Shown here: positions 1 to 64,000 of the stretch, piece by piece
Layout: the number at the start of each line of letters is the position of its first letter
Numbering within the stretch: position 1 is the first letter of the stretch
Assembly (NCBI GenBank): GCA_010909165.1
Contig: MU008156.1
Coordinates: forward strand, 930,001 to 994,000
Reading direction: 5' to 3'
DNA from: Anthoceros angustus
Taxonomy: Eukaryota; Plantae; Anthocerotophyta
Length of the DNA: 64,000 nucleotides
Program-made: the position numbers and the translations under genes
The notes under the pieces: model-generated
The model's input: only the letters and a program-made list of their open reading frames with translations
Databases searched by the model: none
Told to the model about the DNA's origin: nothing

Positions 1-2394
1 TGCACGGCACGTGTGGCATTCACACATCGCCTCCTGTAGGACCGCCTTTACCCTAACTTTGTGCTGACCGTTAAAGCCCACAACGGCCGGAAGCCCACGG
101 TGGGGCCGCGCACGCCCCGTTTGCAGTTTCCCGTTCTCCCAAGTGCCCACAAGTATGTTACGTATGTATGCTGGCGGAAAGCGTATTCTACGCCCGTGGC
201 CAGTACATGCCACCGTTGATGCCAAGTCGCTTTACATTCGTTTACTACAAAAAAAACATGTCCCCCTCCCTACACTGCATGCTACCGGGTGGGGTCAAAG
301 TGCACCCTTTTAAGACCTGTATTGTTGTCCTTCGTATTTTACTCGCTTTACTATCTTTTGTATTTATCGTTTGCATCTGTAAGGCTGGCAAATCATGTAA
401 ACCATGACTGAGCTCAGTATACGTACTATCCTTCGTATTTTGTTGTTTGTTTTAGTCACCCTCGCAGGCCATATCAGGAGCTCCTAAGTTGTTGCAACAT
501 GCTCCCCAGCACTCATCTACTCCCAGCAAAACCACGTAGAACGCATCAAAATCCACAATCCAAACGATTTTCAAGGCAAATTGGCTTCACAACCGAATAC
601 AAACAAGCCAGCGCTGGTAACCACTGGTTACAGCTACCGAGCGCAAAAATGGACCGGCCATGTGCCCGACGGCAAATAGCAGGCCGCCAGGCCCCAGGGC
701 CGGTACAGTCTCAGGGGCCCCCCCTCCTCCCCAACCGGCCTCACCTCGGTTCAGAAACGGGGAAGGGACGCAAGAACCGGGAGGCCACCGACCCACCGCC
801 GGCTACCAGCGGTATCCCGCACCGGCAGCTGTGCGAGACGGTGGAGGACGCAGTGGGGTCGTGGGGCCGGCACGGCAGGTGTGTGTTTTTTCAGGCTAAC
901 CAGAGAGAGGTTGTGCGGGCGTATGTCCGCGGGCCGGCTTCGTGAGCCTCGGTTTGAGTCGATCGAGGATCGAGGCGCATGGGTGATGATGGGAAGGGAC
1001 CCGGACATGGAGCAAGTACGCCTCGGCTGAGGCAACAAAGCAGCACATGCTTTAGAATTTTTCACTTCGCACTGTAAGCACAATTTGAGGCAGAAGGGTA
1101 CGAAAGTCTCCAGTCTTATGCTCGAGACTTTGGTGATTTGCGAGCTGTACTACTATGTTGTCTTTCGATGACGCATGGTTTCATCACAAATACTTAGCAC
1201 CCGTATATGGCATAGGCGCAATCCCTGGATGGAGCTGGTGTGGACTGCCAAGAGGTCCACCGTCCGCAAGTTAGAGAAGAAAGGGCTGAGGTTGGGCGGG
1301 AGGAGAGCAGGAGTTGCGGGTACGCATCCACAGCTGGGTCGCTTTGGAACTGTGGATGATGGCCTGCTCCTTGCTGTGTGTGTCAGGATTCGGCTTCAGG
1401 CTTTGGCTGGCTTCACATGTTTCTGGGCGTGGCCACTTTCCCCTCCTGTGACTTCAGCAGCTTACAGAGGCTGGGGTGAAAGAGTTCAGTTGAGGTAGAT
1501 CGGGAGACTCATCGGAGGCGTAGTTGCATGCGCAACAGACAATCAGAGGGGAAAGAAAAGGAAAGCAAACAGGCTGTGACAGTGCCCTAGATACCTGAGG
1601 CGTCACTGCATGGGAGGCCGGGAACACAAGTCCATGGACATTGATTGGGGCGTCCTCCGTCCACGCCCTCATTCGCACCATGAAACAGACACGGAAGCAG
1701 GAGGTGCGATTGTTGCCCGGGGAAGCGCGTCTCCGGTACCTTGTCGCGTGTCCAACAGGGTTGAACCGTAGGGTGAAACGTAGGTTCCATCAATTTTGCA
1801 ACACTTCACATTTGCAAAGGCTGTCACTGGAATAATAATATAATTGCAGAGTACAAGAGGAAGGGGTTCGCCGTTTAAGGCACCGAGTACAGAACGCCCA
1901 CACATTTATTTTACCAGGTAAGCAAATGATAACTTCCTCCAGACCTCTGCACGGATCTACATACCTACACCGAAAACGAGAAGAAGCTTTCGGAGCAGTT
2001 GGGTCTTCCAGAGTGACTTGCTACCTAACCTAATACATAAGGACCTAGATAGAAGCTGGGCTTCTGAGCTGGTTTTGAGGTTCTTAGCGAAGTGATGCCG
2101 GCAGAACAGCTGAGGTCTGCCGACTGCCAAAGAAAAGCTAAAAAGAAAAAGCAAAGTGCTGGTCGACAGCACTGCGACAGCCTTCACATCGGCGATCAGC
2201 AAATAATTTAGCTGCTCAAAGAAACATGGTGCTTGCAATCTCATTCTCGAGCTCCTACTCGCACTGTATCCTACAGGGTTAGCAATTGAAGTAAATTATC
2301 GAAGTCCTGGCTGGCGATAAACATGTACAGGGAGCTCTTCCTTGCTGCAGCCCAATAGCCTCTGCCGCACTGAACAAGGAGGCCTGAAATAAAA

Positions 2395-3753
2395 TTAACG
2401 AAGAGAGGCGTTGTGCAGGTGTAGAGGATTCGATGTGTCGTTTCGAATCCGCTTCACTTTGTGAGAGCCCAGGCTGCGGTGCTGGAATCCCAATATGTCC
2501 AACACCTGGTTGTCAGCAAAGTTGAATGCGCGCTCCATATGCTTTAAACACCGCTCAATCGGGTAGTCTCCGTACTTCCCACACGGCTTGCAGCCAACAA
2601 AGTGCGTGACAAACGGCCATCTCTCATCACCAAAACCTGGATGGCTATCCGCCATCATCTCTTCGTACCTCTCCACCAGGATCTCCCAGTAACCATGCAG
2701 GTAGTAGGAGTTTTCTAAATAAACCTTAGGCGACCACTGCTCTTTCTGCGTGATCAATAAATAAATGAGAGCCGACTGGTCATCCGCCTCGAACGGGGGA
2801 CGACCCTCCAAAAACTTGCTCAGAACCTTCCCGGCCTCATCGCGTATAGCACCCTTGGGCCCCATGGGAGCCCAGGCGTCCAGCATATCCAAAGACCACT
2901 GACAGTTCCGAAGAAGGAAACTACCAGTATTCAGTCCTATCCAGCTCTTCGTCTTGTATACGAGGTCATCCCACCCGTGCAAGACAAAGTTGTAATCCTT
3001 GTACTTGTCCACCGGCAGTTCGAACACCATGTCTGTGAAGAGCGCATCGCTGTCCATCCACCATATCCATTCTACCTCCGGATGTGTCAACATTAGCTTC
3101 CGCAATAGGGGAAGCTTAGACCAATAACCAGCCATCTTGTGATCCAAGAAAGCCATGTTGTAGACGATTTCCATGTCGTGCAGGCGGCAGTAATCGATCT
3201 TGTTCTTCAAGGCCTTGAGAAGATAGTGATCGCCGATGGAGTTCTCACACGGCTGGGGAGACGATCCAGACACCAACAAGACCCGCGGCTGTCCCTTCTT
3301 ATTGGACCTTATACCCGGATTCTGCTCCAGCCAAGACTGCCTTTGCTCGTTCCAGTCAGATATCTTAGGGCCCAGGCTGTAAGGCAGCCCCGAACTGGCC
3401 GCCTCCTCCGCCTGCTCCTCCCAGTCCGTAGGATCCGAGAAGTCCATCTTGACCTCAGTCAGCGTGCGGACCGGTTCCCGCACCAGAGCAACGTCCTGCG
3501 CAGCAAATCCCGCCTCCTGAGTCTGGTAGCTCTGGCTTAGCATCAGCGGCCCCCGCAGCACCATCACGGTCATAAATCCCGCGAACAAGGTGAGGCACAG
3601 ATTCTTGAACCCCTTCACAATACCCCTCCCCCGCGGACTCCGCATAAATCTGTTCAAGCTCCATCCTCCTCGAGGTATCCTCGGCAGGGCCATTCCGAGA
3701 GCGAGAAAATGGCCGTCCCTTACCCTACCCCGCCACACAAGCCCGGAGTCCAC
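2395..3753 (-). CDS. XXT: Glycosyltransferase family 34, xyloglucan 6-xylosyltransferase-like (single exon, 452 aa)
   Basis: Intact ORF with N-terminal membrane anchor and GT34 motifs NKIDYCRLH, EWIWWMDSDALFTDM, LNTGSFLLRNCQWSLD, ADDQSALIYLL, WPFVTHFVGCKPC. The XXT paralogue cannot be assigned. Confidence 0.95.
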   Translation of the reverse strand: MDSGLVWRGRVRDGHFLALGMALPRIPRGGWSLNRFMRSPRGRGIVKGFKNLCLTLFAGFMTVMVLRGPLMLSQSYQTQEAGFAAQDVALVREPVRTLTEVKMDFSDPTDWEEQAEEAASSGLPYSLGPKISDWNEQRQSWLEQNPGIRSNKKGQPRVLLVSGSSPQPCENSIGDHYLLKALKNKIDYCRLHDMEIVYNMAFLDHKMAGYWSKLPLLRKLMLTHPEVEWIWWMDSDALFTDMVFELPVDKYKDYNFVLHGWDDLVYKTKSWIGLNTGSFLLRNCQWSLDMLDAWAPMGPKGAIRDEAGKVLSKFLEGRPPFEADDQSALIYLLITQKEQWSPKVYLENSYYLHGYWEILVERYEEMMADSHPGFGDERWPFVTHFVGCKPCGKYGDYPIERCLKHMERAFNFADNQVLDILGFQHRSLGSHKVKRIRNDTSNPLHLHNASLR

Positions 3754-4318
3754 AGATCAGCCACAGAAGGGCTCAAACAAAGCACCGAAGCCACACCACA
3801 CCCCGTTCCAGCCTCAAAACACCTCAAAAAACACTCTCGCAAGCCCACTGCCACAAGCATCCGCAGGCATCCCCCAAAGACTCACACCAGCCCGCGATCT
3901 TGCTCACCAGATGCTCAATGCCGTCCCCCGCCTGCCGCCTCAAGCCCCCGGCTCCCGCCGCCCTTGCAACAACGGCAAGAGCGACAGCATTTCCCCACCG
4001 CAATGCCTCCCAGCCGCAGCTCAACCAAGGCCCCCGACCGGAGGCGGCCCACCGATGGCGGGAGCCGGACCGCAGCAATTGCGATCCCGGACGATCCACC
4101 AACCGGCCTCACCGCCCGCCTGCGGTTGGGGAACAGGTAGCGCCTCCGCGGCTGAGCGGGGAGGAGCTGGCGCCGTTGTGGCGGTGATAGGTTGCTGTCC
4201 TGGAGCTGCCGCTGCTGCGTCGCCCTCGCTGGCCTTCGCCTTCTCGGTCGCGCTCTTGCTCTTGCTCGCGGGCTTTCACTCGCTCTCGGGCGCACAGCAG
4301 GCGGCGAGAATGGCTGGA

Positions 4319-4370
4319 GGAGAGAGAGGCGGTGGCGCGGGAGAGTGGGGAGAGAGAGTAGAGAGAGAAC
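4319..4370. promoter_or_regulatory. GA/TC-rich tract upstream of the XXT-like gene (possible GAGA-type element or 5' UTR pyrimidine tract)
   Basis: Several (GA)n runs about 0.6 kb upstream of the XXT ATG. Function inferred from position only. Confidence 0.3.
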
Positions 4371-5973
4371 CAGCGTATGAAGCGGATTCAAGTGTGTGTG
4401 CGTCTACTGTTTGTATGTACGCTGTACAGTACTGTATGATGTGGGAGGCGGGTTTCCGGTCCCTCGCAGTCCTGCCTGGGCCTGTCATGAGCCCGCGACA
4501 GAGACCTCCCACACAACTGCTGTGCTGGGATTTCCCACAAACGGGCAACTTGAGTGAACTCGAGCTTCCCGATACGCGGCCCTCGTGACCGATCGCGACA
4601 CTGTCACTCGCTTCAAATATGCTTGCTTTGGAGGCCTTGTCCTCTACCTACTGCACTCCCAGCACAGATCTCCGCAAAATTGGCTTGGAGTTTGCGTCTA
4701 GTAGAGTGATGACACGAGAGTTTGGTGTGGAGAATGATTTTAGAGGACTTCTGTGAGAGAAATGATGGTATCATGTACCACGCCTTCCGTCATCCTCGAC
4801 TGCGTTACCCAAAGTGGATTTTAGGCAATATCATCACCAACTAATGCAACTGTGTTCCGGGTATCTGTTGATTGATGATTTGTGTGGCCAGCGCATGGCT
4901 GTGCGACAGACACAAGAATGACATGGGCTCGGGACATGGAATCTCTAACTTGATCTAAAACTGGAGCCCTGGGAGTCCAGACTTCCTCAACGGACAAATG
5001 GACAATTTTACTAATGGGGACATGGAAGTTCAGACTTCGTCAATAGACGCTATCAGTAAGCTCTGAACTAGCCGAAGTGAGAGCATCCACAGGGGTCTGC
5101 TTCTGCAGGCTCTTGATTTCATTTTCCTTGCATGGGTTGCACTTGGAGGGATTTCTGTTTCTGTTGCTTCACTGGCAAGAGGAGAGTGAATGAAGCACCT
5201 CCAGGAAGCTTGGGAGTACTATCCCCCTAAGAGCAACAAGGACAGTAGAAGGGTTCAGTCGTGCAATGCATGGCTTCCCACGTAGAGGGACGGCAGTAGT
5301 ATATTTGTTGTGATGGAGCGGAGCATAACCAGGTCCCGGTGCTCCCACCTGTGCTCTGGAGCACCATCTTTGGTCACGAACTTCAACCTCCTCAATCTCG
5401 AGTGATGTGCTATTTCTTTCACCACTGTCTCAGCTTCTTTGTCTCCCGTTAGCATCTTCCAATCCTCTATCATTATCAGAAGAATCAACTTCCGTGGAAG
5501 GATCCATATGTCCCCTGGTGCTCACGGCCTCATGGTGCTGTTCCTCTCATAAGCCCAGTGCGTGAACCAACGACCACCACCCCTGCTCCACAGCTCTAGG
5601 GCTTTTCGGCCCTTCATGGATCAAGCTCTCTGCCTGCATTGAGGTCATGAGCTCCGTCAAACACGAGAAACACTCTTCCTTTGACAGAGCCTGGGTGCCC
5701 TTACCTTGTTATCAACTGCAGGCCCCAGCCCGATCGACTGTCGTAGCAGGCGCACAAGAGTAGGTTAGTTAGTAGACACATGCAGACATTACAACTGTGT
5801 AAAAGCACAACCGGCCTTACAACACGGAGGCACAACCAGGTCCAGGCCCAGGAACGCTCAACTGCCGAGCCTTGACGGTTGGTTGCAGCAAAGGATGCAT
5901 GTCTTCCACGGCGCTGCCGTCTCCTGGAGGGCGTGAAAAATGCACATCCCGGTCGTGACGCCTGAAGGAAGCA

Positions 5974-8900
5974 ATGGGAGACGACGGCGAGGAATTCCGT
6001 GGACATTCCCGGGCCGGGTCTCGGGTGGTGGCGACAGCGTGGAAGCCAGGGAGGCCTTTGCCTGCTTCTCGGCATTCCAGTGTCATCGACTGGCCTGCAG
6101 AGCGGGCGTCTGGATCGAGGGCCTGGCTGCACGGTCTGGTGCCTCCAGGAGAGCAAGGGGGGTCTCTTTCGGGGTCCCAGTACAGCATTCCCACGGTAGC
6201 AGGGTCCCAGGCCACCGATGACAGCAGCGTGGCGGTGCAGGAAGAGCTTCCTCCCCGAAGCTCGCAGGTTTCGGGTGATGTGGGGCCTGAATGGGCTCCC
6301 CGTGCACCACTGTTTCCCCGACTGTCCATCAGTGGGGCGCCGTTGAAGCTGGTTGATGCGATCTGGACAGGGGCCCAGGCGGAGGTTATGTCCTTTCTCC
6401 ACCACCCATTTCTCGGAGCTGTTATCACGCACAACGTGCCCACCGAGCTTCTGACGCAATACCTGAATGAAGAGGCCTTCCTCTTCTCTGCAGCAACTAT
6501 GTTGTGAGGCTGCTGACCTAGTTTCTATGTTCTGCTGGATTCAGGGGGTTGTTGTACGGATCTCTGACATGAGTGTGCTGTTGCAACACACAGATCTCAT
6601 CACCCGGTAGTGAGTGCTGCTTTGCTCAACGTGCCAAATTTTGTCAACACCTTGAGAGTTGTGCTTTATGACTTGGTAATGCTCACCTCTTAAGGCAACG
6701 GGGCTTAGAGGGTGGTCGCATTTTCGCTTGCGTGATGCCGCATTTTCTCATGCTGGCCAGAGTTTGTAGACAAGTTATGGCTGCAGCTCAGGGTTTGTGC
6801 ATGTCTCAGACTCAAGACGGCTGGAATGGTATATTTGCCACTCTTGATGGATTGCAATCACGTGACTTCAACAGCACAGTGGCGCAGCAGAAGCAATGTG
6901 GTCCTTCTTGCAACAAAAGTCGTCTTCCAATTACAACGTGGATGCTCTGGTTGCTTGGGTAGCCATTCTGCGCGTAAGGAGGCTTGTTGAAGCTGTCATT
7001 GGCAGGAGGATCCCCACGCAAGGAATAGGAAAGAGTCCATTTGTTGTGTGGATCAGCACTTATGGTGAAGAAGCATTCCAGGTCAGTGTATGATCCAGTT
7101 TGTGGTACTTCTGGCTTTGTACTTGTTGAGACTCGTGTCATTTTTGCTGAATGTGGACCAGCACGTACAGATCTGTGCTACGACACTGGAGGAAGCACTG
7201 GAATCCTGTTATCCACAAAGCCCTGACCAAGGAGAAATGCAACGGCTGCTGGATGTTTTCAGGACAACGATCAGGCTTGACATCGAAATGTTTTCAAACT
7301 TGTACTCTAGTGTTCCCAACTACACGGAGTATAAAATTGAACAGAATAGTCCATGGAACCCTTGTAATCTCCTCTTTGCCACAGACTATGACTGCACGTG
7401 TACAGTGAAGGATTCTTGTTACCTTCTAGTATGGGCTTCAGAGGCTACAGGGCGAATCAATGACGGCCGGCTGGTGCAGGCTCACCAGGCTATTTGCGTT
7501 GATCATGATGTGAGTGTGCTGGATTGTCTGGCATCTATGCCTGACTTCAATTTTGACCCGGGCCCTGAGCAATTTATATCGGAGATAAGGTTTGAGCTGT
7601 TGCCCGGAATGGACCCTGGTCTTGAATCAATGGCCAGAGCGATTCTCGACCAGGATTATATGGATATAGGGGATATTGCTGCAATGCAACCTGTTTCCGG
7701 GTTTGCAGCCATCCGAGAGGCGCTCCTGTGGCTAGCACAACTTGAAACTGACACAAATAAGGTACGAGACCAACAAGATTCAAATTTGGAAAGTTGTTAA
7801 GACCTCAGGTACATTATCTGACCCACAGTCTACGAAAACTGTGGGTTAGGCGACGTATCGAACTAAGCAAGATTAATAATGCATGTCCCATGTTATCCAA
7901 GGTTGACAAAGCTGGTTATCTCCTTTCTTTTGCAGAAAGTCATGGACCGTGGACTGTTGATAGGGCTAACCAGACAGACTATCAAGGCAGCGGGGAAGAA
8001 GGCTGCTATGCAAAACAACTGCCTCCAAGTACTCAAAAGACTAACAAAATCTGGGTGCTCTATCCATGTTATCTCCGCGAACTGGTCAAGGGATCTGATC
8101 TTGAGCGGACTTTCCTTTATCCCTGGTAGGAAGCTGCATCAAGGGGGCTTTACCCTCCTTCGTCTTGTCTCGTGTCGCTGTAATAAGGGGATGGGCAACG
8201 AGACCTAATGTAAGCTATGTCGTGTCATGCAGAGGGCATGCTTTATGTTCATTCCAATGATTTGGAGTATGAGGCATCTGGAACATCTAACGGGAAGTTC
8301 TCGAGTAGCGTCACAAACGCTTTTGACAAGGAGCACGTCTTAGAAGTGCTTCGAAGGATTGTGAATCAATATGCTGGGGTTGAACAGCCCTCCTCGCATT
8401 TTCTTCCTGACGATCAAGGAAGGATGGTTGTATACCTTGGAGATGCTCAGACTGACTTGTTGGCTCTACTTGATGCGGACCTTGGCATAGTTATTGGCAA
8501 AAACGCAGCTCTGAGACACATGCTAAGTAGATACAGGATTCGGTTGCTGCCACTCGTGGAGGCTTCAGCCCATATTTCTGTTTCTAGACTGTACAGTTCT
8601 CATCGCAGCTACAGGCAATCAGGAATCTTATTTGAAGCAAGTGGTTGGGAGGATGTTGAAGCCTGCCTCTTTGGGGATTGCACATTACAGGCCACTGATG
8701 ATTTCAGGGCCTTCTGCTGTCCACCAGGGCAACGAGGTGTTCTTCACAAGGAGAGAACAGGGCAGCAAAACAGGCTGTCCCAGTTCAGAACTTCTGTTGT
8801 GCAGTCAAACTCTTTTGGATCTGACATTTCATCTCCAGGCCTTCAGCCCATGCCGAAGTACCGCAGCTCTCAGGAATTTACGTCTGGAGATCAGCCTTTC

Positions 8901-10967
8901 GGTCAGAAGCCTCAAAGATTTTCGTCTGATGAGGGGCTGCATATGACAGGCCAAGGCGGTTATGGCCAAGGAGGTCAGTTTGGATCTTTCTCGCAAGGAT
9001 CGCCGATGGGAGGGCAAGGTGGATTTTCTGTGGGAGGTCAGTCTAAATCTCTCATGGCCTTTCCCAGACAAGAAGGTTACGGTGAAGGAGGTCAGTCAGG
9101 ATCCGTCTCTCAAGGATCTCTGATGGGAGGGCAAGGTGGATTTCCTTTGAGAGGTCAGTCTAAATCCCTCACGCCCTTTCCCAGACAAGAAGGTTCTGGT
9201 GAAGGAGGTCAGTCGAGATCTTTCTCTCAAGGAACTCGCTTCCCCGGACAAGAAGGTTATGGTGAAGGAGGTCAGTCAGGATCTTTCTCTCAAGGAACTC
9301 CCTTCCCCGGACAAGAAGGTTATGGCGAGGGAGGTCAGTCAGGATCTTTCTCTCAAGGAACGCCCTTTCCCGGACAAGCAGGTTATGGTGAGGGAGGATC
9401 TTTCTCTCAAGGAATGCCCTATCCCGGACAAGCAGGTTATGGTGAGGGAGGATCTTTCTCTCAAGGAATGCCCTATCCCGGACAAGCAGGTTACGGTGAG
9501 GGAGGATCGTTCTCTCAAGGAATGCCCTATCCCGGACAAGCAGGTTATGGTGAGGGAGTTCAGTCAGGATCTTTCTCTCAAGGCATGGCCTTTCCCATGC
9601 AAGTTGGTCAGGATGAGGGAGTCCGAACTGCATCATTTTCTCAAGGAATGCCCTTCCCTCGCCAGGAAGGTCAGGATGCATCTTTTTCCAGCGAGTTTCC
9701 GTTCCCCAGACAAGTTGGTCAGGATGAGGGAGGTCGAACTGCATCATTTGCTCACGAAATGCCCTTCCCTCGCCAGGAAGGTCAGGATGCATCTTTCTCC
9801 AGCGAGTTCCCGTTTCCCAAACAAGGTGCTTATGGTGATGGAGGTCTTAGTGGACCTTTCTCCGATGGTTTCCCCTTTCCCGAACAAATTGGTTACGATA
9901 AGGAGGGTCAGGGCGGATCGTCCTCACGGGGGATGATGCCCTTTGGTGCTCGAGGAGCTGATGGCCTGGAAGGTCCGACTGGATCCTTCTCGACAAGAAT
10001 GCCTGTTGTCGGAGAAGGTGAGCTCGATCAGAGAGGAGGATCATTCTCTGAAGAAATGCCGCCGTTTAGTGGGTTCGAAGGAGCACGTTCCTCACGAAGG
10101 CTTCCTTTCAGTCCAAGATTTTCCTTCACTATTGGATCGCAAGGGACTCCAGTAGCTAAGAAACAGTCCTTCAGCCAAGCCCCCGCGTTGACGCCCATGC
10201 CAAAGAACATGTGGATGTCGGCAGAGCTACAGCCAGGTGGGTACAAAGAAGACGTGCGCGTGGAGAAAGTGAATAGGGCTCCTTCCTTTACAGATGCGCC
10301 CTTGGGGGCTACGTTCCCATCGTTTGGAGCTCCCGATGCCTCAGTGAGTCAGTCTGGAAGGATGAGCACACCTCCGAAAACAAGGACCAGCACGCCTCCC
10401 AAGCCATCCTTCAGTCAAGGCGAAAGGTCGAGAGACAGAACGCCACCGAAAGGTAGACCCCTCACTCCAACGCTGCCACCTTTCCGTCAAGGAGCGCAAG
10501 GATTGGAGATGAAGGGGATGGACTTTCCAAGGATGAGCACGCCTCCGAACGTATCATTCAGTCAAGACCCTCCTGAGAGCTTCGACATGTCTAGGCGAGG
10601 CACTCTTCCCCAAAGCATGTCGTTCACTAGTCAGGCAAATCCTGGCAACCGTGATGATGGCTTCCCATCGTTTCCCAGAATGAGCACACCTCCCAAGACA
10701 AGGCAATCCAGTCAGGGAACTCCTGGATTTGGTGACGGAGATTTGGACGGTATGCTTCTTAAGAATTCCTACAGCCAGTCACCAGCTCAGGGGTTTCAAA
10801 CGGAGGGACCTCCCCTGCCCTTCTCTCCACCTCCACCTCTCAAGGGGATGCCTCGACCTTTGAAGGCCATGCCCCTGGCCATGATGCCCATGCCCCAAAA
10901 CATGGCCACAAATGCCCCGAATCCTCTGGGTGGCTTTCCCCAAGGATTTCAAGGTGAGGACGAATGA
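5974..10967 (+). CDS. TH2: TH2-like bifunctional TenA + HAD-phosphatase (thiamin monophosphate phosphatase family) with very long repetitive C-terminal extension; multi-exon
   Basis: Successive exons give TenA-like segments (FLHHPFLG, SPFVVWISTYGEEAFQ, FRTTIRLDIEMF), HAD motif I ATDYDCTCT, HVISANWSRDLI, HSNDLEY, motif IV VYLGDAQTDLLALLDADLGIVI and LFEASGWEDVEACLFG, collinear with plant TH2. The last exon stays open a further ~760 codons to TGA at 10965-10967. Junctions between 6500 and 6900 are not resolved. Confidence 0.85.
8940..9830 (+). repeat. In-frame coding tandem repeats (54-, 63- and 111-bp units) in the TH2-like tail
   Basis: GQAGYGEGGSFSQGMPYP-type 54-bp units x3, GQEGYGEGGQSGSFSQGTPFP-type 63-bp units x3, and a QVGQDEG...FSSEFPFP 111-bp unit x2. 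All unit lengths are multiples of 3. Confidence 0.95.
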
Positions 10968-11504
10968 TGGAATCATGGAACTAATTTTAGAGAGCACCGA
11001 GCAATGTGGGCTCCCGGCAAACCAGAATTTTCGCCTCTCATGTTGAACACATTATCTCTCTGTCTTTGATGTCGAGAACAACAGGTCTTTCCTACTACTC
11101 ATCAGAACAGAACCGATCTAACGTGCAGGGCAGTTCCGAGGACTAACAAGGCAGTTCTATCAGAGTGGTTACAAATCGTTGCATTTTCACTAACTCAAAC
11201 ACCATCTCATCCTGCATGGAACCTAACACAAGCGCTTTCATGAAAAAATGCCAGTTCCCTTTCTTTCTGCTCCTCCGCAGTCTTTGCTCCGGAGCTCCTG
11301 CATCCTTCCCAGTCTTTTGTACAGACCAAGACAAAGTAAGTAGCCTCCCCAATCTTCTTCTACCGACCAAGAAGAGTAACTATAATAACTTCATAACAAG
11401 AGTGATGAGGAATAGAAAAATTGCATTACAAAACATATACAACTAAGCCCGTATATAGGGAACACACAACCCTATTTAGGAAACCCTACCTAACAGAATA
11501 TCAT

Positions 11505-11754
11505 ACACCGGTTCCATTAATCTCTATATGGGAAAAGAAGACTTTATTATAAAAAAGAGACGGAAAAACCATTCACTTTTCAAAACTACACCGATTCCAT
11601 TAATCTCTATATGGGAAAAGAAGACTTTATTATAAAAAAGAGACGGAAAAACCATCCACTTTTCAAAACTACACCGATTCCATTAATCTCTATATGGGAA
11701 AAGAAGACTTTATTATAAAAAAGAGACGGAAAAACCATCCACTTTTCAAAACTA
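11505..11754. repeat. 83-bp tandem repeat, 3 near-identical copies
   Basis: ACACCG(G/A)TTCCATTAATCTCTATATGGGAAAAGAAGAC... recurs at 11505, 11588 and 11671. It lies just 3' of the CRE-like ORF on the minus strand. Confidence 0.97.
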
Positions 11755-11821
11755 CCAACCGCCCGAAGAACTTCATGGTCAGGATGTGAAAAGGCCTACT
11801 TACCACCGGTGTCGAAGAAGC

Positions 11822-12412
11822 TACCTCCCCACGCTCGTTGTCATTCTGTACACTGCGCTGGCCAACGCCTTCTGCAGAGGGATGGAAACCCTCTAGCGAA
11901 AGAAGGCAACAATACAAGAAAGAAGGAGGCCAACCCCATTCTTGCGGCTGTGATAAGCCTTAGCGCAGGCCTTGACGAACCTAGAGAAATCCTTGCCCAT
12001 GGCTCCGTGAGTCTCAATGGCAAGGGGGACGAAAGCGTGGCCGTTCTGCATAAGAAAGTACTTGTGGACCTTAGCTGTCGTGCATCCCTACACTGCCCAA
12101 CGTGGGGGATTAAGAATAACATGTTCGTAGAAACTATCCCGGATAAGATCGGTTACAACCACGTCAGCAACCGAAACCTGATTCCCCCATGTCAAAAATA
12201 GATCTGCCCTAAGCGAAACCCCGTTGAGTAGGATGTAGGGGCGCTCCCTAGATGGAAGAAACCCGCCTTCCCGAGCAGTAGAGAACATGATGTCCCGTAC
12301 GGCGTCATGCGTAACGATACGCTGCCCACCCGCGGGACAGCGAGCCAAGTGTGTCCCAAAGTCATCCTGCTGCAAGTTGAAAGAAAGCAAGCCAGAGGTT
12401 AGACCAAGCCAA
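11822..12412 (-). mobile_element. CRE-type non-LTR retrotransposon relic: C-terminal CCHC knuckle and restriction-like endonuclease (RLE), frameshifted
   Basis: Minus strand reads WLGL...DDFGTHLARCPAGGQRIVTHDAVRD...RADL...DVVVTD, then in another frame AKVHKY...FVPLAIETHGAMG...RVSIPLQKALA, the PD-(D/E)xK RLE signature of RLE-clade LINEs. Confidence 0.8.
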
Positions 12413-12447
12413 GAACAAGGTCTCCTAAGAAGTAGAGACGACTCCTC
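12413..12447 (+). repeat. Left terminal inverted repeat GAACAAGGTCTCCTAAGAAGTAGAGACGACTCCTC
   Basis: Matches the reverse complement of 23937-23972 with one mismatch and one small indel. Confidence 0.92.
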
Positions 12448-13989
12448 GTCTCTACTTTTGAGGGTGTGAAATTTGGGGTTTGACGATGGAAAACCGTGCT
12501 TTGTCACGTTTTCAAAACTTTGGCCAAAACCTTAAGTGTGAAAGTCCAAGTGAAGAATGAAACCATGTGTTTTGAGGGTTTTACATTATGGTTTTTTTTA
12601 AGGTAACACAATCCTCTAATTACCCACCACAAAATGGTTACGATCGAAGATGGAAACCATATGTAACAAGCCATGTAGTCATATGGACATCATGAATTTC
12701 AAAATGTCGACATAACGGGTTTGAAGGGTTGCATGCATGAGCGGTAACAACAAAAGGTGGATGCCGCATCACGTAATTCTATGACCGTGGATATCCGGTG
12801 AACGCGGCTTCATCGGTGAACTTGACTCAGCGCAAGTCAAGTGTTGGGTTCCCACGGATAGTGGCGATCATTTCTATGTTGCGAAACATGACATGAAATC
12901 GGAGGCCGTGCGGCTTGCATTCTCCAGTGCTCTCGAAAGTCCCCTCGAGGCACCAAGCGTTTGGATGTGTTGAGCGTCATTTGAACCTCACCGCTAACCG
13001 ACATAATCCATGCCCATTGGCCTAACCTAATCGGCTACAATGTTACGCATGCGTGTGGCGGTATGTATGACATATCCGCGAATCTGGGGATGGTTATGTC
13101 ATCGGACATGCTCAATGCTTCAGTGCGTATAGCCATCATGCGACCGTCTTCTTGGTAGTTTGTAAACGCCATGATGACAATACGCGGAATGTGGGAGGAG
13201 TTTGACAGTCGGCAGTTTTCGGGCTATTTTACGGGTTATGGCGGCGGCGGTTCTTATTGCAAGGGTGATCATGGGCCCGCTATGGTAGCATCACGCCTCA
13301 ACATTCAATGGCGACAAAGAACAAAGCGCAAAATCGTATGCTTGCAATCCAGCTGAAAACAAGCACACGAGAACATGCACTCGGGTTGACGGTCATCACC
13401 AGGACACAACCGGACAAAGATAGCTCTGTTCCAGCCTCAACACCGGTTGTCCGGTGTTTGTGCTCACCAGGTAAGCGGACACCTCTACATGCGTCGTCTC
13501 ACCAACGATGCTGGAGTCGAACACCGAACAGATTTGCGGGCATTACCAATGCCCCACCCAGCAGTCACTGAGATTCACAACCATTAGGTTCAAATGCCCC
13601 AGGTCTTTCCGGGCTGTGCAGCCTATCCATGGTAGGGGGGTGAACCAATGGATCATAGTCCTTAGTGGTCGTGTCCAAGGGAAGGTGACCTTGTCCATCG
13701 CCGCCCCCGAGAGCTGTAGCACTATGTTCCTGTGCCCAAACTCGCCACTGCCCTGCTCCCTATTACCTTTGTCAAGCGCAATGGCCACACCGCCCACAAG
13801 ACAAGACATGGAAGGATCATCACACCTGGGTGTAGAATGCTTCCGATTGCGTGGCGCTTGAGATCCACAAAAGCGCGGCTCCTTGCCACATTGTTCATCA
13901 TCGGTTCTTTGGTGAGCGTCTTAGGCCCCGCGTAGCCTTCAACCTCTCCCAACTCTTCCTCCTCGCTTGGCAGTTCTCTAAAGTATTGA

Positions 13990-16900
13990 GACGGAGGTCC
14001 ATGAATTGAGCTGCCTGGGATCTCGTCTCACGATATCACGTTGCGTCCGCGAGGCGGCTACCATACGATCCGAGCACGCACACCCATCCAGACCCACTCG
14101 CCTTCCACGTATGCGGCTCCATCAACTTCCTCAACAACTGATAGGCTTCGGTATGGGAAACTACCCTATCATCTCGTGTTATAACACGACTTATGTTCCA
14201 CCTTCTCCTCAAAGCGGGTTGTCAACCTGCCATCATTCATACGATGAAGCTGCGGTGGTGAATGTTGTGGCACACAATCACCTTCAACGATCCAGCCCGT
14301 GGTGATATAATCCCTGCATCATACATGCATTGCAACGCTTTCACATTAGTTTTGTGCGGAAGCAGTGACACTCCTTTACAAGCGCAAGCAAAACCTCCCG
14401 TACCATGGACATGTCATCGGGAATGAAATACCACGACGCGAAATACCTCGATGTCGTGATGCCGGAATTGCAATATGATATTTTCAAACTCATCGGTGAA
14501 TCGCTGTCATACTCCTTGAGTTGGCATCCGATGCAACCCTCGTGGCAAGTCCAATAGGAGCAGGGCAAGCGGACGGGGTTCCACAACGAGCCATTCTCAC
14601 GATGTTACCACATATTATTCCTATCTGCATGATCTCCGGAAGCATCTCGATCGTCTTCAACTTATCGGATGGAGGTCTCCTCATTGCTCATCGCCATAAT
14701 CTTCCATGCTTTGGCCTTCAACACATGTTCCTTGAAACTCTCGGAGTGCACTCCACGTTAGGCAAGCATTGGCTCGCGCACAACAAGGCAAAAACCACAT
14801 CAACCATGAGTGTTCATGGGCATATGGGAGTGTACATGGGCATAGCGTTGATGCCGAAAACAAATCGGATGCCCACCAAAGATTCTTAGAAATCAAACAT
14901 ATGACAAGCACCGGCCGTCCGGTGTGGACATTCCATACTTGCTCGGGTTCACACTTACCATATTTTTGAAAGCCGGTTGGAAGTTCTTGATCCGGTCCAG
15001 TCTTGTATTGAGGATACCGCTCCCTAACCTGCTCAAACGCCTCGCAATTCGGGTTCTTCGCAAGTGTAGCGTGAATGAGGTTCGATTTTGGCTTTCTCCA
15101 CCCAATCCTGCATTTGCCGTAAACTCATTTCCCCAGACAAGACCTTCATGCATGCTGTCTTCAAATTGTTGTTGCCAGCTGCCGAATGTTCAATCCCTTG
15201 AAAGCACTTCCACACTCTCACTGGCACATCCGCATCTTTAACCTCTATGACTACAAGGTCTCGCACGGCTGCAGCAGTTGGCCTTGTCTTCCTACTGGCC
15301 TTTGTTTGTTTGGCAGCTAGGGCTCGGGCCGCATCTATTTGTTCAGGCAACTGCTTACATTCCCACTTCTCAAATATCTCGTCCACATACCTCCACACTT
15401 CTTCATCAACCTTCGCCACGCAGTAATCAAGTGTCCCGTTGTCCACCAGTCGGTGATACTGAACCTTGGGGCCATGCTTTGCTGCATCCCACTTGGGGAT
15501 CCTGCCTAGGCGGGCATACACATCCAGCTTCCAGTCTACATCGCACTTCAAGCCCTTCGCCTCGCACATCAACTCACTCGATGTAACGTACCACATCCAT
15601 GAAGGTGAATGTCTTCCGGCATCTGCGATGGTGTTGTGGTGCTGGCTACGATCCTCATCTCGTCCTCGTGAGTCCGGCTAGCACATATGCATCCATCCAC
15701 TTGAACTCTTCCTTCATTGGGTGGATCGAGCGGGACCTTGCACGGAAGGAATGGTTCCCTCCCAAGACGAAGAAATTGTAAAGCCCTCATCCACCTTCTC
15801 AACGTCAAAGTTCTCTTTGTGAGGACACTGCGAGGGTCGACAACCACAACCATTGGCGACACCGCTACCCATGGGCGGTGTTTCATCTTCGCATCAAAGC
15901 CTCTACCCACGAGATCCGGCTTCCTCACCTTAGTGCCTCACAGATCTTGAAGTGCGGCCTTGATTGGCAACTTCAAGGTAGACTCCCGGACTCTCTTGAT
16001 AGCAATACCGTCCCTTTCGACGTCCCGACTTGCATCTGCTTTTATGGCGTGAGCCTATCATCGTCGATGGCATGTTGTCTTAGCTCTCTCCACAAACCTT
16101 GGCGGTGGAACCTCTTCCTCCTCCTCCTCCACAATTCCGAGCTTCTCCGTCTTGCCACAGGTTTCTTGGCTTTCTGCTACCGCCTTTGTCCCTTTTCCGG
16201 ATATGTTTGCCATCTGCAGGCCTCTCCTCTTTCCCCTTTCTTCAAATTTCCCCTGAAGGCCTCACTGCACCCTCCTGCGATCGACAGCCCAAGACCGCAG
16301 AACCATCACGTGCGGGGATAATATCCGAGGTCATCACGCTCATCGGCCTCTTCTTGAGTTCTCCTCCTCCTCTTCCGACCCACCTTGACTTCCTCCAAGC
16401 TGCGCATCTTCGTCCTCCACAAGGTAGAATGCCATCCATAAAGCCCTCGGTGTCCTCGGGTTCGTCTGGGCGTCCTCCTCACACCGTCGGACTACCTTGA
16501 GTAAAATGGAAGTGGCTCACCAAGTCTGCCGCAGTGAAACAGGACGTCGGTGGCGGTAGTATCATGGACACCACCGGCTTGGCGCGGAAGCAAGCTGCTG
16601 GATCCCCATCGATGTGGTATTGAAGAAGCATTGTTGGGATGCCTCTTCTTGCAGCGATGTCGGGTTGCTTCCCAACAGCCTTTGTTGGGTTGCTTCTCAA
16701 TTTGCATTGTTGGTTTGCTTCCCGAGATGCATTGTTGGGATGCCTCTTCTTGATGGCACGCCCCGGACCCACTCCTACTCTCGGCGACTCTTGGGTTCAA
16801 TCACGGCCCGGACTTGCTCGAACCAACAGTTTGCCTGATTCCTTCTAAGCAAATTTGGTGCAACACTTTGTGGAACACTTTGTGTCCATCATTGTTACGC

Positions 16901-17459
16901 AACCCCTGCAACAGTTCCTCTCTCACACTTTCCGGCTGGCAAGCCACGGGGTCAAAAGTCCGGATCGCAGTGAGTATACTCGGACGGCCGTGGGGTCAGG
17001 CTTGAGAAGCTGTCTGGTCTTCAGAGTGCAGAGGAAAATTACGTACCCTTGGTCATCCTTCTCCACAAATCTGCGTGAACAAAACAGCACCAAGACAGGA
17101 AGACTTTATACTTGAGTGTTGCATCCAAGATGTCTGATACAGTATGTCCAGCAGGCGTTCTGAGACCAATTCCTGTCCGACATATCAAAGGGAGAGTGTT
17201 CCAGGAACATCTTTCTGATCATGTCGATTTCCGCCTGCTTGTATGGACTTTGGAATGATGTTCACGTCGGTGACGAGGTAGTGTGTCGCGGGGTCAAAGT
17301 TGTCATGCTATGGGTCTTGGAGGCCTTCGGGACCGGACTCGTGACAATGTTCAGGGGCATCTGCGAATCGCCGGCCTTCCGCCGGGCCCGTTTCTTCTCA
17401 GCCGCGAGCGCGGCGTCTGGCTCAGCACCTTTACTCCGCTTCTTGGTCTGAGGTGCCAT
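13990..17459 (-). pseudogene. Transposon cargo gene: basic N-terminus, ParB/Sulfiredoxin-like domain, beta-class N6-adenine/N4-cytosine DNA methyltransferase domain; many frameshifts and stops
   Basis: Candidate ATG at 17459 (MAPQTKKRSK, after a TTTTGCAG acceptor); YNFFVLGGNHSFRAR at 15736-15780; LLLLDLPRGL at about 14534-14563; across frameshifts FPYxKPISLLRKLMEPHT-EGEWVLDGCACS-MVAASRTQRDIV-DPRQ at about 14010-14162. Motif order IV...X-I indicates beta class. Whether all parts form one gene is inferred. Confidence 0.7.
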
Positions 17460-18061
17460 CTGCAAAACACAAACCAAGTAGCAATGAGGCATCACGCACT
17501 ATGGATTATGGATCAAGTAGCACGCTGACCCACCTTGATACCCTCCTCTTGAATCACCGGACAACCGGTGAGGATGAAGCGCCGATGATCCGGAGATCCA
17601 CCGACTCCTCGGCGATATGAACCTCCGATATGGAAGTGGTCGAATACCACCAGTTACCAAAATACTTGAGTGAACCTTTGGTGCCCGCTATATGCATCTC
17701 CTCGCAATATTTTCGCCAAACCGCCTTTCCAGCGATCTGACGGGTGGATGGCACAGTGTGACGGCGATATGAACCTCCGATATGGAAGTGGCTCACCAAG
17801 TCTGCGGCCAAATGAGTGGAATCGCAAATTTGGGTTGATGCCCAAGTAGCCGTTCCGCCATGTTTCGCGAGCAGGACACAAGCTAAACAAAGAATAAAGC
17901 ATATTTTATGGAATATGCCTAGTTTTGCCGCTGGCAAAACTCAATTTCCTATTGCAAAATCTCGGGCTCCTCGATTCTCAATGCAGGAATGCATTTAAGG
18001 ATCCTCAAGCGCCATGATTTGTAGCCGCAAAGTAGATATCCGTCCTAATTGTCAATAATCA

Positions 18062-21000
18062 ATGCGGTCCAAAGAACCGAGGCATCTATACATGATGTTG
18101 AGCGGGGCAATCTGCGGGTCTCCTCCTCGAGCACACGGCGTTCTCAACAATTGCGTTTTCACTAGTCACGAGCAATGGCAAGCGATCTCAATGCGAGGAG
18201 GAGTTTTTGATTTGGTGAACGGACTAGTGACCGATGAAGACATCGGCCATGTGTATGAGTCGGATATCGTGGACTTGGCGGCGAGGCCGCGGATGCTAGG
18301 CATGGGGTCCACTAGGCAATGTGTCAAATTCCACGTGGTCGACATTCAAGACGTTGCGCACCCTGTAAACCCCGGACGTCCGGTGAAAGGTATCTCAAGA
18401 CCCGGACACGCATCGGATTTGGATCAAACCGACTTCTGGGTGATACGTTGGGTGGCTGCAAGTGATGGAGACCTTTACTTGTTTGATCCGGGATGGACTC
18501 GGGCAGGCGGCGAGACCGAGCAAATTGCAGCACATGTGGACCGGCATGTCCGAGCTCGACAACGCGCACTGGAGCGGCGGCCCCGATATCCACCACCCGA
18601 CAGGCGCAACCTCGGCCCACCTCGACAGCCTGCACTCGGCACTGTATACCCAGGTCTGTTCAAATCGCCAGGTGCCAAGAAATTGGCAAGGATGTTCTGC
18701 TCTGATCCAAATCCACGCGCAAAGCGGGTGGCTCCTGGGCGCGCGGAAGGTGACAAGGTGGCACCTACAACAAGTCCATGGTGTGCTTCGCAAGAGTACC
18801 ATCAACCTTGTGTCACACCACCTGGCACGAATGACAACAACACGGATTCTGAAGCAGAGAGTGTTGGTGAGTCTCCTGACTGCGGTGAGAAGATGCATGT
18901 GATCGTAGACTTCGGTTTCGATTTCGCGGCATTGGGTCATGGAGGACTGCCGGGCGAGCAGGCGACCAAACTGCACGTGATCCAATTGCCTTGTTTGGAG
19001 ATGTGCTGGCACTAGATCACAATGAAGATTTGCCCGAAATGCTGCCCCCTGCTAATCCTAAGTCCAGGGGGTTGGAGTTGCAATCTCGCGATAGGGTTGT
19101 TTGCTCAACAAAGAACCGTGCTGCAAGGGTTAAGCTGGATCATGTCATGGCGAAGCATTGTAATCGGGCGAAGCTTTCAGCAGACATGAAGAGACAATGT
19201 TGTACGAAAAAGTGTTTAGCAAGGCGGGGAATGGCAGACTGAAGTCACTTCGTTGTTCTTTTTTTTCCATGACAAAAGGGGAGCAGGAACAGCATTTGCA
19301 AGACCTTATTGATGTTGTCGAAGACGAGGAAACAGGTATGGTGACCGGATGGGTGAACAAGCTGCCACATGGGAAGGTTTCAATTTGTGTAAGGGCATTC
19401 TGCCGAGTTTTCTGTATTGGTGCACTACGATATCGGAATGCCGGGCAGTGCGAAGGGACTAGGTTTGCCGAGGCGGGCTGGTAAAATTCAACTTCATACG
19501 GACCGCAGTCATGTGGATGGATATGTTTTTCAAAAGAAACGTGGAAAGACTACCCAACAGGGAAGTGTTCAACCTACCGGATACATTCACAAAAGAGGAG
19601 ATTTACATTGAGTATGCTAGGCAGGCTAGAGCAATTACCACTCATGTTTGTTATAGCTATTTTTGCAAGCTGTGGATACGGCATTTCCGGTCCGTCAAGA
19701 TTCCAAGATGCAACCGATTCTCGGTCTGTGCTGACTGTGAGAAGCTTAAAGCGAAAATTAAAAACGCCGGAAACGACAGGGAGCAAGGTACTGAGTATGA
19801 ACCGCTCCCCTTTTTAAGCACGGGATGTCCGGTGATTGCTAGGTGTCCTTTTTTATAGTAGTTGTCGGCGGAAAACCCTAGACCCTGTTCTTTAGGGTTC
19901 AGTACAAAGGTTGATGTAGCCAGTGCTGGACTGGAGTTGTTCGGGGCTGCTATTGTGATGGCACTTATGCGGTATGTGCAGATAGACTTAGGGAACTCCT
20001 CAATTACCACCGGATCAACAATGATGGAGCGGGCGAAATGGCAAAGCATCGCGGCAAGTGTATGGCTCAACCGACCAAGTACAGGGATTGCGATAGATGG
20101 TATGGACCAAAAGAAAGCGAGTTGCCTCATTTCCATGAGTGCCCAAAGATGTGGATAGTCTTTGCTCGTCTCTGTCCATGTGGTTGGAGTTTTGGTGTTT
20201 AACAAATACATGAGAACTTATGTTTACAGCTATCCAAATCTGCGAAATGACCCTAACGGACAATTGCGTAGTCCAGCATGTTATTAACGGATGGGAGGGC
20301 CAGTTGCCTCAAACTCTTTACTGCGGATGGACAATACTTTGCTCGAATAAGAACTAAGAAGTGTTGGCGTATTGCGCCATGTTAGTGGACCGAGGTATTT
20401 TCAAGAAGGTGAAACTAGGATTTCTAATTGTTGGCCATACCCATGATCGATTGATCAAATGTTTTCCGTTTTACATTGTGCTAAATCAAGGAGGCCTACA
20501 CCTTGCCGAGCTAATCGGTTGCCTTGAGAGGGCTTATACTCGACACCAAAGATCTATCTTATGAAAGAGGTGCCCAACTTTAAGCAATATTTGTGGCACT
20601 GGGGTCCGTCTGCAACATTTACTCTCCATAATCACAGTTTCCAACATCAGTTTAAAATCACTCGCGAAGAGTTGCCTAGTCATGTGTTTGTGACGGTCCT
20701 GAGGTGCAAGCAGTTTTCCACTGCTGCGCATTGGAGCCCAGATGGTGGTGTTCAGCTGTTGCGGGATGGAGTCCCAGAGAGGGAGATTATTGCGGCTCCA
20801 CTACTGCCACTGCAGGTCAGGGCGAAATCCAAGGGCCAAAGAGAACATGCAGAAGTGCGGCCTGATAGGGCTATCGCTGGAGTGGAAGACAACAGACAGC
20901 GTTTAAGAACTTCCACAGAAGTCTTCAATGGTCATCAGCTCGCCTGGTGGGATGGTTTTTGGGAAGAGCAGTTGGCCATAGCGGGTGTAGTAGCGTCTGG

Positions 21001-21100
21001 AGCTCTTCGTCCATTGGACACAACATGGAAATGGTATAACCGGGAGGAGCATTCAAGAACCCGCAGTGGCTCTTCCGGATGAAGTGATAGTGGACGCTAC
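18062..21100 (+). pseudogene. Decayed DDE transposase, Sola1-related/DUF7869-like
   Basis: CCTKKC and RFSVCADCEKLK Cys motifs; AIDGMDQKK at about 20096; LxMDN...NKN at 20327-20354; LAYCAMLVDRGIFKKVKLGFLIVGHTHD-IDQMFS at 20370-20468 across frameshifts. Superfamily assignment is from motif recall and is unverified. Confidence 0.8.
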
Positions 21101-23936
21101 ACTTGCGAGGCATATTGGACATGAGCGAGAGGTTTACAGGCCACAGAATCTTGCGAAGGGGCGTCGAGCGGCAACCGGAGGATCGGTTAAAGAGATCCAG
21201 GTGGCATGATGATTGCGGTCCAGTGGAGATGATCCGGACGTCCTTTCGGCTGGGTAAGGTTGGATGTAGACCATGAAGCCTGGACCCGGTAGCGCAAGTC
21301 CACCGGTGGCGCATCGAAAACCCTAATGCATTGGAGGGTAGGTATTCGGAAGAGTGGGTGCCAACCAACCCTCCGGGCCGTAGAAAAGGTCGCGGGCACC
21401 CTTTGAAGAAACATGTGCAACCAATCAAGCTTTTGGAGACCACAATCATGGGTTATGATTTCGAGTTGACGAGGAACAAGACTTTGAGCAAAGACACAAT
21501 GGACATCTTTGAGGAGGAAGGTCTTGAGTTACGAGCGAGCCAAGTGAGGAACCGCTTTGCTTCCTCCTGATGGTGAAGCAAGTGGTGACGAACGAATTGA
21601 TTCGAAGACTTGGACAACGTTGAATCTTGATGCATCCGTTGATTATTTGGTAGACTTCTTTGGAAGGTGTGGACTCGGTGAGGAGCCGGATCTTAACCCA
21701 CCAAGGATTAATTTCGAGGTTGGCCCGGAGAGAGTCTTGAGGTCGAGGGCGGTGAATACATAGTCGTGACATAGATGTTTAGGGTATATGTGGATGTGTG
21801 ATCCGTGTTCATGTTTTGACATAGAGTTTTGATCTTGATGCATTGTGCCTTTTGCACGGATGTCCGTGCTAAAGCTCTCGTCGTTTTAATTGTGGTGAGC
21901 ATTCCGCTTGTTTACGGCCAGCGTATTTGGGTTTTGTGATAGGGTGCAGGGCTCGGGCTTCTGACAGTTGAGGTGCAGGCCGCGGGCTTTTGAGCTATTG
22001 GGGGCAGGTTGGGGACAGCGGGGAGCGTAAACCTGTACACGCTGCCATGTGGTATTTTGGCCCTTTGCCAAGTACTCAGCAGTTTACTCTCCAACAACAG
22101 GCCGCAACCAATTCTCCTGTGTTTGCCTTCCAGTTTGAGCGGCACGCAGCGGAGGAAGAATCCATTCAGGTGTGCGTCGTCAATTTTCCAGTGTGCATCG
22201 GTGGTGGCGCGCCTCCACTAGACGGGTGTTAAGAGTGTTGTTGCAGACCAAAACAGTGGATATGAGGACCAGGCGTGGCGGCTACCAGTCCCCACCACGG
22301 GTCACAGCTGCAGACATTGCAGAGAAGAGGGCCAGGAGGAGAGCCACTTTGAGGGAGCGTCGTGGGGGCGTCCCTCCGGAGGCATCATCGCCAATTGGTG
22401 GCCAACCCTTATTCGAGTGGCATCCGTTTGCCACTCCCAAAGCCTCTGCGTGGTTCCACAGGGGGGAGGTGGGGATAAGGGTTTCTTTGAGGGAGCCCAG
22501 GAGGTGAGGACTATAAGGAGGAGGAGGAGGCTGAGGCCCGTGACATCCGCCATGATCTCACGATGGTGGGAAGGAGGTGAAGGCGGTGAGATGGAGCTGG
22601 AGGTTCGACCATATCGGCCGTAAAGCTGAGCAATGAGGAGTTGACGAAGGAGGAGCTAGAGGCGGAAGAGGCGGTGTGGGCAAGAAGGCGTCGGAGGGAG
22701 CTTGCGCTTGTAGTGGCGTGAAGCATGCCAAGGCATTGGCGGTATGGGGTTCGGATGTGGCCGGAGCCTCTGGTGAGTGAAGGCTTTGGTAGTAAGGTGT
22801 TTCAATTCATGCATCATGGGTTCTTGCGGTGATTCTGGTTTTGGTCTTTGTTGATGTTGCTTCGCATCAGCCGTTGATGTTCTTCTTTGCATCGGTTGAT
22901 ATTCTTGGTCTTGGTATTCTTTATTCTTCTTTGCATGGGTAGTAAGGTCTTCTTTGTGAGCCAATGATGTGCTGCTCTTCATGTATGTAGGTGCCAACAT
23001 ATAGGCGGGAGGTTCTTGTCTGTGGAGGAAGCAAGCGGTGATGAGGTCCCTCCTTTTTGGGAGCCACGAAGCCACAGCTAGGATAGGCTTGTTTTGGTGT
23101 GGGTGGAGTGCTAGAGCACCGGCCGTAGACTTGAAACTTGATCATACCAGTAGTGGGCGTAAATTGTGGCTTTGTCGGACAATGTGGTGCAAAGGTCACC
23201 GGATGTCCGGTGCCTTTGGCGACAAAAGAAAAGCTTGACTTGGCCAGATCGCAGATCCAACCTAGGTCCGACACCCTAGTCTATTCGCTTATGAGTATGG
23301 GTCACTTGACTAAATTCGAAAAGTGACCGGTTGTCCGTGTCGGTTATATGGTGCCATGGCACTTTTCTTTTAATATATGTGAGCATTTTTGTATAGTTTG
23401 GAACGCGGACATATAGTTGGGCATATGGCCCATGTGGGATATTGGTGTCTTATACCTCTAGTCTCCCACTATAGTACCAAATCATATGTGTGTATGCATG
23501 TTTGTGTGTCGGGTAGTTGACATGAAGACACATGTCCTTCTTGTTTTTTATGGTGCCACAACCTTGCGATCGGTAAGGGCAGGATGTCGGGCATACTTGG
23601 ACCAATGTGTACAAAAACCGTGTTAGCATATTGAGGTGGCATTGCGGTTTTCAACTTAGCACATTGGTCGAAATTGTCATAAATGTCCAGTTCAAAGCGA
23701 CAAAGCGGTTTTTGCGAAAATGCCCTTAAAAGCCTTAAAGCGGGGTATTTTCCAACTTGATCCAACCATGGACCTTTCTTAACGGGGTTAAAAGACATCA
23801 AAAGGTAGAAAAGATGCTTTTGACAACTACGGAAATGGAAATAGTGGTTTTTGCCCTTGGTTTTGGAAAAGCACCAAATCCAGATTGGTTGCCAATTTGT
23901 AGGTCGAATGTGACCAAATGGACATCATCTCTAAAA

Positions 23937-23972
23937 GAGGAGTGTGTCTCTACTTCTTAAGAGACCTTGTTC
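23937..23972 (-). repeat. Right terminal inverted repeat
   Basis: Reverse complement is GAACAAGGTCTCTTAAGAAGTAGAGACACACTCCTC. Confidence 0.92.
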
Positions 23973-24110
23973 AAAGCGGCGTATCGCGGTGGAAAAGTTG
24001 TGGTGCGATCGGTAAGGCGGGAGGTTCTTGTCTTGGTCAAATAGGATATGCCTCATTGCAGAAGCGAGAACCGCCCCTTCCCGAGCAAGAGCGGATACGG
24101 AATGGCAGCC
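23973..24110 (-). mobile_element. Upstream continuation of the CRE-type LINE ORF, displaced by the DNA transposon
   Basis: Minus strand encodes RIRSCSGRG...AYP...NFSTAIRR, the segment that normally precedes RLGL and the CCHC knuckle found at 12412 and below. Confidence 0.6.
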
Positions 24111-25485
24111 TTGTTGGAATATGTGGCCCCCGCCCAGCCTGACAGAGCTGCCCCCTGATTCATTCAAGTGGGAGGATGGAGGAGATTCTTTGCTGGTCCT
24201 GTACAAGAGGGCGCATCCTGCATTCCTGCTGTAACCAGAAGCCATGACCGATGTGCTGCTGTGACGCAATGAAGGCCAGCGTCCTTCCCAGCAGTAGCAG
24301 TTTGGAGAGGATGTAAAAGTACTAGACCTTGTGTTCCTGAAGCATATGAGCATTAAGTGTGGTTTAGATTTGCCCACCCGCATTACATCTATGGATGATA
24401 GAATATAGAGTATCTTAGGGTTTAGTGGTATTAAATCATAATACTATATAGAGATTAATTTCTTAGGGAGCTGGGCTCTCTCTGCCCCAGTGTCTTGTCC
24501 TCTCGTTTCTTCATTCGGCATTCACATATCTTGGAGGCTTCTGTCGAGGGCGTTGAGGAGGGGACTTTTCCCATGCAGGCCTCGCTAAGATTAGCCAGGG
24601 ACTCTTTATTCTACGAGGCGAGGGGCTGCCATTGCGTCTTTTTCCTCGCTTCCCGATATTGGGCTCCGGGGGCTTCAGGCATCCCTCCTGGAGAAACAGT
24701 ACGGGCAAGCACAGTTGGCCCTCCTCTGGGATTCCTCCATTCCTAGGCCTACTCGGGTTCCATTATGCAGAGCAATGCATCCACATGACAGGCCTGGAGT
24801 AAGAAAAGACTTTTTGTGGGCACTATAAAAGATGTGAAGCTTGCCCTGCCCTGTTGAATATGTAGACAGGTAAGCAAGTGGTAGCTCCTCTTATGTAACG
24901 TCGTGTGTGTCAGTCCGCATGCTGAGTTGTGGTGAAGGCTGGATGGTCCCACTGTTGGCCATTGGAAGCCTACTTGGGGCCACACGCAATAGGCCACCGG
25001 CCCACATGAAGGAGGATGGTGTCCCACTTCATGTCTTGGTCAAATAGGATATGCCTCATTGCAGAAGCGAAGAGGAAGTGGAGGACAAAGAGGAGACCGA
25101 CCGACCTTGATACCGCCCGACCTTTACCAGCTCCCTTCCAAGTGCGAGTTCTGGCTGGCAGGGCGCCTTGGAAGGCTGTTGAGCTTCTGCGGTGGTATTT
25201 GGATGTTGGACCATGTCAGGCAGCTGTAGGACAAGATTGCGGGGAGGTGCCCGTCTGACATAATGCCTCCCCGCAATCTTTGTCTCCTTTGGCACGTTGC
25301 TGGGGACTTCGAGCTTTTCCTTTTTTCAGTCGCAGCGTGATCGTGGCGGTCACAAAAACGTGGATTGTCCTGTTGCTTACTGTGGACATGCTTCGACGTC
25401 TATGATTGGGATAGCAAGCCTCATTCGGTGCTATGGGCTTTTGGGATGGCAGAGGAGCTAAGGAGACACCTTATTACTTCACCTA

Positions 25486-27104
25486 CAATTGGTCAGGATG
25501 AGGATGAGGACGAGGGAGGTCGAACTGCATCATTTTCTCAATCACCAGGAAGGTCAGGGTGCAACTTCTCCAGCGAGTTCCCGTTTCCCAAACAACGTGC
25601 ACATGGTGATGGAGGTCTTACTCGACCTGTCTCCGGAAGTTTCCCCTTTCCCGAAGAAACTGTTCACGATGAGGAGGGTCAGGGTGGATCGTTCTCACAG
25701 GGGATTACACCTTTTGATTCTCAAGGAACTGATGGCCGGGAAGGTCCGACTGGATCCTGCTCGACAAGAATGCCTGTTGCCGGAGAAGGTGACCTTGATC
25801 AGAGAGGAGGATCGTTCTCTGAAGGAATGCCGCCGTTTAGTGGGTTCGAAGGAGCACGTTCCTCACGAAGGCTTCCTTTCAGTCGAAGATTTTCCTTCAC
25901 TATTGGACCGTAAGGGACTGCAGTAGCTAAGAAACAATCCTCCAGCCAACCCCCCACGTTGGCGCCCATGCCAATGAACATGTGGATGTCGGCGGAGCTA
26001 CAGCCAGGTCGGTACCAAGAAGATATGCGCTTGGAGAATGTGAATAGGGCTCCTTCCTTTACAGATGCACCCCTGGGGCCTACGTTCCCATCGTTTGGAC
26101 CTCCCGTTGCCTCAGTGAGTAAATCTGGAAGGATGAGCACACCTCCGAAACAAAGACCAGCACGCCTCCCAAGCCATCCTTCAAGAAAGGTGAAAGGTCG
26201 AGAGACAGAACGCCACCAAAAGGTAGACTTCTCACTCCTCCAACGCTGTCACCTTTCGCCAAGGAGCTGAAGGGTTGGAGATGAAGGGGATGGACTTTCC
26301 AAGGATGAGCACGCCTCCAAACGTGTCATTCAGTCGAGACCCTTCGGAAGGCTCCGACTGTCTAGGCGAGGCACTCCCCCCCCACACAGCCATGTCCTTC
26401 ATTAGTCAGGCATATCTTGGCAACCGTGATGACCTCCTGGACTTGGTGACGGAGATTGGACGGCATGTCCTTCAGTCAGGCAGATGCTGACAACCGTGAC
26501 GATGGACTCCCATCGTTTCCCAGAATGAGCACACCTCCCAACACGAGGCAATCCAGTCATCAGGGACCTCCTGGAGTCGGTGACGGAGACGTGGACGGCA
26601 TGCCTCTTGAGAATTCCTTGAGTCAATCACCAGCTCAGGGGTTTCAAACCGTGGGACCTCTCCACCTCCTCCTCTCAAGGGACTGCCTCGACCTTCGAAG
26701 GCCATGCCCCTGGCCATGATGCCCATGCCCCTGGCCATGATGCCCATGCCCCAGAACATGGCCACAAATGCCCCAAATCCTCTGGGTGGCTTTCCCCAAG
26801 GATTTCAAGCTAAGGACGAATAATGGAATCATAGACTAATTTCAGAGAGCAACGAGCAATGTGGGCTCCCGGCAAACCAGAATTTTCGCCTCTCATGTTG
26901 ATGACATATTAGCTCTCCGTCCTTGATGTCGAGAACAACAGGTCTTTCCTACAGCTCATCAGAACAGAAACGATCTAACGTGCAGGGCAGTTCCGAGGAC
27001 TAAGAAGGCAGTTCTATCAGAGTGGTTACAAATCGTAGCATTCTCATTAACTCAACACCATCTCATCGTGCATGGCACCTAACAAATGCGCTTGCAAGAA
27101 AAAA
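25486..27104 (+). pseudogene. Degenerate duplicate of the 3' part (repeat tail and 3' UTR) of the TH2-like gene
   Basis: Collinear with 9711-11248, including the 3' UTR. CAA>TAA stop at 25911-25913 (TIGSQ becomes TIGP*) and later frameshifts. No TenA/HAD sequence is recognisable upstream. Confidence 0.93.
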
Positions 27105-27268
27105 CGCGCTACCATGAATGAATTGAGGAGTCATCTACTTTCGTTGATTGAATTGAGATCTATTTGATAGCGGTAGGGGAAACCAATCTGAAGCTGTTTG
27201 CCAGAGTTTGTGAAGCAACCCCAACCTAAATACCTCGTCCAACCACTGTACCTCTACCCTTCAGCAAA

Positions 27269-29192
27269 TCATCTTGTTACCTTGTAAGACTGCAGCAAAC
27301 GCGAACGAATGCACCTGCGTTAGTGTTGAGTGCAAGCTAGTCGAGGAAGCAGGCAGCATGGAAAAATTGTCCAGACCTACCTTCACTTTTGCTAAAAGAT
27401 CCTTTGCGCGCTTGTCATTCTGGAAATGGTCTCTCACGGGCTGAAGTAGCCAGACAAAATATTAGAATCCCGTAACGTCAAACATGCATACAGGGTTCTG
27501 GGCCTTTGATCAGACACCTGAAGAATATCATTGAGTGCCTTTGCAAGAGCAGGTTTTACATCGCCAGGATGCAAAAGGCCCGCTTCATAATCACTTTTCA
27601 AGTCTTCAATGGTGTTGTAGGTCCTGGAGGCAATGCAAGGAGATTGTTCAGCATGTGCCCATAGTTATAGAACTAATGCAGAACCGACAGGATCGGATGG
27701 CCAGGTAACCTACTTGTTACCTCCATACGCTTCAGGACGCACCACAGAAAATGCACCAAACCATGGGAGAACAATGTACTGTATGTACTCCAGGCAAGGA
27801 TTTCCCTCGAAAACATTTGGGGGGCAGTATGCTTTCTTGATTTTTGCTTTAACATCGTCCTGTCAAACATTTCACACGTTTAGAGGGCTAGCAACAACTC
27901 ATAACAATATCTAGTCTGTCTTGCTCCACTGGAAACGACGACAAGCAAACAGTCCATCCGATTTCCTACCACTGTATCTTCCATGAATATGGCAGAGTTG
28001 GGGTCACTTTTTGACATTTTCTCCTGACCTTGGAGTAAGCCAGACAGCATATCTAAGGAAGCAATTAAGTAGAAGCACCAATCTGGAAATAGCTGTTAAC
28101 TAAGTGAAACAGAAGACTCCGGAGTTAGGATACGGTGTGAGAGGATGATGGGTTTAAATTTTCTTTTGATGACGTCGCAGTACTCCCGGGCAAGGACATT
28201 CACTTTGCGCTGGTCTACACCAAGCTGACAAATGTCTGCCTGGAGGAGCAAGAAACACACAGCACTGGGCAAGATGTTAAGCATGTAGGATCAGCAAGCG
28301 AAAGACAGACACAAAAGGCGACTAACCTGGAGGAAGAAAATGTCAGCACATTGCATACAAGGGTACATGATCTGTGCCCCCGATAAGCTATCTTGGTCAC
28401 TCCTCCCCATAATCTGAGAACATCTGGGCATACATGGAGTTGCAGAACACGGGTGATTAAGGTCACAGTCGACAGGGAATGAGATGCACAGATAGCCTGA
28501 AAGTACCTGGTGAGACGATCCAAGGAGTTCTTTCGAGCTATATCCATAACCAGTGGCCAGTAGGTTGTGCTTGAATTGATTTCATCCGAAGACCACAAGA
28601 ACTTTACTTTTTCGAGATTCATCCCAACTGCTTTCCATACTTCAATAAAGTACTCGCCAGTGGTCTTGATTTTGCTTAAGTCGCCTCCCAGCTTGTTATT
28701 TAGGTAGGCGTAGTAGTCAGCAATCCAGAATTTGAAGATGCAGCCTGCTTTCGTCAACTTGTTGACATTCAGGGCTTTCATCACTCCCTGCTCTTCACAC
28801 AACAGCCCTCGTGTCACATGCTGATTTTCCAACTAAAATGCAACCATTATCACCCGGAATCAGCAAAGAAACAAACATGCCCCAAACACCTGGGCTATGT
28901 GCATCCTGCCAGAAGGCTCAAAGCCATCGTAACAGATGGGCTCCTCCTTCTTTTCCAGAAGATTCCAGAGCTCCTCCTCCTTGATGCACTCCTCCCCCAC
29001 GCTCCGCACCAAGTCATACTTCTCTTGCAAGGTCAACCTGGATAAAGCAGCTGAGATCACACTCCCATCTCAACATACCCAAAAAACAAGCGCGCAACAA
29101 ATGGACGATCGATCCTCGTACTCAGGCTCAGGGAGAGGACTTGAGGTTTCCAGCGTCAAGTCCTCCACGGGACGCGTCAATGGATCCGCCAT
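27269..29192 (-). CDS. TyrRS: Tyrosyl-tRNA synthetase, cytosolic (archaeal/eukaryotic) type; multi-exon
   Basis: CYDGFEPSGRMHIAQ (HIGH-like), YPCMQCADIF, ADICQLGVDQRKVN, KMSKS, LHPGDVKPAL. Exon 1 is MADPLTRP...; last exon SYKVTR* with the stop at 27269. Confidence 0.95.
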
Positions 29193-29596
29193 GAGAGCTC
29201 TCAGACGAGCAGAGGAAAGCCAGCCCTATCTACGGCCCAAGCATTGGATGCAAGGACTGTTGCTCTTCTTGTGGCGTGCCCGAGCGTGGCAAAGGTAGAG
29301 AGAATCCGGTTTCTATCTATGTATAAACATGTTAAACTAGGTACCCAGGCTTAAAAAACTAGCTCCCCTCCCCGGTCCGCAATGGAAGACCGTCTGCACC
29401 GTCCTTCAGGATGGTGGACAGCGGTCCTTGAACGATGGCCACACTGTGGCAACCAGACCGGTTTTGGACCCAACAAATTGGTGTGCCTTCAGGAGCTCCC
29501 GCTCACCTCACCTAAGGGAATCAACCCCTGCCAAACAACCAAGCCTCCAGGTTCAGCAGTGTAAGGAGCCAAGCACTGCCACTCCCGAGAATATGT

Positions 29597-30475
29597 GTGG
29601 GTGGAGACGGGCTTTCCAGCGATGGTCGTCTCCAGGGCAGGAGCAGGAGCACTTGTGGCAACAATTCAGCATGTTTGAGCCAGCTTGGGTTGATGACCAG
29701 CTCGTTTCGTTGGATAAGCAGACGGGTCGTGGTAACTCTCCTTCCGAGTCGAGCTCTCCGGATAAGCCTGAACCTGGCAGGCATGCAAGAGCATGCGTGA
29801 GCATGCAACCTGGCAGGCGTGAGCATGTTATGTCAGCAGGGGAAGCTTTCTGAGGCCCTGGAATCTCTGGCGCAGACAGACGTTTCTATTTCTCAGTCTC
29901 TGTTTTACACCGTGCTAAACCTGTGTACAGCTAAGAAGGATGTGGTTGTGGGGTTAGGAGCAAGGGCTCGGACATGAGGCGCTTACTCTGTATGAACGAA
30001 CGGAGTAGGAGGGCCTTATTTTGGCTGACCATGTTACTTTTGCTTGCCTTCTGAAGGCCTGTGCAAGTGCTGTAGAGTTGCAGATTGGCAGGCAGCTGCA
30101 CTCACAGATTGTTGAAAGAGGATTGCTGTATGACATACTGGTGGGCACCTGCATGGTGGACATGTATGCCAAATGTGGTGAACTGAAAGATGCACGCCAG
30201 GTTTTTGAAAGCTGGTCCACAAAGGATGTGGTGACATGGAATCCTCTGTTTGCTGGCTATGCACAGCAAGGACTCGGCTAGGAGGCGCTTGTTGTGTATG
30301 AGCAAATGGAGCAAGAGGGTCTGATTTTAGCTAACAATGCTACTTTTGCTTGCCTCCTGAAGGCTTGTGGAAGCCTCACAGATTGTCGCAGAACTGTTGG
30401 ATAACGCAGTGTTGAGCAACTGCCTTGTGGACATCTATGCAAAATGTGGTGAACTGGGAGATGCACGCCGGCTTT
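29597..30475 (+). pseudogene. PLS-class pentatricopeptide repeat gene fragment
   Basis: ADHVTFACLLKACAS...CMVDMYAKCGELKDARQVF...DVVTWN...YAQQGLG* EAL; a second L-motif and a truncated S-motif follow. In-frame stops and deletions; no E/DYW domain. Confidence 0.85.
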
Positions 30476-30765
30476 AGACCAGCCATCTCTCCCTCAAGCT
30501 TTTCCTGTAGGTTGCAACACGCAGGAACGTCCTCTAGTGGCTGTGTATGTACTCTTCACCATATGATAGAACCAGGAGGCAGTGGGTTCGTAGATATCGG
30601 ATGTTGCGCAACATGTCAGGAGCCCATAACCAAAGGTCATTTGCACAGCTCCCGGAGAGTGTCATATCGAGTGACTTGGAAACCTTTCACAAAACAATCT
30701 GGGAGTGGGGGGTCTCCACCGGTGTTCACCTACTCAGACTACTGGTGTTACATCCCAGCGAACGG

Positions 30766-31075
30766 TCATTCATTTATGTTACGTTGTTGCAGAAATGGGT
30801 GGCCAAATCGGACGCAGTTGGTCCAAAAAGACTTGTCCTTGGACATGCCTATCTCTATCCAAGGTTTGTAATTGCCATTACAATGCACAACAGCTGCCAC
30901 CTCTTCTTTGTCGATGCCTGGGTGGTAACACAGCCCCAATACATGCCAGAACTTCTCTAGTGGGTGCGTCATATTGTAGAATGTGATCAAACCAGGAGGT
31001 AGTGTTCCCAACTTCCACAGTAGCCTATCCTCGTTCTTCATACACCAAGACAGCAGACAGCTTATCTGTCCAAGA
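30766..31075 (-). pseudogene. GAUT: Galacturonosyltransferase (GAUT, GT8) C-terminal fragment
   Basis: LWKLGTLPPGLITFY...WHVLGL...AAVVHCNGNYKPW...NINE*. Only the last ~100 aa, with substitutions at normally invariant sites (GLC for GLG, HCNG for HYNG). Confidence 0.85.
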
Positions 31076-31402
31076 TGAAACACATGTTTTTCATTAAGGA
31101 TTCTTTGCTCGTGTGGTCCTTTTTTGCTTTGGTATTTGTCTTGGTTGGCTCTTGTTGTAGAATATTCTACTGGTTTTATTTAATAATAAATTATATATTT
31201 TTAGGAAAAAAAATACCAACATGAGAGGAGAAAAGAAGACCATGGCTCATGCTCATATGAATTGAACAAACAGAAGCATAGTTCATGCATGTGGAGTAGG
31301 ACACTCTAGTGCCTAAGGTTCTGCTTCACGGCCAACTGACTGTTGGAAACATGGATTCTTAAACCCTCAACCCTTCGAGAGAATCTAGACCAAATTCAGG
31401 CC

Positions 31403-32388
31403 ATGGCGATGGCGAGAACTCTGGTCGGTAGGGCAGGCATAGTGTCTGCGCCGGTGCCATCGGGGCGCCTATTCTGTTTTCTCCCATCCTTGCACGTTTG
31501 TTCTTTCCCAGGTCAAATTGCCTCCAACTCCCCGTCCCTTCGCTCCACCCCCGTCTTCATTCATAGCTTTTCCAGATCCTTCCTCCCATCTGCTGCATTC
31601 TTTGCCAGGTCCTCGTCCGTATCTGCCGAGCAGCAGACATCTGACAGCGAAGGAGCATCTGCTTCTCCTGCTGCTGTTGCTGCTGTTCCTGTGGAGGAGG
31701 TAGTGCCAGAGCTGAGTGCTTTGGATATTAGAGTGGGCAAGATTCTCAAGGCATGGAAGCATCCCTCGGCGGACTCGCTGTACGTGGAGGAGGTAGATGT
31801 TGGAGAGGAGTCCGGGCCCCGCACCATTTGCAGCGGGCTGGTGAAGTACGTTGCCGAGGAGGAATTGCAGGTCCGTTTCGTGTTTGCTGTTGATGCTCAG
31901 GGGGTTCGAGACTCTGTTGATTCGTGTTCTCGCAAACTTACTGCAGGGTAGGTTGGTCATAGTCCTGGCAAACTTGAAGGCACGCAACATGCGTGGCACG
32001 AAATCGGAGGGCATGTTGATGGCTGCATCAGACGCTGCACATGAGAATGTGGAACTGCTGGCACCTCCGGATGGCGCAGTGCCAGGGGAGCGTGCGTGGT
32101 TCGGTTCTGAAGAAGATGCAAACCAGGCTGTAGCAGCCACCCCGAATCAGGCAAGCAAGCTGGTCTTTGCGTGGATGTGTTGGTTGCATTTTCTACCCTC
32201 AGTACCCCATTCACAGAACAAACCTCCCTACTTGCTGGTTGCAGCTGCAAAAGAAGAAGATTTGGGAGACAATCCAACCTCTTCTTAGCACCACAGACGA
32301 GTGCGTAGCAACGTTCAGGGACAAGCCCCTACGGGTGTCCTCGGGCTTTGTGACGTGCAAGTCCCTCAAGGGGGCCAATGTGTCCTGA
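31403..32388 (+). CDS. OB-fold tRNA-binding domain protein (Trbp111/EMAP-II/Arc1p-like) with probable organellar transit peptide; 3 exons
   Basis: LDIRVGKI...[53 protein letters not shown]; Ser/Arg-rich N-terminal ~70 aa; GT-AG introns near 31871 and 32150. Confidence 0.92.
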
Positions 32389-33092
32389 CCTGTCCAGGGT
32401 TTGCTCTTCCCCGTAGCGGGGTCATCCACATTCGGTTCTCCAGATCTCACAGCGTAGCGGAGTATCTTACCCTCTCCAGAGGTCATGGAGGGGTTTTCCT
32501 TTGTGCGTAGGAAGTGGGCCGAAAGAGAGCTCGTAATCCCTCGATGCACTAAAAGCTAGTCGCTTCCATTATCTTCTGAAGGCCCTTCTGAATGAAGCTG
32601 AACAGGTTTTCCTCCACCGATCTGCCTGCCGTGGTGAGCACAGAAGACGCAGGCCACCAGCAGTTCTGCTGTTCTAAATGTTCGTGACCTTCAATTTACG
32701 TTCCAGGAAAAGCCTCGGGATGTATTGTTACACACGCTAATATCCAAAATTGTGTCCACAAATTGCTGTCCAGTTGCGGGGAGGTTGGCCGTCAAGGTGG
32801 CAGCCCTTCCGGCAGGGATGCCAATGAGAAATGCTTGGGAAATGCGTCTGAACAAAATGCACCTGAACACGTTTCAGGGCCGAGATAAGCATTCTCCAGC
32901 CAGCCAGCCAGCCAGCCAGCCAGGATAGAGACGCGGGGAAAAGTAAGTGAGAGCAACCCTACTCTTGGAAGTGTTGAAAAGTGACGCTGAGCCCAGGTTT
33001 TTGTCTACGGCCAGGTACTGTGCATATCCGGATACCCGGGCGGAGGGAGGAAGCGGAACAGAGTGTCTGTGCTGCAGCCAGCAGCGAGCAGC

Positions 33093-33440
33093 ATGCCGAC
33101 GCTCAATCTGTCCACCAACGTGCCGCTGGACGGAGTGGCTGTGTCGGACGTGCTCAAGGACGCCAGCAAGACTGTGGCGCGCATCATCGGCAAGCCCGAG
33201 TCCTATGTCATGGTGGTGCTCAAGGGCTCGGTGCCTATCTCCTTCGGCGGCACTGAAGGGCCTGCTGCCTACGGCGAGGTGGTGTCAATCGGCGGCCTTT
33301 CCCCGGACGTGAACAAGCGGCTCAGCAAGGCTGTGGCGGAGCTGCTCGAGTCCAAGCTCTCTGTGCCTCCCAACCGCTTCTACATCAAGTTTGTGGACGT
33401 AGAGAGGACTGACTTCGGCTGGAACGGCTCCACGTTCTGA
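33093..33440 (+). CDS. MDL: Macrophage migration inhibitory factor / D-dopachrome tautomerase-like protein (115 aa, intronless CDS)
   Basis: MPTLNLSTN (catalytic Pro after Met), GKPESYVMV, FGG, SIGG, RFYIKF, GWNGSTF*. Confidence 0.96.
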   Translation: MPTLNLSTNVPLDGVAVSDVLKDASKTVARIIGKPESYVMVVLKGSVPISFGGTEGPAAYGEVVSIGGLSPDVNKRLSKAVAELLESKLSVPPNRFYIKFVDVERTDFGWNGSTF

Positions 33441-34796
33441 AGGCTCGCTCACCTTGCCGCTTGCCGGCCGTAGGATATGTGGCAGGACCTCAACTTGGTT
33501 GATTGTGTGTTTCACATCTCTTTCCTGGTGACATGCATGTTGGCGGCATCTTGTTGGATTGATCACCTTTTGCCTTTGTGCTCCACCTGTCCTCGATCCC
33601 GTGCTACAAACAATTTGTAAACGTCAGCTGGAGCTGGAATTGTCAATCTCAGTGTGAATTGCACGCTGCATTGCTTGGCAGCTTCTGTCCCTTCTTGTCT
33701 TACATATCACAAGAGCGCAGGTAGAAAACTCAGGGTGCACGGGTTCCCCACCGCTTTGATCGCTTCCCGTTCCGACCGTAGGGAAACCACTTGGGACAGC
33801 TATTTCCAGCTTGGACCAGCCTCGCCGGCCCCGAATATGCTCAGATCTTTCATGTTCCTTCTCCGTGCTGCAGTACATTCGTTGCGTCTCTTCCGACAAA
33901 ATATCAGGTTCGATATTGGGAGCACAGTACAGCTTTGTCCTTTGAGTCCTTCTAAGCTTTTCAGAAAAGAAAAACTTTTGCATACATATTTGCTTTCGTG
34001 TGTGGTGTTTTTGCACTTTCATCTCCAAGCTTTCCTAGGCTTTTCCAAATCTGCGGGTTACGTCGGGAGGTTTCGAGCTGCCTCACTTCAAAAGATATCA
34101 GGCAAAGGATAAGTTGGGAGGTTGTTTTCACTGCTCTTAGACGTACGAACGGAATCGCTAGACCCTAAGTTTTTCTGTTATTGGTTCCACGGAACGCGCT
34201 TTCTTCCTCGTATCCCACCTACGTGTATTACTCGTCTGATTTGGACTTATTAAAAATAAGTTCAGACCTGTTTTTATGGTTTCATGAATGATTATTAGGT
34301 TATAGTCACTTGGAGATTTAAATACCTATGTAAAAGCGAAGGATGGATACACGAGATATCATAAGTGGTATTTTTCTAATGGTTTTGTCTAATTTTTGGT
34401 GTTGTTAGCCATCACGACATGAGTGTAAAATATTATGTAAATAATTTTAGGTAATAAACCAGCAGATGTATATTAATAAAAATAAAACAGTAATTATTTT
34501 TACTATAATAAAATGATAGAAGTTAAAAAATAGTATCTAAATTATCCATAATAATCAAATACTCTATCTATGAATGGCAAAACAAAATATTATCAAAACA
34601 TTTAATACTACATCGTAATTTGATATAGCTATTAGGCACCCCGCTGCCTAATGGATTATTAAAAATAATATTCATATTATTAGAAAATTTTAAAAAAATA
34701 TTTTTATCGTTTGGACATATAAACTAAGGACATACCTAGCGCTTATTGCGTGTCATGTGATTCAATCTTGGATCTATTGCTTGGAAGGAAATTATG

Positions 34797-34797
<1 letters not shown>

Positions 34798-34829
<32 letters not shown>
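34798..34829. repeat. (TA)16 microsatellite
   Basis: Read directly from the sequence. Confidence 0.98.
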
Positions 34830-34831
<2 letters not shown>

Positions 34832-34913
34832 TCCATAATTTTCCTAACCATTGTGCTACAAACACTCATTTAGTATAAGAACACTCATTTTAATGTGCCT
34901 CCAAATAGCTTGG

Positions 34914-37275
34914 GCCAAATGGACACACATTTATAAGAACGTGCTATTAAGCACCCAGCGCTGGATCAGTACTTGGATGGGGTGCTTATAGGGAGTGGAT
35001 GCCCTTGGTGCTAGTAGCTTAGGCACATCATGGTACAAGTTGTCAATATGGTACAAGTTGTCAATATGGGGTGCCTAGAGGGAATCGATGCCCTTAGCGC
35101 TAGTAGCTTAGGCAGACCATGGTACAAGTTGTCAAGTACCAAGTCCCATGATGGAAATTCGTGGACTTACAATGTCTTCTTCTTTTTCTATATGAAAAGG
35201 AGGTAAATAAAGTCATTTCGTAAATGAAAGGGAGGTAAATCAAGGAGACATGAAAACAAGTGGATAGAGAGAAGGAAACTTATTGGACATAGTTGGCTGT
35301 ATGTACATGATTAACAGCCTTAAACAAACACAATGAGTGCTCATGTGTAGTCAAGTTTAATCACTATACGTATGATAAATTTCGTTGTTTATTGCCAACT
35401 TGTTCTTATCGCGTTGGTTACTGCCTGTTTGTTTATGCTAATGGATGCAAAAGATGGCTCCAACCGTGGCAAGTCCCAACATCCAGCTTTACAACATTCC
35501 ATTGCCAGTGTCGGCCGACTTCCAGGACTTGGGAGGTGGCTTGAACAATGCCAATGGAGTATTCCCTTTACCGGACACGGTAAGATTTATTCCACTGGTG
35601 GCTTTCGATGGAAGCGCTGCTGTTTTGGTGTGAAGCATGTGGCTGCACCGGTAAGAGCACGTACAGATCTAGTGGATTGTGCATGTCCTCCTGTGATGTG
35701 CATAGCGCTGTTGGATGAAACGGTGACGCTGTTGTGCGTCGACGGTAAGATGGTGTGCATTGCTGGATGAGCACGGGATGGCAGGTTGATGTTGATCGTA
35801 GACGGTTACCCTCAGACCAGCTGTGATGTACCTCACCCTGATTCTGCAAGCGTGGTTGCCTATGTGTGTGTTTTCGTGGCAATCGTTCGTGGCAATCGTT
35901 TCACAACAAACGAAGTGAGTGCGTGTGATGTCCGTGTTTCGGAAGCAAACGTTGAAGTCCCTGGTCGACAAATTCAATGCAGGTCTTGTGTTGTTGGTTC
36001 GTGTATGATGCATGGGAAAGCGCATCGTCACCTCATATGTGTAGCTCTGTCAACTAACAGGCACCGAAATTTCTTGACAACTGGAGCTTGCGTGCAAATG
36101 GACACGTTGTGTGGGCGGAAGCGGAAGGAGGCCGTGAAATTCAAGCTGGCCCACGGCTTCAATATTTTTTCCAACCAGACAGTGTACACGACTCCCAAGA
36201 GGCTCTGTCGACAGACTCAGCACCAGGTGCTGGGCGCGTTGCACGGCTAGCATCTGCATTGAACGACATTTGGGCAGGCCACTTTGTTGCCGGAGGCGGG
36301 CAGCGGGGTTCACCACCCTGTTGTTGCAAAATATGGTGGATGCAGTTGTGGAAACGATGGAGAACAGGGAGCTGGTGCAAGCATTGATCCGCAAACGTGG
36401 AGTGCCATGGATTAAATTAAAGAAGAACTGGAACAACAACACGCAGGAGGGCCGGCGAAAGGGGCGAAGGTGAAGCCCCTCCTGTATGGGGGCTTGAGTG
36501 CACCCAGACACATGATGTTCCTTAAAGTCATTCGATCGAAACGTGCTATTTATTAGATCCAAATTCGGCTAGTACACCAAGACACGAAACAATCGGTATG
36601 TGGACGCGGCGAAAGCTCGTGCAAGGGAGCGGAACCGGCTGAAAAAGGACCTGGCAGAAGAGTTGAAGCCCCCAATAGTAGATTTTTTTTTTAATTTGGT
36701 ATTTTGAAAATAAATCAAAACAACCCCGGGGGAGAAATCTTCAGCAAGGGTTCTGATTCCCCTATGTTACACATCGTATCATCCCAACAGGAAGAGACCC
36801 AATAGTAGATGACAAGGTGTGGAAGGAGCCCTAGCTCCCTATGTTACACATCGTATCATCCCAACAGGAAGAGACCCAATAGTAGATGACAAGGTGTGGA
36901 AGGAGCCCTAGCTCGTGAGTTGGGCCAGGGTCGAACTGCGACAACATGGCAATTTTTTGCCATCCACGGCACAGCTTGCTGCTCAGGCCCGACTTGAGAA
37001 ATCTAAGGGAGAAGGGCCGAATCCATTGCGCGCGACCACATTGATGTGGGCGTGCGGGTTAGGTTTCCAAGTTTGAAGAAGAAGAAGAAGAATTTTATTG
37101 AAGCCCACTAAGGACGGATTTCCGTCATGGGACTTGGTACGTGACAACTTGTACCATGGTGTGCTTAAGCTACTTGCACCAAGGGCATCCATTCCCTTCA
37201 GGCACCCCATCTAAGTATCGATCTAATCGTAGGATGCTTAATAATAACATTCTTATAAATGTGTGTCCATTTGGC
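34914..37275. mobile_element. Non-autonomous element with long (~160-bp) terminal inverted repeats and unidentified internal sequence
   Basis: 34914-35161 versus the reverse complement of 37117-37275: first 26 bp identical (GCCAAATGGACACACATTTATAAGAA), then high similarity. The left arm contains internal duplications. No clear TSD; outer boundaries uncertain. Confidence 0.75.
36760..36914. repeat. 77-bp perfect tandem duplication
   Basis: CCCTATGTTACACATCGTATC...GGAGCCCTAGCT occurs twice with period 77. Confidence 0.95.
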
Positions 37276-38159
37276 ATGGGAGGCGGTGGATGTCCATTAT
37301 GGTGTTCACATCAATGGCATACTAGCTTTTTACTCTTTCAATATCTATGACATCAAGTACATTATGCGTTGGAACAACAATCTGAATAAATCGGAAGAAG
37401 TGCTCAATCAGAAGAAGTGCTCAGTGTAGAGAGGATATATAGGGGACATATATATGGATTGACATCACCTTTATTTCTTTTCTTCAAGATAGTGTCATTA
37501 GCATTGGTATCACTTCGACTTATTTTTTACAAGACAGTAGTATCTACAACAACAATATCATCTCCACTACAAGTGATTTTCAGGACATCGACATTTGCTA
37601 CTCTATAGACAATCATCGGCACTACCATCAGCTCGACTTCTATTCTCCTCCCTAGCTCCCTTAACTTTTTAGTGGCATGCTTCTTTCGTTTTAGCTAGAT
37701 TGCAAGAGCAACTAGTGGAAGTGAATAATTCTTCTAGAAAATCCCAGTCTTCCTCGCGAGATATCTATATTGTGCCCAAGACTTTGCTTAAGTTAGGACT
37801 ATCATAATTTTAATATTTATTATAAGATGATTAAATTTGTAGAAAAGAGTGTTACTAGACATATTACACTAGCTTACTAGACTTACTATCCTCTTAGGGC
37901 TGCATTTGCATATCACTTGAATAATCAGCACTTAACACGCCATGGAGCAAGTTGCTGAGTACCATGAACTCAATGCTTGGGTCATGTTTCGGAAGGTATC
38001 CTAGAGGTTGATCATCAATTGTGTATGATGCTCTTATGTTGAGGTGTCGCCACTCTCCTCTTCACAATCATTTCTCCTTATTTTCTTTACTATATTTGGA
38101 TGCATTTTTTAATTGCAACAAACTATTGGATTGAGGCATTGATCATCATTGGGAGTGAG

Positions 38160-38385
38160 AACAAAACATCTAAGCTCGCAAGTCAACAAGTCAGTGTGAA
38201 GCATGCAAAAAAGTATTGGAAAATGAAATATGTATAAAATTTTGTGGTGTCATAAAAACAAGGTATTGGGAGCAACAACAGAACATCTAAGCTCAGAGGT
38301 CGATAAGTCAGTGTGAAGCATGCACAAAAGTGCCAAAAAATAAAATATTTATAAAATTTTGTGGTGTTGTGAAAACAAGAGTGAC
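38160..38385. repeat. Degenerate ~117-bp tandem duplication
   Basis: ACATCTAAGCTC...AAGTCAGTGTGAAGCATGCA...ATAAAATTTTGTGGTGT recurs at about 38166 and 38283. Confidence 0.8.
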
Positions 38386-38905
38386 ACCCTGCATGCTAGT
38401 TCTTTGCATGTTAGTTTCATGTATCTAACATGTTTCCAAACGCGAAAAAACCACTTCATAAGAATGAAGCAAGGGTTTAAGAGTTCCTTAGGTACCAATC
38501 CTAACTTAGGAGAAACCAAATTTGTGTCTATTATTATATTTTCATCACATCAAGGGACACCAAAGGATATCAAAATGATCTGAGATATATTACAAAAAAT
38601 ACAAGTTATTGAATCATAATATCAAACTAAAAACTAGATTAACATTCTTTAATTTATATAAAGATACAATATTTTGATATCATCTCTAAAAATTGAGATA
38701 GGTAACCAAAAGAATTAAAAGCATGTCTTAACAATTGGAATAGAGCTAATACTGACCACAATAATGACTCCTTGATATCCACCTTTGAAACACCCCTTCC
38801 ACTTGGTCATATCAATTGTAATCAACAGTTCTATTTGTCAAGGCATGTAGTCATATTTTTATGACTAATCCAAACACAATGTTTACACTGCTTAATAATA
38901 CAGGT

Positions 38906-41900
38906 CTAGTAAATTTTCCAGAAAGGTTTTCTTTTATATGAGGCAGCAGAAGGTGCCCTTTTAGGGAGTATATCCCCAAAATTATCAACCTCAATCAATG
39001 GTTCATCTCGTTTATCATTGGTTTGAGATAACTCAGATTTTAATAGTGCAGCATAGCGCGATCCAACACAATAACGATCTTTTGTGATCCTACTCTTATT
39101 CCATAAACAGACATTGTTGGGTTGAGCTTCTGCGCAACATCCAGAATTCGAGACAGGCTCTATCCTAAGACCATAATTTTTAGAAAATTGGGCCACACAA
39201 CTTTCAGGCTCCATCTTTCTTTTCCAACCATTTTGACAAGGTGAAACAAAAACTGAGGGAAAAGAAGCCCTTATGTTTAATTGATCTACTCGTTTCCCCC
39301 TACTCATCAGTTGCTTCCTAGCTTTGTTTAATGCTAAATCTAAGATATTGCTTACATGCCAAAGAGAATTTAAATAATTTTTAATACAACCCCTCCTATC
39401 TATACTACCACGGAATACATGCCACTCATTTTTGCCACCCGTATAACTACTCATTGCTTCCTCCACTCTTATCTGCAACGAAAACAAGGAAGCAAACTCT
39501 AATCATATGATAAAGGTAAACAAAAAGGTGTGTGGATTTAAATTCATAAAAATATATCTTTTTTTTGAGATGTATCTATATTATTACATGATTTTGGAGA
39601 GCTTTGATTTCATTTTGAAGCATATTTTCAAATTCTTCAAGCTCTTGTTGCAAAGATGTCTACAAATGAGAATACAAGCAATTAGGATGAATAAAGTCAT
39701 ATCCATCACATCTCTGCACATTTATAAAGTCTACACATTCACATTAAGATTAACTATCATGCCATGACGTATGCAACTTACATAGAAAATAATGTTGATA
39801 TTCAACTTGTAATATTATCAATTATAGTAAAAGTATATCTACCAACCTGAAGCATTCGCAAAGCTCTAGATGTAAAGGTGGGGCAAAGACCATGCATTGA
39901 TACAATATCACTTTTTGCCACCCTACTAGGCCCATAGAGTAGCTGTGAATCCTTCTCCATTCCAGGAGTAATATGCATGTTAGGAACCTTTCCATAATGG
40001 AGCTGGTTGGGAGGCCCACCTTTTTGATAGAATTTAAGTACTTGATAGGGTTTCGTCATTTGCTTCAATGCAACTAAAGCTTCAGCATTACCAACCTTTA
40101 CATAGTAAGGAACATAAGGATCCTTAGGATCATTATAGGTAGGCTCTACTTTTACCAAGTTGGAAAATCGATTTTTGATGGAAAAATTTTTCTTATCTCT
40201 CCTTTTCTTACGAGTAATTCGTCGCCAATGGAAAAAGCATCTCTCCATCTTTTTCCTATCAGCAACTCTACGAATCCACCAAGGCAAGGAGGCTAATAAC
40301 TTATTGGAGGTTGATTTTAACACATCGTTGTCTGAATCGATCTTAGAAATTTTTGCAAAAGTGTTCCATGCAGACTCCACTACTTTCACCAAGTTCTGCT
40401 CCCGTAGAATTTTTTGACCATAGTTGTGTTTGTCCGATAATTTTGAATGTTGCTTCCTAATTTTAAGATTATATTGTTCACTTTCTGCTTGTAAGTGTTT
40501 CTTCAACACATTCCAACTTGACAATTGTTTCATTAATTGATCTGCCCGAGCTGCAGCAGCAGCCCATCTCCATTTCCAAGCTATCCATCTTTTCCAATGG
40601 CCCCACTCCTTGCGCCTCGTGTATAAAGTTTGAGGACCATTTTGCATGTAGCATGGCTTCCATTTGGAATGTGAAGCCATTTTACTTCTGTCTCTAGACC
40701 AAGGTGCATGTAACTCATAGCCAAAGTTATTTGAATTGGAATTGTTCCTATTGCAAGGTCTAAATTGACTCTCTATGCCTAAAGAGTCCAAACCATAAAC
40801 CCCATAGTTTTTCATGAATCCAACCATTTGATTTCTTTGAATTTCAGCCGCTGCATTTATATCATTCATATAGACACCTTTTGGGAGTGAAGAAGTGATA
40901 AGATTTTTAGAGTTCTCACTCTTAGTTTCTTGTTTCTTTTCCTCCTTATTGCAATCATATGTGCACTTTGCTCTTGCTGGGAAAAACTTGCCAGTTTGTC
41001 TTGCCACAGTAAAGTCGTTTTCCAGTTCATTTTCCAACTCTTTCATGTGATTTGATAATTTTGCTACATGATTAACCATCTCAGAAGCCATATGTCCAGA
41101 TGTTTTCACTTGATTCTCCACTACAACAGCTTGTTTCAATTGTAATTCCTAATATAAATTACAAAATTCTCATTTCGAGGTTTGAAATAAGAACCCTATA
41201 TTAAATTAAAATCACATATATTTATCACAATTTTTTTCTTTTTCTAACCTCTGCTCGATGTGATACAAGATCAAGTTGTCCCATTGCAGTATGAAGTTGA
41301 AGAAGCACACACTCCTTGTCATCAAGTAGTTCATGATATTGTTCTGTTAAACTTGCAAGCTCCATCTGCATAATATGAAATTTCATTCTTTGAAAAAAAT
41401 TGTAAATATGTATATATAAGTGTAGGTGATGGTGTTTAGTAATAGTGCTTGGTGGTCAAAGTGAGTGATTTATTTTTAACATCTGCAAGAAGAAAAGTAT
41501 TGAACATTAATACGGTGAATTGAGTAATCAACATGATACCTCAGGATAGGCATTAAAATTGTGTGTGTACAGTTTGAACATGTGCATTCCAAAATTTCGT
41601 TGTGCATCTAATTAGTATATTTTAAAAATATTTTAATGATCAAATATGGCAATGTACTTCTAGGTTTAAAATTGATTATCTATATTGAATTTAATCTTGG
41701 TATAGTAATAATAGATTAAGTTTTAGAATGTGACAGTAATTTTTAAGGAAGAAAAGAAATCTTACTTCTAGCTGTGTTTTCTCCATATTTACTTCTTGAA
41801 ATTGAAATTGAAGATTTTTTAATTGATTCTTAAGCTTAGTTATTAATAAGGTAGTATTATCCTCTATAGATGTTTCGGCTTCGGCAATAACTGCAAAATG

Positions 41901-43284
41901 TTGATTTGAAGCTGCATCACCAACCTCACTTGCTCTGCAAGCAAGCTGACAAATTCAAAGAAACTTAAATATAGACAACTAATTGCTAGAAAAGTAATAT
42001 TCTTGTGATCAAGTAAACAAAATTTGTTGCAACTAGATTCAATTCATGTGTGATGCTTATGCTTTTAAGAACCATCCCAAGATATAGACAGACCTTGTTT
42101 GAAGTAATTACAGCTTTGTGGACAGGACAAGCACTCTTTTTTGGTCCCTGAACACATATGACACAAGAAGCTATATTTTGATCGTCTTGTATAGGATTCA
42201 ACTTCCTTTGTAGCCATTGAATCTCTTGATCAGCAAGTTTAAGCTCTCCTTCTGCTGATCCTGCCCTTTGATGTGCCTTAGTAGTTTCTTGTTGAGAAGG
42301 TGCGATCTAATCATGCACATAGACTCCTTGGGTTATAATTATCAGTCAAGAGACATGAAAGTTGGTTTTGTAAGTACAATGTAAGTAGCTTCAGGTTTTC
42401 CTTCTTTTAACTCACTAGGTGTTCTTGCCAATTCAGTTTCCGCAGCTCCCTACTGAACACTTTCTACATACAAAACATAGCATTAAGAAAAATAACAAGA
42501 ATGTGCAACCAATAATTGATCATTTGAAGAAGTCACAAAAAAAACTTAGAAATAAATGACTTGGACCAAAAGGGGTTTTGGTTTGTACTTTTAATTGGTA
42601 ATGGCGCCATCTTTGAAAGGCAAGCACTGCTGCTACTAACTTCTCCGACGACACCTTTGTTTTCTCCTGGGCCTGGAGTGCTTGCACCTGGAAGGCCTGC
42701 ACCTGGAGGGCCTGTACTTTGGAGGGTTCGGTCTCTCCTTCTCTTGAATCAAAAAGGCTACTCTTTTTCGAGGATGAACATGTTTGGAGGTGGGATATAA
42801 ATGTGTGATCCGATGCACTGCAGGGCCCACTAGAGTTTTGATCACTTGAAGTCCTGATTGAGTCGTCTGCAATAATTGTGTTCCACACATGAAGGGGCTG
42901 AGTAGAATTGTTTGGAGTAGACTTGCAAGAGTAGTTGTAATGCGGACTCCATAAATACATGGGCCTAGCAAAATCAGTTGCAATAGATTTCTTGTTGCGA
43001 GTGGTATGTGGCATAATGCATCCCTTAGCATTTTCCTTTTTACCCTTACAAGATGAGCTTGGTGAACTCTGATTTGATGATAAGAGGGAATTGTTTTTAC
43101 ATGTTGATTGCACTTGGTCTTTCGTGATATTTGGACTCTTTTTCGTTTTCTTGCTCTCACCATAACTTTGAAACGCCTTTGCACTCTTTAAAAGAGACTT
43201 TATGGAATCCTCATCACCATGATGTTCGGAGCTTTGTAATCTCGAGGATCTCACATTCGAATTTGAGCCTCTCCTTATTTCCAT
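38906..43284 (-). CDS. Uncharacterised multi-exon coiled-coil protein (about 1,000 aa) with Trp-containing basic amphipathic motifs
   Basis: Long ORFs at 42520-43284, 39802-41150 and 38906-39480 plus small exons near 42010-42310, 41770-41945 and 41240-41370, bounded by GT/AG in AT-rich DNA. Coiled-coil-like segments. No family recognised. Confidence 0.65.
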
Positions 43285-43734
43285 GTGCGCCAAATGGGCG
43301 CACTAGTTTTGAGGTAGTAACATCCAAGTACCCTATGTCCACATAAGTAGATACATAGTCTTTGAAATGGTTAATCATTATGGTGTCGAATCATCAGAAT
43401 TTCTCATGTAACCTCCTTAGCTCTTTTATTCCCAGCAAAAAGTGAAGTTCAACTTCAATTCCATAGAATACTTGCTCCATTTGTTCCAACATGTGTTAAC
43501 AATGTCTCATCGTATCAAGTTTAGTAGTGTCTGAAACGAAACTTGTCATCCAAGTCCTTATTGCACTACTCCCACAATGTACGACAAGATATGTAGCTGT
43601 TTTGAATGTAGGTGCTCATCATCGTTGTGAGAGGGGGAGGTTCACGTTTTGGTATTTAATCCAAAGATGGTTTTTCAGCTTACCACTACCTCATACATGA
43701 AAATACGAGGTTGACGTCGGTCATGTTGGGTTCT

Positions 43735-44300
43735 GAAAACATGAAACTGCTCTTCTTAAAACGTGAAACTGCCCTTTTGAAAACGTGAAACTGCTCTTCT
43801 GGAAATGTGAAACTGCTCTTGTGAAAAAACATGAAACTGCTCTTGAGAAAACGTAAAACTGCTCTTCTGAAAACGTAAAACTGCTCTTGAGAAAAAACAT
43901 GAAACTGCTCTTATAAAAACGTGAAACTGCTCTTCTGGAAAAACAGGAAACTCGTCTTCTGAAAACGTGAAACTGCTCTTCTAATACGTGAAAGTCGTCT
44001 TCTGAAAACGTGAAACTGCTCTTCTAATACATGGAACTATTCTGGAACTGTAAAACTGCTCCCGAAAATGTGTAAACGAGAAACTGCTCGTCTGAAACTG
44101 CTGAACTGAAAAAGTGAGACTACTCTTCTGGAACCGATGTTCTGGAACCGTGAAACCAGCTTCTGGAGAAGTGAACTACTCTTCTGGAAACCATGTTCTG
44201 GAACCGTGATATCAGCTCCTGGAAAAGTGAACTGTTCTTCTGGAACCGTGAAACTGTGAAACCGGCTCCTGGAACAGTGATCAGAGACTGCTCTTGACTG
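43735..44300. repeat. Minisatellite, ~22-24-bp unit GAAAACGTGAAACTGCTCTTCT (about 14 copies to ~44040, then more degenerate)
   Basis: GAAACTGCTCTT recurs at intervals of about 22-25 bp. Confidence 0.92.
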
Positions 44301-44366
44301 CTGCTCACTTCTCCTCTGCAACTGGTCTTGAGGACTCTAATAGGAATTGACATGCTTGTTAAACAT

Positions 44367-44465
44367 TCCATTATCGTTTCTTCAAGGAGTGTTGCACTTC
44401 CCAGAGACATAGTATCCATTATCTTTTCTTCAAGGAGTGTTGCACTTCCCAAAGACATAGTATCC
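44367..44465. repeat. 48-bp tandem duplication
   Basis: TCCATTATC...CAAGGAGTGTTGCACTTCCC...GACATAGTA occurs twice with period 48. Confidence 0.93.
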
Positions 44466-44646
44466 GACGAGGGCTTTGCACCTTCAGGGTGGATGCACAT
44501 TATGCCGATGAGGAAGGTTGGTTAGCTATACGCACGCATGCCAAACCTGGGGACGATGTCTGCTAAGATGCTAGGACAAGAGTAGAGGAAACCCGAATTC
44601 AAAACCAGCTGCAGGAATGTTGTAAGTCTACAATGTTTAGTGATTG

Positions 44647-45466
44647 TCAATGCAGAGGAGCATATCCTTTCTCCTTCTCCCGCTCCCTGTCCCTGTCCCT
44701 GTCCGTGCGGGGATCAGGCACGACGACAGCCAGCACAGTGAACCCAGCCAGCACAGCCAGAACCAGCCCCAGCAGATTAGCCAACATGGGCTCAGCGTCG
44801 AAGTGCTTCGCCTGGCCCCGGAGCTGCAGCAGCGTCACCTTCTCCAGAATCCCGGTCTCGGCGGCCAGCACGGCGAGCGCGTACAGGCCCAGACCCCCAA
44901 TGGCGTGCCAGGGCAGGAATCCGGCCCGGAATCCGGGCCCGGCCCCGGGGTACCAGAGCACGCAGAATCCCCCGAGCCAGTGCAGGGAGAGCAGGATCCC
45001 AACCCCCAGCCCCACCCACGAGTGCAGGCTGTAGAGGTTGTCCTTGGGCGGGGAGCTCTCGTTGTGGGCGCGGAAGGCCGCCCAGATCCCGACCCACCCC
45101 AATCCCAGCGCCAGCAGCTGCATCCCAGGTGGAAGGCCTTGCGCTGCCGCCGGCTCCTCCCCGGTGCGGTGCACCAGCGCCGCCTCCCCGCCAGGACCAC
45201 GAACCCCGCCATCGCCAGCACCGGGTGCACGTTGAACACCAGGGCCGTGTTGCCTCCCCGCCATGCCAGCCCGCCCCGGTAGCGGAGCTTCCAGAAGAGC
45301 GCGAGCACGAGAGCCGCCAGGCCCAGGAGATGCACCACCAGGGCCGCCAGGGCTGGGAGCAGGGCCGGCCCCACGCGCTGGGCCGCCGGGAGATGGCTCC
45401 CGGGAGAGAGCCCGCCGGGGCTGCCGGTGCCCGCCGCGCCCGCGCTTGCCACTGCCCGCTGCCCAT
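44647..45466 (-). CDS. Cytochrome b561 (transmembrane ascorbate-dependent), intronless; apparent frameshifts at short G runs
   Basis: Four heme His motifs: FNVHPVL, KAFH, YSLHSW, LPWHA. The 5' half needs about 4 frame corrections, each at a short G/C run. Confidence 0.85.
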
Positions 45467-45708
45467 CACCTCGGTTGGGAGCGAGACATCTGGATTCCGG
45501 AAAGAGGACCTGGGAGCGTTGTTGACTGGACACAGCTTGAAGAACCCAGTATGGAAGTGGCAGGGATGCCACGTTCTGGGCGTGGACGTGGCGGGATTTG
45601 CCACTTGGCTCCGCTTCTGGAGCGACCTGTGGATGTCATGGATCCGGTGCCGGAGCCTGGGTTCCTGTCGGGAGGATCTGGGTTGCCGTGGCTTGCAGAG
45701 TGCTGGAG

Positions 45709-46783
45709 ATGAGCAGCTGCCGGGGCTTGTGGAGGGCCTTCTCTGTCTCTTCTGGGCGTCAGGGTCAGAAATCTGGCGGGAGGGTGAAGGAGTTTCAGGT
45801 GTATCGGTGGAATCCGGAGATGAGGCAGAAGCCTTACATGCAGTCTTACAAGGTGGATTTGGATGACTGCGGGCCCATGGTATGTGGAATGGGTGGTGGG
45901 TTTTGGGTGGCAGGAAGGAGGGAGGGAGAATTTCTCGTGCTGAAAGGGGAGGTTGTGGGTCTTGGGTTTGGCAGGTGCTGGATGTGCTGCAGAAGATCAA
46001 GGCCGAGAAGGATTCGACTCTTGTGTACCGGAGATCATGTCGGAGGGTGTGTGTGGGTCTTGTTCGATGAATATCAATGGGACAAACACCATTGCTTGCC
46101 TGTGCCCGGTGGATCCTGACCCCAGGACGGTGACGACCATTACCCCGTTGTCCCACATGTTTGTGATCAAGGATCTGGCGGTGGATTTCACCAATTTCTA
46201 CAACCAGTACAAGTGAGGTTTTTGGATGGAGGTTAACTAATGCTATGGAGAACAATTGTGTCTGGATGGTTGTGGTGGATCTCACCGGATGTGTGTTGCA
46301 GGACGGTGGAGCCGTGGTTGAAGACCAAACGAAGTCCTCCGGAGGGACGAGAGTACCGCCAGTCTCCAAAGGAGAGGAGGAAGCACGATGGATTGTATGA
46401 GTGCATCTTGTGCGCTTGTTGTAGCAGTGCCTGTCCGTCGTATTGGTGGAATGCTGACAGTTTCCTGGGCCCGGCTGCGCTTCTGCATGCAAGACGGTGG
46501 ATCAGTGACTCGTATGTTTCTCTCCAGCAAGCCATAGCTTGGTAGTTTTGAATTCTCTTAGACTTCTCACATTTGTTTTGGTGGAACATGTGCACTCAGG
46601 CGGGACGATTATGGCAAGGAACGAGCACTGGCTTTGACGGAGGGTGACAAGCTTTACCGTTGCCACACCATCATGAATTGTGCTCAGGTTTGTCCCAAGC
46701 GCTTGAACCCTGGGAGGGCCATCTCGGAAATCAGGAAAATGCATGTCGAAATTGCTGTCAAGGATCCCAGTGTGCTGCTTTAG
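45709..46783 (+). CDS. SDH2: Succinate dehydrogenase iron-sulfur subunit; 4 coding exons; one apparent 1-bp frameshift
   Basis: [11 protein letters not shown](R)[61 protein letters not shown] appears to be missing at 46042-46043. Confidence 0.92.
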
Positions 46784-46825
46784 GAGGGACAGTGGCCTTG
46801 TCCGGCTGAGGATTGTTCCAGTTGA

Positions 46826-49662
46826 TTAAGCCCCTGCCTTCCGGAGCAGAATCAGAATAGCGAGAAGTCCTCCCATGTTGGGCATCCAAGCTCCTATGAA
46901 TGGGTTGACCAGATTTAACTGCAGAACGACAGCCTTGATGTAACACTAGTCAAGCAAGATAGACAGACAGGTTCTGAAAAAATTCGAACTGTGAGATGCA
47001 TACCTGGCCGAGAAGGGCTCCGCAAACATTGACTACATAGTAGCTGAAGACTATAGCAAGCATCCACACGAATCCGACCTGCACTCCAACAGATCAATGG
47101 TGGTAAGATGGCAAGAGATTGCTTGTGGCCTGCCTTATGAAGAAAGTGTAATGCACCGAGGCGGTCAGCAATTCTGGGAAGCACCATGTGTCGCTTCCGT
47201 GGTAAGCTCAGGCTGATCAGAGATCCAACTACCCCAAAGACCAGGCAAGCGAAGGGAAGGGCCATCCTCTGATGGAGCTTCACCTGCGGCAAACACATGT
47301 TTTTACATGCAAGTATGAATTGGTATCCAAGCGTAACATCTCGTTGCACGTTAACAAGAAGTGATACGCGTTTGTCTCGTACCTTCAGCTTTCTACTCTC
47401 ACTGAGGTTCCTACTTGCATCCAGTAGCTGCTGCAATTTGATCACCTGCACTTCTTCCAAATTGTGAAATGAGCATTTTTCGACGGACAGTTCAGAGAGA
47501 CCAGAACAAGCGATGGAACCACCTCTTTGATGGTCATGTCATCAAAGTTTCGTCCATTCTGTAGTTTGGCAAGTTCCAAAGGTGCCGACGTCAGTCCTCG
47601 GAAGTCTGCAATTAGAAGCAAACAAGTACGGTGAGCAGAAGGGACCTGTACAAGTGCAACGGGACAGGAGAAATTTCAGTGACTGACTCACATCTTACGT
47701 CGAACTGGCACACAGATTGCAGAGAGTATGTAGCCAGATTAGGTGGAGAGTTAAGGGCAGGTATGTCATCTTTGCAAGGTGCATCTGACTCAGTTATCCC
47801 TTTGCTACAGCCACCCCATAGAATATCATATTCTGCACCATTCTTAAACATCCAAGCATTCCTACTTGCATCCCACGTCGAGGACTCAGCGACCACCACT
47901 CTACGTAATCTGATGCCTGTAAATCACACAGTTTGTACTCAGCAAAATAGTTGTTTTCAGCTTTGCCTACCATCTTTTTTCTGAGCATCCCCTACAGAAT
48001 TCTAATTTCAAGCCAACCTTGTTTGCGGTCGCCAGATCTGCAAGGTAACAAGGAGACGCTGGGAGAATCTACCGCCTGATGATTCCACTTGTTACAAAGC
48101 ATTCAGACAGACCTTTCAGCTATACAGAAATGACTTTCATTCAAACTTTGGTCAAGACGCATGTCATATCCAACACAGCTCCAGCAACAGCACAGGACAG
48201 CAGCAGCGGCAATACCTGCATCTCAAGAAGAGTTGCCTTCAGCAACAGTTCACCAGCAAGCCTATGAGCATAGAACAAGTGACACAAGCTGCCCTTCCTG
48301 CAGCCATACGAGCCGCAGCTTCTAACGCACTGGACAAGCTCATGTACTGAACACGAAAAATAGGGCAAAGATGAAGCACTGATTGTTGTTCAAGAGGAAC
48401 GCAGAGTCTATGCCATCCCCGTTGGGATACCTGTAGTTCAAGTAGATAACTGGCTGTGGGGGCATCTTCAACTTTACCTGTGGACATTCGACAAAACAAT
48501 AAGGGCTCCACCCAGGAATATTATACAGAACTCCTCACCTCGGCCCACACTCTCATAGCAGGTGGTCTATTCAGCTACTCCAACATGGCACCTTAAGGCT
48601 AAACATACCTGAGATGCGTCCTTTCCCTGGACGTTGACTTCAGCAGCTTCTGACTTAAGATGTTGTGCATATCTGTTTGCTTTAGGAATCACACCCTGTG
48701 AACATGCAATGCTGCCTCTATCAGGTACGCGGTTCAGTGACTGCCACTCAAGTCTGTCCCCAATAAACCACCAAACTAGCACCTCGGTGAGGAAGAGATG
48801 ACAAATGGTCACTCCAGCAAACATCACAAGTACTGGCCGGACCAGTCTCCAGGCCGTCACTCCACAGGATCTGAGAGCTGCATTATTGGTTGCGCATGTC
48901 CATAAACCAATAGTCCCATGTACACGTAAGATGAGATTCTTGCCGACCGGAAATGCGGCAAGACTAGGCAAGGAAGTTGAAGGCTAGCTCCACCTAAAAT
49001 CTCATTGTCTGCCTCCATGCGTCCAAAGGCAAGCAATGGGGCTAGCAGAGACGCAATCGGAAGGGCAAATCCAACGTAAACCTGCAACCAAACATCAAAC
49101 CAGCTACAGTCACCAAGCTGTCCGGGCTCTCTTCAACAGCTAAACAAAGTTCTTCCCAACACTCACAGGAACTCGCAAAACCAAAAACCGCACAGCAAGC
49201 AGCACGCTTGGCCATGAAACTCCATAACTTCCCACCAACGTGCCAAGTTCAGGCCCCGCACCTGATACCACATCCGAGGATACCATCTGTAAAGACGTCA
49301 CATCATTCAGACCGCCATAACTGTACATGCACAGGCGTCATCTTACCCATGAAAATCCCCATTGCAGTAGCTGCAGCAACTCCAAGAATCATAGGAGGAA
49401 CAAGCTCAGCTAAAATATAACTGTCCAGCAGAGGTATGCCATGTGCTCTGACATCAATGCACAACAACGACTCCCTTCGAGTGACTGAAGAGGTAATCCC
49501 CTGTCTAGACGAGGATCGTAAGACAGAGACATCCAGATGCTTGCACGCCAAACTCCTGGAATCTGATTGGAGACTAATCCCCATCGTCCGGTGCACAGTG
49601 CTGAAGCAGTGGGCAGAAATGGGCAAATGTGGTGCCAGAGATGGCTTGCTCAGAGCCCACAT
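46826..49662 (-). CDS. LptF/LptG (YjgP/YjgQ) family permease with probable plastid transit peptide; multi-exon
   Basis: After ~70 Ser-rich aa: LLDSYILAELVPPMILGV, ALPIASLLAPLLAFGRMEADNE, ALRSCGVTAWRLVRPVL, RMALPFACLVFGVVG, GFVWMLAIVFSYYV, GAWMPN...*. These follow the LptF/G motif order. Confidence 0.85.
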
Positions 49663-50067
49663 ACTGCATCCCAGTTCACACAGTTACAGCGAGAAAGACT
49701 TGAGGTTGGTGAACACAAGCATGTGTTCTGAATGTCAATTGGCAAAAACTATTTCAGTCCACAGCCAGGCGGAAACTGCTTGAAACATTGCAACCGAGAC
49801 TCGTAACGATTCTCAAAGTCGTCACGAGAATGGGCTCTTCCCATCACGGACTGCGTAGCAGACCTCAAAGTGGAAATGCGAAATCACCCCCAACACTTAC
49901 AGATGCCTTGCCACCTCGCTGTGACCTGATTCGATTAAGCTTAATGTTCAATTACTAATACAGCTGCTTAGGAGAGGAATCCCGCCCATGAGGCTAGGCC
50001 AACATGCCCTATTCTTAAACCCAGAACCTTGGGCTCGTGAGTTCTGTCAGTTTGTGCTGCTGTGGCC

Positions 50068-52330
50068 ATGGCGAAGGTGAGGAAGAGGAAGGACAGGACG
50101 CAGGACGTTGCCAAGCGGAAGAGGCAAAGGGGATCGTCGTCGCGCGGGCAGCGGAAAGATGATTTGTTCCATCGAAATGGAGACGAGGAGCTGGCAAGCG
50201 ATCATGAAGAGGGGAGTGAGCGGGGGGATGATGAAGTCCAGAGCGATGAGGAGGAGGAGGAGGAGGAGCAGCGGGAGAAGGATAGGGTGGAGACTGCGGA
50301 GGAGAAGAAATTGAGAGTGGCCACGGTTTATCTGGACAAGGTCCGGGAGTCTGTAGCTGCTGCTGCTGCTGAGGACGGCGGGGATGAAGCTGATAGGGAG
50401 AAAAGCAACGCAGGGAATAGGGACTCTCTGGTAGCTGACTTGCTGAAGCAGCGGCAGTTGGAGGAGAGCGGCCGAGTGCAGCGGAAGATCGCTGACAGGT
50501 ACAGCGATCTGATTGGGTGCATTGGGGCCAGATTGATGCGAATTTTGTAGAAGTTGATGTGACCGCTGAGTGCTGTGCTGCTTGTTTGCCGTTGGCATTT
50601 TTGAATGTAGGGTTGTGGAACCATCGGAAACAGGGGAGGGAAGGTATGTCGGTCGGCGGCACAGACGCACAGTTACGGCAGTTGCGTTGACGGAAGATGA
50701 TTCTAGGGGTTTCGCGGCGTCGAAGGATGGCCTCATTGTGCATTGGGATGTAGAGTCGGGGAAGAGTGAGAAGTATGAGTGGCCTAGTGGTGAAGCTTCA
50801 ACTTCAGGGAAACATGCTGGGGCCCAGTCTCATGGAAACCAAGGAAGGAAGAAGCATAGCAGTCGACATGTGTTGACAATAGCTGTTAGCTCAGATGGAA
50901 GATATCTGGCCTCCGGTGGTCTCGATCGTACAGTACACGTCTGGGACACCAGAACTCGGGAGCATATTCAGGTAATAAGTGGTTTTGTTCTGCAGCTTAG
51001 CTAGTGAAGGAAAGGTGCATCTTAGGGCAGCGTGATGTACAGAGGCAGAGCTTGACTTGGAGCTGTTGGCTCTTTGCAGGCCTTCCCTGGTCACAAAGGA
51101 GCTGTGTCTAGCTTGGCCTTCAGACTGGGGACACAGCAATTGATATCAGGGGCTTTTGATAGGACGGTAAAGTTGTGGAGTGTGGAAGACAGGGCTTATA
51201 TAGACACGCTCTATGGGCATCAGAGTGAAGTTGTCTCGATAGATTGCGTTCGTCAGGAGCGAGTGTTTTCTGCAGGTCGGGATCGAACGTTACGACTGTG
51301 GAAGGTGAGGAGCTCCCCTTTTCGTCCTGTCACCTGTTGGCCGGTCTTTGTTCAGTTTGGAGCTGGCAAGTCAACACTTTACAGACTGCTGTGAACGTTC
51401 AGTTGTCCTATGGTCCTCATGAGCGGCTATGCCTTGTTATGATTTGCTGTTGAAAACTTTGCAGGTTCCAGAAGAGACACAGCTTGTCTTTAGAGGTTAT
51501 GGTCCTTCAATGGAAAGTTGCTGCTTCTTATCAAATGGAGAATTCTTGTCAGGGTCCGATGATGGCTCTATCGCTCTCTGGAGTACGTTGCGGAAGAAGC
51601 CTGCATTCATTGTGCGTAATGCACATGGCAGCACTAGGCCTACTGATCACAGTTCTGCAGAGTCAGAAGGCTCTGAGAATCCTCTCGTTGCAGCATCCAC
51701 AAAGGGGATGGCAAATGGCTCTGCAAACGGGCATGCATGTAAGCGGAGCCTACGGTGGCTGGCAATGGTGCTCATGGGGTATTGACAACTTCAGCTCTTC
51801 CAAGTTACTAATGTGGCAATGCTGATCAGATGCAAGCGACGAGGAGCCATTACATTCAAAAACCCCCACCGTTCCCCAGGGAGCTGCGGCACAGTGGGTG
51901 GGTGCGGTTGCGGTCTGCCGTGGAAGTGACCTGGCTGCATCAGGCGCAGGTGATGGGATAGTACAACTCTGGGCTTTAGAAGACGGGAACAAGAGTATTC
52001 GACGACTGCAGGGCCTCCCCGTTGTAAGTATCAGCTATCAGCCTCATCCAGTGCAGGCCCTTTGATGTGACACCGTATCCTCACCTAAATGACTTTGTCA
52101 AGCAGAAGGGGTTTGTCAATTCTCTGAAGTTTGCGTACAGCGGCCGCTTCCTCCTTGCTGGAGTTGGCCAGGTATGCACCTCTCATTTTCTGTTCTTGCA
52201 TCCCTTGCTCCCGAAGGAACTTCTCTCACGGACCTTTTGTTTCCTGCAACAGGAGCCACGGCTTGGTAGATGGGGGTACATTCAGGGTCTCCGGAATGGA
52301 GTTGTCATGCACAACATTGATTTGTCGTAG
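50068..52330 (+). CDS. RRP9: U3 snoRNP-associated WD40 protein RRP9/U3-55K; multi-exon
   Basis: Acidic N-terminus with ETAEEKKLRVATVYL; WD40 repeats (SSDGRYLASGG, TLYGHQSEV, GRDRTLRLWK); C-terminal QEPRLGRW. Confidence 0.93.
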
Positions 52331-52941
52331 ACTTGCGTCCACTTTCTTAAATTCCCAGATTAGTCTCGATCCCGGCCTGCACTTCCCCACTGGAGAAGCT
52401 GGTTGGAGCCCGTCGTCCATGTTTATGGAATCAATTTTGGCCGAGCAGTCTCCTCCTGGCGGGATTTTGCTGTTCCAGTGTGATCCTATTCTAGACTGGA
52501 GGACTTGTGCTGTAAAATATGTTGAGTTACGTAGGTGCCACACCGGTTTGTGCAGCGTACCATTTTGGATGTGGTTTGTGGGCCAACATCGGGAGACGGG
52601 TAGGTTATCGCGGGTGCAAATGGGACCAGGAGCACGCCCTCTCAGCAGCTAACGATATCGTTTACCCGCGGGGTTTTGAAATTGGACAAGTTGCCGTCTG
52701 ATCGCTCAGGGCCACGGTAGGCGGGAATCGAAGCGGGGACGACTCACGAATCAACGCAGAGCTGGTAACGAACGAATTTGAGGAATGGGGCTGCCGTGAG
52801 CCAATGTTTCGAAGCTTCACTTCGCGTGAATGAAGTTGCCATTCTCGGATTTGTCTCTGCAGTGGCTGCGCACTTATCAAGATCACCTGAGGAGACCGCG
52901 CAGATGCTTCAATCGGCTTGGATTCTCTCATTCATCACAAT

Positions 52942-55268
<2,327 letters not shown>

Positions 55269-56447
55269 ACCATAGAGGGCGAACAACGGTTAGACAAGTG
55301 ATTTTCTCCTAACGGACAGGAAAAGTCGTAGATTGTTTGGGTGCATGTCACGTCCTGCTAATCCTCCGAACTCCTATTCCTCTCACTCAAGACAGGGTGT
55401 CGACTACTGCTCAGGTACCGCGTGCACTTTCCTCTGCATACATGGATGGCTGGCTGGTTGTGCCTTGTGCAATATAATGTATATTGCATTGCCTGGGGAA
55501 TCACCCCAGCTGCAATGTCCCATGACAGCCAGGGTCTCATCAGCAGAGCTGTACGGTACGCAGGAGCAATATGGTGAAGATGCCCAGACTGAGCATGTGA
55601 TAGTGTCACTCTGTTCACCCCAGAAAAATTAGTTTGACACTGGAAGACCTCCTGTAGAAAGAAGGGGTGACCCCCCTGCCATCCTGAAGGCCCGTCCGGG
55701 ACGGTGGGGCCGGCACCGGCATGTGATGTGTACTCGGCTGGTGCCGAAAGCTAGCTCAAGTGGAGGAGGGGCAAAGGCCATATCATGAGGATAAGGTGTT
55801 GGAGACGACTCTTATCTTAGTAGTAGTAGTAGTATGTGCCATTAGCAGACTACATACCTTCAGGTTAGCAGAGGTGACTGGGTAGCAAAAGTGAAGTGTG
55901 TGAAACTGAGATTCCGGTGGCGCAGATTCCCGGGAAGCGACTTTTTTCATCTTCGCCGGGCCCGAAGCTCGCTACCCAGGGGCAGCGATATGGTCGTTAT
56001 GTTCCGTGCAACCGCGAGCCCTACGTTAGTTAGGTCGTACAGCGGAGGTCACCAGACCCCAAAGTCGGAGTATCGTTGCCCTAATTCACTTCCGTCCAGT
56101 CAACAGAGGCAGCCTAGGGTTTTGCGGAGTTACTGGACCTGGGGTTACTGAAGCTGCGCCCTAACTTCCGCCGAAGGCTCTAGAAGTGCGATCCTATCCG
56201 TGGTAGGATCGACGGCGCAGGCGAGAGAGGAACCTTTGGGACGGTTGTGAATCGTGGATGAGCGCTGCGGAGGCTAAAGCAATTTCGGCGCATTTTATGC
56301 AGTTTTCTATTTACCGATCTTGCTCCAAATAAATAGTTTTAACTCTTCACTAGGCAACGGGAGGCTCAAAGGGGGAGGAAAGAGGGGGAAGTAAGCTCTC
56401 TCGTTGTGGGCTGAAGGCTGAACTTGGCTTGGCGTTTGTCGGCTCGC

Positions 56448-56472
56448 CTCGACTCGACTCGACTCGACTCGA
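56448..56472. repeat. (CTCGA)5 microsatellite upstream of the Caprin-like gene
   Basis: Read directly from the sequence. Confidence 0.95.
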
Positions 56473-56761
56473 CCCGCTCGGCTGCGAGCGCAAACGCAGC
56501 GCAAGGAAAGGCAGAGCGCGGAAGGGAAGGCGGACGCTGCGAGAGCGAGGGAGCGGGCGGAGTGAGGGCCGGGCTTGGAGGGCAAGCAATCGGGCGGGCA
56601 TGGATTTGTGAAGGCTTGATGGTGGGAGAGAGGGCGTGAGGAAGAGACGAGCGGGGGCGGGGCGTTGTGCGGCCCGGCGCCTGGAGGAGACGGGGGACGG
56701 GAAGGAGGGGAAAGCAAGGGGGAGAGGTTTGAGGAGGGGAGTTAGGGTAGGAGAGGGAGAA

Positions 56762-59031
56762 ATGGCGGGGGTGGAGGTGGCGCATGCCGACGAGGGCTAC
56801 GCCAACACGGGCGGGCCCAAGCACGGGCCTGTGCTCACCATGATGAGCAAGCGGCTGCGGGCGCTGAAGAAGAAGTACAACCGCATTTTGCAGATAGAAG
56901 GCAACAAGTTGGCGGGCAAGGCGGTGAACAAGGAGCAGGAGGACGTGCTCAAGACCAAGATTGCCATCGCGGCGTTGATAGACGAGTACGAGAAACTGCA
57001 ACTGCCGCTGCAGCAGGCGGTGAAGGAGGAGGTGGCGGAGCGGGAGAAGGAGTTGATGACGGCCACGCTGGAGCGGCGGGACGAGGAGGAGAGCGTGGCG
57101 GATGAGAAAGAAGCGGGAGCCGTCGGGGAGGAGCGCAAGAAGGAGGAGGTGGTGAATGCCAATTCGGCGCGGGAGGCGGGTTCGGAGGCGGAGCCTGTGG
57201 CCGCCGCGGTTCAGGACGGGGATGTCGGCGGGGAGGGGAAGGAGGAGGCGCACCCCGCAGAGCCGGAGGAGGAGCCCGCGCTGGTGCGGGACTCGCTGGC
57301 CGCGGAGGAGAGCGGGCTCAGGGACTACCAGTCCGACCAGAGCTTGAAAGAGGGCCCGTTCAAGGACGGGCTCTCGTATAATCAGATTGGGGATCTGTTG
57401 AAGCTGCTTTACTTCGCGCAGCTTTTCGACGTCCGCTCGCAGGGGGAGGCGCCGTCTTTCGTCTGGACCAGAGTGCATGAGAGAAGCTCCTGCCTGTCGT
57501 ACGATTTTGTGACTGACGATTCCACGTCGCCGTTGCTGGAGAAGGACCTGGATGCGTTGTCTCTGTTCGGGTCCTTGCTGGTGTCCCGGCCCCCGAATGT
57601 CACGCTCTCGCATAAGGAGGCGCTGGAGCGGTGCATCCATCACGCGCAGCAGTGGCTTGCCTGCTCGGAGGATGTTATCCAGGACAGCCTTAATGTTTCT
57701 TGTATCCTCCTCTGTTGTTAATGCTGTGTTTTTTTTCTTGTTTTCTCTTGTAAATGATGCTGCTTGGTTGTGTGCGTGGCTTCCGTTTGTGGATGGTTCT
57801 GCTTAACTCTCTAGGTCAGATTCTCGTTTAAGGGATCGGCTGAACAGGATACTTTCGTCCGAGTACTTCACCATGACTCCAGAGCTTCAAACTGTGAGCC
57901 AGCAAACAGCTGCCGCAGCAGCCACTGCTGCCGGCCAATATGTCACAAAGTTGGTGCATGAAGGCTCTGTCGGAAGCATTGGTGATGTTGAAGATGGCCC
58001 AGGTTATTTCACGCATCAGGTATGGCTTCTCTGCTTTTTTCGTGTACTGACCTTGAAGTCAATCCATCTGACGCTTGCTGGACCCTGCTGGTACTGAAGG
58101 GGCAACTTGTTCTGCAGGATCAGGCTCAGCAGCAATTTTATCAACCGAGGGCTGACTTCGTTCCTCCACCTCAATTAGCTGGTGCCAATGGACTACCTGT
58201 GGGGCATGTTATAGCCGCAAATGGCTCCTTTGTTCCTGAGAGCCAGGCCATTGCTGTGGATATACCTCAGGTCTGGCTTTACCAAGGCCTTTTTAGATGA
58301 CTGTTTCCGCTCTGGCTACTTGTGAACTGAGGACACTGTTTCAGCGTGGCTCTAGGCTGCTTGTATCCAATGCTGCGTTTGCTACAAGCTGCTGACCCAA
58401 CTTTGTGTGATTGAGTTGTTTTTTGATGGACAATGTTGTCTTGGTTGTTGTGAAATGACTTTGGTTGCTATTGAGACATGGATCCAGCAGGCCCCTGTAT
58501 CTGAAATGTCTGGGTCTGTCCGTTTTTTTGGTACTTTTCCCTTCTGACCTGCTTTCCGTGCCTGCTGGAGTGTCTGTGGAACAGTTTGGCAGTCATGAGG
58601 ATGTTAGTCAATCGGCCATCAGTCCAGAGGCTGCACTAGATCAAGATCAGGCACAGCTCCCGCAGGCAGCTCAGCCGCTGCAGACGCACAAAGGTCAGCA
58701 GCATCATGGTGGTCCAAGGAATGGTGGAGGCTATCAAGGAGGGCCAAGAGGTGGTCGACATGGTGGCATGGGAGGATATGGGATGGGCGGTGGAGGCAGA
58801 GGTGGCTATCCAAATGGTGGTCGTGGTGGGAGAGGAAGGGGAGGGGGCTTTCCGAATGGTGGTCGTGGGGGTTACTATGAGCAGGGCAACTATCAGGGCA
58901 GGAACCACTATAACAACGGCGGTAGAGGTGGTCGAGGTGCCAGGGGTCCTGCCGTTTACAATGGGCATGGGAACGGTCCTGCACCTTCTCCTGCACCAGC
59001 TGCAGCTGATGCTGCAGCAGGATCAGCTTGA
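56762..59031 (+). CDS. Caprin-like glycine-rich RNA-binding protein (N-terminal helical HR1-like region, C-terminal RGG boxes); multi-exon
   Basis: KRLRALKKKYNRILQIE...VNKEQ, LLKLLYFAQLFD, ERSSCLSYD; last exon rich in GGRGG/NGGRGG repeats. Confidence 0.8.
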
Positions 59032-60358
59032 AGACGCGCCATCTGGCTACCTTCGTATGTGCAAATTTTGATGTCCGCTGATCCTAGGGTGGGTCTCTGC
59101 TCAGAGCTGACGAGGTTCTCACTGTAGAATCTCTGGATAGTCATCAGGTCTTTACTTTTTTGAGGGATGCCTGCTTCGATGAAAATCGAAGCTGGGTGGC
59201 ATTGATTGCTTTACATGGTGATAGTGAAAACATTCGACCTTCTTTTTAGTCATATCCGTATGTGAAGGGTTCCCTCTCCTGTGTTTCCCGTTTACAGATA
59301 GTCATGGAGAGGGTGGTCAATAGACTTCTGTTAGTGTTATTTAATCCGGCTTTTCTGAATTGTAACATAACTTCTGCAACAGTCGTGGGAGTTGAGAGTT
59401 AGACGCTCAAAATCAGTATTAAAATTTTCCTATTGGGCCCCGAATGGGCTCACAGTTTCTTCCGTCGAAAATCTTGACTCTCAGTACCATTAGCTGCTGT
59501 AACCCCTGATTTCAAATCCTAGTAGGTACTCTTCACAGAAAGGGACTTAAACGTGTGTCGGAGAGAGGTACTGAAGTGTACAGTAGGCGATTAATGCAGG
59601 TCCTTCCCGTTAGCTCAGGGGTAATTCAAGAACGCTTCCTCAGCCACTGCGGGAGACTTTGGTCCACCCACCCAGCAGCTCACCTGCCCGATCGTTCAGC
59701 TTCTAAGGCCAGCGTCTGCGGAGCACAACTATGGCTCATTGCCCAACACATTACTGTTAAACTTGAACCCATGCACATCAGCCAGAAGACACTAAAACAC
59801 GGATCTGTCAGTGTTTAAACTGAAGCAGTACTTTTAATCATTCCCCTGACTCGTCCCTATGTCGTTCCCTATATGCCTATATGTATGTCGATCTTGGAAA
59901 CACATTAGAGAATGCAAACTGTGCACCTTAGAAGCAGCGTTACCCTCGGCAGTCTCGCTGTTACACCAGATGAGCCCAGTTTGCTTGTAACTAGAAAGAA
60001 CGTCAATTCCATCCCTCTGAAACCCCAGAGAGCAGAGTTTCTCACCTTAACGAATCAAGCCTAAGAGAAGAATCCTTGTTGTCTCGGCAATGTACAGTCT
60101 TGAATCCTGACCTAAATAAACATATAGAAGGAAAATCTCAACACTACACAACGTAGCTGGTCTAAGACTGTCACACACTGCAGGCCCATGACCGACCACT
60201 ATGCTCATACGCGCAGGGCCCAAGATGGTCAGCAGAAGCTCGTCAAGGGGAAGAACAATATATTGTTCGTGTGAAAAGACATCATCTTACAGAGTGTGCC
60301 ATGCTTTGTATCTCATATCTCGAAATCTAACCCAGAGTCGCTTGAGGTGATTTCATGG

Positions 60359-63300
60359 CTATTCACTGCGCATGGAAGAAACTGACTGCGCTGAAATTGA
60401 TGCCGTCGGACTAGCCGGATCCCGGTGCAGGCCACCAAGAGGACGACCAGCAAGGAGCCTGGTAATTGCATCATCAGCTGTGATTTGGAACCAATCGTCC
60501 TCAGGTAGCACACTGATTCACAGCCGGAGCACAATGTCAGAAAGACTGCATTGATGTGCTCCCACAAACTTGTCAGCAACATAACAACAGATCTGTTTGC
60601 TCATTCCATTTCTCTTACCTATTCGGATCCATTCCTGTCGTGGCAAATGCATTCACTGCACGCGATATGATGTCAGATACAACTTGCCGCATGTGTCGGG
60701 AAGAATACTTTCCATGAGTTGCAATTTGGATGACAAATTGCATATCCAGCACAAACTGTGGTTCACACAGGTGCTAACGTCAGCTCTGCCAAAATTTTAG
60801 TCGGCTGCATACCACAATTGCTGAGAGCTAGCTATTTTCACTGGGAAAGAGAAAGTCGGCTTACTTGCTGCAAGCCGATAGGACCTAAACCTTTGGAGCC
60901 CTCCTCAATGGCCTCCCAAAAATCTAAGTCATCTGACAGCCATATAACCACCGTTTCTAGCAGCCTCATCAATAGTAGTGTCACCACTCGATCCCTTCCA
61001 GCAAGAACATCTGTAGCAGTTTGAGCTACTGAAGTCAATTTGGCAAAGAGAGCCTGCAACATTTTCACTTTGTTATCTCATGCTTCTAGTGTCATTCAAT
61101 TCGTTGAGCTTCAAACTCCCTGACATCACAGTGAAGCTCATCTGAAATGGTTAGAACAAACCTGAAAAGGCTTCGACGGCAACGGATCATTAGCCCATTC
61201 AGCATCTCCACCATTTGCATCTAAGCTTATGTACGTCTCTGCGACCAGCTGGGCATCAGGATCTTCAGAATAGAAGACAAGTTCAAAGAACTGCTGCCTA
61301 CAATAGTAATCTCTCAGCTTATCCACAGCTCGCTGCAACCGTCTCCTCCAATCCTTTTGTTCTGGTAGTCTTGCAGCAAGAGCACTGCCTTGCCTTTCAG
61401 ACCCTCTTCGTCCTCTTGGCTCTTCTTTACTAGGTTGGTACCCAGGAGCAAGTTTCATTGCAGCTCGTGGCAGCAGCTCATCGGCCAGGGCAGCAGCATT
61501 GCCAAGTAGGGCTACCTGTTGAGCTTCAGTTTGGGCGATTCGAACATTTCTGGCATCGAGGTCCTCATTCTCAACTCCATCTTCAACTTCAGGTGCCAAT
61601 GGTACAGCTTTCATAAGCATACCAATGTATTTCTCAAATAGTTGGGCAAGACCATCCAAAGTGGGTCCGCCAAGTTGCATACTTATCAAAGGAGCTACAT
61701 CTTCCAGAAAATCCTGTGCAGTCTCAGGGGAGAGAAGTTAGCTCACGAGAATCCTTGGGGAAAGAAACCACAACAGCACATCACAGGAGATTTATTTGTA
61801 CCTGCACCATCGTATTAAACCTATGTGCACTGCTTGAAAGTTTCAGATTAGCCACAGACCCGACAGATACACCAGGTCGGTTGGTACCACGTCCAGTGCT
61901 TGGAGAGAGAGTAAGCTGCCAGTCATCAGCAGCGGCGAGTGCTGCAACACTCTCCTCTATGCGCCTAAGATTGGCCTCCAACGCCTGTTCAACACTTGGA
62001 CGCACAAGCTTAGACAAAACAGGACACAATGCTAAGCCCTGCTCCTCCAATAATGCACAGTGCCCTAGGGCAATTTGCACACACTCTGCGGCAGCCCGAA
62101 GCCCTCCTGCTGCTGCTGATGAGGACAAGACATGCTTCTTCACCAACATTGCAAAATTCTCTGTCTCATTACGAGACCACAAAACAAGCTCTGATGCATA
62201 ATCAGGCTGCTCACCAAAGACAGCCACAGAATCTCTTGCTGCTTGAGCAATGGCAGAGAACACCATTTGAGACAATGCTGCAGTGTACGCCCCACCATAT
62301 GAAGTTCCCGTGGGTCGGAGGGCCCGAATATTATGTTGCAACCGCTCATGGTGAGAATTTAATAACAAAGTATGAGCCCTGGGTCCATCCCCCAGCCTGT
62401 CTAGAGCTGCAATTGCACCACGAAGTTCAGATCCCCGGACAGATGGCTGTTGTGCAGCCTCTGCAAGCTGCTCTGACAGCCTCGCTCTGCGCTCAGTCAA
62501 GGCTTCTCGGAGATTGGCTGATGCTCGGGCCCTCCTCTCATCCCTATCAGGATCTCCAACATCCAAAACCAGCTTCTCACCTTCATCAAGAGTAGCCAGT
62601 GCCTGCTCCACCTTCCTTTCAGCCAAGAGAACATCCAACAAGTCGGGGATAGCCTCAGCACGTCTCTCAAAGTCTGTTGGTGAGAGGTCATCTAGCCCAT
62701 CCGGAGAGTCACCAAGGCTCCCTGCATTGTTTGGAAGGGAAGGTACCCCCCCTTCTGCCAAACCCTGAATGAGAGCTGCCTGTGATGACAGAAGATTTCG
62801 CATAGCCACAAGTTCACCTTCCAAATCAGAAATTTCTCGAGATGTCCTGGTGAATAGGGCAAGCCACATGATCCATTAGACACGTTCAGGTTGGAGGTGT
62901 AACTCGGTGCACCTCTCACATGCCACCTGACGCTGGACGGGAACAGTTCCTGCTCTCAGAATCTCATTTCAAATCAGGGGTGCTAAGAACGTTGCAAGCT
63001 TCCAGTTTCCCAGTGTGGCTTAGAGACGAAAAGAAGAGACGAGAGTACATCAGCATCAACCTGGGCATGCTTGAAGTCCAAGCCAGTGATACCTGATGAA
63101 AGCCGAGTAGTTCGCATAGACACTCTTCCGCATTTCCTCTGCTGATGCCTTCTTCAAATCCAGAAGCTCGGAGCATAACCGACGAATTCCCTGCAGCAAC
63201 CCCGGCATGGTGATGCTAAGAAACAGCAAAGACTTCCTATACAGAGAAGTAAGAAACAAAGACTTGGATCCAATTTGCCTTTCCTACAGAACATCCCACC

Positions 63301-63518
63301 AATCATACAAGGTCCAAAGAAGTGGAGAAAGGTCATTGCACCTTTTCGCTCATGGATTGACACTTCGACTGCACATAGGCAGATGCATCAAAAGTTTCCG
63401 ACTCAAAAACCGACAGCTCCTCAGTAAGAACTCCATCCAGCCCAGCAGACCCGTTTGACATCAAGGAGCCTGACACATTGCCGGTCCTCGAACGGACAGA
63501 CGGCTTCAACGACCCCAT
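60359..63518 (-). CDS. EXO84: Exocyst complex component EXO84; multi-exon
   Basis: FDASAYVQSKC, LLDLKKASAEEMRKSVYANYSAFIR, LLLNSHHERL, YTAALSQMVFSAI, VRPSVEQAL; C-terminal SPTASISAQSVSS. Confidence 0.95.
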
Positions 63519-64000
63519 GTCTCCCACTTAGAGTATACTAATCCGCTTGCAAATATCGAACAGCAGGAGGCATCTAATCCGGCAACTTGTCAATGCACAT
63601 GCTCCAGAACTAGACAGCGCGATGTGAGTACTCCTTCAGCGGAATTTGACGATACAATCGGCACCCTGCTTCCTTCCTGTATGTAGCAACCTTCCAGCTG
63701 GTCTGCATCATCCACTTCCCCAGATCCAAACCCTGGACTCCAGAATCTGGTGCAGGAGCTCCGTTCAGCTTCCCTAAACTGCATGCAACACTCGGCGAGA
63801 AGATCCTTTCTGGTTATCGAACTGTAGATCGGCCTCCGGTGATCGGAATCAAGTCACCGTCCGGTCGTTTCGGAGTTACCTCCCGCTTCGCAGAATCACT
63901 GGTGTTGCCGCAGATCAGCCCCTGCAACAACAATTTCCGAGTTGCACGTTTTCTTTACCGACTCTGACCGAGCAGGAACGCAAACCTCATCCATTCACAG

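Follow-up and report, generated by a model that had tools for sequence, protein, structure and literature searches.

The transposon Sola1-1_Ec32 of Ectocarpus carries, opposite its transposase gene, a gene for a 1104-aa protein in which a ParB-like region is combined with an N4C/N6A methyltransferase (PMC12477816). The element has AACCG termini and a 4-bp target-site duplication (TSD) (PMC12477816, supplement), and the same account cites similar ParB-like plus methyltransferase proteins for green and red algae. Sola1 has been recorded for Physcomitrella (PMC9033089). The Marchantia enzymes MpDN4MT1a/b and the bdelloid enzyme N4CMT carry SPPY motifs, are encoded by host genes and have demonstrated 4mC activity (bioRxiv 2021.02.12.428880; PMC8885841). 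On other mobile elements, the N6A-methyltransferase domains of DIRS1 retrotransposons are likely inactive (PMC4738411), and C5 methyltransferases are carried by retrotransposons (PMC12344493). The parts of Iyer et al. (PMC4738411) that were surveyed contain no such land-plant clade. A literature search on transposon-borne amino-methyltransferases returned no land-plant description, a weak result since the same search missed the Ectocarpus paper.

The locus described here resembles Sola1-1_Ec32 in being a large element with terminal inverted repeats (TIR), in carrying an accessory gene of similar size opposite the transposase gene, and in its AAC-starting termini and 4-bp TSD (here identical at three of four positions). 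Its methyltransferase domain likewise lies behind a ParB-like front, the ParB-likeness being judged here by eye. It differs in length (11.6 kb against 21.5 kb), in the TIR (36 bp against 282 bp), in its plant-like host and in the alteration of motifs IV and I, and the two systems are likened by layout. Because the layout matches that of the published element, the locus is of a kind already known. By this comparison the element is likely a Sola1-type DNA transposon, and its accessory gene resembles the algal accessory proteins in layout.

Like MpDN4MT1a/b and N4CMT, the gene represents a bacterial-type beta-class amino-methyltransferase in a eukaryote; unlike them it is transposon cargo, has an Asp at the start of motif IV and is known from sequence alone. 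With the DIRS1 and C5 cases it shares a methyltransferase on a eukaryotic mobile element (and, with DIRS1, likely inactivity), whereas both the methyltransferase class and the element type are different. Permuted order, spacing, length, KP..LL and VLD-type motifs agree with prokaryotic and phage beta-class enzymes (PF01555; YhdJ, CcrM, M.RsrI, M.PvuII), the closest subtype fit being DPPY/DLPY. Unlike these enzymes, the gene is fused, transposon-borne and probably intron-containing, its aromatic residue is replaced by Arg and its first Gly by Cys, and it gives no direct Pfam match.

The element and its surroundings

The window (the whole stretch of DNA analysed, 64,000 nucleotides) contains Pfam domains of GT34, tyrosyl-tRNA synthetase, LptF/G, WD40, tubulin and Exo84, a eukaryotic, plant-like setting. 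An element of 11.6 kb (12414-23971) is bounded by a 36-nt inverted repeat (92%) and flanked by an imperfect 4-bp target duplication (Table 1). At 12413 a public contig ceases to match the window and continues in different sequence. A longer TIR of 300 bp was considered and rejected, as 88 of 300 shuffles were as good. Both flanks have high repeat depth and, when the empty site is joined, read through in one frame; the flanking repeat, which we take from its motifs to be non-LTR retrotransposon-like, had no Pfam match.

Table 1. Features of the element and of its accessory gene.
Feature	Position	Strand	Basis or remark
3' half of non-LTR retrotransposon-like repeat (insertion target; presumed type)	11780..12413	minus	other half 23972 to ~24450
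Left terminal inverted repeat, starts AACAAGG; flank CAAG	12414..12447	plus	36 nt, 92%; contig junction
Beta-class (permuted) amino-methyltransferase-like domain	about 14625-13980	minus	glocal frameshift-aware profile match, tile and shuffle controls; ~15 apparent frameshifts
Motif I position, DGCACS	14068..14088	minus	frame reading and profile alignment; Cys for Gly
Motif IV position, DLPR	14540..14551	minus	frame reading and profile alignment; Arg codon CGA
Likely intron	14785..14958	minus	GTAAGT donor 14958; acceptor ~14785 inferred from P0007 register, AG unseen in window
Upstream coding part, starts VLGGNHS, then helical region	14999..15769	minus	six homologues; P0007 alignment
Likely 5' part: ATG 17459, basic NLS-like start, acidic stretch, first half of ParB-like region	15770..17459	minus	sequence only; no homologue covers
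DUF7869 transposase-like gene, in pieces	18062..21100	plus	Pfam and motifs: Cys cluster, DGMDQ, MDN, GHTH
Right terminal inverted repeat; flank CAAA	23937..23971	minus	inverted-repeat match and junction reading

The plus-strand gene matches PF25273 (DUF7869) at 20358-20561 (E 1.7e-10), and has DGMDQ, MDN and GHTH motifs; it is a putative DDE transposase gene. The intact 317-codon ORF at 18062-19015 (plus), which lies upstream of these motifs, had no family match and is a candidate 5' part of the transposase gene. The accessory gene lies head-to-head with this gene, on the opposite strand. Duplicated motifs of 27-30 nt occur in or near the intergenic stretch (16506-16752 and 17610-17808) and are candidate promoter or binding sites. 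The sequence-only reading had treated the methyltransferase domain alone and overlooked the larger gene, placed within a TIR transposon of published layout.

Several other repeats were noted in the window. Paralogous, Gly/Gln/Phe-rich repetitive coding copies (~87% identical) flank the element at 7069-11250 and 25341-27107, the right-hand copy being frameshifted. The left-hand copy follows a presumably HAD-like, thiamine-phosphatase-like stretch, which gave no Pfam match. Three 83-nt tandem copies are present at 11504-11755 and a 22-nt tandem array of ~13 copies at 43720-44250. A second element-like stretch of AT-rich DNA (34914-37275) has inverted arms of 82-97 nt about 2 kb apart. Pieces of an LptF/LptG permease domain lie on the minus strand at 46918-48971, in plant-like nuclear context.

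The methyltransferase-like domain and its gene

Reference profiles were built from sequences on phage contigs that are related to E. coli YhdJ (n=28, later 81 non-redundant sequences), and the DNA was scored by a frameshift-aware Viterbi procedure with several profiles and per-shift penalties (-4 to -10 bits). All the peptides named in the sequence-only reading were found in minus-strand frames: LLLLDLPRGL (Asp codon 14551), VVVFHS, FPY / PIPKPIS (~14160), LLRKLMEPHT, EGEWV, LDGCACS (Asp 14088), MVAASRTQRDIV and DPRQ. That reading had called the domain invisible in the ORF track. None of three single, unjoined frames over the domain matched Pfam at E<=10. No methyltransferase came out of a Pfam search that covered 47 ORFs, these three frames and 123 stop-to-stop frames, the last made up of 121 from a list of 125 and of 2 host ORFs.

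In glocal (whole-domain) scoring with the 81-sequence profile, akin to the frameshift-aware Pfam alignment that had been proposed as a check, the domain ranked first of 140 window tiles at penalties of -5 (z 7.3) and -7 (z 6.2), with no shuffle of 100 as high in either case. At the strictest penalty, -10, the result was marginal (rank 3/140, 1/100 shuffles, z 3.6). Local scoring at -5 and -4 bits also placed the domain tile first of 140 (0/120 shuffles as high); at -10 and -7 bits it stayed at noise level, and the 28-sequence local profile returned only noise. The path through the DPPY subprofile (14625-13979) set IICGN, LLLLDLPRG, VVVFHS, KP..LL and DGCACS on the model motifs in permuted (beta) order, motif IV preceding motifs X-I-II in a single domain of ~220-230 aa. 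The location proposed earlier (14000..14570) thus holds, with the upstream limit moved to ~14625. The exact frame joins across the domain have more than one solution, and a motif III/IV submodel alone reached no significance. Because several penalties and profiles were tried and the III/IV half was not significant, support for a beta-class amino-methyltransferase fold in this stretch is good but not absolute.

Protein searches and searches of viral, metagenome and genome contigs returned no intact homologue of the domain. Longer relatives, sought in three word-index searches of proteins, and homologous loci, sought in the viral, metagenome and genome contigs, gave zero hits; PDB sequence searches gave no match, and exact look-up of 8 window proteins matched none. 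The joins are therefore supported by a distant profile, and the motif changes by a single noisy copy.

The domain forms the rear of a long, probably intron-containing gene with a likely start at ~17459, ~3.5 kb separating the ATG from the domain end. Among 1.84 billion representatives, the ORF at 15036-15677 had six homologues (the best at 54% identity, E 1.5e-45), all of them from Logan contigs and none extending into the methyltransferase domain. One of these sequences, P0007, was aligned to 15769-14999 in a frameshift-aware manner (232 bits); over the 257 aligned codons there were five shifts and no stop. P0001 and P0007 diverge exactly at the GTAAGT donor, where P0001 continues through; P0007 resumes in the window register at ~14782 and ends shortly after the intron. 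An intron is likely because the two part at the donor and P0007 is back in register past it, and the transcript behind P0007 was likely spliced. Positions 14737-14952 are missing from a diverged contig. A further run (X2), presumed to be RNA, covers none of the accessory gene and is uninformative on its expression.

We take VLGGNHS to resemble a ParB motif, by eye. The ParB-like front had no match in Pfam, PHROGs, NCBIfam, PDB or a narrow 9-sequence phage profile, and a phage ParB-fused profile gave no signal on either gene part. Atlas assigned DUF3723 at 0.91 to the ParB-like region, a recognition below the Atlas threshold, and a primase-like lead was also weak. An AlphaFold model of P0001 had a pLDDT of 45 and no Foldseek match. 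Past the methyltransferase domain, further coding-looking frames on the minus strand (13400-13970) may represent a C-terminal domain; they had no family match.

Frameshifts and active-site motifs

The region 14010-14620 was covered by 44 contigs from one public run (X1), and the longest 8 of the 44 together had 14 gap letters over 618 nt and not one substitution. The differences between contigs and window were 1-2 base indels, nine of ten of them at CG/CNG against a background of 0.19 (12 of the 19 rows listed, duplicates counted once). Across 11500-25500, differences from public contigs were also mostly indels at CG/CNG sites. The run contains a fraction of 0.14 of the sampled window words; it is possibly the window's own source, and the contig comparison is therefore not independent. 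Four of the five frameshifts against P0007 lie, by eye, in CG/CNG-type contexts. Five hand-picked contig insertions gave one open frame through DLPR; with the contig-supported insertions added, the local score at -5 fell from 12.2 to 7.3. The contig over motif X-I retains most of the breaks. For a duplicated host gene of this window the differences are 89 substitutions and 9 gaps. CAG+CTG is depleted (0.54 in the domain and 0.73 in the element against 1.24-1.84 in five host-gene regions), and CpG o/e is 1.0, without depletion.

Nanopore consensus errors are known to cluster at methylated CCWGG (PMC6591954). The frameshifts look technical because the indels come without substitutions and nine of the ten listed are at CG/CNG, and they are quite probably long-read errors at methylated cytosines and not decay; a real methylation-linked deletion process, unusual if so, is considerably less probable. 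Decay, as first proposed for this stretch, is thus doubtful for the frameshifts, which are confined to indels at CG/CNG and bring no stop against P0007.

At motif IV the fourth residue is Arg, as the sequence-only reading had it (DLPR, not DPPY). This position is aromatic in all 77 references with a residue there (n=81 set) and Arg in none; in the N4CMT model the corresponding Tyr stacks the target base (PMC10406627). CGA is more than one base from every aromatic codon, so that Tyr-to-Arg needs at least two changes. None of the indels in the 12 rows listed, out of 19, fell in motif IV, where contig depth is high; substitutions near contig ends are outside these rows. Position 5 of motif I is Gly in 80/80 references and Cys in 0/80; the Cys here amounts to a single-base change in error-prone sequence, the second Gly appears after a frame join only, and one public contig spans the motif without substitutions. 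Two further residues are natural: Leu at motif IV position 2 (16/81 references) and Cys at the Phe position of motif I (I-3, 15/81). The earlier claim that the aromatic residue and FxGxG were lost is accordingly sound for Tyr-to-Arg and, in the sequence as read, for Gly-to-Cys, and overstated for FxGxG as a whole. Motif IV retains its Asp and Pro, and KP..LL and the acidic motif II position are likewise present. D-type subprofiles fitted better (z 5.3 and 5.9) than SPPY (z 2.7), with subprofiles of unequal size, none of which shows the substrate; this gives a weak hint of 6mA ancestry, so that the earlier argument from the Asp start gains slight support.

Since Tyr-to-Arg is not a one-base change, DLPR is likely a real family trait and would point to a non-catalytic DNA binder. 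The altered active site is likely inactive, and, because motif IV lacks its aromatic residue, the domain should not be classed as an active N6_N4 methyltransferase.

That this copy is truly dead, with real deletions at methylated cytosines and motif changes marking the decay of a once active enzyme, appears rather doubtful. The breaks of motif X-I, most of them shared by one contig, would fit such a history, as would the CAG+CTG depletion, which could also come from mutation; yet indel-only differences do not resemble the usual kind of decay that this window shows, the aligned codons are free of stops, CpG is undepleted, both terminal repeats are still present, and the Arg would have taken two base changes or more.

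An intact gene encoding an active 6mA/4mC writer on its own element, with a non-canonical site or with a canonical one masked by errors, is unlikely. The residues retained in motifs IV, X and II, the algal relative predicted as a writer, the plant and animal 4mC writers of the beta class and the density of errors in the region all speak for it; against it stand the residues at motifs IV and I, found in none of the references, and a motif IV free of listed indels despite high depth. A bolder form of this idea, which we think improbable, is that a young, intact land-plant transposon encodes a working amino-methyltransferase that marks the element's own copies (6mA/4mC) and so controls transposition or blocks 5mC silencing, such genes being hidden by methylation-linked long-read errors.

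It is very improbable that the methyltransferase likeness arose by chance, through free frame-joining within an unrelated transposon gene: about 15 joins were required, several penalties were tried, single frames had no Pfam match and local scoring was silent at the two stricter penalties, but 139 other tiles and 100 shuffles treated with equal freedom scored far lower (z 6.2-7.3), the domain fits in its length and in the order and spacing of its motifs, and the context agrees independently with a published element.

Proposed origin and possible role of the accessory gene

The explanation we favour, held at about even confidence, is that this is a helper gene of a likely Sola1-type transposon whose product likely binds the DNA of its own element without methylating it. 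A bacterial- or phage-type methyltransferase with an Asp start (probably 6mA) would have been captured as transposon cargo and would then, in this lineage, have lost the base-stacking aromatic residue and the SAM-loop glycine. The element would be fairly young and its frameshifts mostly long-read errors at methylated cytosines, in which case the gene itself may be uninterrupted. The ParB-like front and the methyltransferase fold are predicted to grip element DNA, at its ends or at the repeated motifs between the genes, and the DNA-bound helper may aid the transposase or protect the element from CG/CHG silencing.

The likely read-error artefact implies that copies judged dead may be intact. The algal accessory class, so far only predicted, is extended here by a complete element, both termini included, from a plant-like genome, which also provides a target that can be tested. 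Should the altered site prove to be a family trait, it would be an example of an enzyme turned DNA binder. The locus bears on whether DNA-marking enzymes travel on transposons as part of their own equipment, and on where the 4mC/6mA writers of plants, that of Marchantia among them, originated.
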